The notes under the pieces: generated by a model
The model's input: the letters and a program-made list of their open reading frames with translations, nothing else
Databases searched by the model: none
What the model was told of the DNA's origin: nothing
Made by a program: the position numbers and the translations under genes
Part shown: piece after piece, positions 1 to 64,000 of the stretch
Position numbering within the stretch: position 1 is the stretch's first letter
How the letters are laid out: each line of letters opens with the position of its first letter
Source of the DNA: a virus
Length of the DNA stretch: 64,000 nt
Direction: 5' to 3' (one strand)
Virus record (IMG/VR): IMGVR_UViG_2786546475_000019
Span: 974 to 64,973 of that record

Positions 1-2
1 AA

Positions 3-87
3 GGACCATGGACCAAGGACAAAATGATAAATCTGGAACTGGACCCCGGACCCGGACAGGCCGACCAAGGACCGTGGACCGTGGACC
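3..87 (+). repeat. array of seven same-orientation GGACC pentamers, including GGACCGT x3 at 69-89
   Basis: GGACC starts at 3,10,41,48,69,76,83; non-coding window edge. Confidence 0.8.
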
Positions 88-131
88 ATGTTGACAGCAC
101 CTAACATGTTCGCCATCTTTGGTCGGCCTGT

Positions 132-188
132 CCGCCCCAGCAAAAAGCCGGTTGATGTTTTGCCGCCCCAGGTGAAGGCCGGTTGTTG
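132..188 (+). repeat. two imperfect ~26-nt direct repeats (CCGCCCCAG...GCCGGTTG), period 31 nt
   Basis: CCGCCCCAG at 132 and 163; GCCGGTTG follows each. Confidence 0.6.
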
Positions 189-214
189 GGAGGTCGATCC
201 AGGTTATCATGTGG

Positions 215-262
215 GTGTTCAATTTTGCAACACCGACAAAAAAGTGTTGCAAAATTGAACAC
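215..262. repeat. perfect 19-bp inverted repeat GTGTTCAATTTTGCAACAC / GTGTTGCAAAATTGAACAC with 10-nt spacer
   Basis: arms 215-233 and 244-262 are exact reverse complements. Confidence 0.9.
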
Positions 263-357
263 CCCCCTGAAAGTGGGGTGTGCGGTATCGCACACCCCCT
301 GAAAGTGGGGTGTGCGATACCGCACGTGCGGAACCGCACAGTGAGCGGTATCGCTCA
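260..357. repeat. ~32-nt tandem duplication containing a perfect 18-bp inverted repeat (281-298 / 307-324, 8-nt loop), plus palindromes GTGCGG-AA-CCGCAC and TGAGCG-GTAT-CGCTCA
   Basis: TGCGGTATCGCACACCCC versus GGGGTGTGCGATACCGCA; GCGGTATCGC or its complement at 282, 314 and 345 (spacing 32 and 31). Confidence 0.9.
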
Positions 358-685
358 GCTCAACTGCCCTATATTAGATACTTCGGTGTAGTCAATTTGA
401 CTACATGATAGATCGGCGATTTTGCCTAAATCCAAGGCATCGCTGCCCACGGTATAGGCACAAGGATATTAGACGGTAAAAACCGACATATTGTGAGCTT
501 TCCAGATCGCTTTCCCGAAAACTAAGTGTCCAGTAACTATTTCAAAGTATTTTCACGCGGGGAAAACCGATGAATGGGAGCCGCAGACAGCGTGCCTAAA
601 ATTCAGGCAGGTATAATTGGGGCGTTCCAAGCGAACACGGGCAAGCCAAGCCAAATTCGGCACGCTTGTCAAGTTCCACGGGACT

Positions 686-792
686 CGCTACACTGTATGC
701 TGTAGCGTTTGATCTTTGACAATTTGGTTTCTAGTTGGCGGTTAAACTCGCTACGCGGTCCAAATATCGCGGACCACGTAGCGAGTTTAACC
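686..792. repeat. 7-bp hairpin (686-707) and a long inverted repeat with 22-nt arms and one mismatch (740-761 / 771-792); both share the ACTCGCTAC/GTAGCGAGT core
   Basis: GGTTAAACTCGCTACGCGGTCC versus GGACCACGTAGCGAGTTTAACC. Confidence 0.85.
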
Positions 793-793
793 G

Positions 794-826
794 GGCTTGA
801 ACGGTGACAGGTTCAAGCCTATTTCA
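794..826 (+). terminator. hairpin GGCTTGAAC-N8-GTTCAAGCC followed by TATTTCATT; weak terminator-like element just upstream of the 856 gene
   Basis: perfect 9-bp stem at 794-802 / 811-819; the T tract is poor. Confidence 0.3.
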
Positions 827-855
827 TTAAATCCTTATTTGGAAGGAATACCACT

Positions 856-2217
856 ATGTCACAAGAATCTAAACTTACCTCTGTTTTGTCGCTGCATTTC
901 GATTTTGACGCGAAGTCTTTACTTTGCGGCATGAATCCCGGTTCAGATCGATACTTGACGCCAAACCCGGTTCAATCGCTAGTAGATAGCTTATTTGCTG
1001 GTTGGAATAGCCAGGAAAGCTTGAAAGCCATCACTAATGGCAATCTCGCTAAAATCGATCCGCGATTCACTAAAGCGGACGACGTAGCTAGTTTCGCTGC
1101 TAAACAGCGTCAAACTTTCCGTTCTGAATTCAGACCGGGGACAGACTTGTGGGCAGCTCTTTGCGGCAAGTCTGACAAGTTCATCGCCATTGGACCAGCA
1201 CCTGCAAAGGGGCAGCCTGATGAACGTTTAAAGATTCCCGTTGAATCGATCTACGCGGTCCTTAATCTTTGGTGCGGTACCAAAGCGAATGGCATGACCG
1301 TATCGGGCAACAGGCGTATGCTTGCGCTACTGTTTGTTCTGGCCCTTGAATATGCGGAAGCATTCGCGGAAGCATTAGGGGCAGGGAAAACGAACGAAGA
1401 CGCGGAAGCTGTTGCTAAAAAGACAGTGAAAGCTCATCGGATTCCCGTAGTATTCAAATCGTGGGACACGTTCCAAGATTTGACTAGCGAGCAAATTGCG
1501 GACAATGAACGGGTTCACCAGTCCAACTATACGGAATTGGATCAGGTACGTTTGGCCGTTAAGATCAAACGCGAAGACTGGGGACTGTCCAAGCGGGATA
1601 TCGCTCGACAGATTCCGGGTTTGCGGACCGTAGCCAAAAAGACTGGCGAACTACGCATTAACCAGCGTAGGGCGTCCAATGCAACGGATCGTGCCGATCT
1701 TGTCATCTATGCCGATGACGGGCTGGATATGAACGTCATGGACCGGTTGACCACGGACAACGTAGAAAGCTACGTTGAAGGTGGACCGATTCCAGTGAAA
1801 CGGATCGCTTTCGAACACGTTCCCTTCCTCATCGACGCTACCAAAGAGTACAGCAGTACCCACGCTGCTATTCTTAAAGCGGTTTACCCTGATGCTGTTT
1901 TCAGTGAAGGGGAGGCTATTGGCATCGATGCCGATTCTAAAGCTTTGGAACGCTATTTTCGGTATATTATCGAACATAGCGGTTCAGCGAAACAAGCTTT
2001 GACGATCAAGCAATTACGCGATGCGATCACAAAAATTCCGTCGTCCAAAGACGTGGAAGTATCGCTACGCAAGCTGTACGAAGTGATTGCCGCTGGCGAT
2101 CCAAACGCACTAGCGTTACCAGCTTTGAAAGCTTCAGCGTGGGCCACAATTGTGGATCGCGAAGCGGAAGCGGAAGCGGAAGCGGAAGCGGAAGCGGAAG
2201 CGGAATCCGCCAACTAG
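856..2217 (+). CDS. hypothetical protein; weak ParB/Srx-like signature (MTVSGNRRMLAL); C-terminal (Glu-Ala)7 tail
   Basis: 453-aa ORF, GGAAGGAA RBS-like sequence upstream; flanked by repeat arrays. Confidence 0.55.
   Translation: MSQESKLTSVLSLHFDFDAKSLLCGMNPGSDRYLTPNPVQSLVDSLFAGWNSQESLKAITNGNLAKIDPRFTKADDVASFAAKQRQTFRSEFRPGTDLWAALCGKSDKFIAIGPAPAKGQPDERLKIPVESIYAVLNLWCGTKANGMTVSGNRRMLALLFVLALEYAEAFAEALGAGKTNEDAEAVAKKTVKAHRIPVVFKSWDTFQDLTSEQIADNERVHQSNYTELDQVRLAVKIKREDWGLSKRDIARQIPGLRTVAKKTGELRINQRRASNATDRADLVIYADDGLDMNVMDRLTTDNVESYVEGGPIPVKRIAFEHVPFLIDATKEYSSTHAAILKAVYPDAVFSEGEAIGIDADSKALERYFRYIIEHSGSAKQALTIKQLRDAITKIPSSKDVEVSLRKLYEVIAAGDPNALALPALKASAWATIVDREAEAEAEAEAEAEAESAN
2161..2202 (+). 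repeat. (GAAGCG)x7 hexanucleotide microsatellite encoding (EA)7
   Basis: seven exact tandem units at the 3' end of the 856..2217 CDS. Confidence 0.95.
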
Positions 2218-2232
2218 AAACCCTTAGCCGCG

Positions 2233-2263
2233 GACCGGTCCAATTTGGACCGGTCTATTTTTA
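2233..2263 (+). terminator. rho-independent terminator candidate
   Basis: GACCGGTCC-AATTT-GGACCGGTC (9-bp stem) followed by TATTTTTA, 16 nt after the stop codon. Confidence 0.7.
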
Positions 2264-2273
2264 TGCCCTTGGA

Positions 2274-2333
2274 ATATCAACTAGCTGCACGCAATATCAA
2301 ATAGCTGCACGCAATATCAACTAGCTGCACGCA
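2274..2333 (+). repeat. three tandem 20-bp iterons AATATCAA(C/A)TAGCTGCACGC
   Basis: units at 2274, 2294 and 2314; one substitution in the middle unit. Confidence 0.9.
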
Positions 2334-2430
2334 AACCCGGTAGGGGTTTATCACAAGTCGTTGCACCCAGGAACAATACCGGGGTCCGTCGCCCTTAACG
2401 CGACGACACAAGCATGATATTTTGTGCCAC

Positions 2431-2577
2431 GGTCCCCGGACCTAGCTACTCGGACCTAGCTACTCGGACCATGCACCCTGATCCACGGACCATGATCCAC
2501 GGACCACGGACCAAGCTACTTAGGCCAAAACACAATGATACTGGGGTAGGGGTTCAGAATCCGCCGGTCCGTGGACC
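2431..2577 (+). repeat. GGACC/GGTCC array (7 GGACC, 2 GGTCC) with tandem 14-mers GGACCTAGCTACTC x2 and GATCCACGGACCA(T/C) x2, ending in the palindrome GGTCCGTGGACC
   Basis: tandem units at 2438/2452 and 2480/2494; palindrome at 2566-2577. Confidence 0.85.
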
Positions 2578-2612
2578 AAAGAACTTCATTAACGTTTCCT
2601 CTGAAAATTATT

Positions 2613-2676
2613 TTCTGAATTTTTTCAGAATTAGGGGCAATCCGTCCTGCCCTCATTCGTATCTATAGGGAAGTCC
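2613..2676 (+). promoter_or_regulatory. promoter-like module A1: palindrome TTCTGAA-N4-TTCAGAA, then TTTTCA-N6-GGGGCAATCC-N11-CATTCGTATCTATAGGGAAGTCC
   Basis: one of three copies with identical geometry (others at 59266-59322 + and 58653-58708 -); 12 nt before ATG 2688. Confidence 0.6.
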
Positions 2677-2687
2677 ACCTACTGATA

Positions 2688-3257
2688 ATGATAATGACAA
2701 GAAAACTTTATCCAGCATTACCTGATCACCCTGAGTACCGTTGCAAGTCCACGGCTCAAAACAAACATTGTACGTTTCTATCATGTGACGGACTTCGCAA
2801 ACTGAATCTGTACGACGATCCAAGGCAATCTGATAAATGTCCCAAGCACGCCGGACGACCACCAAGTAAACAAACAGCTTTGGCAAAGTACATGGACACC
2901 CATCCTCATGAGGTGGGTTATCATTTGCCGGACCAAGCACCAAAGGTGCATTCCCAATCCCGAAGTGTCGCCGAAGAACTTCACATTCTCCGCACACTTC
3001 TTCAAAACACCCTGAACCAATGCAATACGTCGCTCGACTTACTCGCTAACACTGAGCGAATGACAGTCTTAAGTGATAAGATTGCTAACTTGATAAAAAC
3101 TGACGTATTCCTCGAAGAAAAAACAAAGAACTCCTTGACGCGGGACCAAATCATGGCCGTGCTCTCGGAGATACAACAAGTGATAACTCGGCATTGTTCG
3201 CCGGAGCAGGTCGCACTGATCCGTCAAGACTTCCAAGAACTAACCATTCCTGACTAA
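2688..3257 (+). CDS. hypothetical protein, first gene of the rightward structural operon
   Basis: 189-aa ORF directly downstream of module A1. Confidence 0.6.
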   Translation: MIMTRKLYPALPDHPEYRCKSTAQNKHCTFLSCDGLRKLNLYDDPRQSDKCPKHAGRPPSKQTALAKYMDTHPHEVGYHLPDQAPKVHSQSRSVAEELHILRTLLQNTLNQCNTSLDLLANTERMTVLSDKIANLIKTDVFLEEKTKNSLTRDQIMAVLSEIQQVITRHCSPEQVALIRQDFQELTIPD

Positions 3258-3268
3258 CCTCAGTTACT

Positions 3269-3574
3269 ATGCCAAGTCACATAAATCCAAATCGCATCAA
3301 ATCAGAGACGATGTTCGCCGGAGCACAGAACATCAACATTATCACTACGGAATCCAGCGTCACGCTCCGTGCTCCAGATGATACAACTCAATCGCTCACG
3401 CCAACCGGAACCCATCCAAATAAAGTAATCTCAGCAACCCTCGATCAAGCAGGTTTCTACACCGTAGACGGTCACATTGGAAAAGTCCTTGTGCTTGTTT
3501 CCACTTATGATGAAACCTACGGAGCTGCTTACAGAGGAACGGGACTCACCCCAGTAGTAGGCCAAGACGCCTAA
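3269..3574 (+). CDS. hypothetical protein
   Basis: 101-aa ORF, co-oriented and tightly spaced. Confidence 0.5.
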   Translation: MPSHINPNRIKSETMFAGAQNINIITTESSVTLRAPDDTTQSLTPTGTHPNKVISATLDQAGFYTVDGHIGKVLVLVSTYDETYGAAYRGTGLTPVVGQDA

Positions 3575-3585
3575 CCAAACAAACC

Positions 3586-5217
3586 ATGTCATACGCAGAC
3601 GAAACAACAGCAAAAGCAGCCGTAGCAAATGCCATTGGCAACGCAACAAGCGTCGATCCAGTGAGCAATACGGAACATGCTGACGTTCTTGATAATTTGA
3701 TCGAGAACATCTTCGCCGCTGATGGTATCACTGTGTATTTCGCCGAACCTCTGTCGGGACTTGGCGATGACGGCGACGTCACAATCTACGAAAACAAAAT
3801 CTACTCGAAAGCTGCCGGAACATGGTCCGAGGAACTTGAATTAACAAGCTGGACTTTCAATACTGCTGATCCTCCCACGTCCACGTCTCACACTTATGCA
3901 ATCTCGACAACCGGCCAATTATACGTAAACGTCGCCGGAACATGGACCTTGCAGCAGTTATCATTAGGCAAATACAAAGGTGCTCACTCAACCACCACAA
4001 AGTATTACGCCAATGATATTATCCTCTACTCAGGGGAATTGCAGTACGCTAACAGCACGCACAATCCTAAGACATATGACGCCGCAGACTGGACTTCGCT
4101 ACCTACTGCGTCATCAACCCACGTACTCCACGATGATATCTCAACACTTCCTTCCTCCCCGGACGGTTACACGCTTGAACTATATGACGGGATCGGCGAG
4201 GGGATGCTCTTTGAGCGGGTATCAAGTGCGTGGGTTTACCGAACACAGACAACAACTCCAGTTGTTGACCTAACCTCTGGCAACGCTTCAACGATTGCAG
4301 CATATTTGTCCGCTGGTCAAATATATCGGTACAATTTAACGACAGGCGAACCATACTACGTTGATAACGCCGGAGCACGGACCTCGCTTCCTCCAATCCA
4401 AACCGCCGTAACAGCCCTACCGTCAATTGTAGACGGTCCCGATCTATTGGTTTGGACCACGGACCCTGACGGGCATCGAGCGTACTTTAAAGGAGCTTCC
4501 GCGTACCAGAAGCTCCCACTTGTCCCAAGTATCCAAGAGTCCGATCAATCACTTTCGGAGAATCGGGAACTAGCGTACAACGCCCGAACACTATCATTCG
4601 ACGGTGACGGCACATTCCGCTTCGGAGACTTAAGCGACAACACCGACGGATATTATGCGGCCTTCAACTCCGGTGCGTTACAGTGGGCCAATGCTACACC
4701 GGAAACGAACCTCACGTCCATCACCCCTACCATTGTCAATTCGCAAAACCTAGCTCTGGTAAACGACGGCACTAGCAACAGTTTCACGTTGAAATACGCA
4801 GGAAGCCAAGATCAAGACTTTACGTTTCCAGCAGATCTTCCAGCTTTAGGTAATATTCTGGAAGTCACGGGCCTTGCAACAAGTTCCATTGTAGTAGGCT
4901 GGCGTAAGCCCGTAAAAGACTGGTTCACGCTAACCTCAGCCACCCCAACTGTGACAGTTGACGGCAATGATAGCAAACGCTTTAAACTTGACCCTGGGCA
5001 CACTCCAATTACAATTGCTTTCACTAATTGTGAGCAACATGATTTTGTTCTCCTCAAGATACGAGGTCACGCTACAAACTCAGTGTCAATGCCTGCCGGA
5101 GCAGACGGTGACGTTTTCTCTCTTAGTACGGATGATACAAAAGCAACTTTAGTCACAGCTATCATTGATGGTTCCGCCATCCATCTTGGCGTAATGAGGG
5201 ACGTATCATGGGCTTAG
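3586..5217 (+). CDS. putative tail fibre / receptor-binding protein
   Basis: 543 aa, Thr/Ser/Gly/Tyr-rich repetitive beta-type composition; adjacent to a beta-helix protein. Confidence 0.45.
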   Translation: MSYADETTAKAAVANAIGNATSVDPVSNTEHADVLDNLIENIFAADGITVYFAEPLSGLGDDGDVTIYENKIYSKAAGTWSEELELTSWTFNTADPPTSTSHTYAISTTGQLYVNVAGTWTLQQLSLGKYKGAHSTTTKYYANDIILYSGELQYANSTHNPKTYDAADWTSLPTASSTHVLHDDISTLPSSPDGYTLELYDGIGEGMLFERVSSAWVYRTQTTTPVVDLTSGNASTIAAYLSAGQIYRYNLTTGEPYYVDNAGARTSLPPIQTAVTALPSIVDGPDLLVWTTDPDGHRAYFKGASAYQKLPLVPSIQESDQSLSENRELAYNARTLSFDGDGTFRFGDLSDNTDGYYAAFNSGALQWANATPETNLTSITPTIVNSQNLALVNDGTSNSFTLKYAGSQDQDFTFPADLPALGNILEVTGLATSSIVVGWRKPVKDWFTLTSATPTVTVDGNDSKRFKLDPGHTPITIAFTNCEQHDFVLLKIRGHATNSVSMPAGADGDVFSLSTDDTKATLVTAIIDGSAIHLGVMRDVSWA

Positions 5218-7058
5218 GATTAGGATTAAACATGGGCTTGTTTCCTTTACCATCGGTTAAAGCAACATTGGACAACCGTCCTTTGTTCACGTCGCTTGCA
5301 TTTTTGCAATGGCGTCGCGATATAGTAACTGCAAAAGAACGCCCCACGTATTGGATCCCTCAAACAGAGTATTACGTCAGTGAATCGACCGGTAACGACG
5401 CTAACGCTGGAACAGAAGTCGCCCCTTGGCAAACACTTGAAAAAGCTCAACAAGTTCTTGACGCTTTGTCTGATGAATCGTATACCGTTATACGGCTCAA
5501 ACGTGGTGATACTTGGGAAGAAGAAGGAACTGTTTTAGCGGTAGACGGAAACTCGTGCTTACTGCGACTGACAAAGACGTTCAGCGGGATCAGTTCTTAC
5601 GGGTCCGGTGACCTGCCGTTTATCAATCAATTTGCTACCAAATACACGTCGGGTTGGACTGTTCACAGTGGGAACGTCTACGTCCGATCGGAAGCCAATG
5701 ATATTGTTAGCGTTCGGCTAACAACTGATCGCCTTGTACCTTTTTACGACGCCACAGACGCTACAGATTGTGCTACCGATATTGCTGACACAAACGGCTC
5801 ATATTTTTATGATGCGACTGGCAACAACTTATATGTCAACCTTGGCGGTACTGATCCGAATACAGTAACGATTGAAGCTGCAATTTCTAATGATGACACA
5901 GTTGAAGCGGTAGCACATGGTTGTTTCATCGAGAACATTCGGCTCGACGGCACGTTAAAAAGAACAACAAGGGACGAGCAGGCGGGTATCCGTTTAAATA
6001 TCAATGGCAGTGAAGTCGCAAGAATCGAGAACTGTGAAGCGTATTATGGTTCGTCTCACCTGATACACCAGAACGGTTTAACCGGGACTGGCGGCATCGG
6101 TATTATCAAGAATTGCAAAGCTGGCTATTCGCTCTGGAATACTGGCGGAAACACGATTTTCAATTCATACACATTAGGCGGCGATCAAGAGACTTATGTC
6201 CAAGACTGCGAGGTTCCTTATGGAACATTACCAGGTCACGAGTGGACGTCGACTAACTCAGCACACGATGCTTTAGATGGTTCAGCGTTTTATTGTCATG
6301 CTGGTGGCGGGGCAAACACTGGGTTTATCCTCGTCGATGGGATGAAGTGCGACCATGATAACGCTTGGGGTCCGCAAGAAGGGTCTTACAATGGTAGTGC
6401 TCCAGCAGCAGCAACAATCGAAGACGCCAAGGTAGTTGTCTTCGGAGAGGTCGTAGATAACAGCCGACTTGGGTTGCGATGTTTCCGATTATCACCTGCG
6501 AACGGAGTTGGAATTTGCAACACGTACACAGGAGGCTACGGCACCGATAGAAATTACCGAGCACTTTCAGCAACAAACCAAAGCGGCTTTATGTTTAATT
6601 GTCGCTTCGACGTTTCTCTCCCTGCTGGACTATTTAACGCTCACGGATTCTGGAACGGTTCTGGAACGTCAAATGTAAGCTGGTTCTTTAACCGTTTTAT
6701 CCAACGAGCTTCTCACGGATCGCATGATCTTGCGTTTAATTATGACTCCGTTTCTACATGGCCTGACAGCACGCTTTACAACAACGTTATCGCTCGCGTT
6801 GGAACCTATGATAACTCGGTCGCTATGTATAACGGCACTCCCGATTCCAACAACAATGCTCTGTATCAATTCAAAGGGGCGAACGCAGGAGCAAACTCAA
6901 TTGACATTACAACCGAGGCCGAAGCGGTTCAAGACACAGCAAATGTTGATACTTACGGTACATGGGAAGCTGCAAATACAGCAATCGGAGTTGTGCCTGA
7001 GTACGACAGGCTTCTGAACCCGCGAACAGCAACAACAAGCATTGGAGATTTGGCGTAA
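5208..7058 (+). CDS. right-handed beta-helix (pectate-lyase fold) tailspike / depolymerase-like protein
   Basis: N-terminal STGNDANAGTEVAPWQTLEKA motif typical of parallel beta-helix proteins; Asn/Gly-rich repeats; ATG overlaps the upstream stop. Confidence 0.55.
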   Translation: MGLGLGLNMGLFPLPSVKATLDNRPLFTSLAFLQWRRDIVTAKERPTYWIPQTEYYVSESTGNDANAGTEVAPWQTLEKAQQVLDALSDESYTVIRLKRGDTWEEEGTVLAVDGNSCLLRLTKTFSGISSYGSGDLPFINQFATKYTSGWTVHSGNVYVRSEANDIVSVRLTTDRLVPFYDATDATDCATDIADTNGSYFYDATGNNLYVNLGGTDPNTVTIEAAISNDDTVEAVAHGCFIENIRLDGTLKRTTRDEQAGIRLNINGSEVARIENCEAYYGSSHLIHQNGLTGTGGIGIIKNCKAGYSLWNTGGNTIFNSYTLGGDQETYVQDCEVPYGTLPGHEWTSTNSAHDALDGSAFYCHAGGGANTGFILVDGMKCDHDNAWGPQEGSYNGSAPAAATIEDAKVVVFGEVVDNSRLGLRCFRLSPANGVGICNTYTGGYGTDRNYRALSATNQSGFMFNCRFDVSLPAGLFNAHGFWNGSGTSNVSWFFNRFIQRASHGSHDLAFNYDSVSTWPDSTLYNNVIARVGTYDNSVAMYNGTPDSNNNALYQFKGANAGANSIDITTEAEAVQDTANVDTYGTWEAANTAIGVVPEYDRLLNPRTATTSIGDLA

Positions 7059-7309
7059 TGCTACTAAACATAACTGATAAACACGGTGTCACTGTGGGTG
7101 TTGTTGAAGCAGACACCTTGGAGAAAGCTTCCAAGCTCGCAAGAGATCACGTCACCAAGTTGGTAGATCCTCCTGCTCCTGACGGCACTCCAGGCATGAA
7201 GTACCCTAAGACTGAAAGCTCTGATTTGTTCATCGCATTCTTCCGAGAAGAAACTGATAAGCGACCAATATTGAAATTCAAATTCAAGCCACTTGATGTG
7301 ATCAAGTAG
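7058..7309 (+). CDS. hypothetical protein
   Basis: 83-aa ORF; TAATG overlap with the upstream gene. Confidence 0.5.
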   Translation: MLLNITDKHGVTVGVVEADTLEKASKLARDHVTKLVDPPAPDGTPGMKYPKTESSDLFIAFFREETDKRPILKFKFKPLDVIK

Positions 7310-7320
7310 TTAATAGACCA

Positions 7321-8034
7321 ATGAAAGAAATTTTAGATTCACTATCACTAATCGGGCTGTTTGTGCTATCCATCGTAACGATCATGCATTTCGTACAGCT
7401 TGACAATCGAGGCGAGTGGATGCGACAAGTGCAAGAAAATTTTGACTACGGACAGCGATGCAGCTTGCACGATTTGAAGCAAACCATCAAAGCAAACAAT
7501 TTAATAGAGCCTGATTTTGCACCGCGTCCTCCAGTCCCTGAACCGTTTTGGCGAGAAACTACAACGTCTGCAAAATCAGACACCTGCCCACATTGTAATG
7601 TACCAATGAGATTTTTTGATTGTGTTGGAACCGTTCGGGCGTGGCGTATTATCATCGCACATTCTCTGATCAGTGCGATGTATCTGGGTATTGCGTTTTT
7701 CCGTTTTCTTCCGGCTGGAATGGAAGCACGAACGCAAACGGAACGAGTTGTTTGGTATTCGCTCGCGTTTATCTTCCCGTTTTGCTGGGCTGCGGGATAC
7801 GGGACGACGATACTCGCCGGCTGGTTTCCTGCTTTGGCGTACTTTTTGAAAGAATCAGCGTGCTACGTTGACGCTGCATTTTGTGTTACTTTTCTATGGT
7901 CGACGCGAAATCAAAATTTGGTTTCGGTTACTGTTGATAGTTTTCGAGACGAAATTGAAGACATTGTCAACAACGAAGACTCTGACTTATCTCACGGCGA
8001 CCGCATTCAGCAGATTCGAGACTCTTTGCAATGA
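7321..8034 (+). CDS. multi-pass membrane protein
   Basis: several hydrophobic segments; CPHCN motif. Confidence 0.5.
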   Translation: MKEILDSLSLIGLFVLSIVTIMHFVQLDNRGEWMRQVQENFDYGQRCSLHDLKQTIKANNLIEPDFAPRPPVPEPFWRETTTSAKSDTCPHCNVPMRFFDCVGTVRAWRIIIAHSLISAMYLGIAFFRFLPAGMEARTQTERVVWYSLAFIFPFCWAAGYGTTILAGWFPALAYFLKESACYVDAAFCVTFLWSTRNQNLVSVTVDSFRDEIEDIVNNEDSDLSHGDRIQQIRDSLQ

Positions 8035-8408
8035 ATATCTGGCTCTTGATGCAAGAATCGACAGCCCCTGGAATGCCTGCATGGGTGGGGTTCGTCACTG
8101 GTACGGGAGGTGGTCTAGTGATGGCAATTTTCGGACTGATTGCGTTGTGGAAGCGAATGATCTTCAAGGAAACACAGTACGAAAAACGGCTCGAAACGAA
8201 AGACAAAGAAGTCAATCAAATCGGGCGAGAGTTCGTTGAACTATCGATAAAGATGTTGGAACGGGACGAAAAAAACCGGGAAAACGATAAGGCAATCCGC
8301 GATGGTTTCGACAGACTAATTGAGCACGTTAAAACCGACTCACTTAAAATGGAGAATTGGCGGAAAGAGGTGGATCGAATATTGGCACAGCTGGTACCCC
8401 GTAAGTAA
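8031..8408 (+). CDS. membrane-anchored coiled-coil protein
   Basis: N-terminal TM (FVTGTGGGLVMAIFGLIALW) followed by a charged helical region; ATGA overlap. Confidence 0.5.
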   Translation: MNIWLLMQESTAPGMPAWVGFVTGTGGGLVMAIFGLIALWKRMIFKETQYEKRLETKDKEVNQIGREFVELSIKMLERDEKNRENDKAIRDGFDRLIEHVKTDSLKMENWRKEVDRILAQLVPRK

Positions 8409-8430
8409 AACGCAAAACAAAAGAGAACAA

Positions 8431-9531
8431 ATGACGAATTTAAGAACCCTGCTGCTGCTTCTAACAATTGTTGTTTTTCCGTCCATTTGTATCGGACAAG
8501 AGGGTCCAGATATCACTCAATGGCTGAAAGACAAGATCGCGAACCACGAACCTATCAAGTTGGAGCGTGGCGATTACTTCATTACAGAAACGATCAAGCT
8601 TCCAGGCAAGTACGGATCTTCGATTGAGGGTGTCGGTGTGGCTGCTGCTCACTTGTCTTCTGCAAACCCATACAATTGGCAGTCGACACGCATCTTCTGG
8701 CGTGGTGAACCGAATGAAGCCATGTTTCGGGCAGATGGATCGAATCAAACATTTAAAAACCTCACTCTTGTCGGCAAGCCAAGCTACAACGGCTCGACAG
8801 TTGAGGGCGTCGTCGGCGTGAAAGTCTTAAAAGCTCGCGGGCTTGGAACAGGCAAGCATCGATTCGAAAGTGTTTGGTTCCAGAACTTACACTACGGAAC
8901 ACAATGGGGTGAGTCTGCTACAGGGGCAGGTGCAAATTGCGACGAATCGTATTTTGACTCTTGTACATTCATGCAATGCCATTCAGCGACACGGTACGAG
9001 CACAGCCAAGCACTCGGCTTTACGTACATGAATTGTGTCTATAAGCAAGTTGAACGGTGTCATGATATTCAAGCCGGTGGGCATATCACAGCGTACAAGT
9101 GTTTCGTATCACAACCACCAAGCGGCAAGAAAGTTAACTTCTTTCACTTCACCGATGAAGCACAACGACGATATCGTATTGGAACATCGGCTGGAATGAT
9201 CACAGCTTACAATCTTAAGGTGGATTATCAATCAAAAGAAAACTTCCGAGCAGTCTGGATGGACAGCGACGTGAACGGTGTAACGATCACGTTCCGAGAT
9301 TGCCAAGTATCATTCACGGACTACGGCAAGGAACTATTCATCAAGGCAGGTGGTCCTGCAAAGATCGTCATTGATAACTGTCGCTTTCCCGGATATACAA
9401 CCTCACGCTACCAATTGAATACAGATGATCGTGGATTGACGCCAACGATGCAACGACCAACGATGGAATATATTCCACGAGCGATCGATACGGACCCTGT
9501 TCCTTCACCTACACCTATCGGACAAGGCTAA
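8431..9531 (+). CDS. secreted beta-helix-like protein
   Basis: start moved to ATG 8431, giving a signal-like MTNLRTLLLLLTIVVFPSICIGQ; GDYFITETIKLPGKYGSSIEGVG resembles the pectate_lyase_3 N-terminus. Confidence 0.5.
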   Translation: MTNLRTLLLLLTIVVFPSICIGQEGPDITQWLKDKIANHEPIKLERGDYFITETIKLPGKYGSSIEGVGVAAAHLSSANPYNWQSTRIFWRGEPNEAMFRADGSNQTFKNLTLVGKPSYNGSTVEGVVGVKVLKARGLGTGKHRFESVWFQNLHYGTQWGESATGAGANCDESYFDSCTFMQCHSATRYEHSQALGFTYMNCVYKQVERCHDIQAGGHITAYKCFVSQPPSGKKVNFFHFTDEAQRRYRIGTSAGMITAYNLKVDYQSKENFRAVWMDSDVNGVTITFRDCQVSFTDYGKELFIKAGGPAKIVIDNCRFPGYTTSRYQLNTDDRGLTPTMQRPTMEYIPRAIDTDPVPSPTPIGQG

Positions 9532-10265
9532 TGGATTGGACTGTAGCTGTAACTGCTTTAATTGCTTCTTTGCTTGGTTCCGGGGCTACTGGTGGTGCGA
9601 TTGCTGCGTACTTCAAATTTCGTACAAACCAGCAAGCTGTAAAATATGAACAGCAAGAAGTGTTATTCAAACAGATAATGGAGAACGCGAACCGAGCAAC
9701 GGCAAGAGTTGATATCTTGCTCAACGAACTTGCGAAACGCGACGAAGCCATCACTGAACGCAACACTAAAATTGGACAGCTCCAAAACGAAGTTCACGCC
9801 CTATCCGAAAAGGTCGATCGGCTCCGCAAGCAGATTAAACAAATGGAGTCTAACCGAATAGCCTACGACACCATGCACGTAGTCGAAGGTATGATGGACA
9901 CGTTCCCGTTCCCAGCTTGGCTACACTCAGTTGGCGAGAATAAATGGTACGTCAACGACGCATATTGCAAAGCATTTGGAATACACCGCGACACGTTCTG
10001 GCAAGGGGTAAACATCTTGGCGATGTACCCCGCTGAAATTGCGGCAAAGTACGTTCAACATGATATGAAAGTGGTAGAGTCCAATATGGGTTCGCTGTTT
10101 ACCGAGCAAGTCAGCAAAAACGTGATGCAACACGATCCACAATCTGAATTTGAGTGTGACATTTACAAGATGCCAATTGTAGCAGGCGGGAAAAGATACA
10201 TTTTCGGGCTGGCAAAGCTTGGGCATGACGTATGGGGCAACAAACTAGCAACTATTTCAGACTAA
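9531..10265 (+). CDS. TM anchor, coiled coil and PAS-like domain protein
   Basis: N-terminal TM, heptad region (ITERNTKIGQLQNEVHALSEKVDRLRKQIKQME), C-terminal PAS-like pattern (WYVNDAYCKAFGIHRDTFWQGVNILAMYPAE). Confidence 0.45.
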   Translation: MDWTVAVTALIASLLGSGATGGAIAAYFKFRTNQQAVKYEQQEVLFKQIMENANRATARVDILLNELAKRDEAITERNTKIGQLQNEVHALSEKVDRLRKQIKQMESNRIAYDTMHVVEGMMDTFPFPAWLHSVGENKWYVNDAYCKAFGIHRDTFWQGVNILAMYPAEIAAKYVQHDMKVVESNMGSLFTEQVSKNVMQHDPQSEFECDIYKMPIVAGGKRYIFGLAKLGHDVWGNKLATISD

Positions 10266-10274
10266 GGTGATAAA

Positions 10275-10526
10275 ATGAATACCGTTATTATGGGGGTAAC
10301 AGTTAGTTGGAAAACTACTGTTGCTGCAATTCTTTCCTCTCTGGCTGCTATTTTTATGGTGCTAGCTGCTTATTTTGATGGCGACCCAGCCACGATCCCT
10401 AATTGGGAAACTGCAGCAATTGCCGTGTTGGCAATCGGCCAAATGATTATTGGGGTTTTTACTAAGGACAATGATAAGTCCACTGAAGACCATAAACTTC
10501 CTCGTAAACGATTGAGGACAAAATAA
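10275..10526 (+). CDS. small two-TM protein, holin-like
   Basis: 83 aa, two hydrophobic helices and a basic C-terminus (KLPRKRLRTK). Confidence 0.4.
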   Translation: MNTVIMGVTVSWKTTVAAILSSLAAIFMVLAAYFDGDPATIPNWETAAIAVLAIGQMIIGVFTKDNDKSTEDHKLPRKRLRTK

Positions 10527-11554
10527 TGGCTACTACCAAAACATTACTTCAAGGCTTTGACGGGCGGGAAGACTTTCGTGATATGCTTCGCGAAATGCGA
10601 ACGGCTGCCCTTCGGTCTTGGGACATTACTCTTGCAATACGTATTCGCAAAGTTCTTCGAAACAATAAACTGTTTGAAAAAGTCTACGACCATGCAACTG
10701 TAACTTCGGCTCAAGCTCTACTTGATAGTCCACGGCTCTCGGAATTTGGCGATGGGGAGTTTGGCAAATGGTTCCTCGATTGGTTCAAGAACGGTGGGGC
10801 TCAAGCTATCATTGAGTTCATTCGAGCATTGCTCCCGTTGTTTGGAGCTTTTATGAGCGTTCTGTTACCGCTTCTTATCACTTTGTCTTTGTGTGCCACG
10901 GCCCAAGGTCAAAGTATCAAAGGAGCCGAAACTGCTAAACCGGGATCGCTCGTTGTCTTAACGCCGGTGGATGCTGACGATGTTCGAACAGTTTGGAACT
11001 TGAATTACCCCGAACAATTCGAGGAGTATGCAGAAGAAAACGGCAAGCTTTTCATTGCAATGCCGTCAAAAACAATTTCGTTTTCACTTCTGGTGATTCC
11101 AAACGATACAACACTCCCAATTCGTAACCTACGTCATACAGTTTCTCCGTCTGACGCTCCAGTGGTTCCGGGCCCCGGTCCTGATCCAGTAGTGCCGAAA
11201 CCTCCAGAGATTGACGTAACTCAATCTCCAATTTATCAATTTGTCAAGAACAGTTTTGAGAGTATCCCGGACCCTAATAAGCGAGAAAGGGCCGGTAAGC
11301 TTGCAAAATCCTTTGGCATCATTTGTGCTCAAATCAAGAATAAAGAAATTACAACAGTCAACGACCTCTTGACTGATATTCGAGAGGCTAACCTGAAAGA
11401 TTGGCCCGAAGACTCTAGGCAACTGTGGACCTCTTTCCGTAACGGTATGGCTCGCCAGTTTGATACTTTGGAAGACGCTGGGGAGTTGGAGACCGTTGAC
11501 GATTTCTACCTTCATTTGAAAGCAATTCAAGTCGCTCTTGAGGAGTCAGTTTAA
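10526..11554 (+). CDS. hypothetical protein with a central TM segment and a Pro-rich linker
   Basis: 342-aa ORF; TAATG overlap. Confidence 0.5.
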   Translation: MATTKTLLQGFDGREDFRDMLREMRTAALRSWDITLAIRIRKVLRNNKLFEKVYDHATVTSAQALLDSPRLSEFGDGEFGKWFLDWFKNGGAQAIIEFIRALLPLFGAFMSVLLPLLITLSLCATAQGQSIKGAETAKPGSLVVLTPVDADDVRTVWNLNYPEQFEEYAEENGKLFIAMPSKTISFSLLVIPNDTTLPIRNLRHTVSPSDAPVVPGPGPDPVVPKPPEIDVTQSPIYQFVKNSFESIPDPNKRERAGKLAKSFGIICAQIKNKEITTVNDLLTDIREANLKDWPEDSRQLWTSFRNGMARQFDTLEDAGELETVDDFYLHLKAIQVALEESV

Positions 11555-12492
11555 TGTACCCAATTCGTAGATTACCCGACGACCTTATCGTCAGTGAAGG
11601 GTTAACAGCTAAACAAATCAAAAGACAAGACGTTGGCTGGGATGAAATTGATCTCCAGCTTGATAAAGCTTTTGGCCGAGAAAATGAAAACCGATGCCCG
11701 ATTTTTATTGCAGACACCGGTCTTCCTGAACATCCAGATATTCCTAAAGCCCAAGAAGCTTGGAATTTTACCGACGACCCTTCTGTTGTGGATTTGAACT
11801 TCCACAGCACTTGGATCAATGGTAAGATGACGGCGTACAACAATGATATTGGGTACGAAGGTATTTGCCCTGAGGATACTCCAGTATTCATACTTAAAGT
11901 CTTGAACAATCAGGGTTCTGGTTGGCGTATGCTTCAAGCAATGCGTAAAGCGTTAGATTTCTGGGTCAACCATCCTAAACGTCGCTCAGGGGAGTGGGTT
12001 GCGGCAGTTTATAATATGAGTTACGGGGGTGGCGGCTATTCACAAGATGAACAAATTTTGTTTAAGGATATGATAAAAGAGAACATTCTTCCGTTTGCTG
12101 CCAGCGGCAATGAAGGACGTTCGGCTCCCTCATTCCCTGCGAAATATGAAGGAGTTCTATCAGTTGGAGCTTATGACCCTCAACGAGAGAAAGCAAGCTT
12201 TACTAATTACGGCCCGTGGACTGATTTTGTTGCTCCCGGCGTCAACGTCCCTTCCACAATCGGCAAAAACAAGTACGGCCCATATAGTGGGACGTCAATG
12301 GCTTGCCCAATTAAAGCAGCGTGTGCCGCTAATTTTATCAGCTCTCGCCCTAATGATAAATGGATGCATGATGTTCCAGGTTATCAAGAAGCTGTACAAC
12401 CGTATATGGAGAATCTGCCCGGCACTTGGGATGGAGACGGAGTATTCCTTCCCGCAAAAGGAACAGTTCGCAACAAATACTTTTTCTGGTAA
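11554..12492 (+). CDS. subtilisin-like serine protease (peptidase S8)
   Basis: Asp motif IFIADTGL, His motif FHSTWINGK, oxyanion YNMSYGGGG, Ser motif YSGTSMACPIKAA; no signal peptide. Confidence 0.8.
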   Translation: MYPIRRLPDDLIVSEGLTAKQIKRQDVGWDEIDLQLDKAFGRENENRCPIFIADTGLPEHPDIPKAQEAWNFTDDPSVVDLNFHSTWINGKMTAYNNDIGYEGICPEDTPVFILKVLNNQGSGWRMLQAMRKALDFWVNHPKRRSGEWVAAVYNMSYGGGGYSQDEQILFKDMIKENILPFAASGNEGRSAPSFPAKYEGVLSVGAYDPQREKASFTNYGPWTDFVAPGVNVPSTIGKNKYGPYSGTSMACPIKAACAANFISSRPNDKWMHDVPGYQEAVQPYMENLPGTWDGDGVFLPAKGTVRNKYFFW

Positions 12493-12502
12493 AGGAGATC
12501 CC

Positions 12503-12961
12503 ATGAGATCACTACTATTATCAATGCTGACTTTGTCACTTGTTTGTTTTATTTCGTCTATTGGAACAGCAAGCACTCCGCTTACGTTTCAAGACGCTTT
12601 CAACCCCTGCCCTAACGGAGTGTGTCCAACTCCAGTACAAGGCGTCACGGTTCGCAAACCTTTGCTTCGCCCACAAACCACGATCTATGAAGCTTGGGAC
12701 GCGACACAAGGAGTTGTTCAATATTCCCAACCAGTGATAATTTCACAAGGAGTTGTTGAACAATTCACCGCCCCAGTCCAAGAGGTTATGACTACGGAAG
12801 TCGTTTACGAGTACACAACTTTATCAAACGCCATGTACTCGCAATGTGCGACTGCCAATATGGCAGTCGATATTCAACGACGGCGACGTAACTTGGTAAC
12901 GGCGTGGCGACAAAGACCTGGACTATTTGGATGGCGTAAACGACGAGGGCTATGTCAATGA
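12503..12961 (+). CDS. small secreted protein
   Basis: start moved to ATG 12503 (AAGGAG RBS at 12492); signal-like MRSLLLSMLTLSLVCFISSIGTAS; basic C-terminus. Confidence 0.5.
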   Translation: MRSLLLSMLTLSLVCFISSIGTASTPLTFQDAFNPCPNGVCPTPVQGVTVRKPLLRPQTTIYEAWDATQGVVQYSQPVIISQGVVEQFTAPVQEVMTTEVVYEYTTLSNAMYSQCATANMAVDIQRRRRNLVTAWRQRPGLFGWRKRRGLCQ

Positions 12962-13218
12962 ATCCAGTAGCTCACACCCTTCGATTGATATCAGTGACAG
13001 CAACAGCCGAAACTCTTAAGAGCCAAAACGATTTGTTCCACGGAGCTTCGGAAATTCGAGTGACCCCTGCTGCTGATATTACAATGAAGGATTTGCAGAC
13101 GGGAGCTTCTGTTACATTAACTTCCGGCCAAACACATTCCCTACCTGCCGCTAACGTTGCGACAGAATTTCAATTCACCACAAGTGGAGCCGAAGTGTTC
13201 CAAGTTTACTCCGCATGA
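12952..13218 (+). CDS. hypothetical protein
   Basis: 88-aa ORF immediately upstream of the terminase. Confidence 0.45.
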   Translation: MSMNPVAHTLRLISVTATAETLKSQNDLFHGASEIRVTPAADITMKDLQTGASVTLTSGQTHSLPAANVATEFQFTTSGAEVFQVYSA

Positions 13219-14894
13219 TAACTGAACTGTTTGACCATTTAGCCGAAAGCTTAACCCACAGCACAATCACAAATTGTGCTCAGTGGGCGTTAGAGCGTAG
13301 GGTTATGGGACGACCGTTCGAGGGCCCATGGAATTTTAAATTATTTCCGTGGTTATACACTCCGCACGTTTCCAACCATCCATTTCGGTTGGCATTGAAA
13401 GGTGCTCAATTAGGGTTTACAGAGTGGGCAATTAACGAAGCTTTTTACGCTATTGATCATAAGCGTTCAAATGTTTTATATTGTCTGCCTACAAAGGGCA
13501 ACGCGGGTGACTTTTCAACCACCCGCTTCAACCCTGCCCTAGCCCTTAGCCCCTATATCGCGAACTTGTTCTCTGGTGCAGATAATGTATCATTGAAGAC
13601 GGCAGGTTCTCGGTCACTGTATATTAGGGGTTCAAAGGCTAGAGCAGACTTGAAGTCTTTGCCAATTACTGTTTTGATACTTGACGAAATTGATGAAATG
13701 CCTAAAGAGTCAATCTCTCTAGCTCATCATCGTCTTGATGGACAAGCCGTAGGTTCAACTTCATTGCTTGAATTATCAACTCCTACTCTACCTGATATGG
13801 GGATTGACGCTGAGTACAAATTATCAAACCAGATGATTTACGTATTCCAGTGCCCAGGATGTAGCAAGTATATTGACTTGCAATACCCTAGGAATTTTAA
13901 GCTAACTGCTACGCGAATGAACGATCCTGACATTGAAAAGAGTTATTTCTTTTGTCACGAGTGTGATTACGTAATAGACCACGAAGCCAAACCAGAGATT
14001 TTTAAATGCAAGGAAATGGGCGGCACGGGTCACTACAGACCGCAAGTAAAATATGCTGACCGAGAAGGGTACTATGTAAATCAAATGTACTCCTCGGCCA
14101 AAGGCGGAACGCCAATTGAGTGGGCTAAAGCCGTAATACTTGCAGAAACAAATCCGTCAAAAGAACAAGAGCTTTGGAACTCTAAAGTTGGTAAAGGCCA
14201 TGCAACAGAGAACGCAAAGCTAGAAGAAGGAGTCTTAGAGCAGCATAAGCGAAACTACACTATTGCCGACTACGAACTCCATGATAATCGTATTAGAACA
14301 ATTGGGTGTGATGTTGGAGCAGTTTGCGATTTAGTGTGCTTAGAGTGGACGTGGGAGTCTGATCTTGGCCTGCCTAATGATAGATACCGTCCTCGACTGG
14401 TAGGTGAATTATCATTGCCCCGATCTTCGGAAGATGCCCGAGCCATTTTGGACTACTTCCGAAAGATGAACGCTCATATGTTTGTTATGGATTCCGAACC
14501 TGAAAGTCGTTTTGCTCGACAAGTCATCAATTTGCTAGGCGACTATGGGTTCATGTGTGATTATGGGAAAGGATACAAAGCAGGACAAGTTAATGTTAAA
14601 GAAGAAGATGGCTTTATCACTGTAAATCGAACTACATGGTTGGATATAACTATGTCTCGATTCACAGCTGCTAACAAAGACGGAACAGATTTACCTAGCG
14701 ACATAAGCGAACGATTCCTTCAACATATGACAGCCCCTGCTAGATATTACAAAGATGATGCAAATGGCGACCCCATAGCTATTTACAAAAATGAAAAAGC
14801 GGATCACTTGTTTCATGCGTGGACCTACGCTGAGATAGGATTGCCTCTTTACTTCCTAACAGCCGAAGGCGAAGATATCGATGTTATCTTTTAG
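13215..14894 (+). CDS. terL: terminase large subunit, GpA-like
   Basis: LKGAQLGFTEWAINEAFYAIDH...LYCLPTKGNAGDFSTTRFNPAL and zinc-ribbon FQCPGCSKYIDL resemble the lambda GpA family; followed by a portal-sized ORF. Confidence 0.75.
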   Translation: MITELFDHLAESLTHSTITNCAQWALERRVMGRPFEGPWNFKLFPWLYTPHVSNHPFRLALKGAQLGFTEWAINEAFYAIDHKRSNVLYCLPTKGNAGDFSTTRFNPALALSPYIANLFSGADNVSLKTAGSRSLYIRGSKARADLKSLPITVLILDEIDEMPKESISLAHHRLDGQAVGSTSLLELSTPTLPDMGIDAEYKLSNQMIYVFQCPGCSKYIDLQYPRNFKLTATRMNDPDIEKSYFFCHECDYVIDHEAKPEIFKCKEMGGTGHYRPQVKYADREGYYVNQMYSSAKGGTPIEWAKAVILAETNPSKEQELWNSKVGKGHATENAKLEEGVLEQHKRNYTIADYELHDNRIRTIGCDVGAVCDLVCLEWTWESDLGLPNDRYRPRLVGELSLPRSSEDARAILDYFRKMNAHMFVMDSEPESRFARQVINLLGDYGFMCDYGKGYKAGQVNVKEEDGFITVNRTTWLDITMSRFTAANKDGTDLPSDISERFLQHMTAPARYYKDDANGDPIAIYKNEKADHLFHAWTYAEIGLPLYFLTAEGEDIDVIF

Positions 14895-16407
14895 AAACAC
14901 TTCCGACTCGTTCAACTTTGATTTGAATATTACCAAATGGTATGAAGCTTATTATGGCGGGTATCAATTCATTGATAAATATCTGTACCAACAATCAAGC
15001 GAAAAGACAACTGAATTTGAGATACGTAAAAAGATTGCGTACAACCCTCCAGTATTGCAAAACGAGGTAGATCGTATTTTAAGAGCCGTCCAAGAACGTT
15101 TGCACTTGGTCAAACGGCGTAACGGCTCTCGAACCTATCAACAAATGGTAGCAGGAGAGAACGGCGGAGTAGATTATTTTGAGACCAACATGAATTTGTT
15201 TATGGCGGATCAAGTTCTACTTCACTTACTGATAGGCGGCGGGTGTGGAATCTTTATTGATAATTACGGCCCCGAAGATTTAACGTTTGAAGGGAACACT
15301 CACCCGTTCCTTCGAGTAGTTCCTCGTTACAAAATCACGCAAATGGAATACGGAGCTAATCGACAATTTGATAAAGTTTGTTTTGAAAATTTCAAATTTG
15401 AACGAGATTCAGACGGTCAACTTTGGTACACAGTTTACGACACGGACCCCGAAAAAGAGAAAGAGATCGATACACAAGGCCAATTGGAACTAAGCCGTAT
15501 TCCTTTTGTGTGGATTGAAATGCCACGACCCTTGTTGCGAGATGCAGCTGATATGCAAATTGCTTTGTTGAACCAACACTCAACTGAGCTTGAGTTCGCT
15601 ACCAAGTACAACTTTCCAATTTATTACGAGTACACGTCTCCTCGCGGTGGCGGAGACGTGCGTGATAAAAATCGAGAAATTGAACTTACCAAAACAAAAG
15701 GACGTAAAGTTAAACAAGGTTCTGGCCCTCCAGGTTATGTTACCCCGCCAACTGAAAATTTGGACGCGTCCATGCGTAAGAGTGAGCAGATCACTCAATT
15801 GATAAAAGACACTATCAATTCGAACATGGAAGAAAATAAAGAGGATGGTCAAAGCGGCTTGTCCTCATTGGGTCGCTTAATGGAGCGAGCGGAAAATGAA
15901 GTAGCCACGCTTCTAGAAGAATATATCAATGAAGGCGGACAAGCAAGAGTTTGTTACCCAAAAGTGTTCACCCTTCAAACGGTTGAAGAACGAACAGCTG
16001 AAGCTGAACTGTTTGAAAAAATGAGCAATTGCGTACCATCCAAAACGTTTCGAATGGTAACGCATAAGCAAAAAGCAGAAACGCTACTTGGCCCTGTTCT
16101 AACTACCGAAGAACTTGATGTTATATTCAAAGAGATCGAAGAAGCTCCGGCTTCGTGTGTAAACCCTGAAATGCTTTTAAAGCTTCTAGAAAAAGGAGCT
16201 TTGACTACTCATTTAGTTAATGAAATTCTTGGGTATCCTGCTGACGAAGCAGATAAAGCTTTGGAGCAACTTGCTGACCGAATGGCCGTCACTGTGGTAG
16301 CTCAAAGCAAAGCTAAAGAAGTTCAAAGTGATAGTTTACCAGACGACGCTCGACAAGCTCAACGCGGCGAGCAAGATGTTCCTAATGATATTGGAGAGCC
16401 TACCTAA
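14881..16407 (+). CDS. portal protein
   Basis: 508 aa, directly after terL with an overlap; acidic C-terminus; called by synteny. Confidence 0.6.
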   Translation: MLSFRNTSDSFNFDLNITKWYEAYYGGYQFIDKYLYQQSSEKTTEFEIRKKIAYNPPVLQNEVDRILRAVQERLHLVKRRNGSRTYQQMVAGENGGVDYFETNMNLFMADQVLLHLLIGGGCGIFIDNYGPEDLTFEGNTHPFLRVVPRYKITQMEYGANRQFDKVCFENFKFERDSDGQLWYTVYDTDPEKEKEIDTQGQLELSRIPFVWIEMPRPLLRDAADMQIALLNQHSTELEFATKYNFPIYYEYTSPRGGGDVRDKNREIELTKTKGRKVKQGSGPPGYVTPPTENLDASMRKSEQITQLIKDTINSNMEENKEDGQSGLSSLGRLMERAENEVATLLEEYINEGGQARVCYPKVFTLQTVEERTAEAELFEKMSNCVPSKTFRMVTHKQKAETLLGPVLTTEELDVIFKEIEEAPASCVNPEMLLKLLEKGALTTHLVNEILGYPADEADKALEQLADRMAVTVVAQSKAKEVQSDSLPDDARQAQRGEQDVPNDIGEPT

Positions 16408-16859
16408 TGTACGGAACAATTGCAGAAGCTGATATTTATTTCACAACAAAACAATTTGATAACTTGAACGTCTGGCGAGACGCTCTAGACACTGATAAAA
16501 CAATCGCGTTAACTCAAGCCGCTCTACAGATTGATGGTTTGAAATACGCAACGGATACTCCATCTGGCCAAGAACATAAGTTTCCCTTGACGGGCCAAGA
16601 TGCAGTACCTACTAACGTAAAATATGCAGCGTATGAGATTGCTCGTGCGTTGCTATTTGGTGCGGACCCCAATCAAGATGATGAACTTCTTGACGCATCG
16701 GGAATTACTTTAGGAGAAATGCAAGTTTCCAAAGACCTAAAGTATATCTCAAGGGCGAAAGACAATGGAATTTCTTCTGCTGTCGCTTTTAAGTTTTTAT
16801 TACCGTACCTTATCAGTGACGATTACATTGATATTGTACGAGACCAACCCTCTGTTTAG
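16407..16859 (+). CDS. head-tail connector / gp6-like adaptor
   Basis: N-terminal YGTIAEADIYF...W...ALTQAALQID pattern common in connector proteins; position after the portal. Confidence 0.4.
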   Translation: MYGTIAEADIYFTTKQFDNLNVWRDALDTDKTIALTQAALQIDGLKYATDTPSGQEHKFPLTGQDAVPTNVKYAAYEIARALLFGADPNQDDELLDASGITLGEMQVSKDLKYISRAKDNGISSAVAFKFLLPYLISDDYIDIVRDQPSV

Positions 16860-16871
16860 AAAGAGAGATTT

Positions 16872-17738
16872 ATGTTTGTTCCATTTTATCAACGCTTTCA
16901 ACTACCATTTTTGAATGTTGACGACGGTGCTGGCGGTTCTGGTGGCAGCAGCGAAGGTGATACTGGAGAAGGTGATACTGGAGAAGGAGGCTCTTTTGAA
17001 CCTATCACTTCTCAAGATCAACTAAACCGTGTCATCGGTTCGCGAATTGCTAAAGTCAAAACGCAAGCTGAGAAGCTACAGAGTCAACTGGAAGCTGTAA
17101 AGCAAGAGAAGCGTGCAACTCTTGAACACTTGAAAGAGCTTGAACAAAATCATTCGTTAAGTGAAGAACAACGAGAGAAGAATCGGTCAAAAATCCAAGA
17201 ACTCGAAAACTCTCTAATGACAGAGAAAGAACGAGCTGAAAAAAGGGCCAAAGAACTCTCTACAAAACATCAAAAAGAGTTGAAAGCTCTGGAAGATGAA
17301 AAAGACACTTGGCGGTCTCGTTATGAAAATTCAAGCATTGAACGTGCTATCAAAGACGCGGCTCTTGAACATGGAGCTAAAGTTCCAAACCAGATTTTTA
17401 GTATGCTTCGCGGCAACACGAAACTGGAAGAAATTGTTGAAGATGGGCAAGCAACTGGCAGGTTCCAATCTGTGACTACTATCATGGGTTACGGAGAAGA
17501 TGGAGAAAATGTTACAGATTTCACTTTGCCAACCGCAGAAGCAATTGCTAAGATGCGGGAAGATGGCTTGAATGATAATCTGTTCGACTCCAAACAAAAA
17601 GCTGGAACTGGTCGAGGCGGACGAACCGGGACTCAACGATACACCGCAGATCGTCCACCTGTTCCTGCCGATTTCGGCGGAGATATGGACGCTTTCAAAG
17701 ACGCTTACGACGACTGGCGTAAGAAATTTTTAACTTAA
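16872..17738 (+). CDS. scaffolding protein
   Basis: 288 aa, highly charged coiled coil, between portal and capsid genes. Confidence 0.6.
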   Translation: MFVPFYQRFQLPFLNVDDGAGGSGGSSEGDTGEGDTGEGGSFEPITSQDQLNRVIGSRIAKVKTQAEKLQSQLEAVKQEKRATLEHLKELEQNHSLSEEQREKNRSKIQELENSLMTEKERAEKRAKELSTKHQKELKALEDEKDTWRSRYENSSIERAIKDAALEHGAKVPNQIFSMLRGNTKLEEIVEDGQATGRFQSVTTIMGYGEDGENVTDFTLPTAEAIAKMREDGLNDNLFDSKQKAGTGRGGRTGTQRYTADRPPVPADFGGDMDAFKDAYDDWRKKFLT

Positions 17739-17757
17739 ACACTACAGGAGATGAAGT

Positions 17758-19122
17758 ATGGCTTCGCCTAACGATGCGTTGATTCCTGAGCTATGGGCCC
17801 AGGAAGCTATTAACTTGATGTGGGAAAATTTCCTTTTCGGGCAATTGTTCCACACCGAATTCAAAAACCAAATTGCTGTTGCTGGCGACGTGGTTAACAC
17901 CTCTCGACCTGTTCGGATGCGTGCTCACCGTAAGAACAGCGACATTCAAACTATCAATGACCAAACCGCACGTTCAACTAATATCAAAGTTGAACTGAAC
18001 CAGCAAATTTACGTTTCGTTCTTGCTGGGTTCACGGGACCGGTCTTTGAGTTTTGTTGACTTGACAAGCAAGTATCTTGTCGAAGCGATGCAAGCTCAAA
18101 TCCGAATGATCGATCGCTCGATTGCTGGACACATTGCATTGTTCTTGGCCAACGCAGTTGGTACTTCAGGAACTATCAGTGCGTCTAACGCTTACAACCA
18201 ACTCACGTTGGCTCGTAAGAAACTGAACGATTACAATGTTCCTGAGCCAAACCGTCGGTTTGTCTTTGGCAATCGTTCGGATATCGCGTTCTTGCAAGAT
18301 GATCGCTTTATCAATAGCGATTACAACGGCATGGGCGGTACAGCGGTTCGCGAAGCGTATCTTGGTCGAACTCTCGGCTTTGATATGTTCCGTTCGCCAA
18401 ACTTGCCTATGGCTGAGAACTGCCCTCAACAGTCGCCAACGACTGTTGACGGAGCGGCAGCAGCAGGAGCTACGACTATTGACGTAGCAACTGGTACAGC
18501 CCCAGCTGTGAACTCGTACATCGAGATCGCAGGGGAAGGTTCTCCAAACTTGGTCACGGGAGTTTCAACTGATACTCTCACCTTGAAGCGTCCTCTGCGT
18601 AACGCCGTTGCTGACGGTGCCGCAGTCAAGATTTTCTCTCAAGGTGCTGTGAATAACGCAGCAGGCCACGATGCTGGTGATAACTTTGACGCCAAGGCAA
18701 ACGGTTACGCTGCTAACTGGGCCGAGGACATTGCTGTTGACGGTAACGTCCCAGCAGTTGGTCAAATTATCTCGTTTGCTTCGCATGACGCCGAGTACGT
18801 TGTTGTGAATCTCGAAGGTAGCAACATTCTTTTGGATCGCCCATTGGAAGCTGCAATCGATGACAATGACACTGTTGCTTTGGCTGGTGACTTCGAATTG
18901 AACTTCGCGTTTAACCCGAAAGCTATCGGTATCATTTCCCGTCCATTGGCTGTGGAGATGGAAGGAACTGGCGTCCGTTCAGCAATCGCCGAAGGTTATG
19001 GCTTTGGTGTTCGCGTGGATATCGGTTTTGACGGGACCAAGCAAGCACAACGTGTGACCATCAGCTCGTTGCTCGGTCTCAAGCAGTTGGATGAAGAACG
19101 CGGAGTACCTCTCCTTGCGTAA
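17758..19122 (+). CDS. major capsid protein
   Basis: 454 aa, GGAG RBS, directly after the scaffold; Ala/Gly/Val-rich. Confidence 0.7.
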   Translation: MASPNDALIPELWAQEAINLMWENFLFGQLFHTEFKNQIAVAGDVVNTSRPVRMRAHRKNSDIQTINDQTARSTNIKVELNQQIYVSFLLGSRDRSLSFVDLTSKYLVEAMQAQIRMIDRSIAGHIALFLANAVGTSGTISASNAYNQLTLARKKLNDYNVPEPNRRFVFGNRSDIAFLQDDRFINSDYNGMGGTAVREAYLGRTLGFDMFRSPNLPMAENCPQQSPTTVDGAAAAGATTIDVATGTAPAVNSYIEIAGEGSPNLVTGVSTDTLTLKRPLRNAVADGAAVKIFSQGAVNNAAGHDAGDNFDAKANGYAANWAEDIAVDGNVPAVGQIISFASHDAEYVVVNLEGSNILLDRPLEAAIDDNDTVALAGDFELNFAFNPKAIGIISRPLAVEMEGTGVRSAIAEGYGFGVRVDIGFDGTKQAQRVTISSLLGLKQLDEERGVPLLA

Positions 19123-19546
19123 TCAACGGCAAAGAATTGATAGGCTGCTGTATGCTCTGCAAAGGGCGTACAGTCAGCCCTGTCATTACGTGACAGTTAC
19201 TGGGGTGTCAACTGATTATGATACTGGAGCTATCTCCACTTCACAATCTGTGACACTTCATCCGCAGACTATCACGTTCCGTTCTAAATACGCACAGGAG
19301 CGACTTGCTAGCATTGGCCAATTATCATCTGGAGTTGAAGTCGCAGAACGAATGTTCGTTTTTCGAGGAAGCTCTTGGGAAGTAAACGAAAATGACTTTA
19401 TTGTGTATAACGGTAAAGCATTTGAGATTATTTCACATGATAACTTGGACGGAGCTGGCATGAGCTTTGCAACTAAATCCACTCAAAATGCGACTTTTAG
19501 CTTGTCTAAAACACACAGAGTGAGTGTTTATGTCTACGCAACTTAA
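19091..19546 (+). CDS. hypothetical head/tail completion protein (start uncertain)
   Basis: 151-aa ORF overlapping the capsid gene by 32 nt; an alternative TTG at 19115 has GGAG upstream. Confidence 0.4.
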   Translation: MKNAEYLSLRNQRQRIDRLLYALQRAYSQPCHYVTVTGVSTDYDTGAISTSQSVTLHPQTITFRSKYAQERLASIGQLSSGVEVAERMFVFRGSSWEVNENDFIVYNGKAFEIISHDNLDGAGMSFATKSTQNATFSLSKTHRVSVYVYAT

Positions 19547-19976
19547 CGAAGTCTGGACCAAAGCTATCAAGCGGCGAGTCAATTTAGTTTGGCAGCCGAA
19601 ATTGGTAAATGTTTTAGTCCCAGAAGAACAACGACACTCCAAGGACTATAGTTCTTGGTTTGAAGTTAGAGTAGTCAATTTGCGATTTCGTGAACTCACT
19701 CACGGTTGTTGGAGAGCGAGTTTTGAAATCAGCATTTTAGTTATCTCTCCTGAGAGTGATAACATTTACACCCACGACGAAAGATCAGGTAAGGCAGCTT
19801 CCACAATGGTGGGCTGTTTTACCTTTTCGTCGGCGGGACTCGTACACTTTCAAAGAGTGCGAGAAGACGACGTGCAGATTCGAAACTTAGCTCGAAGGAG
19901 CCAAGGGTCGATTATTTTTGATTACGAAGTGATAGCCAAATACCAAGGAGATTTTGAGCATGGCCAGATCACCTAA
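19524..19976 (+). CDS. hypothetical virion protein
   Basis: 150-aa ORF in the morphogenesis block. Confidence 0.45.
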   Translation: MFMSTQLNEVWTKAIKRRVNLVWQPKLVNVLVPEEQRHSKDYSSWFEVRVVNLRFRELTHGCWRASFEISILVISPESDNIYTHDERSGKAASTMVGCFTFSSAGLVHFQRVREDDVQIRNLARRSQGSIIFDYEVIAKYQGDFEHGQIT

Positions 19977-20463
19977 GATCGATTTGAAAAATGCTACCAT
20001 CAAGTTTCTTGACGGTACTGCTGTGACTCCACAAGAGTTGGAGTTGAAAGTTGATGATGGAAACATTACGTTCCAAAGTCAACGTGAAATTGAATACGTC
20101 CTTAATCGAGGCAAACTTGATTCAACGCGAGAAGGGGACGAAGTCCCAATGTCCGTAAGTATCAACTTGCGATGGGACGAAATTCGAGCCTCAACCGCTG
20201 ATTCTCATATGTCACCATATGAGTTTATCACTGGAGAGAATAAAGGATCAGCTGTTGTTTCAACAGGAGCTGATTGTGAACCGCTTGCCATTGATATCCA
20301 AGTTGTCTTGGGCCTCGACGCTTGTAGCGGTTCAAATGTTGAAGACGAAACAATCGTCTTTACTCAATTCCGTTACGAGTCTATTGACGGCGATGCATCT
20401 AACGGCACGTTGTCCGTGCAAGGACGATGCAATGCTAAACACCCAACTTCAACACGAGGGTAA
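19954..20463 (+). CDS. putative major tail (tube) protein
   Basis: 169 aa; ATIKFLDGT...LELKVDDGNITF...RGKLDSTREGDEVPMSVSINLRW resembles tail-tube patterns; position upstream of chaperone and tape measure. Confidence 0.5.
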   Translation: MSMARSPKIDLKNATIKFLDGTAVTPQELELKVDDGNITFQSQREIEYVLNRGKLDSTREGDEVPMSVSINLRWDEIRASTADSHMSPYEFITGENKGSAVVSTGADCEPLAIDIQVVLGLDACSGSNVEDETIVFTQFRYESIDGDASNGTLSVQGRCNAKHPTSTRG

Positions 20464-21054
20464 TTGATGAAAATCAAGGGAACCAAACTTGGACCAGTGG
20501 GACGTCACCCTATCACTTTGTTTTTTACGGATAAAAAACTTGTGGTATGGGTGAAGCCCATTTCTGATGAAAGTGAACTACACGCAGTCTATCCAGCTCC
20601 TCAACCTCCAACTGTTACAAAACGAGGGCAGGAGCCAGTTCAGGATTTCAAAGATCCACGCTACTTGGAAGCTGCGAAAAAATATAATGAAATTCATACT
20701 ACTTGGATGCTTTGGCATTCTTTGGTAAATGCCACTTTGGACGAAGCCGGAGAGCAGCCAGCAGGTATTGAATTTGAAACTATCAAGTTGGAAGAACCTG
20801 AAACTCTTCTCAACATTGATAAAGAATTGCACGAAGTAATGACTAGCTTGACGGTCATGAAAGTGTTCAATGATATTATGCGAGCTAATGCACCTTCTGA
20901 AAAGACTTTTGATGAATCTCTTGAAGCTTTTCAACTAGCTCGTCAAGCGGGCGGACAGTCTTCATTCCTGAAGGACGAACCGGAGACTACGGAGCTTGGC
21001 GAGCGTGCGAGCGAGCGGGAATCGGATTCCCCGGAATTGGCGGAAAGTCAGTAA
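20464..21054 (+). CDS. putative tail assembly chaperone
   Basis: 196 aa, acidic C-terminus, between the tube and tape measure genes. Confidence 0.4.
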   Translation: MMKIKGTKLGPVGRHPITLFFTDKKLVVWVKPISDESELHAVYPAPQPPTVTKRGQEPVQDFKDPRYLEAAKKYNEIHTTWMLWHSLVNATLDEAGEQPAGIEFETIKLEEPETLLNIDKELHEVMTSLTVMKVFNDIMRANAPSEKTFDESLEAFQLARQAGGQSSFLKDEPETTELGERASERESDSPELAESQ

Positions 21055-21191
21055 ATTGGGACGATCTTACTTGCTGGGAGCAGGAAAGATTATTAGCTTA
21101 CGATTTAGTCCGAGCAAAAGACGAGCAATTGAAAGATGCTGAATTTCTCAAAAAACTTGCCCAGCTTACGATTAGATCGAAGTTTAGCTAA
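20925..21191 (+). other. start-less 88-codon open frame (-1 relative to 20464..21054), a possible chaperone frameshift extension
   Basis: covers the otherwise unexplained 81-nt gap 21055-21135; contains no ATG/GTG/TTG; no canonical slippery heptamer found. Confidence 0.25.
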
Positions 21192-21633
21192 TAAGACTTT
21201 TCGACGAGTTGCCGCCCAAGTTTGGAGAGAGTCTGCACGGGAATGGTTAAGGAGTATCATTGAAAACGTTCCAGTGGAGACTGGAATGGCCCGTGCGACT
21301 CTCATCCCTTTGGGTGAGTATTTGAATAATGTTGGAGGATTATCATTTTCAGCTACGCGACGACCTTACTACTCTAAACTAGAAGGTGGCGTTCAAAGCA
21401 TTGACTTAGGTATTGACTACACTGAATTTGAAATAGATGATGACGCATTAGACGGAACATTAAAGTTAATTTGGAACCCTCACACAATTCACTATTGGGT
21501 CGCGGGCTACTACAAAGGTAACGCAACTCCAGGTCCAGAGCTTCTTGATAACGCTGAATCTGTTTTCGAAGAAGCGTTTCAGACAAGAATGGACAAACGA
21601 CTTCCTGCTGCTCTTGACGAACTCATTAAGTAA
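21136..21633 (+). CDS. HK97 gp10-like tail-completion protein
   Basis: IIENVPVETGMARATLIP resembles the PV(D/E)TG-LR motif of the gp10 family. Confidence 0.4.
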   Translation: MLNFSKNLPSLRLDRSLANKTFRRVAAQVWRESAREWLRSIIENVPVETGMARATLIPLGEYLNNVGGLSFSATRRPYYSKLEGGVQSIDLGIDYTEFEIDDDALDGTLKLIWNPHTIHYWVAGYYKGNATPGPELLDNAESVFEEAFQTRMDKRLPAALDELIK

Positions 21634-21641
21634 GGATTGCA

Positions 21642-24600
21642 ATGGCCAAGCAATACGATATTGATACCCAACCTGCGATTAAAAGTCTCGCTGATTTAAC
21701 ATCAATGGTAGGGAAGCTGACTAAAAAGTCAGAAACTTATAATGATAGGCAACGTACCGCGAACCGAGCACTTAAAACTGCTGGGGATCGCCTTGTTACG
21801 TTTAAAGATAATGTCAAGCACGCTGCTTCCGGTGTTCGATCTTTGAACACGGCTCTTGACAAAATGGACACAACCAATGATAATTTCAACAAATTAAATA
21901 CGGCTGCTGGTGTTTTAGGCCGAAGACTAGATAGCTTAGAGACTAAAGCCGGAACTACTATCATTCGGTTGGGGGAATTACGCACAGCCGCAGGTCGAGC
22001 AGCAGGGGCTTTGGAGCGTGAAAAGAAAATCATTGGAGAGTTAAACAGCTCTCTAAGTCAAATGAACCAACGCTTCAAGCGTATGGTTCAAATCTTTGAT
22101 GATAAGAACCAAAAGTTGAATCTGCAACAAAGGGCAATGCTGGCAGACGCTAGAGCCATGGGCCAAGGTACTAAGTCTGCTAACCTGCTCTCTCGTACTT
22201 TGCGACGATTGAGAGATATTGTCGGAACGTTCGCAGGATATGGAGCTTTGTTCCTTATCACTAACGAGCTACGTCAATCCATTGGTTCCGCAAAAGAATA
22301 CGCTAAAGCCATTTCCGAGATTAGAACAATCTCGGACCGAGCTGCAGTCTCCAGTCAAGAGTGGACCAATAAGCTTTTAGAACAGTCTAATGCGTATGGC
22401 TTTACGTTTCTGGATCAAGCCGAAGCTGCGTATCAATCTCTTTCGAATCAGGTCACCAACGCTGGTGATACTTTTGCTTTCTTGCGGTCAGAAGCTGCTT
22501 TGTCTATGGTAGCAGTTTCTTCGTTGGAAGCTGCAACTAACTCAACAACTGCTACATTGAACGCGTTTGGAGACTCGGCAGGAGCTGCTAGTCGCGTGAA
22601 CGCAATTCTGTTTAAGACGGTTGAAGAAGGTCGTATCCGCTTGGAAGACATGGCGAATACAATTGGTCGTGTTTCGATTCTATCATCCCAACTTAACATT
22701 AGCTTTACGGAACAACAAGCTGCTTTGACTCAACTAACAAAGCTTGGTGTACGGACCGAAGAAGCTATGACATTGTTGCGTAACGTCGAACTTAAATTGT
22801 TGAAGCCGTCGGAACGAATGTCTGAGCTGTTCAAAGAGTGGGGCTTTACCTCAGGTCAAGCAGCAGTTGAGACGTTAGGATTGGCTGGCGTCATGGAGAA
22901 GTTTGTCGAAACTGCTAAACAAAATGGCGACGTAGCCGCAGAGCTGGGTGATATTTTCAATCGCTTGAGGGCTATTGTCGGTGTCGCTGGTTTGACTCAA
23001 GCCTCATTAACTGAGGAAATGGAGAAGTTTGAGAACGCGTCGGAAAGTGCTTTAGGTGCTTTCTTGGAGCGAATTAACTCAATTGATACTAGAGCTAATC
23101 GCCAAATTCAACAGTTTAAGAATACGTTTGTTTCGGAGTTTGGGGCTCCTATTCTTAAAGTTCTTGTTGAGACCGCCGAAGGTATGGGCGGCATGGAAGC
23201 TGCAACAATTCAATTGATTCGCAACTTGAAACAGCTAGTGACAATTGGCGGAACTGTAGCCACGGCCCTTGGCGTCTTGGCCACAGGTCGTGGAGTTTAC
23301 GCCCAAGTTACGTACTGGACTAACCAGTACCGGATTGCCACTCTAGCAAATACAGCGGCTTTGTCGGCGGAACAAGTGGCATTAGTTCAAGCGTCAAGGG
23401 CTCGGATTGCCTACGCTTTGACTTCGCTAGGTGTGGCGGGGGGCGTAGCGTTAATTGCATATCAAATATATCAAGCCACTCAAGCTCACGAAGACTACGC
23501 GTCAAGTGTAAGACAAGCTGCTGCTGAGTTCCGTAACAACTTTGGACCGGACGGGCTTAAAGCTTATGAAACGCTTAATGTCGAAATCAACAACACTACC
23601 GAAGCAGCTCTAAAGCAAACACGAGCAATGCGTAGGGCCTTTGGAGAAAGTGCCGCCGCTATTACTCGCAACTTGAACGCGTTAGAAGCGGCAAATGATA
23701 GTACCATTAACGCACTAGACGAATCTATCTCCGCCTACGTTGATAAGATGGAGTCTAAGTTCCAGAAGATTCTTCGGGAAAGTGCCAAGATTTCAGCCAA
23801 GCTAGCTAATAATATTGCTCAAGGTACAGCGGCCACACAACAAGTTGATCTTAGCTTACGTGTGCGTCGACAAGTATCTAATATCAACCAAGGTGCTGAC
23901 CCTTTAATGGGGTACAAAAAGCTGTTCAAGCAGCTTGAGGCTGAGGCTTTTGCAGCTCTTGATAAAGGAGATAAACAACGAGCAGATAATCTGTTTGCAG
24001 AAGTTGACAAGCTAGTTTCTGAGTATCGCAAACGATACACTAATATTAAAGCTCCGACGCTCCCTATTCCAACTATTCCTGCGAACGCTACGCCGATGAT
24101 GCGTAGGCGATATCGAGGATACATTGAAAACATCAAAAAGCAAAATGCTGAGATTAAGAAAGCAACTGCTGATGATAAAGCGGAACTTAACCGAAAATTT
24201 GAAGAAGGTCAAATTAAGTTTTATCAACGACGTAATGATAAAATCAAAGAATACATTGAACTTCTTAAGAAACAAAAAGCTGCCGAGGATAAAGCTCGTG
24301 AAGTAATGACTCAAAAGTTTAAAACTTTTGAAAATATTTTCGAACAAGTTGATGAAGCTAAGACGGGAGACGAAGTTCGATCTCTTACTAATAAATTCAA
24401 AACAGCTTCCGCTGGTGTTCTGGACCCAACGGAACGTCTTAAGTTTATTCGGGACTTGAACCAGAAAGCCCTCGCTTTAGACGAGAAAGCAGAGATTGAG
24501 CGTAAACGAGTTCTGGTTGCACGGGCCAAAGAAACCCAAGAGGCGTACTTAAAGACTCGCGACGAATTGATAAAACGTCAAGAAGAAGCTCGACGTAAGC

Positions 24601-25241
24601 TCAATGAGTCCTTGACTATTAACTTAACAGACGGGGAGTTTGCAGATCGGTTTGCTAATAAAGATAAAGCGTTACAAACCATAATTAAAGACGCCCAAAA
24701 ACAAATTAGGCGATCCAAAGCTAGGTTAACTCCGGGTTGGCTTGTAAAGGAAGACAGCATTAGAGCGGAGAAGTTGACTCTGCGAGAAGCTGAACAGACT
24801 TTAAAAAGGGCTATGGCTCAACAAAAAACTCTTAAAGATCTTTATCGCCAAGTTAAGGACTTTAACCTCAAGCCTACTGATAAAAAAGCCGAAGCTTTGA
24901 TGGATACTTTAGGTAACCTTCCAGGTTTCGAAAAGTTTACTAATAAGATTGGGCAAGCAGCTGATGAAGTGAACCGGTTACGTAACCTTTCGCTCCAACC
25001 ATTTGATTTGAAAATTGACGCTGACGCCAGTTTGGAAACAATTCGAAAATTGCAGAAAAATATAGACATGTTGCGAGAAGGGTTGGAGTTGACACCAATT
25101 AATTTTGCTCCGCTTCAACAACCTACTACTCAAAACAACATTACGTTCAACGTATCTCCGGGCCAAGGACCAGATGCTTTGGTGGCGGACGTTACTGATA
25201 AAATTTACGATGCCTTTAGACGAGGATTGATAAACGTATGA
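21642..25241 (+). CDS. tail tape measure protein
   Basis: 1199 aa, long coiled-coil/helical regions with a central hydrophobic Gly/Ala-rich segment; canonical position. Confidence 0.85.
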   Translation: MAKQYDIDTQPAIKSLADLTSMVGKLTKKSETYNDRQRTANRALKTAGDRLVTFKDNVKHAASGVRSLNTALDKMDTTNDNFNKLNTAAGVLGRRLDSLETKAGTTIIRLGELRTAAGRAAGALEREKKIIGELNSSLSQMNQRFKRMVQIFDDKNQKLNLQQRAMLADARAMGQGTKSANLLSRTLRRLRDIVGTFAGYGALFLITNELRQSIGSAKEYAKAISEIRTISDRAAVSSQEWTNKLLEQSNAYGFTFLDQAEAAYQSLSNQVTNAGDTFAFLRSEAALSMVAVSSLEAATNSTTATLNAFGDSAGAASRVNAILFKTVEEGRIRLEDMANTIGRVSILSSQLNISFTEQQAALTQLTKLGVRTEEAMTLLRNVELKLLKPSERMSELFKEWGFTSGQAAVETLGLAGVMEKFVETAKQNGDVAAELGDIFNRLRAIVGVAGLTQASLTEEMEKFENASESALGAFLERINSIDTRANRQIQQFKNTFVSEFGAPILKVLVETAEGMGGMEAATIQLIRNLKQLVTIGGTVATALGVLATGRGVYAQVTYWTNQYRIATLANTAALSAEQVALVQASRARIAYALTSLGVAGGVALIAYQIYQATQAHEDYASSVRQAAAEFRNNFGPDGLKAYETLNVEINNTTEAALKQTRAMRRAFGESAAAITRNLNALEAANDSTINALDESISAYVDKMESKFQKILRESAKISAKLANNIAQGTAATQQVDLSLRVRRQVSNINQGADPLMGYKKLFKQLEAEAFAALDKGDKQRADNLFAEVDKLVSEYRKRYTNIKAPTLPIPTIPANATPMMRRRYRGYIENIKKQNAEIKKATADDKAELNRKFEEGQIKFYQRRNDKIKEYIELLKKQKAAEDKAREVMTQKFKTFENIFEQVDEAKTGDEVRSLTNKFKTASAGVLDPTERLKFIRDLNQKALALDEKAEIERKRVLVARAKETQEAYLKTRDELIKRQEEARRKLNESLTINLTDGEFADRFANKDKALQTIIKDAQKQIRRSKARLTPGWLVKEDSIRAEKLTLREAEQTLKRAMAQQKTLKDLYRQVKDFNLKPTDKKAEALMDTLGNLPGFEKFTNKIGQAADEVNRLRNLSLQPFDLKIDADASLETIRKLQKNIDMLREGLELTPINFAPLQQPTTQNNITFNVSPGQGPDALVADVTDKIYDAFRRGLINV

Positions 25242-25564
25242 TATTTGCCTTGGAAACTATCACGGATCTTTATGGTCACTTGTTGTCCGCCCCAATGTTG
25301 TGCGGATTGATTACAGAGGAATTACCGACCTCATCAGATTCATGGGCCCTGAAGCCTTGGACTGCATCACAAGAGAAATCAATAGACGGTTCAGTCGTAG
25401 ACGATAAAATTATTTTTGATGATGTGTCGTTTACCTTGGAGTCTAACATCAAGGGCTTCTATATTCGTCATGCGTCTCGTTTGATATTTACAGACACTTT
25501 GGACCTTGGTTCAGAAACTGAATTTACCGTGTCGCCCCAATTCTCAATTATCAACGTGAGCTAA
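25238..25564 (+). CDS. hypothetical tail protein
   Basis: 108-aa ORF; ATGA overlap with the tape measure gene. Confidence 0.5.
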   Translation: MIFALETITDLYGHLLSAPMLCGLITEELPTSSDSWALKPWTASQEKSIDGSVVDDKIIFDDVSFTLESNIKGFYIRHASRLIFTDTLDLGSETEFTVSPQFSIINVS

Positions 25565-25567
25565 CTC

Positions 25568-25921
25568 ATGTCTTGCCTAACTGAACGAGCAAACGATGTA
25601 TTGTTTGGAGCAACATCTGTTCGCAAACCTGAGTTTAATAATCAAAATCAATATGATAAAATGGTGGACGAGTACCGTACTCCAAACGGTCCCACCATTT
25701 TTATTGACCAAGATTGTTTAGAAGATAAACACGATCTTAGATTCCACCAACAAGATTGGACCACGATCTTTGAATTTTGGCTAGCAAACAAAGGCATCAT
25801 TTTTACGTACACTGACCATCACGATATTGAACACAATGCTTTGTTTCGGCGAGGTCCCCGTATCGTAGAGAAGCACGACGATTGTACGTACAACGTTCAA
25901 GTGGAGTTGCAGTATGTTTAG
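25568..25921 (+). CDS. hypothetical tail protein
   Basis: 117-aa ORF in the tail block. Confidence 0.5.
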   Translation: MSCLTERANDVLFGATSVRKPEFNNQNQYDKMVDEYRTPNGPTIFIDQDCLEDKHDLRFHQQDWTTIFEFWLANKGIIFTYTDHHDIEHNALFRRGPRIVEKHDDCTYNVQVELQYV

Positions 25922-26231
25922 TATTGATGGAATTGACGTTCCGATGCCAAAACGAGGGAACTCGTTTGAAGATACAACGCAAATTATCATCCAGCAAACT
26001 GAGGATGATAGTGTCCACACGCAAATCAAAGATGGTGAAATTATTCGCCAGATGCAGTGTGAAGTTCCAAATGATGTTTACGACCAAATAAAAACTAAGA
26101 GAGGCACAGAAGTAGCTTTAATCTTTGACGACTATTCGGAAAATGTCACAATGATGTTTGACGCATCCCCTAACTTCCAACGCACTCTTTGGAATGTGAG
26201 TTTTACTTTCTATGAGAAATATAGCAGTTAA
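25914..26231 (+). CDS. hypothetical tail protein
   Basis: 105-aa ORF, overlapping neighbours. Confidence 0.5.
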   Translation: MFSIDGIDVPMPKRGNSFEDTTQIIIQQTEDDSVHTQIKDGEIIRQMQCEVPNDVYDQIKTKRGTEVALIFDDYSENVTMMFDASPNFQRTLWNVSFTFYEKYSS

Positions 26232-28899
26232 CCAATACGGCCATTCTTCAAAGATTGAAATTGATTTGAATGGCATGTTATACGAACCTCTTAAAATTGG
26301 TACACTGTCTCAAACCAGTGTAAACGCCACCCGTGATGTTGCAACTATTGAAGTTGTACTTCACGGTACTATTGATATTGCTTTTGAAGCTCCGTGTGCT
26401 GTAAAGTATAACGGAGAAATTTTATTTAAGGGCATTGTTGATACTCCGATTCGGCAAGAACGAGGCGTAACCAAATTCCGAGTTATTCAACAAGTGGAAG
26501 CAGAGGAAGTTGGCTTTGCTCCAGAAGAAAGTGAACTTGACTTGATAAATGAGTTCACTCCGTGGCCTATGGGTTTCGGAAGTCCGGTATACGCTAAGAC
26601 CGTCAAGGTCCGTAAACAACCTACAACCAGCACTGAGACTAACATCTGTTTGATAAATCTTGAGCTAGTTGAACGACGCGACCAGCTTCTAGACGCAATA
26701 AATCGTGGGTTATTTATCATTAACTATTGGCGAACTGCTGCGGATAAGCAAGTCAATCCTAATGCTGAAACAACATTAAACCAATACATTGCAGTTCTCA
26801 CTACAGGAGAAGCTCAAAATATCCTCTGGGCTGAAGCTCGTAATTTGCTTCAACAACGTCAAGATGATCTGAACAAACATCCAAACGACATTGATACGCT
26901 AACTGAATTTTACAATCAGCAAGATGAAGTAGCTTCTTTAAGTGATACTATTAACGCTTTGCTTCAAAGCAAAGTAACGCTAGAGGACCATATACAGTTC
27001 CTACGCTTCATGGCTCGTATGAAGCGATATGCAGTTGATAACATGCTTAAGATTTGGAAGCAGCTTCGCATATGGACTTACGAGTATTTTGAGCTTGCGT
27101 TACAAATCTGTGAACAAGAACGGTGTGCTCAACCTGTTCATTACGTTGAAGACTCTAGGGACTTTCCTCAGAACACTGATGTTGATGTTCGGATCAATGA
27201 CTTCATTTTTACTGTCCAGTTCGACGGTAAAAAGATGACAGGTATCAGTGGCCCGAACCCTGAACAAGAGAACCTAACAGTTAGCCCACATCGAGAGGAC
27301 GATGCTCCGTGTTCCGAGTACGAGTTTTTCAACGGTGTCAACGTATTTTACACTCCCGCTATCGGCCTAGAAAATACTTGGTGTTTGGTCAAAGACACCA
27401 GCGACAATTATCACGTTATCTACGTCGAGAAGCAAGAAGATGATAAGTGCACGTTTCGAGTTGTTCCATGGTCCGGGGAGCGTTTTAAACAAGCACAGTC
27501 TCAATCTCTTGAAGCGGCAACTTTACAGTTAGCCGACGCTCCAATTTATGATATTTTAAGAGACGGAGTAAACTCGTCTCTTTACCAAAGTCAAGCGTTT
27601 AATCCTAATACATGGCTTGACCGTAAATCAGCTGACTACATTCAAGCTATCGCTCCGTTGTCAAATCCCGGACCAGACGTTCGTCGAAACATTGCTATGC
27701 TGGTCCACTTAAAGAAGTTTGATAACCTTAACGGTTTAGTGATTCCGGACCCTCAGCCTAGGGACATTTACACTATCATTGGGGAAGATATTGCTAGCAT
27801 TGAGCAAGTAGCCTCCCGTCCGTTACCTTCTTGGTATGACTATAATTTGATACCAGAAGAACTTCCTGAATTAGAAAACTGGGAAGCTCCTCCCGGCACC
27901 GAAGTCACAATGGACACTTGTGAAATTTACGCCATTAACACAATTCAATCTCAAGTTCATGGAGTTTATGCTTATTTCACGGATCGAGATAAGAAAAGTT
28001 TACGGGCCCTTCCTGAAAGTTATTATGAGATTGAGACAGAGGACTTAGGCACGTTACGTCCAACTCTTTTAAAGCTTCGGCGACCTTTGCCAAGTAATTG
28101 GGATAAAGAGATTTACGCCACCTACACGTCCAAAGTTGGACCAAACGTGGCAGATATCTTACGATACATTATCAATAAGTACACTGATAAAACACCAAAT
28201 TCGTCTTTTGATACTGTCAAAGAGTACCTCGTAAACTACCCTGCTAACTTTGTAGTGTATGATCGTCCTGACGCTCTTTCGCTGATAAATCGTATTTGTC
28301 GCGAAGCTCGCTGTGCGGTCACGTTAAGAGACGACCAGTTCCACTTGACTTACCTTTCCCGAGTTCCAGGCTCTGACGGCATTGGATTCACTTCTAGCAC
28401 TGTGTTGAAGAAATCACGCTCAGTAAGAGTTTCTAAAGTTGAAGATATTATCACTCGGTACAATGTTACGTGGACGCCGAACGGACTGCCCATTGAACCT
28501 GAGAAGCTTGTCTTGCGACATAATGTTGGCAAGTACGGGTTAAAAGATAATGACTACGATTTCCTGATTTATGACCAGTATGACTTGGTGCATAAAACAA
28601 TTAACTTCTGGTTGATTCGCAACTCAGAAATTTATCAATTTTGGAAAGGCAATTTAACAATTGGTGGCATCAACTATCAATTGCTTGATGAGCTGTCTAA
28701 TGGCGTTGGAACGGGTAGAGTACAGTCTTGGGAATACGCTCATGATACTCGGACCGTTACTGTTGAAGTAAACACTGGAATTCCTTACAACGAAGACGCG
28801 GTAAATCAATATTACTGGCCGTCTCAAATTGATGCTGAACTTATCTGGCCAAATGAAGCTGACACCACTGGAGTAACAGGAACAATCGAATGCCCGTAG
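26212..28899 (+). CDS. large distal tail / tail-tip protein
   Basis: 895 aa, downstream of the tape measure. Confidence 0.55.
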   Translation: MRNIAVNQYGHSSKIEIDLNGMLYEPLKIGTLSQTSVNATRDVATIEVVLHGTIDIAFEAPCAVKYNGEILFKGIVDTPIRQERGVTKFRVIQQVEAEEVGFAPEESELDLINEFTPWPMGFGSPVYAKTVKVRKQPTTSTETNICLINLELVERRDQLLDAINRGLFIINYWRTAADKQVNPNAETTLNQYIAVLTTGEAQNILWAEARNLLQQRQDDLNKHPNDIDTLTEFYNQQDEVASLSDTINALLQSKVTLEDHIQFLRFMARMKRYAVDNMLKIWKQLRIWTYEYFELALQICEQERCAQPVHYVEDSRDFPQNTDVDVRINDFIFTVQFDGKKMTGISGPNPEQENLTVSPHREDDAPCSEYEFFNGVNVFYTPAIGLENTWCLVKDTSDNYHVIYVEKQEDDKCTFRVVPWSGERFKQAQSQSLEAATLQLADAPIYDILRDGVNSSLYQSQAFNPNTWLDRKSADYIQAIAPLSNPGPDVRRNIAMLVHLKKFDNLNGLVIPDPQPRDIYTIIGEDIASIEQVASRPLPSWYDYNLIPEELPELENWEAPPGTEVTMDTCEIYAINTIQSQVHGVYAYFTDRDKKSLRALPESYYEIETEDLGTLRPTLLKLRRPLPSNWDKEIYATYTSKVGPNVADILRYIINKYTDKTPNSSFDTVKEYLVNYPANFVVYDRPDALSLINRICREARCAVTLRDDQFHLTYLSRVPGSDGIGFTSSTVLKKSRSVRVSKVEDIITRYNVTWTPNGLPIEPEKLVLRHNVGKYGLKDNDYDFLIYDQYDLVHKTINFWLIRNSEIYQFWKGNLTIGGINYQLLDELSNGVGTGRVQSWEYAHDTRTVTVEVNTGIPYNEDAVNQYYWPSQIDAELIWPNEADTTGVTGTIECP

Positions 28900-29705
28900 A
28901 AGACCGTAAACCTAGTGACCTGTCTGATGAATTTCCTGAACGAATTTTTCCAAATTTAAAACCGCCTGGAACTATTCGAACTGAACGAATAGGTCTCCCA
29001 AAACAAGACGCGTTCTACAACGACACTACCGAAGATCCGTACACAGATGATAGGTTGTTGTCGGAAGTTGGGGTCGTTGTTAAAAAGAACAGTAATGCCG
29101 TTTACGTAGTCCATACTCAAAATGGCGTTCAACGTACTTCGTTAGCTTTGGACCCAAATCGAGAATATCAAATTGGACGGGAAGTAGTTTTACAGCCGCC
29201 CCGATTAGAAGGGGATGACTGGCTTATCATTGGTGAGACTCGTCAACGAGAGAGTGAGTATGTAATTTGGAAAGCTCGCCATAATGGAACGTCCTATGCT
29301 TTCCAAGCTGACCCAATGAAAGAATCCCATTTGGAGCTAGACGGAGCTGACTGGAAACGATTTGCTACGGTCCTTGGCTCAACAATGACGCTACCTCCAG
29401 GTTGGTATGATATTTCAATCAACGTTAAGAGCCTAGGCAGCTCTCTGCTAGTTGTTGATATGACGCAAGTTGGTGGAGATCAAGGAAGCGACTCAGCCCC
29501 AGCTTCATGGACATATGACGTGGAACACAATGGCACGGAGCTTGCTACAGATTACGACCCTGTGAGCGGTAACATTTATAAACGTCCATCTATTGGCCAA
29601 CTAAGTGTAGCAACCAAGGGTATCTGGGCAGCAGGAGCTATTGTTTGGTGTAACGAAGCTTTGGTTGGTGGCGACTGTGACGATCTTGTAGGATGGGAAG
29701 GGTAA
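28890..29705 (+). CDS. hypothetical tail-associated protein
   Basis: 271-aa ORF overlapping its neighbours. Confidence 0.5.
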   Translation: MPVEDRKPSDLSDEFPERIFPNLKPPGTIRTERIGLPKQDAFYNDTTEDPYTDDRLLSEVGVVVKKNSNAVYVVHTQNGVQRTSLALDPNREYQIGREVVLQPPRLEGDDWLIIGETRQRESEYVIWKARHNGTSYAFQADPMKESHLELDGADWKRFATVLGSTMTLPPGWYDISINVKSLGSSLLVVDMTQVGGDQGSDSAPASWTYDVEHNGTELATDYDPVSGNIYKRPSIGQLSVATKGIWAAGAIVWCNEALVGGDCDDLVGWEG

Positions 29706-30379
29706 TGAAGAAGTCAATCGTATTGGTAGCAGTTGGCCCCATGTTCCAATTCTATCAACAGTATACTAAACGCCGCTTTGAAGCTTACGCTGATAAAATA
29801 GGAGCTGAGTTAATAGTCCTAACTGGCATCACTCAAAAGTGGTGGGGTTTAGAGAAATACCGAGTGTCTAAACTTGAACTAACTGGCCCAACAGTTTACA
29901 TTGATGTAGACGTTTTGATTCAAAGTTGGGCTAGAGACATTTTTGAACTTTATCAACCGGGGAAAGTTGGGATTTATGACGACTACCCCGAAGCTAGAGA
30001 AGCTCAACCGGGAAACGACTGGGCTCCCCGTGAATGGTCGGAAATGATGCAGTACCAACACATCGATGACCCTTTTAGGGAGCGACTTTTAAATAGCGGG
30101 GTAGTGCTTTTTGATAAAGAGACCCAACATATTTGGAACCCGCCGCCTTTTCGATTTAAGCCTAGGCATTGTGCGGAACAGTTCTGGATTGATTATCAAG
30201 TCGGTGACAACTGGTTCCCGTTGCCTAGGGAATTCAACCATCAACATTGGACTAAAAGCTTTGCTACCTCGTTTCATAAAAGCGATTTTGTGCACTTGTC
30301 CGCCTGCAAGAATCGAGAATATTGGATCGCTAAATACGAGCACCTTTTAGATAGGAGCCAACCTTATGACAACAATTGA
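29693..30379 (+). CDS. GT8-like glycosyltransferase
   Basis: VYIDVDVLI (DxD) and LLNSGVVLFDKE resemble glycosyltransferase family 8 motifs. Confidence 0.45.
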   Translation: MGRVMKKSIVLVAVGPMFQFYQQYTKRRFEAYADKIGAELIVLTGITQKWWGLEKYRVSKLELTGPTVYIDVDVLIQSWARDIFELYQPGKVGIYDDYPEAREAQPGNDWAPREWSEMMQYQHIDDPFRERLLNSGVVLFDKETQHIWNPPPFRFKPRHCAEQFWIDYQVGDNWFPLPREFNHQHWTKSFATSFHKSDFVHLSACKNREYWIAKYEHLLDRSQPYDNN

Positions 30380-30527
30380 TATTTCAGATATGACGTTTGA
30401 AATTAACTCGGATGGAAGCATCTCAATTCGATTCTTTAGCTCTACGACGTTTTCTATCAATTTGCTTGATGGAGTAGACGGCGATGAAGCAGTTGTATCT
30501 GTCACTCGAAAGAAACAAATGGATTAG
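30366..30527 (+). CDS. small hypothetical protein (53 aa)
   Basis: ATG 30366 overlaps the upstream stop; fills the gap before 30531; below the track size cutoff. Confidence 0.3.
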   Translation: MTTIDISDMTFEINSDGSISIRFFSSTTFSINLLDGVDGDEAVVSVTRKKQMD

Positions 30528-30530
30528 AAA

Positions 30531-31748
30531 ATGCCTAAATTTACGCTTCTTGATTTTGCGGAAACAGAGACTCAAAGAAAATACGTAAAAGAGTATTTAG
30601 CTGTAAGGTCAATGCAAAAAGTAGCTGATACTTTTTCAGTCAGTAGGCCCGCAGTTTCCAAGTGTTTGAAAAGAGTTCGAGCGTTAGCTATTGTTCAAGG
30701 ATGGGACCCGGACCGTGGGTTTGATAAACCTGTAGCTACTAATCAAATAGCTCACGGAATTAGTAGCTATTACAATTCCGAAGGAGTTAAAACTCAAGAA
30801 TGGGTCAAGTCTTCTCTGAATCTTGATAAACTCAAAGATTTGATGAACGCCCTAGTGGGAGAGTTTAAGAAAGATATTAAACCGATTCGTCCTACAAAGA
30901 TCCTGAAACGAGCTAAATTTTCAGAAGACGCTATTACGTTTTATTTAAAAGGAGATGCTCACTTAGGACTACTTTCCTCCAAAGAGCTTACAGGAGTAGA
31001 AAACCACACTCTGGATTTAGGGATTCAGGTTAATAAAGCAGCTACCGCCAATTTGATAGATCGAGCAGCTCCAACTAAAATTGGAGTTTTAGTGAATTTA
31101 GGAGACGTCCTACACGCTAATGATAGCTCTGGCTTGACTCCTCGGAACCGCCATAAGCTGGACACTCATCTTAATTTTACAGAAGTTGCTCGCGGTCTTA
31201 GAAAATTGCTCTTGTGGGAAGTGGCTCAAGCTTTAAGTAAACACAAAGAAGTTTGGGTAGTTAACGTGAAAGGCAATCATGACCCGGACCCTGCAATCTG
31301 GATCAACGAAATTCTTGAAACAAAATATGAGAATGAACCAAGAGTTAAAATTATTCCCAACGCTCAACCTATCATTCCTTTAGCTTTTGGGGACTCTGCT
31401 GTTTTCTTAAGGCACGGAGACAAAGCCCCTCACTCTAGGGCGTATGAAGTTATTACGTCACATGAGGAGTATTCAGAAGTTTTCTGTAACGCTCGCCCTG
31501 CAAACACCTACGTGTGGTCCGGACATATACATCATGAAACCAAGAAAGAAATTGGTAAAACTAAGATTGAAACGTTCCCAAGCTTAGCTCCAATTGATTT
31601 ACACCACGCTCAATCGTTGTACGGAGCTTCCCGTTCAATGGTAAGTATTGAGATACATGAAGAATACGGAGAGATTGCTAGACGAACTTGTAACCATCGT
31701 ATGGCTAAAGAGTTAATTCGAACTTACGCAATTACTTCGGGTATTTAA
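30531..31748 (+). CDS. HTH domain fused to a calcineurin-like metallophosphoesterase
   Basis: N-terminal MQKVADTFSVSRPAVSKCLKRVR (HTH); phosphoesterase motifs KGDAHLG, NLGDVLHAND, VKGNHD, LRHGD, SGHIHH. Confidence 0.6.
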   Translation: MPKFTLLDFAETETQRKYVKEYLAVRSMQKVADTFSVSRPAVSKCLKRVRALAIVQGWDPDRGFDKPVATNQIAHGISSYYNSEGVKTQEWVKSSLNLDKLKDLMNALVGEFKKDIKPIRPTKILKRAKFSEDAITFYLKGDAHLGLLSSKELTGVENHTLDLGIQVNKAATANLIDRAAPTKIGVLVNLGDVLHANDSSGLTPRNRHKLDTHLNFTEVARGLRKLLLWEVAQALSKHKEVWVVNVKGNHDPDPAIWINEILETKYENEPRVKIIPNAQPIIPLAFGDSAVFLRHGDKAPHSRAYEVITSHEEYSEVFCNARPANTYVWSGHIHHETKKEIGKTKIETFPSLAPIDLHHAQSLYGASRSMVSIEIHEEYGEIARRTCNHRMAKELIRTYAITSGI

Positions 31749-32255
31749 ATGATACTTCAATGGCTTTCTGATCTGCTTCAAATGTTCACGGACCTCGTTC
31801 CTCGGCCTTTGATTGTGCGGGCTGACGAGGAGCTAGTATCATTTGTCTTTGGTAAATACACTAGGAAGCTTGGGCCAGGTTGGTACATTTCTTGGCCAGC
31901 TTTTGAAGAATTAGAAGTAGTTCAAGTCAAAAGAGATTTTGTTTCTCGCCAACAGAAATTTTGTAAAAACGGCATCACTTATGCTTATTCTTGGCAAGTG
32001 CCTTACGAAATTACTGATGCCTTAAAGATGGTAGTTAACACGTACGACTACCAAGAGACAATTGCTGATTTTGTAGAAGTGTCTTTAGCGGAGTGTTGGC
32101 AAAACTTTGGACCTGCCGAAATTTGTAACCTTGAAACACAAGATAAAGTGTTTGATAAAGTTCGCGGTATTTTGGAAGAGTACGGGGTTGAAATTAAAGC
32201 GTTTCGTATCACCTCGCACTCCGAAGTAATTGCTTTATCCATTTGGGAGAAATAA
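31749..32255 (+). CDS. SPFH/band-7-like protein
   Basis: VRADEELVSFVFGKYTRKLGPGWYISWPAFEELEVVQV matches the N-terminal SPFH pattern. Confidence 0.4.
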   Translation: MILQWLSDLLQMFTDLVPRPLIVRADEELVSFVFGKYTRKLGPGWYISWPAFEELEVVQVKRDFVSRQQKFCKNGITYAYSWQVPYEITDALKMVVNTYDYQETIADFVEVSLAECWQNFGPAEICNLETQDKVFDKVRGILEEYGVEIKAFRITSHSEVIALSIWEK

Positions 32256-33403
32256 TGCCTTTTCTATTTCGTAACGGCCGCTTAGTTTATCAAGACGGCA
32301 AAGCAGTAGTTAGCGACGATACTACAGAGTGCGTCTGTTGTGATCAAATTGGAGAAGATCCTTGTACGTGTGCCGGGCTCCCTGATGCTATTTACGTCTA
32401 CGCTTACGACCGTTGGGCTTTGCAATATGATAGCTTTAGACCCATGTGGACGTGGGATGAATTCTTGTTTGAGAGGCAAACTGATACAACGTGGGAGAGC
32501 GTGGAGCTTGAAACTCTTAGGTGTGACGGAAGTAACTACTTAACGTGGGACGGCGTTGGATTGTTGCAAGGCCCGGGAAATAGTAATCTTGTTTGTGGGT
32601 GTGATCTTTTTGCAAGTCGTCAACCTTATTATGGGTATTATCGAATAGAGGAGTGCCACCCTGATTTCCAATCTTTTAACGCAACAAATCCTACTAGACC
32701 AATTCCTTGTCCTATTGAGAATCAAAATGATTTCGGGTATTCTATCAGTCGCACACTTAGCGGCTTATTCTTGGGATTTGAAGAATCGTATCTAGGGGGA
32801 GGGACTGGATACGATGGCGGCGAGAGCGGAGCCGGTAAACAATACGGCTACGGTCCATGGCAACGAACCTTGGGAAATGTTCAACGACCTGCGTTCCGGG
32901 ACCCATGTTTAGATTATCCTCCGTGGTTAGGAGCTACAGCTTACGGACCTTCGGCCTATGGAGCAGGGAGCATTGATTTTGACGAGTGTTACTCTCTTGA
33001 GTATTTAGAAGGTCCTTCTGAGACGTACCCTCAAGATTGGCAATATACTTGGGCTTTTGGTTGGAGTCAAGCGGAAGCTCCTAACATTGCCAAGTTTCTA
33101 AATTTGATAATTAAAGGCGATGGTACGCTATCTGTTATCTTCCACCGAGGCGTGCCTAATACAACTCACGCGTACGGCAAACCAATTATGTCGCCCCTGA
33201 ATCCTTTAGAAATTTGGGGAGGTACTGCTACAGGATACGACTTCAATGATAGCTCTCCACAAACTTTTGATATTGAAGTAAAGCGACATGGAATATATGT
33301 CACGCCTTTACCGATGACATACACTTTTACGATTCTTCAACAGAATCCGACAATTGATACTCCAGGCCCAACATCGATTTACACAGGGAGTTTTGAAGCA
33401 TGA
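32255..33403 (+). CDS. hypothetical protein (Cys-rich N-terminus)
   Basis: start moved to ATG 32255 (TAATG overlap); the track start at 32243 is TTG. Confidence 0.5.
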   Translation: MPFLFRNGRLVYQDGKAVVSDDTTECVCCDQIGEDPCTCAGLPDAIYVYAYDRWALQYDSFRPMWTWDEFLFERQTDTTWESVELETLRCDGSNYLTWDGVGLLQGPGNSNLVCGCDLFASRQPYYGYYRIEECHPDFQSFNATNPTRPIPCPIENQNDFGYSISRTLSGLFLGFEESYLGGGTGYDGGESGAGKQYGYGPWQRTLGNVQRPAFRDPCLDYPPWLGATAYGPSAYGAGSIDFDECYSLEYLEGPSETYPQDWQYTWAFGWSQAEAPNIAKFLNLIIKGDGTLSVIFHRGVPNTTHAYGKPIMSPLNPLEIWGGTATGYDFNDSSPQTFDIEVKRHGIYVTPLPMTYTFTILQQNPTIDTPGPTSIYTGSFEA

Positions 33404-33612
33404 GCCAAAGCCAACTTGAAGCTTACGCCAGACAACGTAAGTTTAGGCCCAAGATGGAAAATGTTCAAATTTGTGAACAGTGCGACCACTTAATACGTGA
33501 TCGCTACTGTTCCAAATTTGGCAAGTGTCCTGACGCTCAAAAAGATTTCTTTAAAGCCCTTGAACGAAGTAAATGTCCTTTAGAGAAATTTCCGTCGCAG
33601 CTCAGCGAATAG
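33400..33612 (+). CDS. small Cys-rich protein, last gene of the rightward arm
   Basis: 70 aa, CEQCDH...C...C; 3' end overlaps the convergent gene by 33 nt. Confidence 0.45.
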   Translation: MSQSQLEAYARQRKFRPKMENVQICEQCDHLIRDRYCSKFGKCPDAQKDFFKALERSKCPLEKFPSQLSE

Positions 33613-33996
33613 AATTCTAACTTGCTTAGGAGTTAACTCTAACAAACGCCCGATTTCCGAATACGTATAGTATTGAAGTCGTAAACTTACAGCCCATCGC
33701 TCCTCGACAGTTAGCCTATCTAGGTCAAACTGATCGAGGAATTCTTCTGCACTTCTTGATAATTCTTCAATATCGCCTAACGCTTCGGTATCATTGTTTG
33801 TTTGCATTTTCTTTCGACGACGGTAAGCGTCAATACCTCTCGACCGTAGTAAGGTTCTTAAGTGTGAGATGAATTTCTTTTCCTCAACTAGCTCATGATA
33901 ATTCTCCCACGCTTGTAAAAATTCCAAAGATAGCGAGCAGTCAAATTTAGTTTCAAACTCTCGCAACAAGTAAACATAATCGTCGATCCTTCGCAT
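33580..33996 (-). CDS. sigma-70 region-4-like HTH protein (minimal ECF/LuxR-type)
   Basis: LTVEERWAVSLRLQYYTYSEIGRLLELTPKQVRILFAELRRKF matches the region 4.2 pattern. Confidence 0.5.
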   Translation of the reverse strand: MRRIDDYVYLLREFETKFDCSLSLEFLQAWENYHELVEEKKFISHLRTLLRSRGIDAYRRRKKMQTNNDTEALGDIEELSRSAEEFLDQFDLDRLTVEERWAVSLRLQYYTYSEIGRLLELTPKQVRILFAELRRKFL

Positions 33997-34005
33997 GATA
34001 GTCTC

Positions 34006-34593
34006 CTACACTGCTGTTAAGTCTAGCCAACACAATTTTTTGTAAATTTTAGCAGTCAACAACGTATCATAAAGAGCGTCATGCAAACTAGCTTGATCGT
34101 AAGGAATGTCCAAAGCTTTGGCTAATGAGCTAAGCTTCACATCTGGGAACAATGGCTTATGGCCCCGAAGCTCACATCTATCATTGATAAAGTGAGCATA
34201 ATCCATGGTGTCTCTACAGAACCCGTGGAAGTGGAGTCCATAAGTTGCCGACCCATATAGTTTCTCCAACATAGGCCTATCAAAATCTTTGTAGTTGTGT
34301 CCAACTGGCAAGATTCTAGACCATTCCGCTGAGAAGTTTAACCGTTCAACCCAGTCTTCAAACGCATCCATTGCTTGGTCCTGAGTCAATCCATGGATGC
34401 TGGCTTTAGCTGCGTAGGGCGAAGTGATATTTACTTCTGGTTTTATCAACCACTGAACCGCTAGATGTTCAACAGGATCAAGATTATCATTAAGAGGAAT
34501 CATAGCAACTTGCCAGACCTCATCTAGCTCTACATCCGTTCCTGTCGTCTCAGTATCAATGCAGACTAACAAACTTCCTTTATGGTTTAACAT
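34006..34593 (-). CDS. DEDDh 3'-5' exonuclease (DnaQ-like)
   Basis: ExoI CIDTETTG, ExoII GHNYKDFDRPML, ExoIII HDALYDTL. Confidence 0.8.
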   Translation of the reverse strand: MLNHKGSLLVCIDTETTGTDVELDEVWQVAMIPLNDNLDPVEHLAVQWLIKPEVNITSPYAAKASIHGLTQDQAMDAFEDWVERLNFSAEWSRILPVGHNYKDFDRPMLEKLYGSATYGLHFHGFCRDTMDYAHFINDRCELRGHKPLFPDVKLSSLAKALDIPYDQASLHDALYDTLLTAKIYKKLCWLDLTAV

Positions 34594-35230
34594 TTTCTAG
34601 GCCCCCAGAATTAAGACCTTTGATAGACTTAGCCAGTTTTAGGGTCTTCGCAATCAAATCCTGAATGCTTCCATCATTTTCCAAAATGAAAGTTGCACGC
34701 TCCTTGAACCGTCCAACATCTTCGGAGACGTGCTCAGGTTTAGGAGGAATCTTGCCCGGACGTTCAAGATAAATTGTAACATCGAACAAATCAAACTCGT
34801 TATCAAACCTAACGTCGTCAGCCAAGAATGAATTTGACCCCATGAAATTTAAAACGCCTCGGACGTGAGCGTCCTTATTAAGCGTTCGAACAATCCCCGT
34901 CCCAAAATATTGCATCAACATTCGAGGAGTCTGCATGATAGGATGGTCCCAATGAGCCACTCGTTCAATTCCTCGAAGCGAAACTCCGCTACGTGTTTGG
35001 AAATGGAGACAAAACTTACGAATAACTCTGGGCCCGATTACTCGTTCATTGATGCGAATGCCTTTGAAGAAACTTTCAAGCCAGAAACATCGCTCCAAAC
35101 CAAAAGTCAAAGACAACGCACTTTTCAAATGTTTAGCCAACGGATGATAGTAAAGCTCTAGCTCTTGGGTAAGAACTTGAGCCACGAGACTTTTTCCACT
35201 TCCTTTGTAGCCAATGATACCTACTCTCAT
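34580..35230 (-). CDS. deoxynucleoside monophosphate kinase (T5-type)
   Basis: P-loop GYKGSGKS, RMLMQYFGTGIVR, ADDVRFDNE, ILENDGSIQDL resemble phage dNMP kinases. Confidence 0.7.
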   Translation of the reverse strand: MRVGIIGYKGSGKSLVAQVLTQELELYYHPLAKHLKSALSLTFGLERCFWLESFFKGIRINERVIGPRVIRKFCLHFQTRSGVSLRGIERVAHWDHPIMQTPRMLMQYFGTGIVRTLNKDAHVRGVLNFMGSNSFLADDVRFDNEFDLFDVTIYLERPGKIPPKPEHVSEDVGRFKERATFILENDGSIQDLIAKTLKLAKSIKGLNSGGLENVKP

Positions 35231-35655
35231 TCTTTTTCTCCTTTTTCTGGATTACCGAAACAGTTGTAACAAATACCTTCTACTAAGCAATAAGCTTCAC
35301 AATCCCCGCAATGTTCGCCAAGGTCTGTAGGAATACCATGATATTCGATAGGCTTATTGTGCTCTGTTGCGTAGTCCAACTCAGCTTGAACGCCGATTGA
35401 TTGTCTCCAACCCCACTGAGTTAGAACTATCAAAGATTCACAAAAGCTCAAATACTCTAAGTCAATCTTTTCCCAAAAGTCCCAAGTGGTGGCCACGTTG
35501 GACATATGTTTCTGAAGCTCATGACTGTGAGTAATAGGGCTGTAAACGTTGGTCCCATTCTGAACCAAACGGGCCGCGTACCTTGTGACTACTCCAAACC
35601 GATGGTCTATCATTCGAGAATCAGAGTGAGTGTAAGGGGTAGCTAAATATATCAT
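35227..35655 (-). CDS. DUF1937 / nucleoside 2-deoxyribosyltransferase-like protein with a Cys-rich tail
   Basis: MIYLATPYTHSD...VYSPITHSHEL pattern; C-terminal CGDCEAYC..CYNC. Confidence 0.45.
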   Translation of the reverse strand: MIYLATPYTHSDSRMIDHRFGVVTRYAARLVQNGTNVYSPITHSHELQKHMSNVATTWDFWEKIDLEYLSFCESLIVLTQWGWRQSIGVQAELDYATEHNKPIEYHGIPTDLGEHCGDCEAYCLVEGICYNCFGNPEKGEKE

Positions 35656-36347
35656 TTGCTTCTCCGGTTAGCTTGATAATTTGCGATTGAAAACCCACGA
35701 GGAGTCATACTACGAATCTCTTTTACGTTAGGGTGTGATCCTCCAATTTTACCATATTGCCGGGAGTATCCATCTTCTGGTATCACTTTCTTTTTAGGCG
35801 GCATCTTAAACCCGCCACCTGTCCACAGGTATGTTTCCTTCGGGTACGCGTCCCGTGGAGCAATATATTGTGGCCAAGTAGGGTGTTCATCATCTTCTGG
35901 TAAGTACCCACCGTATTCGTACGGGTGAAACTTGTAATCTGGTTTACGCCACAAAGATGATAGTCTCGATTTAGGATTCTCAATGAACCACGGACATTGC
36001 AACTCTGTGAAAACGCGACGACACCAGATAGCGTAACGTGCAGCTTTGTATTGGAAGTCTGGATCGTGGCCTTCTTTCGAGGGCCAGTGAATAATTCCAG
36101 AGACTGCCAAGTCGGTACAAACAGGGAACGCCGCCCCAAATACCACTTCCTTTCCTTGAAAAGTATCAATGATACGCCTAACTTGTTCCAGGTCGTGAAG
36201 GTCAGCCTTGTGGAAATGAATCACGTTGTCCCCGATCCGTTGTCGATGATCTACGTGCTTTATATCGTAAGCATGACATTCGTAACCTGCTCTGGCCCAA
36301 GGATGAAGTAACACCCCGGAGTGATCGTACAAGCTTAAAACTATCAT
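35652..36347 (-). CDS. C5-cytosine-methyltransferase-like protein (short, divergent)
   Basis: FPVCTDLAVSG (PC motif IV-like), FIENP (motif VI-like), RSMTPRGFSIA (motif X-like); motif I degenerate (LYDHSG). Confidence 0.4.
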   Translation of the reverse strand: MIVLSLYDHSGVLLHPWARAGYECHAYDIKHVDHRQRIGDNVIHFHKADLHDLEQVRRIIDTFQGKEVVFGAAFPVCTDLAVSGIIHWPSKEGHDPDFQYKAARYAIWCRRVFTELQCPWFIENPKSRLSSLWRKPDYKFHPYEYGGYLPEDDEHPTWPQYIAPRDAYPKETYLWTGGGFKMPPKKKVIPEDGYSRQYGKIGGSHPNVKEIRSMTPRGFSIANYQANRRSK

Positions 36348-37168
36348 ACGGCCACGTCACCTTTGATAGCCGGATGGGGATTGTAACCTTCAAGAATAAT
36401 ATCTTCCCACCGAAGTGATAAAATATTCTCCAAAGGAGATAACACCGGATCAGCTTGCCTTGCAAAACGAAGCTTTGGAGCTTCTTTAGCTGGGCGTCTC
36501 AACTGTAGGTTGACTTGATCTACGTGGTTGTTGTAGATATGAGCGTCGCCAAACGTATGGTAATACGTCTTGGGTTTAAGGTCCGTGGCCCACGCCAAAA
36601 TGTACATAAGCAACACGTAGGATGCAATGTTAAACGGAACGCCAAGAAACATATCAGCAGAGCGTTGATACATTTTCAAGGACAGTTCTCCATTTGATAC
36701 GTAGCATTGGAAAAACATATGGCACGGCGGTAAGGCCGCATCTCCACCTGGAAGGTGATGTTTTGGGTGCCAAGCAGAGCAAATAACTCGTCGGCTGTTT
36801 GGAGACTCAGTTAGGCAATCAAGCACGTACTGAATCTGATCTACGCCGTTGAAGTCTCTCCACATCTTCCCATACACCGGACCAAGCTCTCCGGCAGCGT
36901 CTGCCCATTCGTCCCAGATATGAACATTCAGGTCTTGTAACGATTTGATATTTGTCTCTCCTCGAAGAAACCACATCAGTTCCTCAAATACCAACCGCAA
37001 AGGTACAAACTTTGTAGTGAGCAATGGGAAGTGACTACTGATTGTTCCGTAAATTTGAGGGCCGAATAGACGAATTGTTCCGGTCCCTGTTCTATCATCA
37101 TGTGTTTCTCCGTGGAGCAAAACACTTTTAAGTAATGACAGATACTGTTGTTCTAACGCTGAATACAT
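36344..37168 (-). CDS. thyA: thymidylate synthase ThyA
   Basis: DRTGTGT, LPPCH, YQRSADMFLGVPFNIASY, C-terminal PHPAIKGDVAV; Asn of FNIAS retained (dUMP type). Confidence 0.9.
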   Translation of the reverse strand: MYSALEQQYLSLLKSVLLHGETHDDRTGTGTIRLFGPQIYGTISSHFPLLTTKFVPLRLVFEELMWFLRGETNIKSLQDLNVHIWDEWADAAGELGPVYGKMWRDFNGVDQIQYVLDCLTESPNSRRVICSAWHPKHHLPGGDAALPPCHMFFQCYVSNGELSLKMYQRSADMFLGVPFNIASYVLLMYILAWATDLKPKTYYHTFGDAHIYNNHVDQVNLQLRRPAKEAPKLRFARQADPVLSPLENILSLRWEDIILEGYNPHPAIKGDVAV

Positions 37169-37320
37169 TAAGTGCTCCTTTGTTTTAGGTACGTGTCTAA
37201 GGTAATTACTGCTGCTTCAATAGTAGACTTCTCCTGTTCAAATTCTTTCAATAGGATCTCCTGATGATCTTTGGAAAGAATTATCAATGAATTTCTAGTT
37301 CTGATTTTTTTTTTTTTGAC
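37168..37320 (-). other. start-less 50-codon frame opening one codon before the A13 run and ending in TAATG on the thyA start
   Basis: no ATG/GTG in frame; would be fused to 37295..37573 if the run were A12. Confidence 0.35.
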
Positions 37321-37573
37321 CTATTTTAACTGCCAGTATTAAATCTTCAACGTTCCAGGCGTCAGTTTCAATACCAGTAAATGATAGTTTTCGATTCTCA
37401 GGACCGGTATAAATTACTCCGCCCAAGTCATAGATCATATTAGATCTGAATGTTGCACTGTCTGGTGTAACATTGTAGACTCGCTCGCAATGAAGAATCC
37501 GTTCACAAGCCGTAGCCCAATCCGAACACCATTGGTTAACAACTACTTCATCTTGGAAATTGATAAATACCAT
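37295..37573 (-). CDS. hypothetical protein ending in a poly-Lys tract encoded by A13
   Basis: 92-aa ORF; 3' end GGT CAA AAA AAA AAA AAT CAG AAC TAG. Confidence 0.5.
   Translation of the reverse strand: MVFINFQDEVVVNQWCSDWATACERILHCERVYNVTPDSATFRSNMIYDLGGVIYTGPENRKLSFTGIETDAWNVEDLILAVKIGQKKKNQN
37305..37317 (-). repeat. 13-nt homopolymer (A13 on the coding strand)
   Basis: T13 on the + strand at 37305-37317. Confidence 0.95.
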
Positions 37574-37585
37574 AAACAGCCTTTC

Positions 37586-38236
37586 TTAAACCATATTCAA
37601 AGTAATTGGAGGTTTGTCGCTTTTTAAAAGTTTAGCTAGCTTTTCTAACGCTCGCTTTTCAAGTTGACGAACTCTTTCTCGCGAGATATTAAGAGTTTCC
37701 CCAATAGTCTTAAGAGGAATCCCTTGGGCTCGTAGCCTCAAAACTAAAGCATCTCGACTATTTAACTCAAGAAAAGCTTTTTCTAGAGCAATAAGCTCCT
37801 CTTGCCATTCTATCAAATCCCTATCAAGACATTCTAAAGGTGTAACAGGGTTATTAAATAGCCCGTGTAAGGTTTGAAACATTGGAGCACGAGCTATAGC
37901 AGCTTTAGCTCTGTCAAGATGAGCTGGATTTGGAGATACTTTAATTAACTCCACCTTGGTTTTCATGTAAGTTATCATTCGTTGTTTCACCCACGGAGTG
38001 GCGTAAGTTGAAAACTGATAACCTTTACTAGGGTCAAATTTTTTGACCGCCTGACATAACCCACTCATTCCTTCTTGAATTAAATCGTCTAAATCAAGCT
38101 TAGAATTTTTCTTGGCAAAAGACACCGCTATCTTGATAACCAATCCTTGATTATCTAACACTAACCGATTGAGTGCTTCATCAGCTTCCTTTCTAGCAGA
38201 ATGATATTTTTGTAATAACTCGTCATTAGTATCCAC
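37586..38236 (-). CDS. sigma-70 family RNA polymerase sigma factor (group-3-like)
   Basis: region 2 DDLIQEGMSGLCQAVKKFDPSKGYQFSTYATPWVKQRM; region 4.2 TIGETLNISRERVRQLEKRALEKL. Confidence 0.85.
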   Translation of the reverse strand: MDTNDELLQKYHSARKEADEALNRLVLDNQGLVIKIAVSFAKKNSKLDLDDLIQEGMSGLCQAVKKFDPSKGYQFSTYATPWVKQRMITYMKTKVELIKVSPNPAHLDRAKAAIARAPMFQTLHGLFNNPVTPLECLDRDLIEWQEELIALEKAFLELNSRDALVLRLRAQGIPLKTIGETLNISRERVRQLEKRALEKLAKLLKSDKPPITLNMV

Positions 38237-38239
38237 AGT

Positions 38240-38425
38240 TCACTCACAATCTAAAGGGAATTGTTCATGTATTTCCAAACTCACAACCAACTTCCCACAC
38301 TTAGGACAACGAACCGACTGTTTTCTTTTCTTGAGCCGATGCTCAAGCTCCTGTTTTGTTGACCGTTGTTCAGCGGGAAAAGTTGTTTTGACTACCACAG
38401 GCTCCGGGGTTTCATTTACGTCCAT
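38240..38425 (-). CDS. small zinc-ribbon protein
   Basis: 61 aa, CPKCGK motif. Confidence 0.45.
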   Translation of the reverse strand: MDVNETPEPVVVKTTFPAEQRSTKQELEHRLKKRKQSVRCPKCGKLVVSLEIHEQFPLDCE

Positions 38426-38805
38426 AAGTCAACCAAATGTTCAGGAACAGGTTGTAGCTCTCCGTTACGTTCAATCAAAACGCTTCCAGGGCAAACTGTG
38501 TAAACTCTATCACCATAGTCAAGTATAGCATGTTCACTAACGGAACAGTGACAAACCGGACAGAGCCACTCGCCATCAATGTTAGGGTGACGAAAATGTC
38601 TCAACGAGCTGTCGTCCTTCAACGTGTTAAAATGTTTCACGAACCCGCCAAGCTTGATCTCTGCTACGGCTTTCGGGTAATTGAGTTCGAGTAGCTCATC
38701 TTGTGTCAGTGTCACGACCTGACCACGTTTAAATGGTCCACGGTCCGCGAAGCGACCATTGAAATAATGAGCACCTGCCGCTGATAGTTTTACTTTGAAA
38801 TTCAT
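38416..38805 (-). CDS. hypothetical protein (CPVCHC motif)
   Basis: 129-aa ORF, overlapping neighbours. Confidence 0.5.
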   Translation of the reverse strand: MNFKVKLSAAGAHYFNGRFADRGPFKRGQVVTLTQDELLELNYPKAVAEIKLGGFVKHFNTLKDDSSLRHFRHPNIDGEWLCPVCHCSVSEHAILDYGDRVYTVCPGSVLIERNGELQPVPEHLVDLWT

Positions 38806-39149
38806 TTCAAAACCTCGTTACACCACTCTTCCAAATCATTCACCCAACGTCCAGCTAAGTTGAACACAAACCATAAATGATACCACTTATGGTCTTTACC
38901 TAACTGCGTTTCGAAAGCTTCCTTCCACCACTCACTTGGTATCTGAAAATTACCCCATCGAGGCGTTTCGTCTCTTGCCCAGCGTTCAAGAACTGTTTGC
39001 ACGGTCCGTGCTACTTGCTTCAAGGAGTCTTCTTCGAATCCTTTCACACTTGCGACAAGTAAATCACGAAGTGATAATCCGTTGTCTTTTGCAAGCTCCT
39101 GAATCTTTTTGCGAGCTACTTCAGACATTTCAATTTTTAATGTTGGCAT
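38802..39149 (-). CDS. possible ribbon-helix-helix DNA-binding protein
   Basis: N-terminal LKIEMSEVARKKIQELAKDNGLSLRDLLVASV has a strand-helix-helix pattern. Confidence 0.3.
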   Translation of the reverse strand: MPTLKIEMSEVARKKIQELAKDNGLSLRDLLVASVKGFEEDSLKQVARTVQTVLERWARDETPRWGNFQIPSEWWKEAFETQLGKDHKWYHLWFVFNLAGRWVNDLEEWCNEVLK

Positions 39150-39327
39150 TCATTTTCTCCGATACGAAAATATAGATTGTACGAAACGTTAGACTAACAG
39201 TCACAAACCAAAGCACAATGAACGTAGGAAATGAGTGCCAAGCTTTCATATCACAGTGATGTAAGAAATATGCCAACAAATACCCCGAAGCAATTGTTAA
39301 TAGGCTAAATAATATCACTTTTACCAT
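39130..39327 (-). CDS. small membrane protein
   Basis: 65 aa, two hydrophobic helices. Confidence 0.45.
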   Translation of the reverse strand: MVKVILFSLLTIASGYLLAYFLHHCDMKAWHSFPTFIVLWFVTVSLTFRTIYIFVSEKMNANIKN

Positions 39328-39682
39328 CCGGTTTCTCCGTATTTGATAACAATATTGCAGTCCGCGTAACGCCGCCTATGGTCCACGTATTAGGGAGTAG
39401 CTCAATAAGCTCCTCTGCAATCTCTTGCATCTCCTCTTTATCAATGCTATTTGAAGTTACAAGAATATCAACGCCATGGTCGTAGACCATGTTTCGCCCG
39501 CAGAATGAACAGTTTTCGGCCATATAAGCGTAGACTATTTGGAAAGGAGAAAGATCTTCAACAGTGATATAAACGTTGTAGGTGTCAATACTGATACTCA
39601 AAGATTGAGCATCTTCAATATCAGACAATGCTTCACGTAACTTGCCTGCCGTTAAAGTCTTATCTTCTAGTTTCATCTTCAT
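39305..39682 (-). CDS. hypothetical protein
   Basis: 125-aa ORF, ATGA overlap upstream. Confidence 0.5.
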   Translation of the reverse strand: MKMKLEDKTLTAGKLREALSDIEDAQSLSISIDTYNVYITVEDLSPFQIVYAYMAENCSFCGRNMVYDHGVDILVTSNSIDKEEMQEIAEELIELLPNTWTIGGVTRTAILLSNTEKPDGKSDII

Positions 39683-40206
39683 AGGTCCCCGTCCTTTCGG
39701 TTGTTTGATTCTTCGACGGTAAAACCTTTCTTGTACCGTCCTTCAAGTTTGTTTCGATTCATTTGTAGCACTTCTTCAAGTGTTGAGCCAATTGTTTGAG
39801 CGGCTTCCCGTATGTAGCCTATTAAAAGGCCATGACACCGTTTCACAAGTTCTCGGTCAAAAGGCAGACCTTGATAAAAGACTTTCTTTTTATGTTCTGC
39901 CAATGTTTCGAGGGTTTCTAAAATGCTGTCCCCACTATCTACCCATATCTCGAACGGCTCAATATCAATTGACGCCGCAAGCAGCAAAACGTAGAACAAC
40001 ATATCGCCAAGCTCAAGTTTAATATGTCGAGCGTCGTCCGTGTTCCTCGTTTCAAAGAACTCAGCCACGATCCCATCAACAGCAGTCGCGAATCGCGGAA
40101 CGTCGACCTCTTTATGAAGGTTCCTTTGAGCTTCAAAATACTCGTGAAGATCGCTTGATTGAGGTGATAATTTTTCGTTAATAAAGTTAAGATGTTCTTT
40201 AAACAT
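39679..40206 (-). CDS. MazG-like nucleoside triphosphate pyrophosphohydrolase
   Basis: AEFFE...KLELGDMLFYVLLLA resembles MazG E-x2-E / ELGD motifs. Confidence 0.55.
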   Translation of the reverse strand: MFKEHLNFINEKLSPQSSDLHEYFEAQRNLHKEVDVPRFATAVDGIVAEFFETRNTDDARHIKLELGDMLFYVLLLAASIDIEPFEIWVDSGDSILETLETLAEHKKKVFYQGLPFDRELVKRCHGLLIGYIREAAQTIGSTLEEVLQMNRNKLEGRYKKGFTVEESNNRKDGDL

Positions 40207-40216
40207 TGTTTCTCCT

Positions 40217-40426
40217 TTAGGCAGAACCTAAACCTTTCCCACAAATGGCACACTCAATAGTATCATACAACCAGCCCGGAATGATAATTACAAGCCGTTT
40301 CTTGTACTTAGGGCCGCAGCATTCCTTTCTTGATTTAATTTGTTTAACTTCCTTGTTGGTAGCCTCTCGAACTTTCGATGATAGGACGTGTCCTGCGAAA
40401 CGTTCCGTAACTATTTCGACTTTCAT
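40217..40426 (-). CDS. small zinc-ribbon protein
   Basis: 69 aa, CCGP...CAICGK. Confidence 0.45.
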   Translation of the reverse strand: MKVEIVTERFAGHVLSSKVREATNKEVKQIKSRKECCGPKYKKRLVIIIPGWLYDTIECAICGKGLGSA

Positions 40427-40710
40427 TCTTGCTCCCCGAGTGCGAAGCCAAGCTCTTGGTACCGGCTAACACGTTCTTCTGCGGATCCACCACTGAAAAC
40501 TACTCTATTTTCTGTCTTGAAAATACTGCCGGTCCAAGTAAGATTTTCAATCTTAACTGTTACTTCTTCGTCTAACTCAAGCAACAAACCTTCAAAAGGT
40601 TGAAACGGTAGCTCATACAGCAAACTTAAACTCCCATGATACTTACTCACATACCTTCCGTTAAGGTCCTTATTCTCTTGTAAGTGAACTTTAATTAGAA
40701 TATGATACAT
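40423..40710 (-). CDS. hypothetical protein
   Basis: 95-aa ORF, ATGA overlap. Confidence 0.5.
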   Translation of the reverse strand: MYHILIKVHLQENKDLNGRYVSKYHGSLSLLYELPFQPFEGLLLELDEEVTVKIENLTWTGSIFKTENRVVFSGGSAEERVSRYQELGFALGEQE

Positions 40711-41024
40711 TACTTCTGCTCCTCGAAATGCTTAGATGGAAAACGATGCCAGCCAAATAATAACCGCTCCATGTTCCGTGGTTCGTCGATCTCAGCAACC
40801 GGACGAGCACCACCGACCGTGGTGAACTGGACGTACATACACTTCTTACGCTTATACCCAATACACAGATGGCCTTTCAACCGTTTGATAGGTCCACGGT
40901 ACATGTAGTATTTGGTGCGACTGAGCCGCCGGAACCGTTTCGTTAACCTTTCCATGACTGTTCCCAAGCGTGCAACGCTTTGAGCAAGTTCCTCAGTTGA
41001 ACAACTTAAAAGGTTATTTATCAT
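40710..41024 (-). CDS. hypothetical basic protein
   Basis: 104-aa ORF. Confidence 0.5.
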   Translation of the reverse strand: MINNLLSCSTEELAQSVARLGTVMERLTKRFRRLSRTKYYMYRGPIKRLKGHLCIGYKRKKCMYVQFTTVGGARPVAEIDEPRNMERLLFGWHRFPSKHFEEQK

Positions 41025-41377
41025 TTGTTAAACTCCTCAATATATTTTATCAACTCAGGTGTCGGTTCTGCAACAATAATCGGTAACATTAGTCCGATCT
41101 CACTGATACTTCGAGCCAACGTTTCAACATAATCTTGAGGTGCGACCCGTATAGGGTTTGGTGTTAGCTCGATATCTTCAATTTTCAAAACTTTTTGAGT
41201 CCGATTATCCGGCCCACGAACCACGTAACATTTGATAGAGTCGTACCCTACCAACTTACACGCTTCCAATCTTGCGTTGCCGCCAAGGACCACGTACTTT
41301 TTCTTAAGTTTGAAGCCTGGAGTCGAAAGCACACAAGCCGCAGCTCCGAGGGCCGCCATAAATTCTCTACGTTCCAT
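41021..41377 (-). CDS. ParB/Srx-like domain protein with apparently swapped motif order and a Tat-like N-terminus
   Basis: YVVLGGNARLEACKLVGYDSIKCYVV (GxxR box) precedes IEDIELTPNPIRV...LARSISEIGLMLPIIV; N-terminal ERREFMAALGAAACV. Confidence 0.35.
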   Translation of the reverse strand: MERREFMAALGAAACVLSTPGFKLKKKYVVLGGNARLEACKLVGYDSIKCYVVRGPDNRTQKVLKIEDIELTPNPIRVAPQDYVETLARSISEIGLMLPIIVAEPTPELIKYIEEFNK

Positions 41378-41567
41378 TTTTCTTCCAAATAAATACTGTA
41401 TATTTGTCCGGGTCCGTCACGTACGAAGCGAACCCTTTCTCAATCGCCTCTTTCTCTCGCTTTTTCTTCCCAGCATACTCGCCGAAAGCGTAACAAATGA
41501 ATCCGACTGCGGAAACAAGGCAAACGGCTGACGCAATCAACGGTGGAATAATCCTAGGGTCTATCAT
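41367..41567 (-). CDS. small membrane protein
   Basis: 66 aa, N-terminal TM. Confidence 0.45.
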   Translation of the reverse strand: MIDPRIIPPLIASAVCLVSAVGFICYAFGEYAGKKKREKEAIEKGFASYVTDPDKYTVFIWKKNGT

Positions 41568-42001
41568 TTGTTAACCTCACAAGTGAACCGGATACCGTTT
41601 GGAGCACAAAGATCTCGCAACTCAGCGAGGGTTGTATCCTCCCTAATAGATAATCCATTCCCACCCGCATCGTGAACCGCCTTCGTGAGCGAGTCCATGA
41701 ACTCTCGCTCGGGGTCCGGCTTGACTCGGAGGATGTAGAAATCCTCTGGTGAAAAAGGAGCACGCGAAATCATATCGCTCCAGTTTCGCCAACCATGTGG
41801 TTTGATTTTGACTTCAAGATTACCTTGAAGGTACGCTGCCCACAACTCTTTTTGTTCAGGCGGTATCACTCGGTAACGATTTGCTGACCAATCAGGGGGA
41901 CAAACGAGGGTCCAATCTTGCCCATCGAGTGATGACCATACCTTAACATCTTGATGGTCGGCCCACATCTTTATGTAGTCAGCGTGTCTGTGTCTAGCCA
42001 T
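41564..42001 (-). CDS. hypothetical protein, paralog of 45794..46369
   Basis: shared N-terminal H(R/K)HAD-I--WA----VW...YR-I-PE-KE-W--YL-G-LE pattern. Confidence 0.55.
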   Translation of the reverse strand: MARHRHADYIKMWADHQDVKVWSSLDGQDWTLVCPPDWSANRYRVIPPEQKELWAAYLQGNLEVKIKPHGWRNWSDMISRAPFSPEDFYILRVKPDPEREFMDSLTKAVHDAGGNGLSIREDTTLAELRDLCAPNGIRFTCEVNK

Positions 42002-42086
42002 TTTTCCAATTCTCCCACTCTTGATAACATTTGGTCATGAACGGTTGGAACTGTTCCAACGCTCTTTGTTCTTCAATGGATATCAT
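41994..42086 (-). CDS. tiny coupled ORF (30 aa)
   Basis: ATGA overlap with the DHH gene stop and ATGGCTAG overlap with the next start; fills the 81-nt gap. Confidence 0.3.
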   Translation of the reverse strand: MISIEEQRALEQFQPFMTKCYQEWENWKNG

Positions 42087-42991
42087 AACATCAACTCCCG
42101 CTCGAAACCAGCTGCATTTTCGTGCCCGCCACCATTGTAGAACTCGGCCACGGTTCTTGCTTTAATGTAACACTCTGCCGTAGACCGGATGCTGTACCGG
42201 TATTTCTTGGCAACGCCATCGTAGAACCAAGACATTGCTGGTTTACCAGTAAGGTTGCAAATCTCATGAAGCAAGTCACTGATAATATCTCCGTGAGTGT
42301 TGTTAAGACACGGAAGGAATCCAAATGGAGTCACGACTCCTGTGAGAATAGCCCCGTCCTCACCTACTGTTCTTTTTAGAATCCCTTTGATTTTATGGGC
42401 CAAATACTCATTGATAACTTTACCTTTATCGATAAGCTCAGAAATATCAAGCTCGGCCCATACTCCAAAATTCCAGTCCGTGGCCCGAAGGGCACGGTCC
42501 ACGTTAATGGTTGCGGGGTATTTCCAATTCCAAAGATCACGATCTTCGGTATATTGAACGAGAGCTTCAACATTCCCGCTCCCCATGGAACAGTTCATAA
42601 ACTCCCAAGTAAGTCTAGCCCCGGACTTCTCCATATTCAACTTGATAAACAACTTATGTTTCTGGATGATAGTTTCTTGCCCACTCTCTTGGATATCGTA
42701 ACCTGTCGCTTCTTTAGCTTGAGTTATCAATTTCTCAACCGCAGATTTATGGTGATCTAAGACCACAACCTGATCAAAATTCCGAGCGTATTGTTCCAGC
42801 ACTTCCAAGTCATAGCTGAAATCAACAATATACAGCTGGTTGCCTTGTGCTTCTGGAGCAGGTTGCCCGTAATGCACTGGAAGGTATTCAGTGAAATCTT
42901 CCCCATGTTTCATCCAAAGAACATAGGCTGAGCAGAATCCATCCAAACAACTGGCATGGTAAATGATAGTTACGTCTTGAGTGTTAGGCAT
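42083..42991 (-). CDS. DHH/DHHA1 family phosphoesterase (NrnA/RecJ-like)
   Basis: IIYHASCLDG, VVLDHHKS, GGGHENAAGF. Confidence 0.75.
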   Translation of the reverse strand: MPNTQDVTIIYHASCLDGFCSAYVLWMKHGEDFTEYLPVHYGQPAPEAQGNQLYIVDFSYDLEVLEQYARNFDQVVVLDHHKSAVEKLITQAKEATGYDIQESGQETIIQKHKLFIKLNMEKSGARLTWEFMNCSMGSGNVEALVQYTEDRDLWNWKYPATINVDRALRATDWNFGVWAELDISELIDKGKVINEYLAHKIKGILKRTVGEDGAILTGVVTPFGFLPCLNNTHGDIISDLLHEICNLTGKPAMSWFYDGVAKKYRYSIRSTAECYIKARTVAEFYNGGGHENAAGFERELML

Positions 42992-43442
42992 TTGTTACTA
43001 CTTTCACGTTAGGTTTAAGAATATTTCTCCAAGCTTCGGGAACACGTCCCGCGTGCCAAACATTGTTACAAATGTAACAAATATCATCTCCTTCGAAACG
43101 AAGGACTCGGCCTCCGAAACCAAGAAAGTGGTCCGTGCCCCACTCCATTGGTACATAGTAAGCGTGATAATTTTGATCGACTATCACTTGGGCCATTCGG
43201 TCGTACCAAAAGTTACAACTGAAACAGAGCTTACGGGTCCTCATATCATCTTTGCAACTGTACGTCAAAGAGATGCACTTGCCGCACTTACAACAAGGCT
43301 CTTCTAAGATATTTTGGTTCCCCCGAAGCTTTTCCTCAGTATCAAAGCCGCCAACTCGTGAACTTTGGAAAGAGGGCGGCTCAATGGATTCAACAATTTT
43401 ACCGTCGACTAGCCAGAATGTAGCCACTTTAAGAGAGTTCAT
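42984..43442 (-). CDS. Cys-rich hypothetical protein
   Basis: 152 aa with several CxxC pairs. Confidence 0.5.
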   Translation of the reverse strand: MNSLKVATFWLVDGKIVESIEPPSFQSSRVGGFDTEEKLRGNQNILEEPCCKCGKCISLTYSCKDDMRTRKLCFSCNFWYDRMAQVIVDQNYHAYYVPMEWGTDHFLGFGGRVLRFEGDDICYICNNVWHAGRVPEAWRNILKPNVKVVTNA

Positions 43443-43693
43443 CGCTTTTTCTTTCTTTTTGGAGGTTTAGTAGCTTTCTTTGCTTCCGTTACTAAAACGA
43501 AAGCATAAATTTGCACCACTTCATCTGGAGTATGGGGACCTGTAGTGCTTTTATCAGGGTGACGTAACCTGTAATCTGGAAGCAGTTTGTACTTCCGCTT
43601 ACGCAACCCTTTCAAAGCTTTGTGCAACGGTGAATTTTTGATAGTTCCGGTTACTTTTCCAGGGTCTCCGACGTAGTTTACTTTAACTTTCAT
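43439..43693 (-). CDS. small basic protein
   Basis: 84 aa, C-terminal KKATKPPKRKKKR. Confidence 0.45.
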   Translation of the reverse strand: MKVKVNYVGDPGKVTGTIKNSPLHKALKGLRKRKYKLLPDYRLRHPDKSTTGPHTPDEVVQIYAFVLVTEAKKATKPPKRKKKR

Positions 43694-43911
43694 CGTATTT
43701 CAATCTCTCCCATCATAAGAAGTTCTTCTAGCCCAAACACTTCATCTTCCCCACAACTGGTACAGTGATAGTTTCGAGCGTCTGGCTCACAATAATCATC
43801 CGCAGGCTCCTCGCACTTGCGACAGAAACCGTGTCCGCCTTCCATAGACATCTCAGTGTATTCAGTTTCAGTTAATTCAATCATAGCTTTCCTTTCAAAT
43901 GAAGTAGCCAT
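43690..43911 (-). CDS. small zinc-ribbon protein
   Basis: 73 aa, CRKCEEP...CTSCGED. Confidence 0.45.
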   Translation of the reverse strand: MATSFERKAMIELTETEYTEMSMEGGHGFCRKCEEPADDYCEPDARNYHCTSCGEDEVFGLEELLMMGEIEIR

Positions 43912-44387
43912 TCCGGCTCAGTAGTTCCAACGTATCCCATACCTTTGCCAAGAATCTTGTCTTGATAATAATACCATCGGTATGAGAAGATACAGTCTTC
44001 GAAATCTCCGGCCAAGCCTTTATAATATCCAGGCATAGCCAAGTTTGGAGGAGTAAGAGGGCCACGTCGTATGTAACACGGAGATTGATAAAGATACCCA
44101 ACCCGGTTCCATACTTCATGTAAAGCTAACCCTCTCTTATCCCGCTCCTTCAACAACGCTATCATATGCTTCAAAGTCCATTGATAATTTGAATCAGTGG
44201 AACGAACCCATTGAGTTGACGGGTGATTTGCGAAGCATGGTTTACACATTCCTTGACGCCAAAGTCCAACTTCGTCATGTGCCGTTGATAACATTTGGGC
44301 ACACTCAATCGGCATTTTTGTTAAATGGTCCGTGGCCATGTAGCTAGCTGCAAGGACCGGGTCCATATCAAGGAAGAAAACATTCAC
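43881..44387 (-). CDS. conserved phage protein of unknown function
   Basis: N-terminal FFLDMDPVLAASYMATDHLTKMPIECAQMLSTAH recalls a widespread phage/virus family I cannot name with confidence. Confidence 0.5.
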   Translation of the reverse strand: MNVFFLDMDPVLAASYMATDHLTKMPIECAQMLSTAHDEVGLWRQGMCKPCFANHPSTQWVRSTDSNYQWTLKHMIALLKERDKRGLALHEVWNRVGYLYQSPCYIRRGPLTPPNLAMPGYYKGLAGDFEDCIFSYRWYYYQDKILGKGMGYVGTTEPEWLLHLKGKL

Positions 44388-44770
44388 GCCCCAAGTCCAA
44401 GCGATTTGATGGAAGCCCTTTTGAGTGCTGTCAAGGTAACAACACGTCCAAGTAGCTTGGAAAGTGTTTCTTCGAAGTTATCAAGTTGCTCCGATAATTT
44501 GTATTCGAAGCCGTTCAAAAGTATCACTTCTTCCAAGTTCTCAGAAACCCAAGAATTTAAGTCTTGGTCTTTCACAAGATACTTACCGTCTTGAATCGTT
44601 AACTTGCCATTGATAGTTGGGCCTTTCAATTCGTCTCGCCAAATTTTCACGTTTTCAGGAGCGGTTATGTTAATTGAAGCAGCTCCTGATCCTGCATCAA
44701 AGATTGTTACCCGAACGTCGTTCCCAATTGTAAATGATTGCGACGCCCAGCGTTTAAGAGTTAACGCCAT
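44384..44770 (-). CDS. hypothetical protein
   Basis: 128-aa ORF. Confidence 0.5.
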   Translation of the reverse strand: MALTLKRWASQSFTIGNDVRVTIFDAGSGAASINITAPENVKIWRDELKGPTINGKLTIQDGKYLVKDQDLNSWVSENLEEVILLNGFEYKLSEQLDNFEETLSKLLGRVVTLTALKRASIKSLGLGA

Positions 44771-44790
44771 GATAAGCTCCTAGTATTTCC

Positions 44791-45816
44791 TTAAAGTGTG
44801 ACTGTGAATGTTTCCGAAGCCCGTGTGACTGCCGTATATCGCCAACGGACCGGGCTCCAAAGGTCGCATTGTTCATCTACAATATGAACGTGCTCCCACT
44901 CAGAACCTTGTGATTTGTGTGTTGTAATAGCGTAAGCGTGATCAATTGCAAGCAGCCCTTTTGGAAAGGCATCATACAAATCACGCTGGTTCATGGACCG
45001 TCCAATCGAATCCAAGCCTACGTCGCTAATTGTATCATCTTCAAAAGTGACGTTAGCTACCATATCGTCATGCCATTTGTTCACTTTTCGAATGACCTTA
45101 ACCATTCCGTTGTAGAATGGTGGGTCATTTTTCAAAATGATAATTGGCCGCCCTGGAATCAAAGGGTTTGAAGGGTTGTCGTGGAGTTCCCGATTCAAAG
45201 AGTGACGAGTTTTATTAAACCCGCACAAAATGATCTTATCACCGGGCGTGGACCTGTACCATGATACAGGGTCCGTGTCCGCTACGAAACGATCTGAATA
45301 TTTGCCCGACGCTCGAACATACATGGACTCCTGAATGATAGGGTTGTCTGCTGCTTGCCGATGAATCGTGGACAACTCTACATCAAGGTCAAGCATCAAA
45401 TTTGGATTCTTACCGACTGGCTCCAACTGTCCATGATCTCCGGTGAGTATCACTTTCATGTTGTAACTCAGAAGGTCTTCCCAAAGCCGTTGATTCACGG
45501 TGCTTGCTTCGTCAATGTAGAAGTAAGTCCCAAGAATATCTTTCTTTGGCTTCTTGAAGAATCTCATACTCTTTCTATCAAATCGATAGATTGTGCTATG
45601 AATTGTTTGAGCTTTCTTTACTCCTTTCTTACGCAACTGCTCAACGGCCTTACCCATAAAAGCACAAGGGACTCCTCCGGGTTTACGTCGCAATATCTCT
45701 TGGGCAATCGTAGTCTTCCCAGTACCGGCGTACCCGCCAATACGGAAGACTTGCTGACTGGAACTAAGAGCTGTGTTGATTACAGACTCTTGTTCAGGCG
45801 TTAGAATTATCATCAT
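44791..45816 (-). CDS. RecD/Dda-like SF1 helicase
   Basis: Walker A GGYAGTGKTT, IDEASTV, LTGDHGQLEPV, AITTHKSQGSEW. Confidence 0.8.
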   Translation of the reverse strand: MMIILTPEQESVINTALSSSQQVFRIGGYAGTGKTTIAQEILRRKPGGVPCAFMGKAVEQLRKKGVKKAQTIHSTIYRFDRKSMRFFKKPKKDILGTYFYIDEASTVNQRLWEDLLSYNMKVILTGDHGQLEPVGKNPNLMLDLDVELSTIHRQAADNPIIQESMYVRASGKYSDRFVADTDPVSWYRSTPGDKIILCGFNKTRHSLNRELHDNPSNPLIPGRPIIILKNDPPFYNGMVKVIRKVNKWHDDMVANVTFEDDTISDVGLDSIGRSMNQRDLYDAFPKGLLAIDHAYAITTHKSQGSEWEHVHIVDEQCDLWSPVRWRYTAVTRASETFTVTL

Positions 45817-46369
45817 TGAACCTTTCTAGAAACTCAGGGGCACAGACCGTGGGTCGTGTGTCTTCGAAATCCGTAACACTCAGTGGGAGGCCGAAACCAA
45901 TTGCCCCGTCGAAAGGGTAGTATGCTGCAATGTAACTTTTAAGATAGCCGAACGTCTGTATCGGCTCCGACTTTCCCGCGTATCGATACCCATGTTTCAC
46001 GAAGCAATTGATAACATCAATGGCTTCTTGCGACGTGTTGCACTCGACTTGGAATCCTGACAACCAAACGTTCGCCTTACGTGCACGTCGGAAGTGTTCA
46101 GGTTTAGTCACTGAAAAGATCGGCGGCTCTTTGTCCGTCCACGGCCTCCACTGGTTGTCCAAGATTGAATAATACTCAAGCTCGCCGTCGAGGTACACCG
46201 ACCACGCCTCTTTATACTCAGGTAAGATGGTGCGGTATTCTTGGTCGAGAGCCCAGTTCGGGTTAACAGGAATAAAAGCCCAAGGGCTAGTAGACGTCCT
46301 AGTCCAAACTTCTGCTTCTTGGTTCAGGGCCCATTTGATAATTTCGTCTGCATGTTTGTGTTTCATCAC
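45794..46369 (-). CDS. hypothetical protein, paralog of 41564..42001
   Basis: MMKHKHADEIIKWALNQEAEVW...YRTILPEYKEAWSVYLDGELE. Confidence 0.55.
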   Translation of the reverse strand: MMKHKHADEIIKWALNQEAEVWTRTSTSPWAFIPVNPNWALDQEYRTILPEYKEAWSVYLDGELEYYSILDNQWRPWTDKEPPIFSVTKPEHFRRARKANVWLSGFQVECNTSQEAIDVINCFVKHGYRYAGKSEPIQTFGYLKSYIAAYYPFDGAIGFGLPLSVTDFEDTRPTVCAPEFLERFNDDNSNA

Positions 46370-46998
46370 TCAACTCCTCCAAATAAATTGTCTTGACACG
46401 TTTGACACAAGCCACTGATTTGATATTCGCGGATACTGGCTTCGTCTTCGAAATTGTCAGCAATGTTCCCACACCCAATGGGGCTTGGCACACATTGAGC
46501 TTGTTTGATACAACGCCTACGGTCCTTGCCCAACTGTTTAGTTAAAGCTGCTTCAATTGCTTCGTCTTTAACGGTAGGCGTATACCGTTTGATAAACTTT
46601 TCGACTTTCTCCAAGTTATCACGCCATTCAAAATTTCCTAAATACCAAAACGTATTTTTAGGGCAATCTTCTGTCCCGTAAAATGCCCACAATCCTTCTA
46701 GTCGCCCGGAACGACATTGATCAATAGCGTTTTCAAAAGCGTTCAAATCATCAAAGTCAAAGTCCAAGAACTTAGCCCTTGACTCACAGTCCCAAATTAC
46801 GGAAGTGGTTAACCGCTTCTCCGCTATTTTTTGGATAGTACAGGTCGCGGCACAGCCTATACAAATGCCTTCTCGTTGAGCACCCCAAGACCCCATATAC
46901 ACTTCAAAGTCCGGGGCTTTATCAAATTCTTTTAGCGAGTCAACCATGACTTGCAACGCGTCGATTGGAGTGGGGACTATTTCTTTGATACTTTTCAT
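46366..46998 (-). CDS. hypothetical protein
   Basis: 210-aa ORF, ATGA overlap. Confidence 0.5.
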   Translation of the reverse strand: MKSIKEIVPTPIDALQVMVDSLKEFDKAPDFEVYMGSWGAQREGICIGCAATCTIQKIAEKRLTTSVIWDCESRAKFLDFDFDDLNAFENAIDQCRSGRLEGLWAFYGTEDCPKNTFWYLGNFEWRDNLEKVEKFIKRYTPTVKDEAIEAALTKQLGKDRRRCIKQAQCVPSPIGCGNIADNFEDEASIREYQISGLCQTCQDNLFGGVE

Positions 46999-47576
46999 AA
47001 TGATAATGCCTTAATGATAAGGGACGCTCGGATAGTTTCTGCTTCAATTTGAGCTTTTTTAAGCTCTTTCTCGTAGGTTCGCTTGGTCCGGGACCCTAGC
47101 CCCTGTTCCAAGTCCCAATAACGAGGGGTTACGTACTCCATTACAGACGTGGCAAATTGGCTTTCAGCTTCACACTCTAAAGCAATTTGTGCTTGGTCGC
47201 CTTGAGCCGAGTAGCCTAAGTATAAAAAGTCTTCTTTAGCCGCCCGGAAAGCAGCGACTCGTATGCACATTTTCATCGCATTGATAATATGAGACTGTTC
47301 CATATCCTCAATGTTAATGCTTTTGCCTCCTTTCATAATCCAGGTCGGTTTACGTAAATACTTGGAAGCGTGAGCACTTTTCACTGTGGAGCGTACTCGA
47401 CTGTTCCAAATCTCTAAATACGTCTTTTGAAGGTAACCCGCTTTTCGAAGTTTTTCCTCAAGCTGGCGAAGCTTTTTATCAATGTGACGATGTTTTGTAG
47501 CTCGTCTGGAGTCATCACTATGTTCGTAAGTTACGTCAAAAGTGTTGAGTAACTCTTTGTACTCCTCTAAACTCAT
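46995..47576 (-). CDS. hypothetical protein
   Basis: start moved to ATG 47576 (AAGGAG RBS, ATGA overlap with the upstream stop). Confidence 0.5.
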   Translation of the reverse strand: MSLEEYKELLNTFDVTYEHSDDSRRATKHRHIDKKLRQLEEKLRKAGYLQKTYLEIWNSRVRSTVKSAHASKYLRKPTWIMKGGKSINIEDMEQSHIINAMKMCIRVAAFRAAKEDFLYLGYSAQGDQAQIALECEAESQFATSVMEYVTPRYWDLEQGLGSRTKRTYEKELKKAQIEAETIRASLIIKALSL

Positions 47577-47993
47577 GATATCTCCTTTTGGTTGTACCTG
47601 GCCCATATTTTTTTCATTTTATCAACTGGAACATCTCCAATGAAAAGAAAACGAATGCTGAGAGATAATTGAATCATGTCCCACGAAACTTTCTCTCCAT
47701 CGTCGAACTCAATCATAGGCTCTAAAGACCCATGATCGTTAAGAAAAATACCGACATATGTGGCCCTCGTAACTTTATCAATGTCTCCATATTGATTGAA
47801 CCATGTGAACTTTTTATCACGTACCGCATCCACTTGGTGCGTGGCCAAGAACTCGACTTCGGGTACTGTTTTAAGGTTCTTGAAAGGTACACCTGCGTGA
47901 CAAAGGGCTTTCTTCCCGTCAACAATGATAAAATCTCCTGTAAATGGAAGGTTACGAAAAATCCGTGATTTCAGTTATTGCGTATTTTTTCAT
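47573..47993 (-). CDS. hypothetical protein interrupted by a 1-nt frame change at a T5 run (A5 on + at 47957-47961)
   Basis: the 13-codon ORF from ATG 47993 (TAATG-coupled) and the start-less upstream extension of 47573..47848 join into one 139-aa reading (MKKYAITEITDFRNLPFTGDFIIVDGKK...) if one T is removed. Confidence 0.45.
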
Positions 47994-48277
47994 TACGAGT
48001 CTCCTAAAAAGAATTTATGGCTTATTTTATCATCAAGAATGTTTTCGACTTCTTCCCAAGTTGTAATTCCTTGGTATCCTCGTCCGTCGTACTCAAGAAC
48101 AACGTCTCCAAAGGTTAAGTCCCACGTGAACTCAAGCACGGCCCACACTCCATCTGCGTACTGGCACAGAAAAGAGCCTTGTTGCAAAGGACATTTTCCA
48201 TCAAGGAAAGAAGCGGCTTGCTCTGTAAAATCGGAGTCTTGGTTTTTAACAAAGTCAAGTAATGTATCAAAGTTCAT
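47993..48277 (-). CDS. hypothetical protein
   Basis: 94-aa ORF. Confidence 0.5.
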   Translation of the reverse strand: MNFDTLLDFVKNQDSDFTEQAASFLDGKCPLQQGSFLCQYADGVWAVLEFTWDLTFGDVVLEYDGRGYQGITTWEEVENILDDKISHKFFLGDS

Positions 48278-48281
48278 TTTT

Positions 48282-48650
48282 TTATCCTTGTGGAAAATAA
48301 TGATTTAAAAAAGGTTCCAAGGCCCGGGCACAACGAGCACATGAGTGTTCCCAGTCCCCGTTATCACTTAACTCCCCGTGGCCTACTTGATACGTGCCGT
48401 TAGTATGGAGCGTCACTTGGCAACGTCCGCCACACTCAATACCGATACTCTTGTTGTGAGATTTGATAATCTCATCAGCGATCTCGTAACACGGAGCTTC
48501 AACAACAATGTACGTATCAGGGGCGTTGACCATTACTACTACTACTGCGTAAGATTTACGCCCCATTCCCCGCTCATTAACACCTAGCCGCCACTCCAGA
48601 GAGCAGGCTTTTTCTTGAAGAAAACGTAATCGTTTCAAAGCTCCATTCAT
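48282..48650 (-). CDS. hypothetical protein
   Basis: 122-aa ORF. Confidence 0.5.
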   Translation of the reverse strand: MNGALKRLRFLQEKACSLEWRLGVNERGMGRKSYAVVVVMVNAPDTYIVVEAPCYEIADEIIKSHNKSIGIECGGRCQVTLHTNGTYQVGHGELSDNGDWEHSCARCARALEPFLNHYFPQG

Positions 48651-48850
48651 ACCACGCTCCTTGTTGCTTTAGTTTCATCTCCAAGGCCCACGACAGGAAC
48701 TATCAATTCCCCGTTTGGGACAGGGACCGTGACTTCTTCTGGCAATTCAAACCAGTAGTTATAGTGTCGTCCACAAGGGAATTCCACTTTGATAGCTACC
48801 TTAGCTACTGAATCCCTTGTACTTTCTTTGATTCCTTCTTGGGTAATCAT
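48647..48850 (-). CDS. hypothetical protein
   Basis: 67-aa ORF, ATGA overlap downstream. Confidence 0.45.
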   Translation of the reverse strand: MITQEGIKESTRDSVAKVAIKVEFPCGRHYNYWFELPEEVTVPVPNGELIVPVVGLGDETKATRSVV

Positions 48851-48910
48851 TGTTAAACTTTCTGTAAAGTGAGTATAGTCCGTAAATAAACACTAATAAG
48901 TAAAGCATCC

Positions 48911-48944
48911 TGCTCCCCTTTGCTCCCCTTTGCTCCCCTTTGCT
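48911..48944. repeat. 10-bp tandem repeat TGCTCCCCTT x3.4 (AAGGGGAGCA on the - strand)
   Basis: exact units at 48911, 48921 and 48931 in a 101-nt intergenic gap. Confidence 0.9.
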
Positions 48945-48951
48945 TCATTCG

Positions 48952-49341
48952 CTAGTTAAGACCTGGAAATGTACCCATGATACTTCCAAAGTGTTCCAAA
49001 CCCCCTAGCCCCAAGTAGTACCGCTCCACATCGATATCTAATAAATGATAGTGTGCGTTGTACAGCTCTAAATAATCTAAATATCGTTTGATAATTTCAG
49101 CTTGTGTCTCTCCTTTACAAAGAGACTCACGACTTATTGCATATACGTAACGATATATTCCCTTATTCTTAGGGACTGGGTTCTCCCATAAATGTTGTTG
49201 CACGTAATCTACGCCTAGAAGCACTAGGCTGTCAACGTACGTGCAAGTATCAGCGTCCATCTTATGTCCAATGATACTGAGATGTAGCTTTAGGTCCATC
49301 TCCAAAGCCCATGGACCTACTTGCTTTTGCCATTCGGTCAT
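48952..49341 (-). CDS. hypothetical protein
   Basis: 129-aa ORF, GGAGAG RBS. Confidence 0.5.
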   Translation of the reverse strand: MTEWQKQVGPWALEMDLKLHLSIIGHKMDADTCTYVDSLVLLGVDYVQQHLWENPVPKNKGIYRYVYAISRESLCKGETQAEIIKRYLDYLELYNAHYHLLDIDVERYYLGLGGLEHFGSIMGTFPGLN

Positions 49342-49508
49342 TTGTCTCTCCGTACAGGTAGATGGTAATATTGGCCGTGTTCTTCAAACAAACATCTGAT
49401 AAAAATGTTCACTTTTGACATTTCTGTCCACGGCCCTTTAGAGGCCATCCAAATTACAAAAAGTCCGGCCCCCAATATTAAAGCCATTGATAAAGCTTTG
49501 TGTTTCAT
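49338..49508 (-). CDS. small membrane protein (56 aa)
   Basis: start moved to ATG 49508, behind the conserved GAAAGGAATATCATG of cassette B1; hydrophobic LSMALILGAGLFVIWMA. Confidence 0.45.
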   Translation of the reverse strand: MKHKALSMALILGAGLFVIWMASKGPWTEMSKVNIFIRCLFEEHGQYYHLPVRRDK

Positions 49509-49527
49509 GATATTCCTTTCTAAACAA

Positions 49528-49578
49528 GTAAACAACGGTCCACGCTCCATGATACTTGGAGCGTGGTACGTTGGCTAC
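49528..49578 (-). promoter_or_regulatory. intergenic stem-loop cassette B1
   Basis: - strand GTAGCCAACGTACC-ACGCTCCA-AGTATCA-TGGAGCGT-GGACCGTTGTTTAC; starts 9 nt after the upstream stop. Confidence 0.7.
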
Positions 49579-49586
49579 TCTTACCG

Positions 49587-50147
49587 TTAGGTAGACTCAA
49601 ACGTTACGATATCCGGGTCTTGTAGCCCTCCGCCTAAGTCGGAAGCTTTCAACTCAAATTCGTAATTAACTCCACGGAACCCCGTGAAGTTATCACCGAC
49701 CCAGCCGTCGAAAGTGAACTCAACCCGCACCGTGACAGTAGGAGCGGGAATAGCTACTTCCTCAATGAATACGTCGGTCCAGCCTTGACCGCCAGAACCT
49801 CCATTAAGCGGGTTAGTGTTGTTTCCCCAATTCATAGGAAATTTTATAGTTTCCGTCACGCTCACGGGACCATTTGGGCCTTCTACCACGACAGTGTGGT
49901 CAACCATTTGATAAGTTCTCACGTGAACTGCAAGCCACTCCAAACGATTGTCAACCCACCAAGTTGCAGTTAAGTTAACTTTTGTAACGTCCCCGGCTGA
50001 GACTTCCGTGACTCCCATTGAGGCGGAGCTGTAGTAGTCTCCGGAAGTGCCGTGCACCGGGTTGTTGCCGCCTCCGCCTACTTGACCGTAAGCAGTTGTT
50101 GCTACGAGCAACAGAATAGTAAACAACACAAGTGATAAAATACGCAT
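49587..50147 (-). CDS. secreted protein
   Basis: signal-like MRILSLVLFTILLLVATTAYGQ; AAGGAG RBS. Confidence 0.55.
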   Translation of the reverse strand: MRILSLVLFTILLLVATTAYGQVGGGGNNPVHGTSGDYYSSASMGVTEVSAGDVTKVNLTATWWVDNRLEWLAVHVRTYQMVDHTVVVEGPNGPVSVTETIKFPMNWGNNTNPLNGGSGGQGWTDVFIEEVAIPAPTVTVRVEFTFDGWVGDNFTGFRGVNYEFELKASDLGGGLQDPDIVTFEST

Positions 50148-50176
50148 AGTCTCTCCTTAAAAGAGTAAAGATTTGT

Positions 50177-50188
50177 GGTCCGTGGACC
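50177..50188. promoter_or_regulatory. palindrome GGTCCGTGGACC (identical 12-mer at 2566-2577)
   Basis: lies in the 42-nt gap between two - strand genes. Confidence 0.5.
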
Positions 50189-50189
50189 A

Positions 50190-50981
50190 TCATTTAGTAG
50201 GACGACACAATGCTCGTGTCTTCCAGTAGTTGAAGCTACGTTCCAACTCTTTGACGAACGCTTCCGCATCCATCTGAGTATCAGTGCCGCCGTCGCTGCC
50301 GAAGTGGTTGTGCAGCAACGTTTCAGGTTTCATCGGAGCATTCAGGTCTTCTAAGTCCACCCCAGCGTTGACTGAGATGATATTCCACCGCCCGTAGGCT
50401 TGTTCTCCGCTCTCATAGAGCACGTCTCGATGATAAAGGACGACTTCGACGTGGCAGGCGGCGGCCTTATTTACGCCGTCCAAGTATTCATGCCGACGTG
50501 GCGACTCGCCGTCACGTCGTGGCTTATACTCCACGATCAAAGTATCATTGTTCCGAAGCTTACGAATAGGGCAATAAACCCCGTTCGCGTCAATCGGAAC
50601 GATGATAACTCCGTCTCTATAGCCGGGACGCTGCTCGTGAAATCGGGCTTGTACCTGTTCAACGAGCACTTCGTCTGAGAACTTCCAGTGGGAGAACTCA
50701 CTATTGGCTGTCTGCCGACTAACGAAGTCGTGGACCGCTACGTCTGGAGCTGGGTTGCTCCAGTTCTGTTGCGTAACCTGCAACACGGTGGGTTCTCCAT
50801 TAGGGTGGATCGCCGCTTTGTCCCTTGGCTCGTAGTCATAAATGAAGGTATCTCCGTCCGAGGATTGAAGGGCATTACGCCCCGATCCATCTTCTTCTGC
50901 GTCGCCGTAGGGGACGTAGCCGTTTTTAAGAAGTATGATAAATTCGTCGTTACTTAACATTTGTTGGTTGTCAGTTTTCAT
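50190..50981 (-). CDS. hypothetical protein
   Basis: start moved to ATG 50981 behind AACAGGAGAGCGAG, the same RBS block as at 51730. Confidence 0.5.
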   Translation of the reverse strand: MKTDNQQMLSNDEFIILLKNGYVPYGDAEEDGSGRNALQSSDGDTFIYDYEPRDKAAIHPNGEPTVLQVTQQNWSNPAPDVAVHDFVSRQTANSEFSHWKFSDEVLVEQVQARFHEQRPGYRDGVIIVPIDANGVYCPIRKLRNNDTLIVEYKPRRDGESPRRHEYLDGVNKAAACHVEVVLYHRDVLYESGEQAYGRWNIISVNAGVDLEDLNAPMKPETLLHNHFGSDGGTDTQMDAEAFVKELERSFNYWKTRALCRPTK

Positions 50982-50998
50982 CTCGCTCTCCTGTTTAT

Positions 50999-51283
50999 TT
51001 AACAAGCTTTCCATTCAGCAATAAGTTTAGCAGCTTCGGGTGAGACTTTCACCCACTGTTTCACTGAAATGTCCTCATGGGTTTCAACAGCTGCCGTGAT
51101 ACGTGTGTTGGTCTTCGGACCATTAGCCGCTAAGCCAAAGAGTCCACCGCACTCAGAACTCCAGTAAAGGACCATTCGAGCGTTTCGCAATTTGATAGGC
51201 TTTCCAGCTTCGGGGTCTTTGTCCGCCATACCGATTATAACGGCTCGTCCGTTTTCCCCGCAACAAACTAGATACATCGACAT
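50999..51283 (-). CDS. hypothetical protein
   Basis: 94-aa ORF. Confidence 0.5.
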   Translation of the reverse strand: MSMYLVCCGENGRAVIIGMADKDPEAGKPIKLRNARMVLYWSSECGGLFGLAANGPKTNTRITAAVETHEDISVKQWVKVSPEAAKLIAEWKAC

Positions 51284-51284
51284 T

Positions 51285-51629
51285 TCAGTCTCCTCTTATC
51301 AATTGATAAATTTCTTTGTAAGTATGTACTGGCATATTATACTTGTCCGCTATATCCTGCCAGTTCTCTTCCCACCAGCTAAAAGAATGACACTGACCCC
51401 CAACTTTCAACACTCCAAAGTCTTGGTTGACTTCTACTTTGCGGCCGTGTAAAATTCCGAGTGTTATCAGTTTGCCGTAGCCGTAGCCGTAGCCGTAGCC
51501 GTAGCCGTCGCCGTCGCCGTAGCCGTCGCCGTAGCCGTAGCCGTAGCCGTAGCCGTCGCCGTAGCCGTAGCCGGTCCCGTAGCCGGTCCCGTAGCCGGTC
51601 CCGTAGCCGTCGCCGTGGTTACTTAACAT
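51285..51629 (-). CDS. protein with an N-terminal Gly-Tyr(-Asp/Thr) repeat region
   Basis: GDGYGTGYGTGYGTGYGYGDGYGYGYGYGDGYGDGDGYGYGYGYGYG followed by a ~60-aa non-repetitive domain. Confidence 0.55.
   Translation of the reverse strand: MLSNHGDGYGTGYGTGYGTGYGYGDGYGYGYGYGDGYGDGDGYGYGYGYGYGKLITLGILHGRKVEVNQDFGVLKVGGQCHSFSWWEENWQDIADKYNMPVHTYKEIYQLIRGD
51474..51616. repeat. hexanucleotide microsatellite (GCCGTA/GCCGTC/GCCGGTCCCGTA variants) encoding the GY repeats
   Basis: about 143 nt of near-perfect 6-nt periodicity. Confidence 0.9.
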
Positions 51630-51640
51630 TTGATAGTTCC

Positions 51641-51730
51641 TTATAAATGATCAACTTTGGTCTTTGCTTCACGCGGACCGATGTACGGTTCCAACGTAAA
51701 TAAGTCATTGATATTTTCACATAGTTTCAT
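51641..51730 (-). CDS. tiny coupled ORF (29 aa)
   Basis: ATGA overlap with the TraR/DksA stop; preceded by AACAGGAGAGCAAG, nearly identical to the RBS block of 50190..50981. Confidence 0.35.
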   Translation of the reverse strand: MKLCENINDLFTLEPYIGPREAKTKVDHL

Positions 51731-51933
51731 CTTGCTCTCCTGTTTGCTCGCTTAGCGAGTCGTTGAGTTTCAGGATCGTCCGGAAGTATCACTAGCGATC
51801 CTGCGGTCTTATGGCCGTACACCATGTACCCTGTAGCACGCTCCGTGGTGCTACAGGTTGCACACGTCATTGTGTGCGGAAGTACCTCTAAGCGTTCACT
51901 ATCAATTTGTGTTTTGCAGTTTATGCAGTTCAC
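51727..51933 (-). CDS. TraR/DksA-family C4 zinc-finger protein
   Basis: CINCKTQIDSERLEVLPHTMTCATC. Confidence 0.55.
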   Translation of the reverse strand: MNCINCKTQIDSERLEVLPHTMTCATCSTTERATGYMVYGHKTAGSLVILPDDPETQRLAKRANRRAR

Positions 51934-52178
51934 TCTTGCTCCTTCCAGAACTTGATATTTTTGACAACCCCTTCGGCGAGGTCAGCGATAGAATCTATCA
52001 CTTCTCGCTCACAACCGGGAATGGTGTAGAAGTAATTAAACTCCCCACCCTCGGTGAAGGTAACAAGTTGCGTGAAGCGACCCTTGTTTATCTTGGACAA
52101 GTGCCAGTAGACTTCGCGAACGCCTTCGTTAAGAAAAATGTAACAGGGAGTTTCGCCAATGACTTTAGTTTCGTACAT
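51930..52178 (-). CDS. hypothetical protein
   Basis: start moved to ATG 52178 behind GAAAGGATTATCATG (same RBS block as the B cassettes). Confidence 0.45.
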   Translation of the reverse strand: MYETKVIGETPCYIFLNEGVREVYWHLSKINKGRFTQLVTFTEGGEFNYFYTIPGCEREVIDSIADLAEGVVKNIKFWKEQE

Positions 52179-52188
52179 GATAATCCTT

Positions 52189-52518
52189 TCAGATTGAGTA
52201 AGTGCGAGATTGAAGTGCTTGTTTCGGTTCACGGCCCTTGTACTTAGTTCCAGGCTGCTCGAACCACGTTCCACGTGAGATGTGAATATCCAAGTCAAGA
52301 TATTCATACTTCGGGACGTTATAATAGTCTGCTAAGTCGTAAACGTCCAGATTATCAAGATCTGGAATTGGTCGCAACGTAATATGCGACAGTACGTAAG
52401 CCGCCACATTACGTTGCTTACGCTTGAGCGTTGGGTTAGCCGCTTGGACCGTGGCCCACAGCCGCTCAAAAGACTCTAGAGTTGGACACAACTCAATGAT
52501 AGATACTCTCTTAGACAT
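52189..52518 (-). CDS. hypothetical protein
   Basis: start moved to ATG 52518 (ATGTCTAA overlap with the upstream stop). Confidence 0.45.
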   Translation of the reverse strand: MSKRVSIIELCPTLESFERLWATVQAANPTLKRKQRNVAAYVLSHITLRPIPDLDNLDVYDLADYYNVPKYEYLDLDIHISRGTWFEQPGTKYKGREPKQALQSRTYSI

Positions 52519-53062
52519 TGGCCACGGCTCCCATCTTAAGAACCTTGGCACACATTGCCAACAATTTGGCGTGGTGTCGGGGAGCTTCAACATGGTTCTC
52601 GAACCATGAATCATCCGCCCCACATGGTAGCTTGACTCCCCCGGCTCGGAAGTATTGATAATTGTGCCGTGCGACACGGGCATTGTCCCGTGCATTGAGC
52701 AAGCACTCCCGTCTCGTGGCCCGTGGCGGACGAAGATGGTCGAATTTCATCAAAAGAACGCTATCAATGGAAGATTTCCCGCATCCTGCGTCTCGCAGCG
52801 TGCGAATATCATCCGCTGCGGCTTTGCGAGCGGTTCGAACCCACTCAATATGGGCCAGAGCTTCCCGATAAAGGTCGATCTGTTCGCTGATCCAGTAGCC
52901 AAGGGTGGCCTCAAAATCATGGAGAGTTACTTGATAGTCCAGAGTTCCGACCCAACGTAGCGGGGTGCCTGGAATGTAAGCTTTGTAGTCGTGGCCGGAA
53001 GCCTCGACCTCGACAGGCAAATCGTTGACGTAGAACATTCCAAGAGGTTGCATAGCTTTCAT
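52511..53062 (-). CDS. hypothetical protein
   Basis: start moved to ATG 53062 behind cassette B2. Confidence 0.5.
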   Translation of the reverse strand: MKAMQPLGMFYVNDLPVEVEASGHDYKAYIPGTPLRWVGTLDYQVTLHDFEATLGYWISEQIDLYREALAHIEWVRTARKAAADDIRTLRDAGCGKSSIDSVLLMKFDHLRPPRATRRECLLNARDNARVARHNYQYFRAGGVKLPCGADDSWFENHVEAPRHHAKLLAMCAKVLKMGAVANV

Positions 53063-53087
53063 GATAATCCTTTCAAGTGAGAAAAAA

Positions 53088-53134
53088 GTAAACAACGGTC
53101 CCTGCACCTCACGAGTGCATGGTACGTTGGCTAC
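53088..53134 (-). promoter_or_regulatory. intergenic stem-loop cassette B2
   Basis: - strand GTAGCCAACGTACC-ATGCAC-TCGTGAG-GTGCAG-GGACCGTTGTTTAC, then TTTTTTCTCACTTGAAAGGATTATCATG. Confidence 0.7.
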
Positions 53135-53144
53135 TGGCTTGCTA

Positions 53145-53570
53145 CTAAACAATTGCCCTCTGATTCAGTTCAGGAACAACAGTGTGAGCTATCAATATCC
53201 CAAGCTTGACGCCCCAGTTGACGAGTCTTTGATAAGCTTCGTCCAGCTCCGCCAACGTCTTATATTTAAGGGTCAGCCCGCTGATTAGCAAAGGCTCACC
53301 GTCGCGAGTCGCTCGCAACACGCATTTCCCGTCCCCGGTTGTGATAGAAAAGCTGCATTTATCAGCTAGTCGTAGCTGCGGTATGCCAACCATGTTCAAT
53401 TTTCGTCGAACGTATTGGCGAGCCGCCTGGGAGTCCGTAGCATACGTGACCTTGAGGTGCTCAATAATTTGTTGAGTGTCGGACGTGCCATACAGCTCCT
53501 GAAGTCGCTGATCGGTCTCAAACATCAGAAGTTGCTCGATGAAATTCCAAGTCGTGTGATTGTTAATCAT
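53145..53570 (-). CDS. hypothetical protein
   Basis: 141-aa ORF behind cassette B3. Confidence 0.5.
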   Translation of the reverse strand: MINNHTTWNFIEQLLMFETDQRLQELYGTSDTQQIIEHLKVTYATDSQAARQYVRRKLNMVGIPQLRLADKCSFSITTGDGKCVLRATRDGEPLLISGLTLKYKTLAELDEAYQRLVNWGVKLGILIAHTVVPELNQRAIV

Positions 53571-53591
53571 GATAATCCTTTCAAGAAATTA

Positions 53592-53638
53592 GTAAACAAC
53601 GGTCCATGCACCTCATGGGTGCACGGTACGTCAGCTAC
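53592..53638 (-). promoter_or_regulatory. intergenic stem-loop cassette B3
   Basis: - strand GTAGCTGACGTACC-GTGCACC-CATGA-GGTGCAT-GGACCGTTGTTTAC. Confidence 0.7.
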
Positions 53639-53645
53639 CAACTAC

Positions 53646-54014
53646 TTATACTTCAGTCCGCCACTTAAGCCAGAATTCCAACATAGCGTTAAAGTTGTGG
53701 TAAGTCCCGTCGTCTTCGACGTTATGATAATCTTCAAGGTCCAACGGGGCGAACTCCTCAAGTGTCTCACGCAACGGTCTGACGGTGTGTGAACCATTCG
53801 TTGAGTAAGAATATGAAACTTCCGTTAACGCCTCACATCGCACAATAAAGGTTTCGAAAGTTTTCTCAAGCCGAGATTGGAGCCTGCGATCTTTGATTTC
53901 TCGAACTATCAGTACCGGGGTTCCTGGTCCTTTGACCAATAACCCTTTCTTGATTTCGATTCGGTTCTCTTTGACTTCTCGACAGATTTTGAACAACATA
54001 GACTTAGCTTTCAT
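53646..54014 (-). CDS. hypothetical protein
   Basis: 122-aa ORF behind cassette B4. Confidence 0.5.
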   Translation of the reverse strand: MKAKSMLFKICREVKENRIEIKKGLLVKGPGTPVLIVREIKDRRLQSRLEKTFETFIVRCEALTEVSYSYSTNGSHTVRPLRETLEEFAPLDLEDYHNVEDDGTYHNFNAMLEFWLKWRTEV

Positions 54015-54038
54015 GATAATCCTTTCAAGTGAGAAACA

Positions 54039-54085
54039 GTAAACAACGGTCCGGGCTACCCGTGGGCAGCACGGTACGTTGGCTA
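54039..54085 (-). promoter_or_regulatory. intergenic stem-loop cassette B4
   Basis: - strand TAGCCAACGTACC-GTGCTGCCCACGGGTAGCCC-GGACCGTTGTTTAC. Confidence 0.7.
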
Positions 54086-54093
54086 TTGATAGA

Positions 54094-54113
54094 CCTAGGC
54101 CCGAAGGCCCAGG
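54094..54113 (-). promoter_or_regulatory. stable hairpin with a UUCG tetraloop in - sense (CCUGGGCC-UUCG-GGCCUAGG)
   Basis: 8-bp stem; the single non-Watson-Crick pair is G-U in - sense but A-C in + sense. Confidence 0.55.
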
Positions 54114-54168
54114 ATTAAATCCAGATTGTCAAAGATCAAAATTATCATTTGTGTCCCGCCACTGGCGG

Positions 54169-54284
54169 AAATGATATGATAGCTTACAGACCTACGGTCA
54201 ATCTATTCTATACTTAATATCGGCAATTGGGAAGTAAGAAAATAGATTATTTTTGAAAATAATCAAAACTTTATCATATCATTT
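54169..54284. promoter_or_regulatory. operator pair AAATGATATGATA (54169-54181) / TATCATATCATTT (54272-54284) bracketing the palindrome GATTATTTT-TG-AAAATAATC (54245-54264)
   Basis: exact reverse-complement 13-mers; the identical pair occurs at 59227/59347. Confidence 0.7.
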
Positions 54285-54285
54285 T

Positions 54286-54627
54286 TTACACTGTTTCCTT
54301 CTCAATGATAATCCCATTGATTTCGAATTGGTTCGTGACCATATGCCAATGCATATCATTATACAGGAACCGATAGCAAGTTCTCCGATACCTGAACTCG
54401 TGACTAGGCCCATGGGCCGTGTACTCGGGTGTAGGCCATTTATCAATGTACCCTGTTAGAGACACGGACCTTTCATCTGGAAAAAAGAATTCAGGCTCTT
54501 GGACCTTGATCAATTCATCGTTGGACAAGTTACGGAGCCAAAGCCTATCTTCATCAAGATGATAATTTGCCTGCCACTCAAACCAAGCTTCAAACTCAGT
54601 CATGAAACAGTATGGGTTTCTGTTCAT
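54286..54627 (-). CDS. hypothetical protein
   Basis: start moved to ATG 54627 (GGGAG RBS, 1 nt after the methylase stop). Confidence 0.5.
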   Translation of the reverse strand: MNRNPYCFMTEFEAWFEWQANYHLDEDRLWLRNLSNDELIKVQEPEFFFPDERSVSLTGYIDKWPTPEYTAHGPSHEFRYRRTCYRFLYNDMHWHMVTNQFEINGIIIEKETV

Positions 54628-54628
54628 G

Positions 54629-55396
54629 TTAACTCCCAAGAATATAAAGTGCTTCAACCACGGAAGATCGAATCTCGCCAGCAGATTGATAGATTCGATA
54701 CTCGTACTTTTCAGTCCATTCCTGAGCTTCCAAGTATGTGTTCTTGTAGTGATTGATAACAACAGTGCCTTGTCGGTCCTTGGCCCACGAAACAATTTCC
54801 TCAAGCGAGATCAGATCGAACCCTTGTGTCTCATCGTAAGGCGGGTCCAAGTAGAATAACGCATCGACACTATCATATGAAGCTAGCTTCTTCCAGTCCC
54901 AATTCTCGATTTGCCACTTGCTAATACGAGCACGAAGCAGGGGCCAGATTCTCATTTTACTGGCTACATTCGGCTGCTTCTGTGAGAAGTTGCGAGCGTA
55001 GTTAAGCCTCCGCCCCAAGTAAGACATAACCGCTGTCACGTACCACTTTGCTGCACGCTTCACGGGGTTACTTGATAGCTGCCAAGTCTTTTTGCAATGC
55101 AACCATTCTTCTTCGGAAGAAGGATGATACTTTTTAAGTTCTTCGACAAGCTCCTCGTAGTGGTTACGGAACGCTCGATAGAAGTCAATGATCCCGGAGT
55201 CTTTATCATTAAACACCATGTACGGGAACTGAGCCACGTTCAATGATACCATTCCTGTCCCGCCAAACACGTCAATAAATTTCTTGTGCGTGTCTCGCAT
55301 GTGGTTCAGAATAGGAAGAATATGTTGCAAGGCCCGTGCCTTAGACCCTATCATTCGAAACGGAGCTTCACGTTTCTTGAAGTCTTTATCAGTCAT
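54629..55396 (-). CDS. dam: Dam-type N6-adenine DNA methyltransferase
   Basis: MIGSKARAL...FIDVFGGTGMV (SAM binding) and YLDPPY catalytic motif. Confidence 0.8.
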   Translation of the reverse strand: MTDKDFKKREAPFRMIGSKARALQHILPILNHMRDTHKKFIDVFGGTGMVSLNVAQFPYMVFNDKDSGIIDFYRAFRNHYEELVEELKKYHPSSEEEWLHCKKTWQLSSNPVKRAAKWYVTAVMSYLGRRLNYARNFSQKQPNVASKMRIWPLLRARISKWQIENWDWKKLASYDSVDALFYLDPPYDETQGFDLISLEEIVSWAKDRQGTVVINHYKNTYLEAQEWTEKYEYRIYQSAGEIRSSVVEALYILGS

Positions 55397-55581
55397 CCTA
55401 GTATCTCCAAGAGAACATTTAATTGGTCAGCACACGTCCGATACCCTTGTCGCTCGGCTTCGCGACGGTTTTCAAACTCCTGACCTTCTGGAGACCCATC
55501 AACTATTTCAGGTCGAGCCCCTTTCTCTCGCCACTTCTCAATCAACGCTTCTAAAACTTCTCGCTTGATACTTTTAGTCAT
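55393..55581 (-). CDS. small hypothetical protein
   Basis: start moved to ATG 55581 (GGGAGGAAAG RBS, ATGA overlap). Confidence 0.45.
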   Translation of the reverse strand: MTKSIKREVLEALIEKWREKGARPEIVDGSPEGQEFENRREAERQGYRTCADQLNVLLEILG

Positions 55582-55976
55582 ACGACTTTCCTCCCGTGTG
55601 TTAATGTAATTGTTTCGCCAGTTTGGGTAGTCTCTGTCCACGTCTTAGACCACGGACCTCGAATTGATAGCATCCACCCTTTGCCCTCGACCTTATGGTT
55701 CAGCTCGTGAGGTGTGTACTTTACTCGGAACTTTTTATACTCCCGTGGCCAGCCGTAAATACAGTCAAAGTCGTCCGGTTTCCGAACAAACTCCGTGGCC
55801 CATCCCATTAGGAGCATGGTCCATGCATTGAACGCATGGGTGTGGAAGTTCCGTTCAGCAGCACCGCCCTTCACTCGAAGCAGAACGATTGAGAACAAAC
55901 ATTTGATTTCAATGATAAAGAACCCTGTTACGTTGGACTTTGGTCCACCATCTTTACGCCATGATAATAACCTCAT
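55578..55976 (-). CDS. hypothetical protein
   Basis: 132-aa ORF. Confidence 0.5.
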   Translation of the reverse strand: MRLLSWRKDGGPKSNVTGFFIIEIKCLFSIVLLRVKGGAAERNFHTHAFNAWTMLLMGWATEFVRKPDDFDCIYGWPREYKKFRVKYTPHELNHKVEGKGWMLSIRGPWSKTWTETTQTGETITLTHGRKVV

Positions 55977-55979
55977 AGT

Positions 55980-58586
55980 TTAAGTTGCCCTTTCTCCCTT
56001 AATCGTTTCCCTTTTAACACCGTCTGGAGTTTCAACAAAACGAAACCCGTTGTCTTTCGGAGCTTCATACGAGAAGCGAACATTGTAGATACATGTCTTT
56101 TGCATCTCGTCAATAGCTATCAAATACATTTCCGCTAGGTTCTGTTCGAACTTCTTACGATTTGCTCGCCCCCCGTCGTCCATGTAGTTCTTATACAGAA
56201 GTTGAAGCTCCACTTTTGATCCAGGCTGTTCTTGGAGCACGGACCGTGCAAAGAGTTCAACGTCGGTTCGGTTCAAGTCCGCAGCTTGCTCTTTATCAAC
56301 CGTATCCACAACAGGAACATTCAAACGCCCCTGAGTTGGCGGTATTTGATACGCTAACAAGGCATACAGAAACGCGGGAGCTTGAGCTTCCAGTTGTTCC
56401 AAAAGAAGTTTCTTTGGAATAACTTTATCTGGCTTCTTGGGTACATTGATAACCGTGATTCGGGTGTCTCCGGGAAGTATCGGACAGAACTCACGATTGT
56501 TCGCGGTGTGAATCCAATGCGACGTATTAGGTATCATGTAAGCGGGCTTGCCTTTTGTGTTGACTGAGATTACTTTGGACGTAACATAGTCTTTAACTTT
56601 TTGATAAACAGTGGAGTCCGAGTTCAAGTTAATCTCCTCAAGAACGCAAAGCACCGCCCCAGCAAGTTCACTGTTGAACGAGCTGACTAACGCGTTCTCC
56701 GCTCGAACGACACCGGGACTAAACAACAATGATAATGCTTCATGCAAAATCGACTTCCCGGTGTCTTGCTCCGTGGAATACAAAAACAGAAACGGCAAAG
56801 GTTCAAACGGTTGTTGTATCAATGACGCGACCCACGCAAACAGATAGTCGTGTCCTTTGCAAATACCGTTCTCCGTGAACCAATTATCCTTACGAACGTA
56901 TTGATCTAGAGAGTGTCCGATATGGTCCAGAATCTTCATCCAAAGATCAAAGTTTCCTTCTTCTGGAGTGTGTCGCAGTTGAGCAGCTCCCCGATTCCAT
57001 AAACGATTACCCGGATATTCAGACTCAAAGGGTCGTGAAACAATGTTCCAGGGCTTCATGATAGCTTCACCCTGCATCTGCTGAATCTCTTTAGTGTTCA
57101 TTCCTTGGCTTTTGAGACCGAGCGTCAGGTTGGCGATCGGTTCTTCGATCCAACCGTTATCATGCGTCTCAATAGCCCAACCGGCGTCCACGCTACCCAT
57201 AATCATGTGACGAATCTGCGTATTCGTGTCCACGTCATACGGGCTACCAGTACGAGACTCTTTTATCACTTTCAACCAACGTGTTCCTTTTGCGATCCAA
57301 CCTTCAATGCCGCCTGGGTCGCCTTTGATTTTCGGAATCTCAATTTTAAGCTTGTTTTCCTTTAGCTGAGTGACAGTTGCTTGACGAGCTATCAATACTT
57401 CGTCAATGGCTTGCATTTCATGTTGCTGGAAAAGCTTAGTCAATTTATGAGCAGGAAGCACCATTCCTTTTTTATCATCTTCTAACGCTCCTGAATCTTT
57501 CACCAAGGTCCAAAGCGGTGGAACATAATTCAAATACGTGCGAGTCCATCCGTTCTTCGTGGTCCACGATTCATGTTCCTTGGCTTCGTTGCCATATCGG
57601 TACACGGCCCATGCTCCGTGTGGAAGCGGATACGCGAAGCAGTTCTGTTTGTGGAGATCAGTTCCGTCACTGATAGTCTGGAAATCGCCTTTAAACCCGA
57701 GTTCTTTGGAAGCTTGCTCCAATAGTTTAGTGTGCGTGATAAACATCTTTCCTTCCGCGTTCCAGTAACCAAACGCGGAGTTGTTATTCATCCACTCAAG
57801 CAAACGCTCATGTTCTTCTTCAAGCGTCACGGACTGTTTGTGCTTGATAATTTCTTCCATACGGTCATCAGCATAAGAGTGTTTCTTCTTACCGCTCACG
57901 ACGCCAATATGATCTCGCCATCCCAGCGGCTCTTTGATATGGGCCTCAGCTTCCTTAATAATTTGAAAGCCGTTCTCTCCCGTTTTCCGTGACCATACCC
58001 ACATATTACAACCGAAAACATCAACTGCAAGGTCAAAGTCGAAACCAGTCTCAAGACATAGTTGACTCAGAACGCCGCGAGCAAGAGCAGCGTGTTCTGC
58101 CCGACTTGTCGTAGTGATAAGGTCTTCAAAGAAAACATATAAGTGGTAGCCAGCTCCACTTTTAGATCGTTGTACTCGCACCCAAGGTACGTTACACGCT
58201 CGTTGTTGAATATCAAGTAGATCAGTCTGCGTTAGCTTGTGCTTGTGCCGAGCTGAGTGGCCCACGATACCGTCAAAGTCGAAAGCAACATATCGCGAGA
58301 TGCATTGCCCAAAGTCCCACCCCGATAAACCAACCATTGAGGCGTGATCTTCCAGGCTGAACTTGATATTTCCTTCATCGTATTTGCCATCAATTCGAAA
58401 ATTCTTCCAGACTTGAACACCGTCAGTCCACTCCCGGTAGGTCCGACCTTTGTATTCCTTATCAACAGGCTCGCCGCCATCAGCGGCTACGTTTACTTGA
58501 ACTTCCATTGTAGGCGAGTATAACGCCGCCATGTGGGGTTCTGCGTTATCACGCAAGAATCGTTCTAAAGCTTCACTTTTACGCAT
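55980..58586 (-). CDS. AEP primase-polymerase fused to an SF3 (D5/P4-type) helicase
   Basis: VAFDFDGIV and SKSGAGYHLYVFF (AEP motifs); Walker A STEQDTGKS in the C-terminal half; start set to ATG 58586 (GAGG RBS), track start 58592 is TTG. Confidence 0.8.
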   Translation of the reverse strand: MRKSEALERFLRDNAEPHMAALYSPTMEVQVNVAADGGEPVDKEYKGRTYREWTDGVQVWKNFRIDGKYDEGNIKFSLEDHASMVGLSGWDFGQCISRYVAFDFDGIVGHSARHKHKLTQTDLLDIQQRACNVPWVRVQRSKSGAGYHLYVFFEDLITTTSRAEHAALARGVLSQLCLETGFDFDLAVDVFGCNMWVWSRKTGENGFQIIKEAEAHIKEPLGWRDHIGVVSGKKKHSYADDRMEEIIKHKQSVTLEEEHERLLEWMNNNSAFGYWNAEGKMFITHTKLLEQASKELGFKGDFQTISDGTDLHKQNCFAYPLPHGAWAVYRYGNEAKEHESWTTKNGWTRTYLNYVPPLWTLVKDSGALEDDKKGMVLPAHKLTKLFQQHEMQAIDEVLIARQATVTQLKENKLKIEIPKIKGDPGGIEGWIAKGTRWLKVIKESRTGSPYDVDTNTQIRHMIMGSVDAGWAIETHDNGWIEEPIANLTLGLKSQGMNTKEIQQMQGEAIMKPWNIVSRPFESEYPGNRLWNRGAAQLRHTPEEGNFDLWMKILDHIGHSLDQYVRKDNWFTENGICKGHDYLFAWVASLIQQPFEPLPFLFLYSTEQDTGKSILHEALSLLFSPGVVRAENALVSSFNSELAGAVLCVLEEINLNSDSTVYQKVKDYVTSKVISVNTKGKPAYMIPNTSHWIHTANNREFCPILPGDTRITVINVPKKPDKVIPKKLLLEQLEAQAPAFLYALLAYQIPPTQGRLNVPVVDTVDKEQAADLNRTDVELFARSVLQEQPGSKVELQLLYKNYMDDGGRANRKKFEQNLAEMYLIAIDEMQKTCIYNVRFSYEAPKDNGFRFVETPDGVKRETIKGERAT

Positions 58587-58603
58587 TAACAAACCTCATT
58601 AAC

Positions 58604-58618
58604 AAATTGATATCATTT
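58604..58618. promoter_or_regulatory. near-palindromic operator-like site AAATTGATATCATTT in the primase leader
   Basis: related to the AAATGATA / TATCATTT half-sites. Confidence 0.45.
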
Positions 58619-58652
58619 TCGATAACAGATTCGAGAAAGCCCGAAACAACCA

Positions 58653-58708
58653 GACTTCACCCTATAGCTACGAGTGGCGGGATATCGGATTGCCCCACAA
58701 AATGAAAA
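58653..58708 (-). promoter_or_regulatory. promoter-like module A3
   Basis: - strand TTTTCA-TTTTGT-GGGGCAATCC-GATATCCCGCC-ACTCGTAGCTATAGGGTGAAGTC, about 70 nt upstream of ATG 58586. Confidence 0.6.
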
Positions 58709-58793
58709 TAAATCGAGTTAATGGAAATTGATACGAAACTTTAATGACGTTTCCAGTGCAGCGTTATCATTATTCTCTCACGTACGCGAAGCC

Positions 58794-58932
58794 ATTAACG
58801 TTTTTGATACTCAAACCTTTAATTTAAGCTTCTACTTCTTATGGGTACGAGGTGAAAGTAAAATATAGTAGTAGTGTAAATATTATAAGGATTTCAGCCG
58901 CTCAGGCGAGCTTCTGATAAGAAAACGTTAAT
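58794..58932. repeat. 11-bp inverted repeat ATTAACGTTTT / AAAACGTTAAT flanking a very AT-rich stretch
   Basis: arms at 58794-58804 and 58922-58932; related TTTTACGTTAAAT at 58941. Confidence 0.7.
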
Positions 58933-59017
58933 GAGCCAAATTTTACGTTAAATTGGTATGTTTCGACGGGAATTGATACCGTCTCACTGCTCTCCTCCCG
59001 AACCTTGCATCTTGGCT

Positions 59018-59058
59018 CACGCTACACGTATCACGCTACACGTATCACGCTACACGTA
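59018..59058 (+). repeat. tandem 14-mer CACGCTACACGTAT x2.9
   Basis: units at 59018, 59032 and 59046; followed by ACGT/CGCGTG-rich repeats up to 59225. Confidence 0.9.
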
Positions 59059-59142
59059 CGCGTAGCACGTGGGTACGTGCCAGGGCCAAAGACCTTGAGT
59101 TCTCTTTTAAGTCTCGGAACTGACGTGTAAATTAGTAAGCGG

Positions 59143-59169
59143 TTATCATTTTGCGTGAGCAAATGATAA
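59143..59169. promoter_or_regulatory. inverted repeat TTATCATTT-N9-AAATGATAA
   Basis: perfect 9-bp arms. Confidence 0.6.
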
Positions 59170-59226
59170 TTCTCGCGTGCTCCCGCGTGTCCCGCACGTG
59201 CGACTATTTAAATACGCGACGTGCGT

Positions 59227-59359
59227 AAATGATATGATACATGGTTTTCAAAATACTTGAAAATATTTTCAAAATACGGGGCAATCCTGCCCGGTTTTAT
59301 TCGTAGCTATAGGGGGAAAGTAGACTGTTTTACTTTCCAAAACGACTATCATATCATTT
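59227..59359. promoter_or_regulatory. operator pair AAATGATATGATA (59227-59239) / TATCATATCATTT (59347-59359) bracketing module A2
   Basis: exact 13-mers identical to the 54169/54272 pair. Confidence 0.7.
59257..59322 (+). promoter_or_regulatory. promoter-like module A2: palindrome TTGAAAATATTTTCAA, then TTTTCA-N6-GGGGCAATCC-N11-TATTCGTAGCTATAGGGGGAAAGT
   Basis: same 29-nt spacing from GGGG to CTATAGGG as A1 and A3. Confidence 0.6.
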
Positions 59360-59374
59360 GTGGAGAAGTCCAAC

Positions 59375-60403
59375 ATGGCAGAAGAAACTCAAGCTACCGA
59401 AACTATCATTTCAGAAGGATTGACTCAAGAGCAGTTCGAATCCGTGGGTAGCGACATTCAGGCGATTTCTATCAATGAGATCACCGTCCCTGAAGTTAAG
59501 CTTCGTGGCGTGAACACCGAAGGGGAAGAATACTTGGAACTCAAGGATTCTATCAAATCGCAAGGACTGTTGCAGAACATTACTGTACGTCCCGTCGAAA
59601 TCGCTGGCAAGCAAGGCTACGAACTTATCACTGGGCTCCAGCGATATACTGCTTGCAAGGAACTCGGACATGAGACTATCGACGCTCGTGTGAAAGAAAT
59701 GTCCGAGCAAGAAGCTTGGTTGTGGATGATCCACGAAAACACTCAACGTGTTACGCAAAAAGCGTCAGATATCACCAAGCTCTTGAAGCGTCTGATCGCC
59801 AAAGATCCAACGATGTCTATTCCACGACTCGCGAAGCTTTTGTCGAAGTCCGTGCCCCAAGTACAGAACTATCTGGCACTTGATAAACTGACCGACGAGG
59901 CAAAGGAATTGGTCGATGATGAAACCATCGGTTTGACCAACGCAGTTGCTCTCGCCAAGCTCCCACCTGAGGAGCAGGAAGACTTGCTTGCTGACGCGTC
60001 AACAATGACCGTTGCTGAATTTGTTCCACTTGTAAACGAACGAAAAGAAAAGGTTGATCAAGCCAATCGTGAAGCTCGTGAACAGGAAAAGAACACGTTT
60101 TCTCCGAAACCAAAAGCTCGCAAGAAAGACGATCTCGTCACCGAGCTTGGAATTATCATGGGCACGGAGACTGGCACTTCGCTTCTTATGGAGTGCTTGA
60201 ACGGTCAGGATGTTGATACTTCCAACCAGAATGTCAAGGCAGTTATCACTCAGACAATGGAGTGGGTCCTGAACCTTGATCCAGCGTCCGTCGACGCTCA
60301 ACGAGCGAAATGGGAAGACGCCAAAAAGAAGCGGGAAGAACGAGAAAAAGCGAAAGCTGCCGCTCGTGCCGAACGTGAAAAGGCGAAAGCCCTGGAAATC
60401 TAA
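59375..60403 (+). CDS. ParB-like N-terminal domain protein
   Basis: LKDSIKSQGLLQNITVRPV...YELITGLQRYTACKELGHETIDARV; start set to ATG 59375 (GGAG RBS), track start 59360 is GTG; Lys/Glu/Ala-rich C-terminus. Confidence 0.75.
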   Translation: MAEETQATETIISEGLTQEQFESVGSDIQAISINEITVPEVKLRGVNTEGEEYLELKDSIKSQGLLQNITVRPVEIAGKQGYELITGLQRYTACKELGHETIDARVKEMSEQEAWLWMIHENTQRVTQKASDITKLLKRLIAKDPTMSIPRLAKLLSKSVPQVQNYLALDKLTDEAKELVDDETIGLTNAVALAKLPPEEQEDLLADASTMTVAEFVPLVNERKEKVDQANREAREQEKNTFSPKPKARKKDDLVTELGIIMGTETGTSLLMECLNGQDVDTSNQNVKAVITQTMEWVLNLDPASVDAQRAKWEDAKKKREEREKAKAAARAEREKAKALEI

Positions 60404-60412
60404 ATTGATAGT

Positions 60413-60474
60413 TTCAATTTAGTTTCAATTTAGATTCCATCTGATACTTCAATTTTAAACTTCAACTTCAATTT
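60413..60474 (+). repeat. four exact TTCAATTT octamers plus one TTCAAC in 62 nt
   Basis: octamers at 60413, 60424, 60448 and 60467; intergenic, downstream of the ParB-like gene. Confidence 0.8.
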
Positions 60475-60487
60475 AAAAGGACATTTT

Positions 60488-61156
60488 ATGTCTCAACTTG
60501 CACAGCTCAAGAAAAAAGTTTCCAACAAACCTGATCCTCAAGAACGTAACTTGATAACATCCGGCTCTAACATGCCGTACGTCAAGTTGTGTGGCTCAAG
60601 CACCACGCTTGTGAAGCAGGGTATCATTCCAATGGGGCATCACTCCCTAACGGAAGGTCAGAATCACATTGACCTTGGAAACGAGTTTCTTGCTGCGTTT
60701 ATTTCAAATCGTCCAAAAGCCGTTCACTACGGCGAAGATTTGACTATCAGTTATGATCCGACGAAACCTGAGTTTCAGGAGATTATGAAGAAAGCTGATT
60801 TGGGTGGACAAGCCGCTCGTGGGTATTCCTACGGTTACGAGTTTCTTCTATACTTGCCAGAGCAAAACAAAATGGCAACGTATCATTTTGGAAATCCCAC
60901 GGCTCGCCAGTCAACTGATGCGATCCTTGCATTGTTTGACGACCACAACTTCTTCATGGCGACGGTCAGCTCCACACTGATCGAGCGGAAAGGCAATTCA
61001 TGGCACGGTCCTGTAGTCAAATACTACGAGAACCCTGTTGAAATGCCAAAGTTTGATGCTGAAACTGTTCAAGCTTCCATTGAGAAGTTTGATAATCCTG
61101 TCCCATTGATCGGTACCGAAGTGGCTACTGACGAAGTGGCAAACGATCTTGAGTAA
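60488..61156 (+). CDS. hypothetical protein
   Basis: 222-aa ORF, AAAGGA RBS. Confidence 0.55.
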   Translation: MSQLAQLKKKVSNKPDPQERNLITSGSNMPYVKLCGSSTTLVKQGIIPMGHHSLTEGQNHIDLGNEFLAAFISNRPKAVHYGEDLTISYDPTKPEFQEIMKKADLGGQAARGYSYGYEFLLYLPEQNKMATYHFGNPTARQSTDAILALFDDHNFFMATVSSTLIERKGNSWHGPVVKYYENPVEMPKFDAETVQASIEKFDNPVPLIGTEVATDEVANDLE

Positions 61157-61442
61157 GCGACCAAAGTGGGAGTTCTTTGAACCTCAAAAATTCAAAAAGC
61201 TTCTATACGAAGCAGACCAGACTGATTTGTCTGGTCTGCATTCGCTTACTGATATTTCACAACATTACGGCGAGCGTAATAGACACCACTATTACGCTCT
61301 CGTTTTCGTTTGTGACATTGAGGAAATAACTCGTATTGCCCCACACGTCAACGTAACAATCTGTACGGTCGTTGATAAAAAGTATTATTGTTTGGCCTCA
61401 GGAAGTAAAGAATCATGGATCAAGCTCGGTTACATGAAATAA
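61149..61442 (+). CDS. hypothetical protein
   Basis: 97-aa ORF overlapping both neighbours. Confidence 0.45.
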   Translation: MSKRPKWEFFEPQKFKKLLYEADQTDLSGLHSLTDISQHYGERNRHHYYALVFVCDIEEITRIAPHVNVTICTVVDKKYYCLASGSKESWIKLGYMK

Positions 61443-63412
61443 GAAATTCACACAAAGGGATAAACGTCATCCGCCCCAGCTTAATGAGTAAGCTGGCAGA
61501 AGGTCCAGTACGTCTAAAGCTCACGTACCAAGGCCGACGTTATCCTATGACGTTCAACATCAACAGCGATGCCACTGAAATATCAATTAAGTTCCCCTTC
61601 TCAAGAAAAGGGCTTGAGCTGGTCAAGACTCGCTTCGGGGGACGTAAATGGGACAAAACCAATGAGCGTTGGACCATGCCGCTCACAATGCGTAACTTGT
61701 TCCTAATGGACCTACTCTCAGGAGGCAAACCTCATTTAAATTGGCGTCGTGAGGAAGACTACACCGACTTTATCAAAGAGTTCTGGGCTCAACGAGATAA
61801 ACCTTTCGAGTGTGAATTGTTTCAACATCAGATTGAAATGATAAATCTTGCTCTCAACTCTCGACACGTAATCCTGGCCGCAGATATGGGCCTTGGCAAA
61901 ACGTTAACGGCAATCGTTGTTATGGAGATTCTAGGAATTCCCAAGTGTACTTGGGTGGCTCCTAATGCTCCGTTAGCTCAAGCAAAGAACGAGTTTCGAG
62001 ATTGGCGAACACTGACTCAGGCTCGGTGGCTCACGTATCGTGGAGCCGTAAAATGGCAAAACGAATACACTGGTAAAGCTCCGAAAGCTTTTATCATTGA
62101 CGAATCTGCCTACATTAAAAACAAATCACAACGAACAGATGCTTGTTTGTACATTGCCGACTGCGTACGAGAGGAGCATGGCCTGGACTCATTAATCCTG
62201 CTCCTGTCGGGTAAACCAGCTCCTAAGTCCCCACCTGATTGGTTTAACCAAGTGGAAGCAATTTGTCCCGGAGCTATCAACGAGAATTCAAAATATACTC
62301 TTGAACGTCGCTTAGGTCTTTGGAAACAATCTGAATACGGCGAGTTCCAAGAACTTGTTACTTGGTATGATAACGAAGATAAGTGTGCCCATTGCGGGGA
62401 GATTAAACTTCACCCTAACCATCAAGAGCTTGACTTCGAAGAATTTATTCGTCACGGCTCTACTGGCGAACTAGCCACGTATGAGCGTCACGAATTCCAA
62501 CCGTCGGTAAACGAAGTTATCAAGTTCGGTCAACGGCTTAATGGCTTTTGTGGTGTGTGGCAAAAAGAAGATTGCACTGACTTGCCGCCAAAGCAATTCC
62601 ACGTGGAACAACTCGTTGTTACTCCTGAAATGTTGAACTTAGCTAAGTCTTACATGGCGAAAGCAACATCAGGTTCCGAGTCTTTGATATTTTTACGAAC
62701 ATTATCTGATGGTTTTGTTTACCAGAAGATACCAACCGATCAACTTGCTGTATGCCAAGGGTGTCATGGCGAAAAGCAAGTCGAAATGATAGACCCTGAC
62801 ACTAACGAAACGTTTTGGGCTGATTGTCACACGTGCCACGGTGAAGGATCAGTGCCGCTTATTGAACGAGTCTATCAAACGTACCCAACACCTAAGTTGG
62901 ATTACTTACACAAGTTACTTGAACTTCATAAGGAGACTGGACGATTTGTGACATTTGCAGCTTTCCAAGCATCAGTAGACATCATTACCAACTTTGCATT
63001 GCAAAAGAATTGGCAAGTGATACAAGCTGATGGGCGAGGCTGGATGTTCCACAAAGGTATTGATAACGTTGCTAAGATGAAGAAAGGGGAAATGCTAGAT
63101 TACTTCCAGAAAGGCCCGGACGACCGCGTATTATTCGTAGGTCAACCCGGAGCTGCTGGTAGTGGATTGACATTGCATCGCTCACCCGGAGTCTTCTTTT
63201 ACTCCAATGATAACGTACCGAATAACCGGTTTCAAGCTATTGATCGAGTTCATCGTATTGGTATGCGTGACGATGGTGGTCACGTCTACGATTGTTTGTG
63301 TTTACCGTCGGATAAACGTATTTTGTCCACGTTAAATAATTCAGAACGATTATCATCTATTACTCTTGACCAGTTGAAGAAGGATTATGAGCACTACCAC
63401 CCCACAAATTGA
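61415..63412 (+). CDS. SNF2-family helicase with an inserted DnaJ-type zinc finger
   Basis: ADMGLGKTLTAI (motif I), IIDESAYIKN (motif II), GAAGSGLTLH and QAIDRVHRIGM (motifs V/VI); CQGCHGEK...CHTCHGEG. Confidence 0.75.
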   Translation: MDQARLHEIRNSHKGINVIRPSLMSKLAEGPVRLKLTYQGRRYPMTFNINSDATEISIKFPFSRKGLELVKTRFGGRKWDKTNERWTMPLTMRNLFLMDLLSGGKPHLNWRREEDYTDFIKEFWAQRDKPFECELFQHQIEMINLALNSRHVILAADMGLGKTLTAIVVMEILGIPKCTWVAPNAPLAQAKNEFRDWRTLTQARWLTYRGAVKWQNEYTGKAPKAFIIDESAYIKNKSQRTDACLYIADCVREEHGLDSLILLLSGKPAPKSPPDWFNQVEAICPGAINENSKYTLERRLGLWKQSEYGEFQELVTWYDNEDKCAHCGEIKLHPNHQELDFEEFIRHGSTGELATYERHEFQPSVNEVIKFGQRLNGFCGVWQKEDCTDLPPKQFHVEQLVVTPEMLNLAKSYMAKATSGSESLIFLRTLSDGFVYQKIPTDQLAVCQGCHGEKQVEMIDPDTNETFWADCHTCHGEGSVPLIERVYQTYPTPKLDYLHKLLELHKETGRFVTFAAFQASVDIITNFALQKNWQVIQADGRGWMFHKGIDNVAKMKKGEMLDYFQKGPDDRVLFVGQPGAAGSGLTLHRSPGVFFYSNDNVPNNRFQAIDRVHRIGMRDDGGHVYDCLCLPSDKRILSTLNNSERLSSITLDQLKKDYEHYHPTN

Positions 63413-64000
63413 AATGATTCCGTTAAGCGACATCTATTCAGATGATTCGTTTAACTGTCGTCAAAAATTTAAAGATCGCGAAGTCAGAGGACTTTCCCGA
63501 AGTATCAAAGCTAAGGGATTGTTTACTCCGATTATCGTTCGACCAAAGCCCGGACCTAATGGTGAGAAATACACTATTGTCGCGGGACACCGTCGTAAAC
63601 GAGCCACGGAGCTTGCAGGCCAAACCCATATTCAAGCTATCGTTAAGAACCTTACGGACGACGAAGCTCGAAATATCAATTTGAAAGAGAACTTGGAACG
63701 CCAAGATTTGACACTTTGGCAAGAAGTGAAAGCTCTTGAGTGGTATCGAGATCAACAACTGAACGTCTTTCAAATTATGGACCGTATCAATCAAACAGAA
63801 GCGTGGATTGAGAACCGGCTTCTCGTTCTTCGGATGCCTGCGGGGGTTCAAGAAATGGTTGAAATGGGTCACTTAACTTTAGGCCATATTCGAAGCTTGA
63901 AAAAGTTTATGAATCGTCCTGACTTGCTTGGAAAGTATGCAGCCAAGCTATCAGAGCGGTACGCTTTGGGCAACAAAAACGTCACTCTTGCCCACATTCT
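63387..64000 (+). CDS. ParB-like nuclease domain protein (3' partial, runs off the window)
   Basis: my own translation from ATG 63387 has no stop to 64000: LSRSIKAKGLFTPIIVRP...YTIVAGHRRKRATELAG; absent from the track because it has no stop. Confidence 0.7.
   Translation, partial: MSTTTPQIEMIPLSDIYSDDSFNCRQKFKDREVRGLSRSIKAKGLFTPIIVRPKPGPNGEKYTIVAGHRRKRATELAGQTHIQAIVKNLTDDEARNINLKENLERQDLTLWQEVKALEWYRDQQLNVFQIMDRINQTEAWIENRLLVLRMPAGVQEMVEMGHLTLGHIRSLKKFMNRPDLLGKYAAKLSERYALGNKNVTLAHI

Follow-up and report, generated by a model that had tools for sequence, protein, structure and literature searches.

Promoters of the ECF type carry an 'AAC' motif in the -35 element and CGT in the -10 element, with 16-17 nt between them, as in TGAAAC-N16-CGTA of B. 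subtilis SigW, and the conservation of T7 promoters is contiguous, extending from -17 to +6 over about 23 bp. In phages that encode a sigma-70-family protein of their own, such as SPO1 (gp28 or gp33/34) and phiEco32/7-11 (gp36), a few highly similar two-block sites of non-sigma-70 type precede blocks of genes and are predictable from sequence alone (PMC4331800). The late-operon promoter of terS, which is served by activators of the RinA/Ltr family, is located directly before the first gene of the packaging module and controls the morphogenesis arm (PMC3152322).

The stretch of 64,000 nucleotides analysed here, henceforth the window, represents most of the genome (~72 kb) of an uncultured marine tailed phage, whose proteins are found in identical form on Tara Oceans contigs of 71.4-72.3 kb. 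We probably see in its element A1 one of exactly three phage-specific two-block promoters that head three transcription arms. The resemblance to the promoters of PMC4331800 comprises all of the properties listed above, including a phage-borne gene of the sigma-70 family; here, however, a single promoter type heads the replication arms plus the packaging arm, the sigma gene resides inside one of the driven arms, and region 4.2 of its product is sigma-70-like, whereas the -35 block is not. T7-group class III promoters (TAATACGACTCACTATAGGGAGA) have in common with A1 the CTATAGGG core with its GGG start, a small number of exact copies and the position at the heads of transcription units, but the present phage lacks a gene for a single-subunit RNA polymerase, and its conserved blocks reach to -35 and -46 across a variable spacer. 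Like the terS promoter, A1 stands directly before an arm of packaging and morphogenesis genes; in contrast to that system, no RinA/ArpU-type activator was detected, no activator gene is adjacent, and it is by gene position alone that the 189-aa product of the first gene suggests a small terminase. With ECF promoters A1 shares the spacing GGCAAT-N16-CGTA and the CGTA -10 element, yet the 'AAC' signature is absent and the one ECF-like protein scores weakly, below the cut-off.

Anatomy and distribution of module A

The genome harbours three copies of the module, all of them intergenic and each aimed at the first gene of one arm:

2622-2670, plus strand: A1, aimed at the 189-aa ORF
59266-59314, plus strand (59257..59314 with the palindrome TTGAAAATATTTTCAA): A2, aimed at the ParB-like gene with ATG 59375
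58708-58660, minus strand: A3, TTTTCA box without palindrome, aimed at the primase-helicase gene with ATG 58586

The plus arm (2688-33612) starts with genes of no recognisable function and an S8 peptidase and proceeds to a GpA-type large terminase (13215), a P22-like coat protein (17758) and a tape-measure protein (21642). The minus arm (58592-33580) encodes the primase-helicase, a Dam-type methylase, thymidylate synthase, a CsrA-domain protein, a sigma-70-family protein of 216 aa and a weakly ECF-like protein of 138 aa, and the third arm runs from the ParB-like gene (ATG 59375) through an SNF2 helicase, a second ParB, DNA polymerase A and a ligase. The CsrA-domain protein (44384-44770, minus strand; 128 aa, N-terminal domain with Pfam E = 1e-8) could be a phage-encoded translational regulator.

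All copies face a start codon at a distance of 18-75 nt and follow the same layout: TTTTCA, N6, GGGGCAATCC, an 11-nt spacer and AyTCGTAkCTATAGGG, downstream of which a GAAGT is loosely conserved. In A1 the elements are arranged as follows:

2622..2627, plus strand: TTTTCA box, set in A/T-rich upstream sequence and in each of the three copies exactly 6 nt 5' of block 1
2634..2643, plus strand: block 1, GGGGCAATCC, putative -35 region
2644..2654, plus strand: 11-nt spacer, equal in length and unlike in sequence among the three copies
2655..2670, plus strand: block 2, ATTCGTATCTATAGGG, putative -10 and initiation region, which includes the T7-like CTATAGGG

The segment GGGGCAATCC...TCGTATCTATAGGG spans 2634-2670, with TCGTATCTATAGGG at 2657-2670 and the GGG at 2668-2670. 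The three spacers (GTCCTGCCCTC, TGCCCGGTTTT and GATATCCCGCC) are wholly different at constant length. On both strands of the 64-kb window, GGGGCAATCC, CTATAGGG and TCGTAnCTATA occur three times each and always together. Shuffled sequences yielded no match to the module, and a relaxed two-block search with up to 6 mismatches detected no weaker copies in the window and the remaining ~8 kb of the genome. The similarity of the modules is far beyond chance, and their copy number, positions, anatomy and conservation are direct observations. The pentamer CTATA/TATAG is among the most avoided 5-mers of the genome (0.23 of expectation), a deficit consistent with selection against stray cores. Exact-pattern scans found no match in IMG/VR and only five chance matches, in coding DNA, in the JGI metagenomes; the exact module is carried only by near-identical relatives, so that conservation says little about the individual blocks. 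Neither an Rfam family nor a tRNA was detected in scans of the window. A1 and A2 have hairpin potential (GGGGCA...TGCCC pairing), but A3 forms no structure, which argues against a structured DNA or RNA element; a hairpin promoter of the N4 type was rejected on this ground. By inspection a sigma-54 promoter was discarded as well, since A1 deviates by one from the required GG/GC spacing and A2 and A3 lack it altogether.

The first-pass annotation had called A1 promoter-like, a description borne out by the three oriented copies heading arms, the two-block layout, a terminator upstream and an invariant stretch of 145 nt. The region 5' of A1 contains two further elements:

2232..2264, plus strand: strong intrinsic terminator behind the 453-aa gene, with an 11-bp stem (7 G-C pairs) and a 3-nt loop (2232-2256) plus a T tract
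2273..2580, plus strand: repeat-rich non-coding region with three copies of the 20-nt AATATCAAnTAGCTGCACGC, GGACC-containing repeats and GGTAGGGGTT twice

The diverged relative L002 has another hairpin with a T tract in place of this terminator; the function is thus kept while the sequence has changed. Compared with L002, the window is without a single difference over 2575-2719, a stretch that includes the palindrome, the module, the leader and the first codons; 2200-2574 contains 96 differences and 2720-3300 contains 11. A consensus scan disclosed no sigma-70-type promoter between the terminator and the ATG. The repeat-rich region could be a packaging or replication site and is context outside the promoter; its repeats vary in copy number in L001 and L002, and the relative L090 has a comparable repeat region with GGGTAGGGTT, which is similar to GGTAGGGGTT, at its arm start.

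Several other repeats were recorded. The long non-coding stretches 1-855 and 2260-2580 of the window contain GGACC direct repeats, 20-nt repeats and perfect hairpins (263-325, 739-793); their repeat copy number varies among near-identical contigs, and they are candidate packaging or replication sites. Coding tandem repeats are present at 2161-2205, where (GAAGCG)n specifies the Glu-Ala tail of the 453-aa protein, and at 51444-51634, with (GCCGTA)n on the plus strand and a Gly-Tyr repeat protein of 114 aa encoded on the minus strand. The interval between A3 and A2 (58709-59256) holds three copies of ACGTGTAGCGTGAT (~59016-59057), CACGTGCGGGACACGCGGGAGCACGCGAG and a rare perfect TATAAT, and by its sequence looks like an origin flanked by twin promoters.

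Palindromes and tandem TGATA boxes

Modules A1 and A2 and an intergenic island at 54.2 kb are accompanied by symmetric and tandem elements:

2613..2630, plus strand: palindrome TTCTGAA-TTTT-TTCAGAA, a perfect 7-bp inverted repeat whose right arm overlaps the TTTTCA box
2683..2693, plus strand: tandem TGATA box (TGATAATGATA), putative operator, which overlaps ATG 2688 and stops directly 5' of ATG 2694
59230..59239, plus strand: tandem TGATATGATA box 5' of A2
59347..59356, minus strand: inverted tandem TGATATGATA box within the leader of A2, directly 5' of the ParB SD
54172..54281, no strand assigned: second inverted tandem TGATATGATA pair, ~100 nt apart, in the 54.2-kb island, enclosing the GATTATTTTTGAAAATAATC palindrome

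The palindrome at A1, already noted in the first-pass annotation, consists of TTCTGAA (2613-2619), TTTT (2620-2623) and TTCAGAA (2624-2630). Its proposed kinship with palindromes elsewhere held only in part: TTGAAAATATTTTCAA at 59257-59272 and GATTATTTTTGAAAATAATC at 54245-54264 are indeed present, but they do not amount to a shared operator. At A1 and A2 the right arm of the palindrome is the module's own TTTTCA box, A3 has this box without a palindrome, and the spacing of the half-sites differs (TGAA-N4-TTCA at A1, TGAA-N6-TTCA at A2). What the three copies have in common is therefore not an operator but the TTTTCA box at -46 to -41. The palindrome of the 54.2-kb island has no A module adjoining it, and palindromes with arms of at least 7 nt are over-represented in general (80 versus 32 +/- 5.5 in Markov simulations). 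Another repeated module, ~80 nt long, has four copies on the minus strand (49522-49579, 53053-53135, 53561-53638 and 54005-54087); it is composed of AGTAGCCAACGTACC, a hairpin, GGACCGTTGTTTAC and CTTGAAAGGATTATCATG, sits 5' of small minus-strand genes and may be a different promoter, an attenuator or a processing signal.

The pentamer TGATA is enriched 3-fold genome-wide (496 observed versus 166 expected), in all reading frames and on both strands, and this enrichment is common to the relatives L003 and L006 and absent in L008. Tandem boxes of the form TGATA(N0-2)TGATA are as numerous in the window as a 4th-order Markov model predicts. Their placement is intergenic in five of five cases, with 9% of the window being intergenic, and in five of seven cases in the whole genome, the other two lying inside genes outside the window; A2 is bracketed by an inverted pair of such boxes. 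Identical 22-nt boxes (GAGATTCTAACCTATCATTTTT) occupy both twin leaders of L007, the closest lineage, and other lineages have tandem GATTT boxes in their twin leaders. Because the boxes are found in both orientations and also 5' of a promoter, an operator acting at the DNA level is likely the most economical reading of these sequences. The ATGATA repeats had earlier been proposed as an element of control: an intergenic tandem-TGATA element exists and is plausible as a control site.

Further compositional biases were noticed in the window. GCGC is nearly absent (2 sites versus ~325 expected), and TATA amounts to 0.27 of expectation; AAGCTT is enriched ~3.5-fold, next to the 3-fold enrichment of TGATA/TATCA. 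The depletion of GCGC, like the enrichment of TGATA, is common to L003 and L006 and not seen in L008, a distribution that suggests restriction avoidance tied to the host, together with an unexplained bias in pentamer use.

The consensus of the iron regulator Fur in its 7-1-7 form is GATAATGATAATCATTATC, and the GATAAT-GATAAT over the start codon might accordingly be viewed as a host Fur box that renders the arm iron-responsive. Indeed, TGATAATGATAATGA fits 12 of the 14 specified positions of the 7-1-7 consensus, the best score in the window, and the start-codon site of A1 agrees with GATAATGATAATCATTATC at 14 of 19 positions. However, sites with at least 13 of 19 matches number 23 versus 25 expected from the 4th-order Markov model; Fur-like sites thus occur at background rate, as TGATA is enriched genome-wide. 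Moreover, the other tandem boxes are spaced by 5 nt and not by 6 nt. With no excess over the compositional background, we rejected the identity as a Fur box, and iron-responsive control of the arm is very unlikely.

Candidate polymerases and specificity factors

The two-block layout of the sigma-70 family was found in module A, and the two invariant blocks, the spacer of fixed length and free sequence, the A/T-rich upstream region and the orientation towards the proximal gene are, as far as sequence can tell, hallmarks of a sigma-dependent promoter. Promoter activity, start site, the sigma factor used and operator function are inferences. Three features are pertinent:

2668..2677, plus strand: predicted transcription start zone, from the block positions and the modules of relatives
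37586..38236, minus strand: sigma-70-family protein of 216 aa with regions 2 and 4, candidate specificity factor
33580..33996, minus strand: 138-aa protein, weakly ECF-sigma-like (32.6 bits versus TIGR02937, cut-off 42.9)

In the proposed mechanism, a bacterial-type RNA polymerase would use a specialised sigma factor to bind block 1 (GGGGCAATCC) at about -35 and block 2 (TCGTAkCTATA) at about -10, with the A/T-rich TTTTCA region farther 5' serving as upstream contact. Transcription would begin in or just past the GGG, at 2668-2677, so that the A1 transcript would start beyond the terminator of the preceding gene. Via an unstructured leader of 11-26 nt without SD it would enter the Zn-ribbon gene, which holds the small-terminase position in relatives, and run on through the arm of packaging and structural genes. 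The most likely role of the tandem TGATA box at the start codon would be that of a DNA operator for a phage or host repressor; by inference, the ParB-like proteins encoded beside A2 are candidates for binding such boxes.

The CTATAGGG core of block 2 is identical to positions -5 to +3 of the T7 consensus, and a T7-class promoter for a single-subunit phage RNA polymerase was therefore considered, with the TATA of CTATAGGG as melting region, the GGG as start and the upstream bases conferring specificity. In line with this idea, block 2 ends in CTATAGGG(A/G) as T7 promoters do from -5 to +3, CTATAGGG is present in three of three copies, the copies are very few and very exact, and a related lineage carries GGGTATATAGGGAGAG. 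Conservation in module A is, however, split by the 11-nt variable spacer and extends to -46, whereas T7 promoters are contiguous from -17 to +6. Furthermore, Pfam and PHROG searches of the window ORFs and precomputed Pfam calls for the remaining ~8 kb (taken from L003) yielded no gene for a single-subunit RNA polymerase, leaving this reading very unlikely for the complete gene set of ~72 kb. The sole polymerase-like ORF of the genome is the DNA_pol_A protein, and a DxDGD-type catalytic motif is present in no ORF, for which reason a split multisubunit phage polymerase among the genes of no recognisable function was rejected as well. The lack of both a single-subunit enzyme and the DxDGD motif makes a bacterial core enzyme with a specialised sigma factor the best reading. 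As a long shot, a promoter class with a T7-like TATA-GGG core might be in use throughout a family of uncultured marine phages without recognisable phage RNA polymerase; it would be read by an unrecognised polymerase or sigma-like specificity factor, possibly encoded among the genes of no recognisable function downstream of A1, or else three such promoters and the tandem-TGATA operators would constitute the whole transcription programme of the 72-kb genome.

For sigma-dependent initiation at module A, the probability of a promoter splits roughly evenly between dependence on a phage sigma factor and on a host holoenzyme. The 216-aa protein resembles sigma-70 in region 2 (FSTYATPWVKQ) and in region 4.2 (SRERVRQLEKRAL); with a region 4.2 so close to sigma-70 and a -35 block unlike TTGACA, recognition of GGGGCAATCC by this protein is argued against. 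In addition, its gene is part of the A3-driven arm, so dependence on the phage sigma raises a bootstrapping problem; the location, which recurs in the corresponding arm of L007, favours host recognition of the promoters or a feed-forward loop. It is accordingly possible, if doubtful, that the modules are early promoters for the host RNA polymerase holoenzyme with a housekeeping, alternative or ECF sigma factor, and that the phage sigma serves other sites; in that case every one of the three arms would be transcribed from early on, with the TGATA operators and termination setting the timing. Host recognition avoids the bootstrapping problem here and in L007, and the twin position in relatives is often occupied by sigma-70-like sequences (TGAACA-17-TATAGT, TTTACT-17-TAGAGT, TGGACA-17-TAAGTT). 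The GGCAAT-N16-CGTA of the module has in turn the spacing and the CGTA -10 element of ECF-type promoters, but CAAT takes the place of 'AAC'. A consensus scan for TTGACA-N16-18-TATAAT with A-11 and T-7 identified no site at any of the three modules, and inspection of block 2 revealed no hexamer with both A at -11 and T at -7, the bases that housekeeping sigma factors need. A separate sequence, TTTGATCTTTGACAAT(T/C)TGG, occurs twice, at 708-730 (5' of the 453-aa gene) and at 54118-54140 (54.2-kb island), and includes a perfect TTGACA without a matching -10 element; given the sigma-70-like region 4.2, it could be a site for the phage sigma.

Finally, the module might be a DNA site for replication or packaging, with A2 and A3 as outward priming or origin sites on either side of an iteron region and A1 as part of a cos/pac region, a reading that we consider quite unlikely. 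A2 and A3 do flank ~550 nt with the triple ACGTGTAGCGTGAT repeat between the primase and ParB genes, and A1 does adjoin a repeat-rich region 5' of the gene that abuts TerL in relatives. Yet all copies are directed at a start codon 18-75 nt off and are bipartite with a variable spacer, a terminator lies 5' of A1, and the positional equivalents in relatives resemble -35/-10 promoters. The module is also non-palindromic, and its hairpin potential is not conserved, being missing in A3.

The A1 leader, the first arm gene and the phage family

Alignment of relatives' modules with A1 suggests that the -35 element is close to GGCAAT, that TAkCTA or TATAGG marks the approximate place of the -10 element and that the start falls at 2668-2677. 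As the first-pass annotation had stated, the leader is short and without GGAG: 2668-2687 is free of GGAG/GAGG, the predicted starts give 11-26 nt, and the leader is predicted to be unstructured (z = +0.7). The annotation had set this leader against strong ribosome-binding sites elsewhere, but 27 of the 83 genes (33%) are without an SD-like motif, among them the first three of the arm, with the next two genes at 3269 and 3586. Nor was its proposal of special initiation control of the late arm supported: SD-less starts are common, and the same module also heads both replication arms. The repeats over the start codon were correctly placed, CTGATAATGATAATGA at 2682-2697 spanning ATG 2688. A second in-frame ATG follows at 2694, and the N-termini of homologs as well as the public cluster representative (187 aa) fit this codon slightly better than 2688; the true start may thus be ATG 2694.

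2688..3257, plus strand: first arm gene, 189-aa Zn-ribbon plus helical protein (187 aa from ATG 2694)

The 189-aa protein belongs to a family of >450 proteins of ~180 aa that have a Cys/His zinc motif at the N-terminus and are helical in the C-terminal half. Its homolog directly abuts the GpA-type large terminase in L089 and L091 and is located 3.8 kb 5' of the terminase in L090 and 10 kb 5' in the window. No sequence or fold similarity to known small terminases was found, and the structure model (pLDDT 82) produced generic coiled-coil matches only. The designation as first structural gene is hence appropriate only by position: the product is a Zn-ribbon protein whose homologs abut TerL in relatives, and the recognisable TerL, portal, capsid and tail genes of the window start ~10 kb past A1, after a block without recognisable function. 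None of 80 primase-centred loci contains a homolog of the 189-aa protein within 10 kb, and the family alignment is too divergent for a back-translated locus search. The 88-aa ORF beside TerL has no counterpart beside TerL in L089. The 543-aa and 616-aa ORFs at 3586-7058 have no Pfam or PHROG match, and for the 543-aa protein 5.8 billion proteins contained just one homolog, at 92% identity. Different genes take the place of the block after the 543-aa ORF in L002, so that the segment which separates Zn-ribbon gene and terminase is a hypervariable insert.

Megablast and tblastn searches of GenBank phages with the region, the 543-aa ORF and the primase returned no useful cultured relative. The primase has hundreds of metagenomic homologs at ~40% identity, including 376 IMG/VR contigs, and the divergent ParB|primase arrangement is conserved in the family. 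In ~30 of 75 related loci the intergenic region between ParB and primase contains lineage-specific 'twin' inverted modules of 22-99 nt, several of which read as -35/-10 promoters, as given above. L076 has a third module copy before ParB2-PolA, and in the 69.6-kb genome represented by L066 and L089, CGTAAC-N17-TATGAT is twinned at ParB|primase and occurs twice at the start of the late arm. The use of one promoter type on replication and late arms thus recurs in the family and is no peculiarity of A1.

Taken together, the flagged element is mostly ordinary, a probable promoter with a short SD-less leader plus a likely operator, and the T7-like initiation core in a phage without recognisable phage RNA polymerase is a mild curiosity. 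If confirmed, the three modules would provide a near-complete map of transcription in a large uncultured marine phage family and a defined promoter/sigma pair that would be testable in vitro without knowledge of the host. Lineage-specific twin promoters at ParB|primase, re-used on other arms and bracketed by tandem-pentamer boxes, form a pattern of the whole family, and this pattern offers a natural data set for the co-evolution of promoters and specificity factors.

Follow-up and report, generated by a model that had tools for sequence, protein, structure and literature searches.

A gene cassette that couples a signal-less protease to a membrane-anchored, partly exported partner was found in an uncultured marine phage from Tara Oceans, and its core recurs in 13 different phage backbones, where related phages retain the partners while exchanging the protease for an unrelated one. 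Judging from the sequence features described below, we tentatively propose that the cassette serves lysis or egress, as a protease module that is gated by a holin and directed at the envelope. The phage genome is ca. 71.5 kb, and the stretch of 64,000 nucleotides analysed here (the window) leaves ca. 7 kb of it beyond its limits. The ORFs of the initial annotation were found at their coordinates in a program-made ORF list (Table 1).

Table 1. Genes of the protease cassette, its surroundings and the head module in the window.
Feature	Coordinates	Strand	Remarks
Polytopic membrane protein	7321..8034	+	Tail-fibre/host-range block
TM-plus-coiled-coil protein	8031..8408	+	Tail-fibre/host-range block
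Signal-peptide protein, putative pectate-lyase-like right-handed beta-helix family	8431..9531	+	Family assigned through distant homologues
Weakly hydrophobic Gly/Ala-rich helix, coiled coil and PAS-like domain	9531..10265	+	PAS match sub-threshold
Holin-like protein, 83 aa	10275..10526	+	Two TM helices, highly charged C-terminus; good Shine-Dalgarno site upstream
Bitopic partner protein, 342 aa	10526..11554	+	Fused from two genes that other phages encode separately
Signal-less S8A subtilase, intracellular-subtilisin type	11554..12492	+	Cassette enzyme
Exported protein, 152 aa	12503..12961	+	Signal peptide; good Shine-Dalgarno site upstream
88-aa ORF	12952..13218	+	No Pfam or PHROGs match; overlap-coupled to the cassette and to the large terminase gene
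Large terminase TerL	13215-14894		PHROG 675, E=2.3e-69
Scaffold	16872-17738		Head module
Major capsid protein	17758-19122		Head module

The nine genes between the fibre genes and the terminase gene had been regarded as one lysis-position cluster, which was not the case. Positions 5078-8413 are missing from the sister genomes L008 and L009, which are 90-99% identical on either side of the segment and carry genes of 415, 241, 98 and 114 aa in its place. Since this segment is replaced wholesale, the nine-gene cluster is composite; 7321-8034 and 8031-8408 travel with the tail-fibre/host-range block, being exchanged with the tail-fibre gene, and lie outside the protease cassette. The actual unit is 10526-12961, and it probably extends to 9531-12961.

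The description of the enzyme as a complete-triad S8 protease was confirmed. The protein matched Pfam Peptidase_S8 (PF00082) above the threshold (E=2.7e-28; 99.5 bits against a cut-off of 21.8), which was its sole Pfam domain, and PHROG 3677 'protease' (1.4e-38). The D-T-G, H-x-T and G-T-S-M motifs of S8A members were present in order together with the oxyanion Asn, and D54 (ADTG), H84 (HST), S248 (GTSM) and the oxyanion N186 (SGNE) were invariant in the 13 members of its clade when aligned to intracellular subtilisins (ISPs). The N-terminus was hydrophilic and had no signal peptide in any of the 13. Tat export through an 'RR' pair was considered and discarded, as the pair lacks conservation and is not succeeded by a hydrophobic stretch. 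Membership of a defence system was likewise rejected, PADLOC having given a match to its generic 'subtilase' model only. The nearest solved structures were subtilisin Savinase, BPN' and ISPs (PDB profile, E about 1e-35 to 1e-42), and NCBIfam returned just generic S8 subfamilies, far under their cut-offs.

Like the ISPs of Bacillus and Planococcus (MEROPS S8A; PDB 2x8j, 2wv7, 7xr8), the phage enzyme combines the S8A fold and a complete triad with a short N-terminal extension and with the lack of a signal peptide and an I9 prodomain, and it is up to about 36-38% identical to named S8 peptidases of the intracellular subtilisin type from Bacillales. ISPs are held latent by their own short N-terminal propeptide, which inhibits them through a LIPY/F motif, and the marine ISP studied requires calcium (PMC6220982). 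The extension of the phage enzyme (ca. 50 aa) carries an L7-P8 motif, both residues of which are kept in at least 90% of the clade; it aligns close to 'LIPY' of the ISPs, while the full LIPY/F motif is absent. The phage enzymes differ from ISPs further in forming a separate clade with an inserted HPKRRSGEW segment and a conserved C-terminal PGxWDG(D/R/K)GVF tail. Identity is 44-70% within this clade and at most ca. 38%, mostly ≤36%, to anything else. The clade always sits inside the cassette.

The stop codon of the partner gene overlaps the S8 start codon by 1 nt. The N-domain of the partner (residues 1-90) is cytoplasmic and is followed by a membrane helix (about 94-122). Beyond the helix come an exported beta-sandwich of the Ig-like type (128-210), a linker rich in Pro (212-232) and a C-terminal domain of five helices (235-341). 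The protein earlier labelled TM/Pro-rich is not encoded by one gene elsewhere and represents two fused genes. Fold-level tests covered this protein alone among the window ORFs, and the protease of the sister locus L021. The 342-aa protein showed no lysozyme-like fold; a cryptic muralytic fold in it was rejected, since it consists of an Ig-like domain and a helical bundle, and PDB and BFVD gave Ig matches only. The 152-aa product of 12503-12961 has a typical signal peptide in its translation, as had been noted, and a disulphide-loop motif (C-x-N-G-x-C-P); its middle part is of low complexity, and its C-terminal tail is Arg-rich with Cys as the last residue. It was rejected as a lipoprotein or spanin because no proper lipobox was seen by eye. 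Proteins of the same architecture come after the protease in L001, L002, L005, L013-L016, L021 and L027, with sequence similarity detectable among L002, L013 and L014 only.

Across the backbones, the core of the cassette consists of a membrane-anchored cytoplasmic N-domain, an exported protein built of the Ig-like domain, Pro-rich linker and C-terminal domain, and the signal-less protease. The protease is of the S8 class in 8 of the 13 contexts and a papain-family C1 enzyme in five (L021-L023, L027 and L028); the C1 enzymes match PF00112 above its gathering score and contain the Gln/Cys/His and (N)SWG motifs. The stop and start codons of partner and protease overlap or are immediately adjacent. 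The exported C-terminal domain of the partner tracks the protease class in every case (8/8 for S8 and 5/5 for C1), and the Ig domain and the N-domain are common to both classes. Since the covarying domain is exported, we argue that protease and partner encounter each other beyond the cytoplasm. In 10 of the 13 backbones (8/8 of the S8 type and 2/5 of the C1 type), the gene after the protease encodes an exported Arg-tailed protein, none being seen in L022, L023 and L028. Small membrane proteins, either holin-like or TM-plus-coiled-coil, always adjoin the cassette. It is located just upstream of the terminase gene in the window, L014, L023 and L027, after tail-fibre genes in L021 and L022, among replication genes in L001, and downstream of portal and Mu-F-like head genes in L002. 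A location that is mostly the end of a late operon or the stretch immediately preceding the terminase gene fits an envelope or lysis role, and placement before the terminase or behind tail-fibre genes is typical of lysis cassettes; the setting in L001 speaks against this reading. Scans of IMG/VR and JGI metagenomes with the partner profile yielded L020, L021 and L025-L028, while no match was obtained among 50,697 phage records, and no isolated phage carries the partner.

The neighbouring genes were characterised to varying degrees. The protein encoded by 10275-10526, proposed to be a two-TM holin-like protein, does have two helices (residues 12-30 and 44-62 by hydropathy) and a charged C-terminus, but it showed no significant match to a holin family, the best being PHROG 297 holin (E=0.063). 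Small two-helix proteins also adjoin the cassette in L001, L005, L015 and L027, as does a four-helix protein in L021. As for the proposed TM-coiled-coil-PAS protein (9531-10265), a coiled coil (about 35-110) follows the N-terminal helix, whereas the PAS-like domain (119-227) matched Pfam PAS weakly (E=0.006; 17.0 bits, under the gathering score of 22.6). A match to the Rz-like PHROG 312 (E=0.001) was one of 32 hits, almost all in the coiled-coil region. TM-PAS proteins with similarly sub-threshold PAS scores immediately precede the cassette in L021 and L028; these two are homologous (E=7e-10), and their similarity to 9531-10265 is not detectable. The window gene is 100% conserved in L008 and may belong to an extended cassette. 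The product of 8431-9531 had been called a secreted beta-helix, and it starts with a typical signal peptide. It has no Pfam match itself; the fold is suggested indirectly by its 159 distant homologues, of which 45 were aligned and 9 matched Pfam families (5 Beta_helix and 4 Pect-lyase_RHGA_epim), and by a weak PDB match to a polysaccharide lyase N-terminus (E=0.04). It is probably an exported polysaccharide-degrading enzyme, which is kept in this phage lineage (96% identity in L008) yet is outside the recurrent cassette.

The earlier observation by eye that the 64 kb contain no muralytic enzyme held at the level of HMM searches, as no window ORF matched a lysozyme, amidase, CHAP, M15/M23, SLT or NlpC/P60 domain in Pfam or PHROGs. 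The two scans jointly took in nearly every window ORF of at least 45 aa, which neither did alone: the Pfam scan left out four packaging and head genes that had been identified already, and the PHROGs scan left out several late ORFs (55980-60403 and 61415-63872) and three Pfam-annotated genes (36344-37168, 37586-38236 and 44791-45816). Precomputed Pfam records showed no muralytic match in the ca. 7 kb beyond the window, and none was among the recorded Pfam hits for ca. 110 kb around the S8 cassettes of seven other phages. The phage encodes a sigma-70-type factor and CsrA, and its host is therefore bacterial. Its terminase is only ca. 23% identical to those of SPO1/Twort-like phages, giving no pointer to the host, and terminase scans of IMG/VR and JGI metagenomes returned no match. 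No DNA match to cultured phages, no tRNA in a tRNA scan, and no prophage copy among 185,579 species genomes searched with the S8-clade and partner profiles were found.

The idea of an unconventional lysis or envelope-degrading system gains from the lack of a standard endolysin in the HMM searches, the mobility of the cassette and its exported or anchored partners, but not in the form of a nine-gene system. In the mechanism that we propose, the 342-aa partner would enter the inner membrane late in infection, with its N-domain facing the cytoplasm and its Ig-like domain, linker and helical domain facing the periplasm, and Sec would export the Arg-tailed protein and, separately, the putative beta-helix enzyme. 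The S8 protease, which is signal-less and ISP-like, would build up in the cytoplasm and may be kept latent by its N-terminal extension. Permeabilisation of the membrane by the two-helix protein would then give the protease access to the periplasm, where it may meet the class-specific C-terminal domain of its partner for docking, regulation or cleavage. It would subsequently cleave proteins of the envelope (an S-layer or wall-outer layer tethers, for instance), the exported partners of the cassette, or both, and such cutting would help to breach the envelope, either in place of a muralytic endolysin or in support of an unrecognised one. The propeptide latency of ISPs and the calcium requirement of the marine one suit a switch from the cytoplasm to a seawater-like periplasm. 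To our knowledge, subtilases and papains do not cut peptidoglycan stem peptides; thus, a host with a peptidoglycan wall would still need a muralytic enzyme.

As in canonical holin/endolysin/spanin cassettes, a small membrane protein ends in a charged C-terminus, the genes are tightly packed and include exported partners, the enzyme is exchanged between phages as a module, and the locus lies beside the terminase or after tail genes; here, too, the signal-less enzyme could get to its target only through lesions in the membrane. In contrast to those cassettes, the enzyme belongs to the general endopeptidases (S8 or C1) and not to the muralytic hydrolases, the exported proteins have no convincing spanin lipobox by eye, and the N-domain, Ig/Pro-rich and Arg-tailed partners match no lysis family in Pfam or PHROGs. 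Pseudomurein endoisopeptidases (Pei) of methanogen viruses cut pseudomurein isopeptide bonds in archaea, whereas the host here is bacterial; the fold model that gave a match to PeiR was of low confidence (pLDDT 42). Class-3 lipases adjoin the cassette in L013, L021 and L022, and they support a lysis role by analogy with the lipolytic LysB enzymes of mycobacteriophage lysis cassettes (PMC6116114). The LysB esterase differs in working alongside a normal endolysin.

The covariation and the overlapping stop and start codons would also be expected if the genes were an accessory set encoding a protease with its cognate inhibitor or immunity protein, or a pro-protein maturation module, in which the class-specific C-terminal domain inhibits or is processed by the protease and the aim is a secreted effector rather than lysis. 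An exported partner translationally coupled 1:1 to the protease could equally be an inhibitor, and Ig-fold inhibitors have been reported for intracellular subtilisin (IPI) and papain-like proteases (chagasin), which associate an Ig-like beta-sandwich with such enzymes as the cassette does; signal peptides or a type II membrane topology occur in many IPI homologues (PMC3901451). However, IPI genes do not adjoin subtilisin genes (PMC3901451), the domain that covaries with the protease class here is the non-Ig C-terminal one, and the 342-aa partner showed no sequence or specific structural match to IPI/BsuPI or chagasin. We regard this explanation as unlikely, while taking it seriously. It is quite improbable that an unrecognisable conventional endolysin is encoded elsewhere and that the cassette acts on the envelope for another purpose, e.g. 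the destruction of receptors or surface proteins to exclude superinfecting phages or to keep progeny from being trapped on debris. Ca. 45 window ORFs carry no annotation, new endolysin folds are still turning up, and the nearby host-range block also has membrane proteins; against this, few families are covered as well by Pfam and PHROGs as the endolysins, yet none was detected in the genome or the seven cassette neighbourhoods, and a cytoplasmic protease cannot get to surface receptors before the membrane is breached.

We also doubt strongly that the S8 enzyme is a cytoplasmic host-takeover or recycling protease acting on host proteins or defence factors, with functionally unrelated exported neighbours. 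The lack of a signal peptide, the kinship with intracellular subtilisins as the nearest cellular relatives and the generic PADLOC match would agree with such a role, as would the S8 genes of cultured Bacillus Herelleviridae (e.g. vB_BsuM-Goe3; PHROG 3677), which lie in early regions among small genes of unknown function. Those genes encode S8 domains at 28-34% identity and lack the cassette; their location outside lysis clusters speaks against the lysis reading. However, a host-takeover role leaves unexplained why, in 13 backbones, the protease is strictly syntenic with exported partners and overlaps them at start and stop codons, and why an exported domain covaries with the protease class; it also fits poorly with an orientation shared with late structural genes. 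A capsid or virion maturation protease, a role that the L002 cassette downstream of portal and Mu-F-like head genes might suggest, is highly improbable. As stated in the initial annotation, the S8 gene is outside the portal-to-capsid interval, being upstream of the terminase gene, and that interval holds an adaptor-like ORF and the scaffold gene; the head module of scaffold and major capsid protein has no protease slot. The partners are exported, and the position of the cassette differs between backbones. We know of no prohead protease in the S8 or C1 families.

A search of the literature on subtilase or papain lysis cassettes in phages found nothing relevant. Whether the envelope-directed module amounts to an undescribed phage lysis system, in which a general endopeptidase of interchangeable S8 or papain type is released under the control of a holin and is paired with a class-specific periplasmic receptor or regulator, is a bolder claim to which we give a low probability. 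If true, it would suit marine bacteria with protein-dependent envelopes or little or no peptidoglycan. As a lysis or egress device, the cassette would add proteases to the short list of enzymes that phages release to escape cells, account for host lysis by some uncultured marine phages that seemingly have no endolysin, and hint that proteins hold the host envelopes together. The two unrelated protease types, with a partner domain to match each, constitute a natural experiment; the pairs provide a handle on how a protease is kept harmless in the cytoplasm and activated outside it, and could serve as regulated protease and binder pairs.

The genome sampled by the window is that of a tailed phage of ~71.5 kb, of which the window represents most, and it has turned up repeatedly in assemblies of Tara Oceans marine metagenomes. 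Contigs of 71-72 kb carry one window protein unchanged (one source labels this protein as derived from an 'Acidobacteria bacterium' MAG). Past the window end, the sequence leads back into the window start, and the stretch outside the window encodes a ParB protein, an A-family DNA polymerase, a ligase and small ORFs. The late region (856-33612, + strand) proceeds from fibre-like genes through the cluster to TerL and then to the head and tail genes. The minus strand carries replication and nucleotide-metabolism genes together with genes for a sigma-70-type factor, thymidylate synthase and CsrA. This gene content indicates a bacterial host, as shown by the phage-encoded sigma-70-family factor. 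No DNA similarity of the window to 50,697 phage records was detected, and a tRNA scan found none.

Coordinates of late-region genes and of the sigma factor gene in the window
Feature	Position	Strand	Remarks
TerL	13215-14894	+	PHROG 675, E=2.3e-69
Portal	14881-16407	+	
Scaffold	16872-17738	+	
Major capsid protein	17758-19122	+	
Tape measure	21642-25241	+	tail genes also in late region
Sigma-70-family factor	37586-38236	-	regions 2 and 4; minus-strand block

Several other features of the genome were recorded. An SPFH/Band-7 domain protein (31749-32255, Pfam E=6.9e-13) closes the tail-gene block and adjoins an exonuclease-like gene (30531-31748). A small protein (51285-51629) with no family match has a long N-terminal Gly-Tyr/Gly-Asp repeat (GYGTGYGTGYGYGDGYGYGYG...), and a 186-aa beta-rich signal-peptide protein (49587-50147, minus strand) is encoded amid early or replication-side genes. 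The strongest terminator-like hairpin of the region (2232-2256; 11-bp stem with 7 GC pairs, then a T run) directly follows the gene at 856-2217, whose 453-aa product ends in an (EA)n repeat.

The cluster ORFs were located at the positions given in the initial annotation; overlaps of 1-10 nt join most adjacent genes from 7321 to the terminase, and gaps of only ~10-22 nt separate the others. Shine-Dalgarno sites precede 10275 and 12503, and terminator-like sites (18 observed versus 12.1 ± 3.8 expected from shuffles) were not notably enriched. The identification of 11554-12492 as an S8 protease with a full triad was confirmed by a Pfam match (E=2.7e-28) and by the clade-wide invariance of D54, H84, S248 and the oxyanion residue N186. 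The N-terminus of this protein (S8) has no hydrophobic stretch, and the nearest solved structures are subtilisins and intracellular subtilisins. Signal peptides open ORFs 8431-9531 and 12503-12961, as had been predicted. The protein of 10275-10526, described as holin-like, combines a pair of hydrophobic helices with a charged tail, but no match to a holin family reached significance. Likewise, the architecture of the 9531-10265 product resembles that of TM-PAS proteins, as the TM-coiled-coil-PAS assignment implied, but its PAS match fell below threshold. The N-terminal helix of this protein (9531-9620) is Gly/Ala/Ser-rich and weakly hydrophobic (TVAVTALIASLLGSGATGGAIAAYF), recalling the signal-anchor-release domains of some lysis proteins. 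As for the proposed beta-helix fold of the 8431-9531 product, Pfam Beta_helix or Pect-lyase_RHGA_epim matches came from a minority of its 159 distant homologues. This ORF is kept in the phage lineage and lies outside the recurrent cassette; given the signal peptide, its product is most simply a putative exported polysaccharide-degrading enzyme.

The nine genes had been presented as a single cluster, a view not upheld by comparison with two sister genomes, L008 and L009. On either flank, both share 90-99% identity with the window, and both lack a counterpart of window 5078-8413, which encodes a 616-aa fibre-like protein, an 83-aa ORF, a 237-aa polytopic membrane protein (7321-8034) and a 125-aa TM-coiled-coil protein (8031-8408). 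Four unrelated genes, for a lectin-like protein, one other and two small TM-coiled-coil proteins, are found in its place (5163-7888 in L008). Therefore, the two membrane proteins are part of a swappable host-range block, and, co-varying with the receptor-binding gene, they could be candidate receptor-blocking or superinfection-exclusion factors. From 8413 on, everything is conserved, the beta-helix protein being 96% identical and each gene from 9531 to TerL 100%.

S8 has 13 close relatives (44-70% identity), every one metagenomic. Outside this clade, its identity to generic subtilases does not exceed about 38% and mostly stays at or below 36%, and that to subtilase genes annotated in cultured phages is 28-34%. 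Neighbourhoods of S8 were compared on seven of the relatives' contigs (L001, L002, L005, L013-L016) whose phage backbones differ, one having DNA polymerase and primase neighbours, one being of the Mu-F/portal_3 type and the others distinct again. On all seven, a signal-peptide protein of ~240-275 aa comes before S8 and another of 134-220 aa after it, and a ~100-160 aa protein with a hydrophobic helix at its end is encoded farther upstream. The 342-aa window ORF (10526-11554) is a fusion, residues 1-112 matching the helix-ending protein and residues 124-340 the signal-peptide protein, while in every other phage examined these are separate genes for an N-domain protein with a hydrophobic tail and a signal-peptide Ig partner. 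The fusion settles how the pair is arranged across the membrane, with the N-domain cytoplasmic, one membrane helix and the remainder outside; the separate-gene versions would presumably adopt the same arrangement. What the exported proteins downstream of S8 have in common is their architecture and not their sequence: behind the signal peptide comes a C-x-(N/G)-G-x-C loop, then a low-complexity middle and finally an Arg-rich tail, often Cys-ended. On L001, an Acb2/Tad1-hairpin family gene (17450-17680; anti-CBASS/Thoeris sponge family) and a Cpn10 (GroES) homologue lie right after the cassette.

A search with the partner profile yielded further cassettes on five contigs (L021-L023, L027, L028), in which both the N-domain protein and its Ig partner show clear homology to the window protein (E-values 1e-9 to 1e-33). 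There, the S8 slot is occupied by a 262-283 aa protein with a papain signature (Gln, Cys, NHAV His, SWG). All five of these enzymes are mutually homologous, one exceeded the Pfam Peptidase_C1 threshold (E=2.4e-6), and their PDB profile matches, though weak, were to the papain family alone. Their N-termini are hydrophilic, as in S8. The Ig domain of the partner is common to both cassette types, whereas the C-terminal domain that it exports corresponds exactly to the protease class, being helical in 8/8 S8 cassettes and a different domain in 5/5 C1 cassettes. Since the exported domain covaries with a signal-less enzyme, the two probably meet outside the cytoplasm, which would require a membrane breach.

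Every cassette has genes for small membrane proteins close by (two-helix in the window, L001, L005, L015 and L027; four-helix in L021; TM-coiled-coil elsewhere). TM-PAS proteins immediately precede the cassette in L021 and L028, and the window 9531-10265 protein, similar in position and architecture, has no detectable homology to them. Class-3 lipase or alpha/beta-hydrolase genes occur just upstream in L013 (5485-6375), L021 (9153-9809), L022 (5837-6496) and possibly L002 (8100-8747), and the window lacks such a gene. In the window, L014, L023 and L027, the cassette stands directly before the terminase, and in L021 and L022 it comes after the tail fibres, a position that fits lysis cassettes. 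CsrA-like regulators recur in these phages (window 44384-44770; L001 1762-2133; two copies in L022, 12126-12314 and 12605-12805). One C1-type phage encodes an integrase (L023 1-936), so some cassette-bearing phages are temperate; no prophage copy of the cassette was found in species-representative genomes.

Nearly all window ORFs of ≥45 aa were scanned by Pfam and PHROGs jointly, neither alone being complete: the Pfam scans left out four packaging/head genes already identified, and the PHROGs scans left out several late ORFs (55980-60403, 61415-63872) and the Pfam-annotated 36344-37168, 37586-38236 and 44791-45816. Small ORFs were linker-joined, 'Serglycin' matches being the sole linker artefact. 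Neither collection returned a muralytic family for these ORFs, and no muralytic Pfam match is on record for the genes outside the window. Taken with the ORF and S8 checks, the core observation of the initial annotation, a lysis-position cluster with a protease and no recognisable muralytic enzyme, thus holds at profile-HMM sensitivity. An unrecognised endolysin elsewhere in the genome is possible because the fold-level test covered the 342-aa window protein alone. Because the head module is of the scaffold type and the partners are exported, a role of S8 in capsid maturation is unlikely. Those partners are also left unexplained if S8 is a cytoplasmic host-takeover protease, a rival reading that fits the early-region location of S8 genes in Bacillus Herelleviridae phages.

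The covariation itself is equally expected of a class-specific inhibitor or substrate, and a protease-inhibitor pair or a pro-protein maturation module would fit it equally well. Ig-fold inhibitors have been reported for intracellular subtilisin (IPI) and papain-like enzymes (chagasin), and IPI homologues are often exported (PMC3901451). However, no sequence or specific fold relation of the partner to IPI or chagasin was found, and the covarying domain is the non-Ig one.

A mobile envelope-directed protease cassette acting at lysis or egress is the best-supported reading, to which we give a little less than even odds; the stronger claim that the protease substitutes for an endolysin appears improbable. 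In the cassette so read, the protease would be held in the cytoplasm, probably in a latent state. An L-P motif is conserved within the N-terminal extension of the S8 clade; in intracellular subtilisins, activity is blocked by a short propeptide at the N-terminus that bears a LIPY/F motif, and the marine ISP studied requires calcium (PMC6220982). The holin-like protein may then let the protease out, and the membrane-anchored periplasmic partner may take it up via the class-specific domain, the presumed substrates lying in the envelope. Isolated phages yielded no match to the partner, no cassette family other than the protease itself is represented in Pfam, PHROG, NCBIfam or PADLOC, and no description of the cassette was found in the literature. 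The cassette may be counted among phage lysis or egress cassettes, with a putative function.

Follow-up and report, generated by a model that had tools for sequence, protein, structure and literature searches.

A coupled block of five genes in an uncultured phage is, in our judgment, probably an ordinary operon for dNTP supply that also includes the gene of an orphan C5-cytosine methylase acting on DNA, a member of the PHROG 757 family. The phage is tailed and siphovirus-like and its genome comes from a marine (Tara Oceans) metagenome; a stretch of 64,000 nucleotides, called the window below, was analysed. Four of the five genes, with a MazG gene nearby, are standard nucleotide and replication accessories of phages. 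The other one encodes a protein of 231 aa and is a new member of a recognised and widespread family of compact phage methyltransferases: the finding is real, but it is not new. Thus, a gene that looks odd from its sequence is neither an orphan in the sense of lacking a family nor a novelty. What is such a protein doing among enzymes of nucleotide metabolism? Most likely, the predicted methyltransferase modifies replicated phage DNA at specific sites against host restriction.

Organization of the operon

The six ORFs in question, that is, the five-gene block and mazG, are all present where a preliminary description of this DNA had placed them, and all lie on the minus strand (Table 1). Its domain calls for the exonuclease, the kinase, DUF1937, ThyA and MazG are also confirmed by Pfam gathering scores, the cut-offs of PF00929 (24 bits), PF21448 (27.1), PF09152 (23) and PF03819 (22) all being exceeded. 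The genes are arranged in the order thyA, methyltransferase, DUF1937, dNMP kinase and DEDDh exonuclease with overlaps of 4, 4, 4, and 14 bp, and the start of the methyltransferase gene overlaps the stop of thyA in the tetranucleotide ATGA. The five coupled genes probably form a single transcription and translation unit; a scan of 33400-38400 for promoters and terminators gave nothing beyond shuffled expectation. The mazG gene is situated 2.5 kb upstream of the block, outside the coupled genes. This part of the genome is without a close sequenced relative, as megablast of 33000-41000 against phage records returned zero matches, and for the window proteins encoded at 5208-7058 and 50190-51014 no exact match was found among the encoding contigs.

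Table 1. Genes of the window discussed in the text, with their positions and the profile matches that identify them.
Gene product	Positions	Strand	Profile matches
ThyA, canonical folate-dependent thymidylate synthase by sequence, first operon gene	36344..37168	-	PF00303 325.6 bits, 2.6e-97
Predicted compact 231-aa Dcm-like C5-cytosine DNA methyltransferase, PHROG 757 family	35652..36347	-	phrog_757 2.4e-60
DUF1937 / nucleoside 2-deoxyribosyltransferase-like protein, C-terminal Cys-rich tail	35227..35655	-	PF09152 69.8 bits, 3.9e-19; phrog_355
Phage-type deoxynucleoside monophosphate kinase	34580..35230	-	PF21448 35.6 bits; phrog_139 7.4e-25
DnaQ-like DEDDh 3'-5' exonuclease, last operon gene	34006..34593	-	PF00929 49.6 bits, 8.7e-13; phrog_192
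MazG-like nucleoside triphosphate pyrophosphohydrolase	39679..40206	-	PF03819 29.7 bits; phrog_229 5.7e-18
Dam-like (D12 class) N6-adenine DNA methyltransferase, second methyltransferase of the phage	54629..55396	-	PF02086 1.3e-18; phrog_56 3.9e-38
Phage sigma-70-family factor, upstream of the operon	37586..38236	-	PF04542 and PF04545; phrog_351 1.9e-43

Thymidylate synthase and base replacement

By its sequence, the thyA product belongs with the canonical thymidylate synthases: it scores above the cut-off of the equivalog model NF002497 (330.5 bits, cut-off 327) and above that of TIGR03284 (309.8, cut-off 108), and it aligns with E. coli ThyA from end to end at 49% identity. In this alignment R21, E58, W80/W83, Y94, C146, R166/S167/D169, N177, H207/Y209 and the C-terminus are all kept. 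Its best PDB matches are true thymidylate synthases without exception, and the sole notable difference from bacterial and phage enzymes of this kind (EC 2.1.1.45) is a short insertion near residues 236-245. The preliminary description, which had favoured a true thymidylate synthase for the retained Asn and the canonical C-terminus, was therefore right on this point.

The identity of this enzyme matters for the reading of the whole block. T4 gp42, SPO1 gp29 and the XP12 dCMP methylase are ThyA-family hydroxymethylases or methylases of phages with replaced bases, and in phages with bases derived from 5-hmdU, too, a ThyA-family enzyme is found together with a dNMP kinase and MazG. The window resembles these phages in having a ThyA-fold gene, a dNMP kinase in the block and MazG near it, and many of its ORFs are without recognisable function. 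It might be supposed, then, that the block is a pathway of thymidine hypermodification in which "ThyA" is a dUMP hydroxymethylase and the remaining genes process 5-hmdU. However, the window ThyA retains Asn177 and the other residues specific to thymidylate synthases and scores as a true one, and the downstream modification genes of phages with replaced bases were not found in the window ORFs scanned. Among about 70 ORFs covered by our own scans or by precomputed Pfam tables, known hypermodification families had no match, nor was a gene for a hydroxymethyl-kinase, a glycosyl- or aminoacyl-transferase or a CmoA-like protein found; the PHROG and Pfam searches likewise detected, in the ORFs that they covered, no 5-HMUDK-type kinase, glycosyltransferase, aminotransferase or radical-SAM enzyme. 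We regard hypermodification as the least probable of all the readings considered here. The canonical ThyA and the lack of hypermodification genes among the ORFs searched support the original proposal, that the block serves ordinary dTMP supply and not base replacement.

A different kind of modification is conceivable for the 231-aa protein, which might transfer a non-methyl group, for instance carboxymethyl from Cx-SAM, in the way of CmoX of Synechococcus phage S-B43. The latter belongs to a 5-carboxymethylcytosine system, typically accompanied by CmoA and a ligase, and the marks of the CmoA-CmoX system are the Cx-SAM synthase CmoA itself and an Arg that replaces the Asn of motif X (PMC12783734). 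Neither a CmoA-like gene nor a ligase had a match among the window ORFs scanned. Moreover, CmoX is a full-size homologue of C5-methyltransferases with a chain of 333 residues, in contrast to the 231 aa of the window protein. Such a transfer seems extremely unlikely.

The other accessory genes

The translation of the exonuclease gene contains a DxE motif (VCIDTETTG) and an H-x4-D motif (HDALYD), and it matches phrog_192, "DNA polymerase exonuclease subunit", at 3.2e-28; several epsilon/exonuclease models of NCBIfam also match, all under their cut-offs. The kinase, labelled T5-type in the preliminary description, has the P-loop GYKGSGKS, and its closest solved relative is T4 gp1 (1DEK), to which the match is weak (E = 0.044). 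The DUF1937 protein, which matches PDB 1T1J at 5e-14 and PF05014 below threshold (1.7e-4), is probably a nucleoside or nucleotide N-glycosyl enzyme used for salvage or pool cleaning. Its C-terminal tail had been described as a Cys4 motif, but there are five cysteines (C116, C119, C123, C129, and C132), which are arranged as CxxC-x3-C-x5-CxxC in residues 116-132. None of 41 homologues in phage records covers this tail, and a literature search on DUF1937 turned up no papers. In the operon as we read it, ThyA would convert dUMP to dTMP, the kinase would convert dNMPs to dNDPs, and the exonuclease would serve in proofreading or in DNA recycling.

A predicted compact methyltransferase from a widespread phage family

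No Pfam or NCBIfam model, PF00145 included, reaches its threshold with the 231-aa protein. The protein matches phrog_757, "DNA methyltransferase", over residues 1-229, which correspond to profile positions 15-220 of 247. Homologues are found in 1,489 phage records, where many are labelled Dcm or C5 methylase, and they fall into 976 clusters at 50% identity. The window protein is 57% identical to close marine relatives, 55% to the methylase of CRP-207, and 42% to damhaus gp42. Thus, the term "divergent" used in the preliminary description holds relative to PF00145, but not within PHROG 757, of which the protein is a typical member. PF00145 is the only Pfam family matched by several PHROG 757 members (6 of 74, all below threshold, with a best E of 0.0039), and one member aligns to its profile positions 4-116. 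Ten family members of greater length (292-453 aa) were scanned with Pfam for fusion partners that could hint at the substrate, without a match. In BFVD the same fold occurs within proteins longer than 1,100 aa, and the name given to one of these includes a helicase N-terminal domain. Searches of the family against PDB sequences by phmmer and profile hmmsearch gave non-significant matches only.

PHROG 757 is among the commonest methyltransferase families of phages, yet it has no Pfam model, and its members are inconsistently annotated as "hypothetical", "Dcm" or "site-specific methylase", the reported trigger of retron Ec86 being the one member that has been studied. With the window copy, the family now includes a member from an uncultured siphovirus-like phage of marine origin, and the conserved family core is seen to survive at 42% identity.

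Motifs and fold of the methyltransferase

The motifs FPVC (residues 74-77), ENP (123-125) and TPRGF (215-219) had been recognised before and are indeed present. The SAM-binding motif I had been called degenerate; G11, D28 and D49, which align with motifs I-III of C5-methyltransferases, are instead the consensus residues of the family. Cys77 and Glu123 align with C82 and E128 of the damhaus protein and are kept in 72 and 73 of 74 diverse members, respectively, and K170, equivalent to K175 of the K42 enzyme, is kept in 72. The next residue is Glu171, where the K42 enzyme has K176; this column varies within the family, with K in 31, R in 16 and E in 6 of the 74 members. When the 74-member family was compared with E. 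coli Dcm by hhalign, FPxC was aligned with PCQ and ENP with ENV at an E of about 0.05-0.07, which is non-significant alone. Motifs III-VI were in register both with E. coli Dcm and with nine Dcm-like sequences from viral contigs, the latter being 64-100% identical and too uniform for a useful profile. Motifs I and IV also align with those of DNMT2 at an E of 0.65, which is informative for register only. The window protein has motifs I, IV (PC) and VI (ENV) in this order on a class-I SAM-methyltransferase fold.

Compared with the canonical C5-methyltransferases of PF00145, such as M.HhaI, E. coli Dcm and DNMT3A/B, the window protein is about 100-240 residues shorter, stays below the Pfam threshold and is without the canonical target-recognition domain. 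This last feature had already been noticed in the preliminary description, and no alignment to a known domain of this kind was obtained. The stretch of about 85 residues between ENP and TPRGF (128-210) is a family-specific insert, highly conserved as WRKPD...HPYEYGGY...HPxWP...RDAYxKxTxLWTG, and it is modelled partly with low confidence (pLDDT <50 in segments 147-166 and 191-216).

Is such a short protein active on DNA at all? It might be an inactive remnant, or a methyltransferase acting on something else, for example RNA, as DNMT2/FtsJ do, and thus have no role in DNA modification. The failure of curated models to recognise it would fit this idea, as would its best PDB matches by Foldseek, which are RNA 2'-O-methyltransferases of the FtsJ type, and its departures from residues shared by its closest relatives, e.g., K171E and C173Y. 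Nevertheless, at all of the 34 positions conserved in at least 80% of the 74 members the window protein agrees with the consensus, and these positions include the catalytic Cys and Glu as well as G11, D28 and D49 of the SAM site. Its ORF is intact, is coupled to its neighbours, and occurs in identical form on 18 contigs from several samples. In addition, the pair PC...ENP is a signature of C5-pyrimidine chemistry and not of FtsJ. With the 5mC made by the K42 enzyme in DNA also standing against it, we find a remnant or a non-DNA enzyme unlikely.

An experimentally studied relative

The Dcm-like protein of phage K42 raised 5mC in msDNA as measured by LC-MS, while its quadruple Cys/Glu/Lys mutant did not, and its gene is reported to trigger retron Ec86 (bioRxiv 10.1101/2023.08.16.553469). 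In the same work K175 and K176 were proposed as a Lys pair for substrate binding, and the CCWGG specificity was assumed from that of E. coli Dcm and not mapped; 5mC production within PHROG 757 is reported for this protein only (bioRxiv 10.1101/2023.08.16.553469). Literature on a mapped specificity in the family yielded nothing beyond this retron paper and a remark in the BASEL study, according to which there is no simple correlation between such enzymes and protection from restriction (PMC8594841). The damhaus gene for gp42 has 711 bp, and the four residues that were mutated in K42 Dcm are all found in its product at the same positions, as C82, E128, K175 and K176; KarlJaspers/Bas06 carries the same 711-bp gene (93% DNA identity), annotated as "Dcm-like C5 cytosine methyltransferase".

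The window protein belongs to the same family as these enzymes of Drexlerviridae and matches them over the full length (231 versus 236 aa), with the Cys of FP[PV]CTD, the Glu of ENP, KxT and TPRGF in common, and in both cases the gene is an orphan phage gene. The phages are different, one being known from a marine metagenome and the others being coliphages, and Glu171 takes the place of K176. Furthermore, the window gene lies inside a coupled nucleotide operon, whereas the damhaus gene is surrounded by small genes, with a helicase about 0.7 kb downstream of it.

The preliminary description had left three options for the 231-aa protein, namely that it is inactive, that it uses a different substrate, or that it modifies DNA. 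Because the K42/KarlJaspers member of the family is reported to make 5mC and all the strongly conserved residues are retained, comparison of sequences and analogy support the last of these. In the reaction, Cys77 of FPVC would attack C6 of a flipped cytosine and Glu123 of ENP would protonate N3, and then the methyl group of SAM would be transferred to C5 of the cytosine. The enzyme would methylate replicated phage DNA at specific sites prior to packaging, and together with the Dam-like enzyme it may protect the phage DNA against host restriction. For the window copy we infer activity, target sequence and anti-restriction role by this analogy.

Gene linkage, the nucleotide pool and GCGC sites

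Does the position of the gene tell us something about its substrate? The methyltransferase might act on the nucleotide pool by methylating dCMP or dCTP at position 5, with the kinase phosphorylating the product and MazG removing dCTP. Indeed, in the translationally coupled block the gene stands between thyA and the genes for DUF1937 and the dNMP kinase, MazG is near, and the protein has no canonical target-recognition domain. The LC-MS result on K42 is also compatible with methylation of a precursor: total 5mC was measured in reverse-transcribed msDNA, so methylation of DNA and that of precursors are not formally separated by it. If this reading were true, the phage DNA would be densely or completely 5-methylated at cytosine by a SAM-dependent route; the route to 5mC in phage XP12 is folate-dependent.

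On the other hand, in a comparison that covered five phage genomes or contigs with a homologue, the methyltransferase gene was not adjacent to thyA or the kinase gene in the close marine relatives, in CRP-207 or in damhaus, and the homologues were found among small early genes or with helicases nearby. Because it is not conserved, the linkage fits a mobile orphan DNA methyltransferase better than a pathway enzyme. The closest structural relatives of the protein are DNA methyltransferases, and the long fusions in BFVD also speak against a pool enzyme, as does the fact that a dCMP deaminase or an exclusion system of the dCTPase type was not identified. It is thus very unlikely that the enzyme uses deoxycytidine nucleotides as its substrate, or that it acts on DNA with hardly any preference for sequence, so as to give densely 5-methylated phage DNA. 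Under the preferred reading as an orphan DNA methylase, the window copy shows that a compact methyltransferase gene can be inserted into an operon of nucleotide metabolism.

The composition of the DNA deserves a remark. GCGC occurs at one site in 64 kb, near position 1324, while about 117 are expected. Enzymes that cut at GCGC, such as HhaI and HinP1I, do not cleave a site that carries 5mC, and such avoidance would therefore be needless if every cytosine were methylated, which is a further point against methylation of the pool. Loss of GCGC through decay of methylated sites was considered as well and rejected, since the deamination products GTGC and GCAC are not enriched (0.96).

The nucleotide-metabolism block

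The six ORFs that the preliminary description had assigned to nucleotide metabolism lie at the positions and on the minus strand it had given, and its domain calls hold as well: five of the six score above the Pfam gathering threshold, and the PHROGs functions agree. Start and stop codons overlap as ATGA at the thyA/methyltransferase, methyltransferase/DUF1937 and DUF1937/kinase junctions, and the kinase and exonuclease genes share 14 bp, which suggests that the five adjacent genes form one translationally coupled unit; a promoter and terminator scan gave no convincing internal element in the operon region. The dNMP kinase had been called T5-type; its nearest solved relative is T4 gp1, to which it is weakly matched. 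The DUF1937 protein ends in a Cys-rich tail, which had been described as Cys4, while we count five cysteines (CxxC-x3-C-x5-CxxC). None of 41 homologues from phage records covers this tail, all matches ending near residue 110, and it may be a zinc-binding add-on. The ORF located 5′ of thyA is called at differing lengths, 134 aa and 95 aa in two other assemblies of the phage (L001 and L002, respectively) and 92 aa in the window, which suggests a frameshift or a variable site in this gene.

Features of the operon and of the surrounding phage genome
Feature	Position in window	Strand	Basis or remark
Five large ORFs (453, 543, 616, 403, 342 aa)	856-11554	+	upstream of terminase
Subtilase-family peptidase	11554-12492	+	PF00082; after the five large ORFs
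Terminase, portal, major head, tape-measure genes		+	
Sigma-70-family gene, weak, 138 aa	33580-33996	-	sub-threshold region 4 and 2 matches
RNase_T/DEDDh exonuclease	34006-34593	-	Pfam above gathering score; PHROGs agrees
DNMK dNMP kinase	34580-35230	-	Pfam above gathering score; PHROGs agrees
DUF1937 protein (Cys-rich C-terminal tail, residues 112-142)	35227-35655	-	Pfam above gathering score; PHROGs agrees
Compact methyltransferase, 231 aa	35652-36347	-	
Thymidylat_synt (ThyA)	36344-37168	-	Pfam above gathering score; PHROGs agrees
ORF 5′ of thyA	37168-37573	-	length varies among assemblies
Sigma-70-family gene, clear, 216 aa	37586-38236	-	
MazG	39679-40206	-	Pfam above gathering score; PHROGs agrees
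CsrA homologue	~44383-44769		called on matching contig (L001:1579-1965)
Dam-like D12-class N6-adenine methyltransferase	54629-55396	-	PF02086 at 1.3e-18
Primase/helicase	55980-58592	-	
Dda-like helicase, DHH phosphoesterase, ParB-like protein		-	

Can such a block serve base replacement? ThyA scores above the NCBIfam equivalog cut-off for thymidylate synthase (NF002497, 330.5 vs 327), its top PDB matches comprise nothing but true thymidylate synthases, and its alignment with E. coli ThyA, running from residue 2 to the C-terminus, has 49% identity. It keeps the equivalents of E. coli R21, E58, W80/W83, Y94, C146, R166/S167/D169, N177 and H207/Y209, and the C-terminal end ...HPxIKxxVA[IV] is conserved. 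A hypermodification pathway would call for partner genes; no hydroxymethyl-uracil kinase, glycosyl- or aminoacyl-transferase, CmoA or comparable gene was found by Pfam and PHROG searches of about 46 ORFs together with precomputed Pfam results covering about 36 called genes of 25652-46348. With ThyA canonical and these partners absent from the scanned ORFs, such a pathway is disfavoured, which supports the earlier reading that the block supplies dTMP in the ordinary way and does not serve base replacement. The nucleotide block is an ordinary one.

A widespread family of compact methylases

The methyltransferase gene looked odd at first because its product matches no Pfam or NCBIfam model. It is, in fact, a full-length member of PHROG 757, 'DNA methyltransferase' (2.4e-60). 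Homologues were found by tblastn in 1,489 phage records, including T1-like Drexlerviridae, Kagunavirus, rV5-like, Klebsiella, Vibrio, Campylobacter and Roseobacter phages, where they are inconsistently annotated as hypothetical, Dcm or C5-cytosine methylase, and an exhaustive HMMER search gave 976 clusters at 50% identity. The protein itself has been deposited as 'MAG: Dcm methylase [Acidobacteria bacterium]'. The gene is a newly found member of a phage family already known and widespread, and the interest that remains sits with the whole family, with its unmapped specificity, no recognition domain and no Pfam model.

How is this family related to canonical C5-methyltransferases? In an AlphaFold model (pLDDT 76, pTM 0.79) the protein shows the class-I methyltransferase strand order, with FPVC after strand 4 and ENP on strand 5. 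Foldseek retrieves FtsJ-type RNA methyltransferases and DNMT3A/B from the PDB, and family members annotated as DNA-cytosine methylases from viral models. In sequence-profile comparisons, individually non-significant, motif I and PC are in register with DNMT2 and motifs III-VI with E. coli Dcm. PF00145 is the sole Pfam family matched by several members (6 of 74, best E 0.0039), one of them aligning to profile positions 4-116. These lines are each weak and mutually consistent; on their basis, the protein has both the fold and the chemical signature of a C5-pyrimidine methyltransferase. Unlike canonical enzymes, it scores too low for Pfam membership and lacks a canonical target-recognition domain; instead, residues 128-210 form a strongly conserved family-specific segment, modelled in part with low confidence. 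Several members of 300-450 aa carry extra N-terminal regions, none matching Pfam, and the fold is also embedded in phage proteins of 1,100-1,400 aa (BFVD A0A6J5SE15, A0A6J5NPY6), one of which, named 'Helicase/UvrB, N-terminal', may be a helicase fusion.

A studied relative is known from phage K42 (KarlJaspers/Bas06-like). Mutants of K42 escaping the retron Ec86 disrupt a 711-bp 'dcm' gene, whose expression raises 5mC in msDNA as measured by LC-MS; its C82A/E128A/K175A/K176A mutant is inactive, and its CCWGG specificity was taken over from E. coli Dcm, not mapped (bioRxiv 10.1101/2023.08.16.553469). The gp42 gene of phage damhaus is also 711 bp long, its product is 42% identical to our protein and has Cys, Glu, Lys and Lys exactly at 82, 128, 175 and 176, and the KarlJaspers genome has the same 711-bp gene (93% DNA identity, 'Dcm-like C5 cytosine methyltransferase'), which ties the window protein to the K42 enzyme. 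Its own counterparts are C77, E123, K170 and E171, the last lying in a column variable across the family.

Proposed activity and probable GCGC avoidance

Inactivity had been considered, and SAM motif I had been described as degenerate. However, at none of the 34 positions that are conserved to ≥80% among 74 diverse members does the protein depart from the consensus; G11, D28 and D49, at the places of the SAM-binding motifs, are among them. The ORF is intact, coupled, and identical on 18 contigs. These features argue against a degenerate remnant. The residue conservation, with the K42 data, makes an enzyme that is inactive or acts on RNA less likely, and carboxymethyl transfer is disfavoured because no CmoA was found in the scanned ORFs. 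The enzyme would methylate cytosines at C5 in replicated phage DNA, within a particular sequence motif, using SAM, with Cys77 as putative nucleophile and Glu123 as general acid, and, together with the Dam-like enzyme, would likely blunt host restriction. It is to be noted that the BASEL study found no simple link between these methylase genes and restriction resistance (PMC8594841); with CCWGG assumed for K42 as well, target sequence and benefit are what we infer.

A separate point of interest is GCGC: the 64 kb contain a single copy, at position 1324, where a second-order Markov model predicts about 117 (ratio 0.01, Poisson P about 1e-49). TATA, which ranks next among depleted tetramers, has a ratio of 0.48. 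The trinucleotides are common (GCG 601, CGC 668), and C follows GCG in one of 601 cases. GCGC is also absent from the examined stretches of L001 and L002; in five other phages or contigs that carry homologous methyltransferases, it is depleted little or not at all (0.67-1.1). Decay of methylated sites was considered as a cause, but no excess of its deamination products GTGC/GCAC is seen (0.96), and the loss thus resembles selection against a restriction site. The phage seems strongly to avoid a GCGC-specific (HhaI/HinP1I-type) nuclease, the host's or conceivably its own; by implication, the methylases it encodes leave the cytosines of GCGC unprotected.

Might the enzyme methylate nucleotide precursors, or DNA densely without specificity? 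The GCGC observation speaks against this, as do those of its structural neighbours that are DNA enzymes, and the gene order of relatives. In close marine relatives (57%), in Roseobacter phage CRP-207 (55%) and in damhaus, the gene adjoins neither thyA nor a kinase gene and has small early genes, integrases or helicases nearby. Linkage to thyA in the window is thus local, as would be expected of a mobile orphan DNA methyltransferase, and precursor or dense methylation is disfavoured.

The surrounding phage genome

The window is the genome of a tailed phage, and Tara Oceans assemblies contain the same sequence on contigs of roughly 72 kb; a megablast search of phage records with positions 33000-41000 gave no match at the DNA level. 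The phage encodes a primase/helicase, helicases and a DnaQ-like exonuclease that stands alone, yet no DNA polymerase gene was recognised among the ORFs searched; such a gene could be located beyond the window or escape recognition, or the host may provide the enzyme. The five large ORFs upstream of the terminase match no Pfam or PHROG model. GATC is mildly under-represented in the window (0.73). Two sigma-70-family genes flank the operon, which suggests that transcription is phage-directed.
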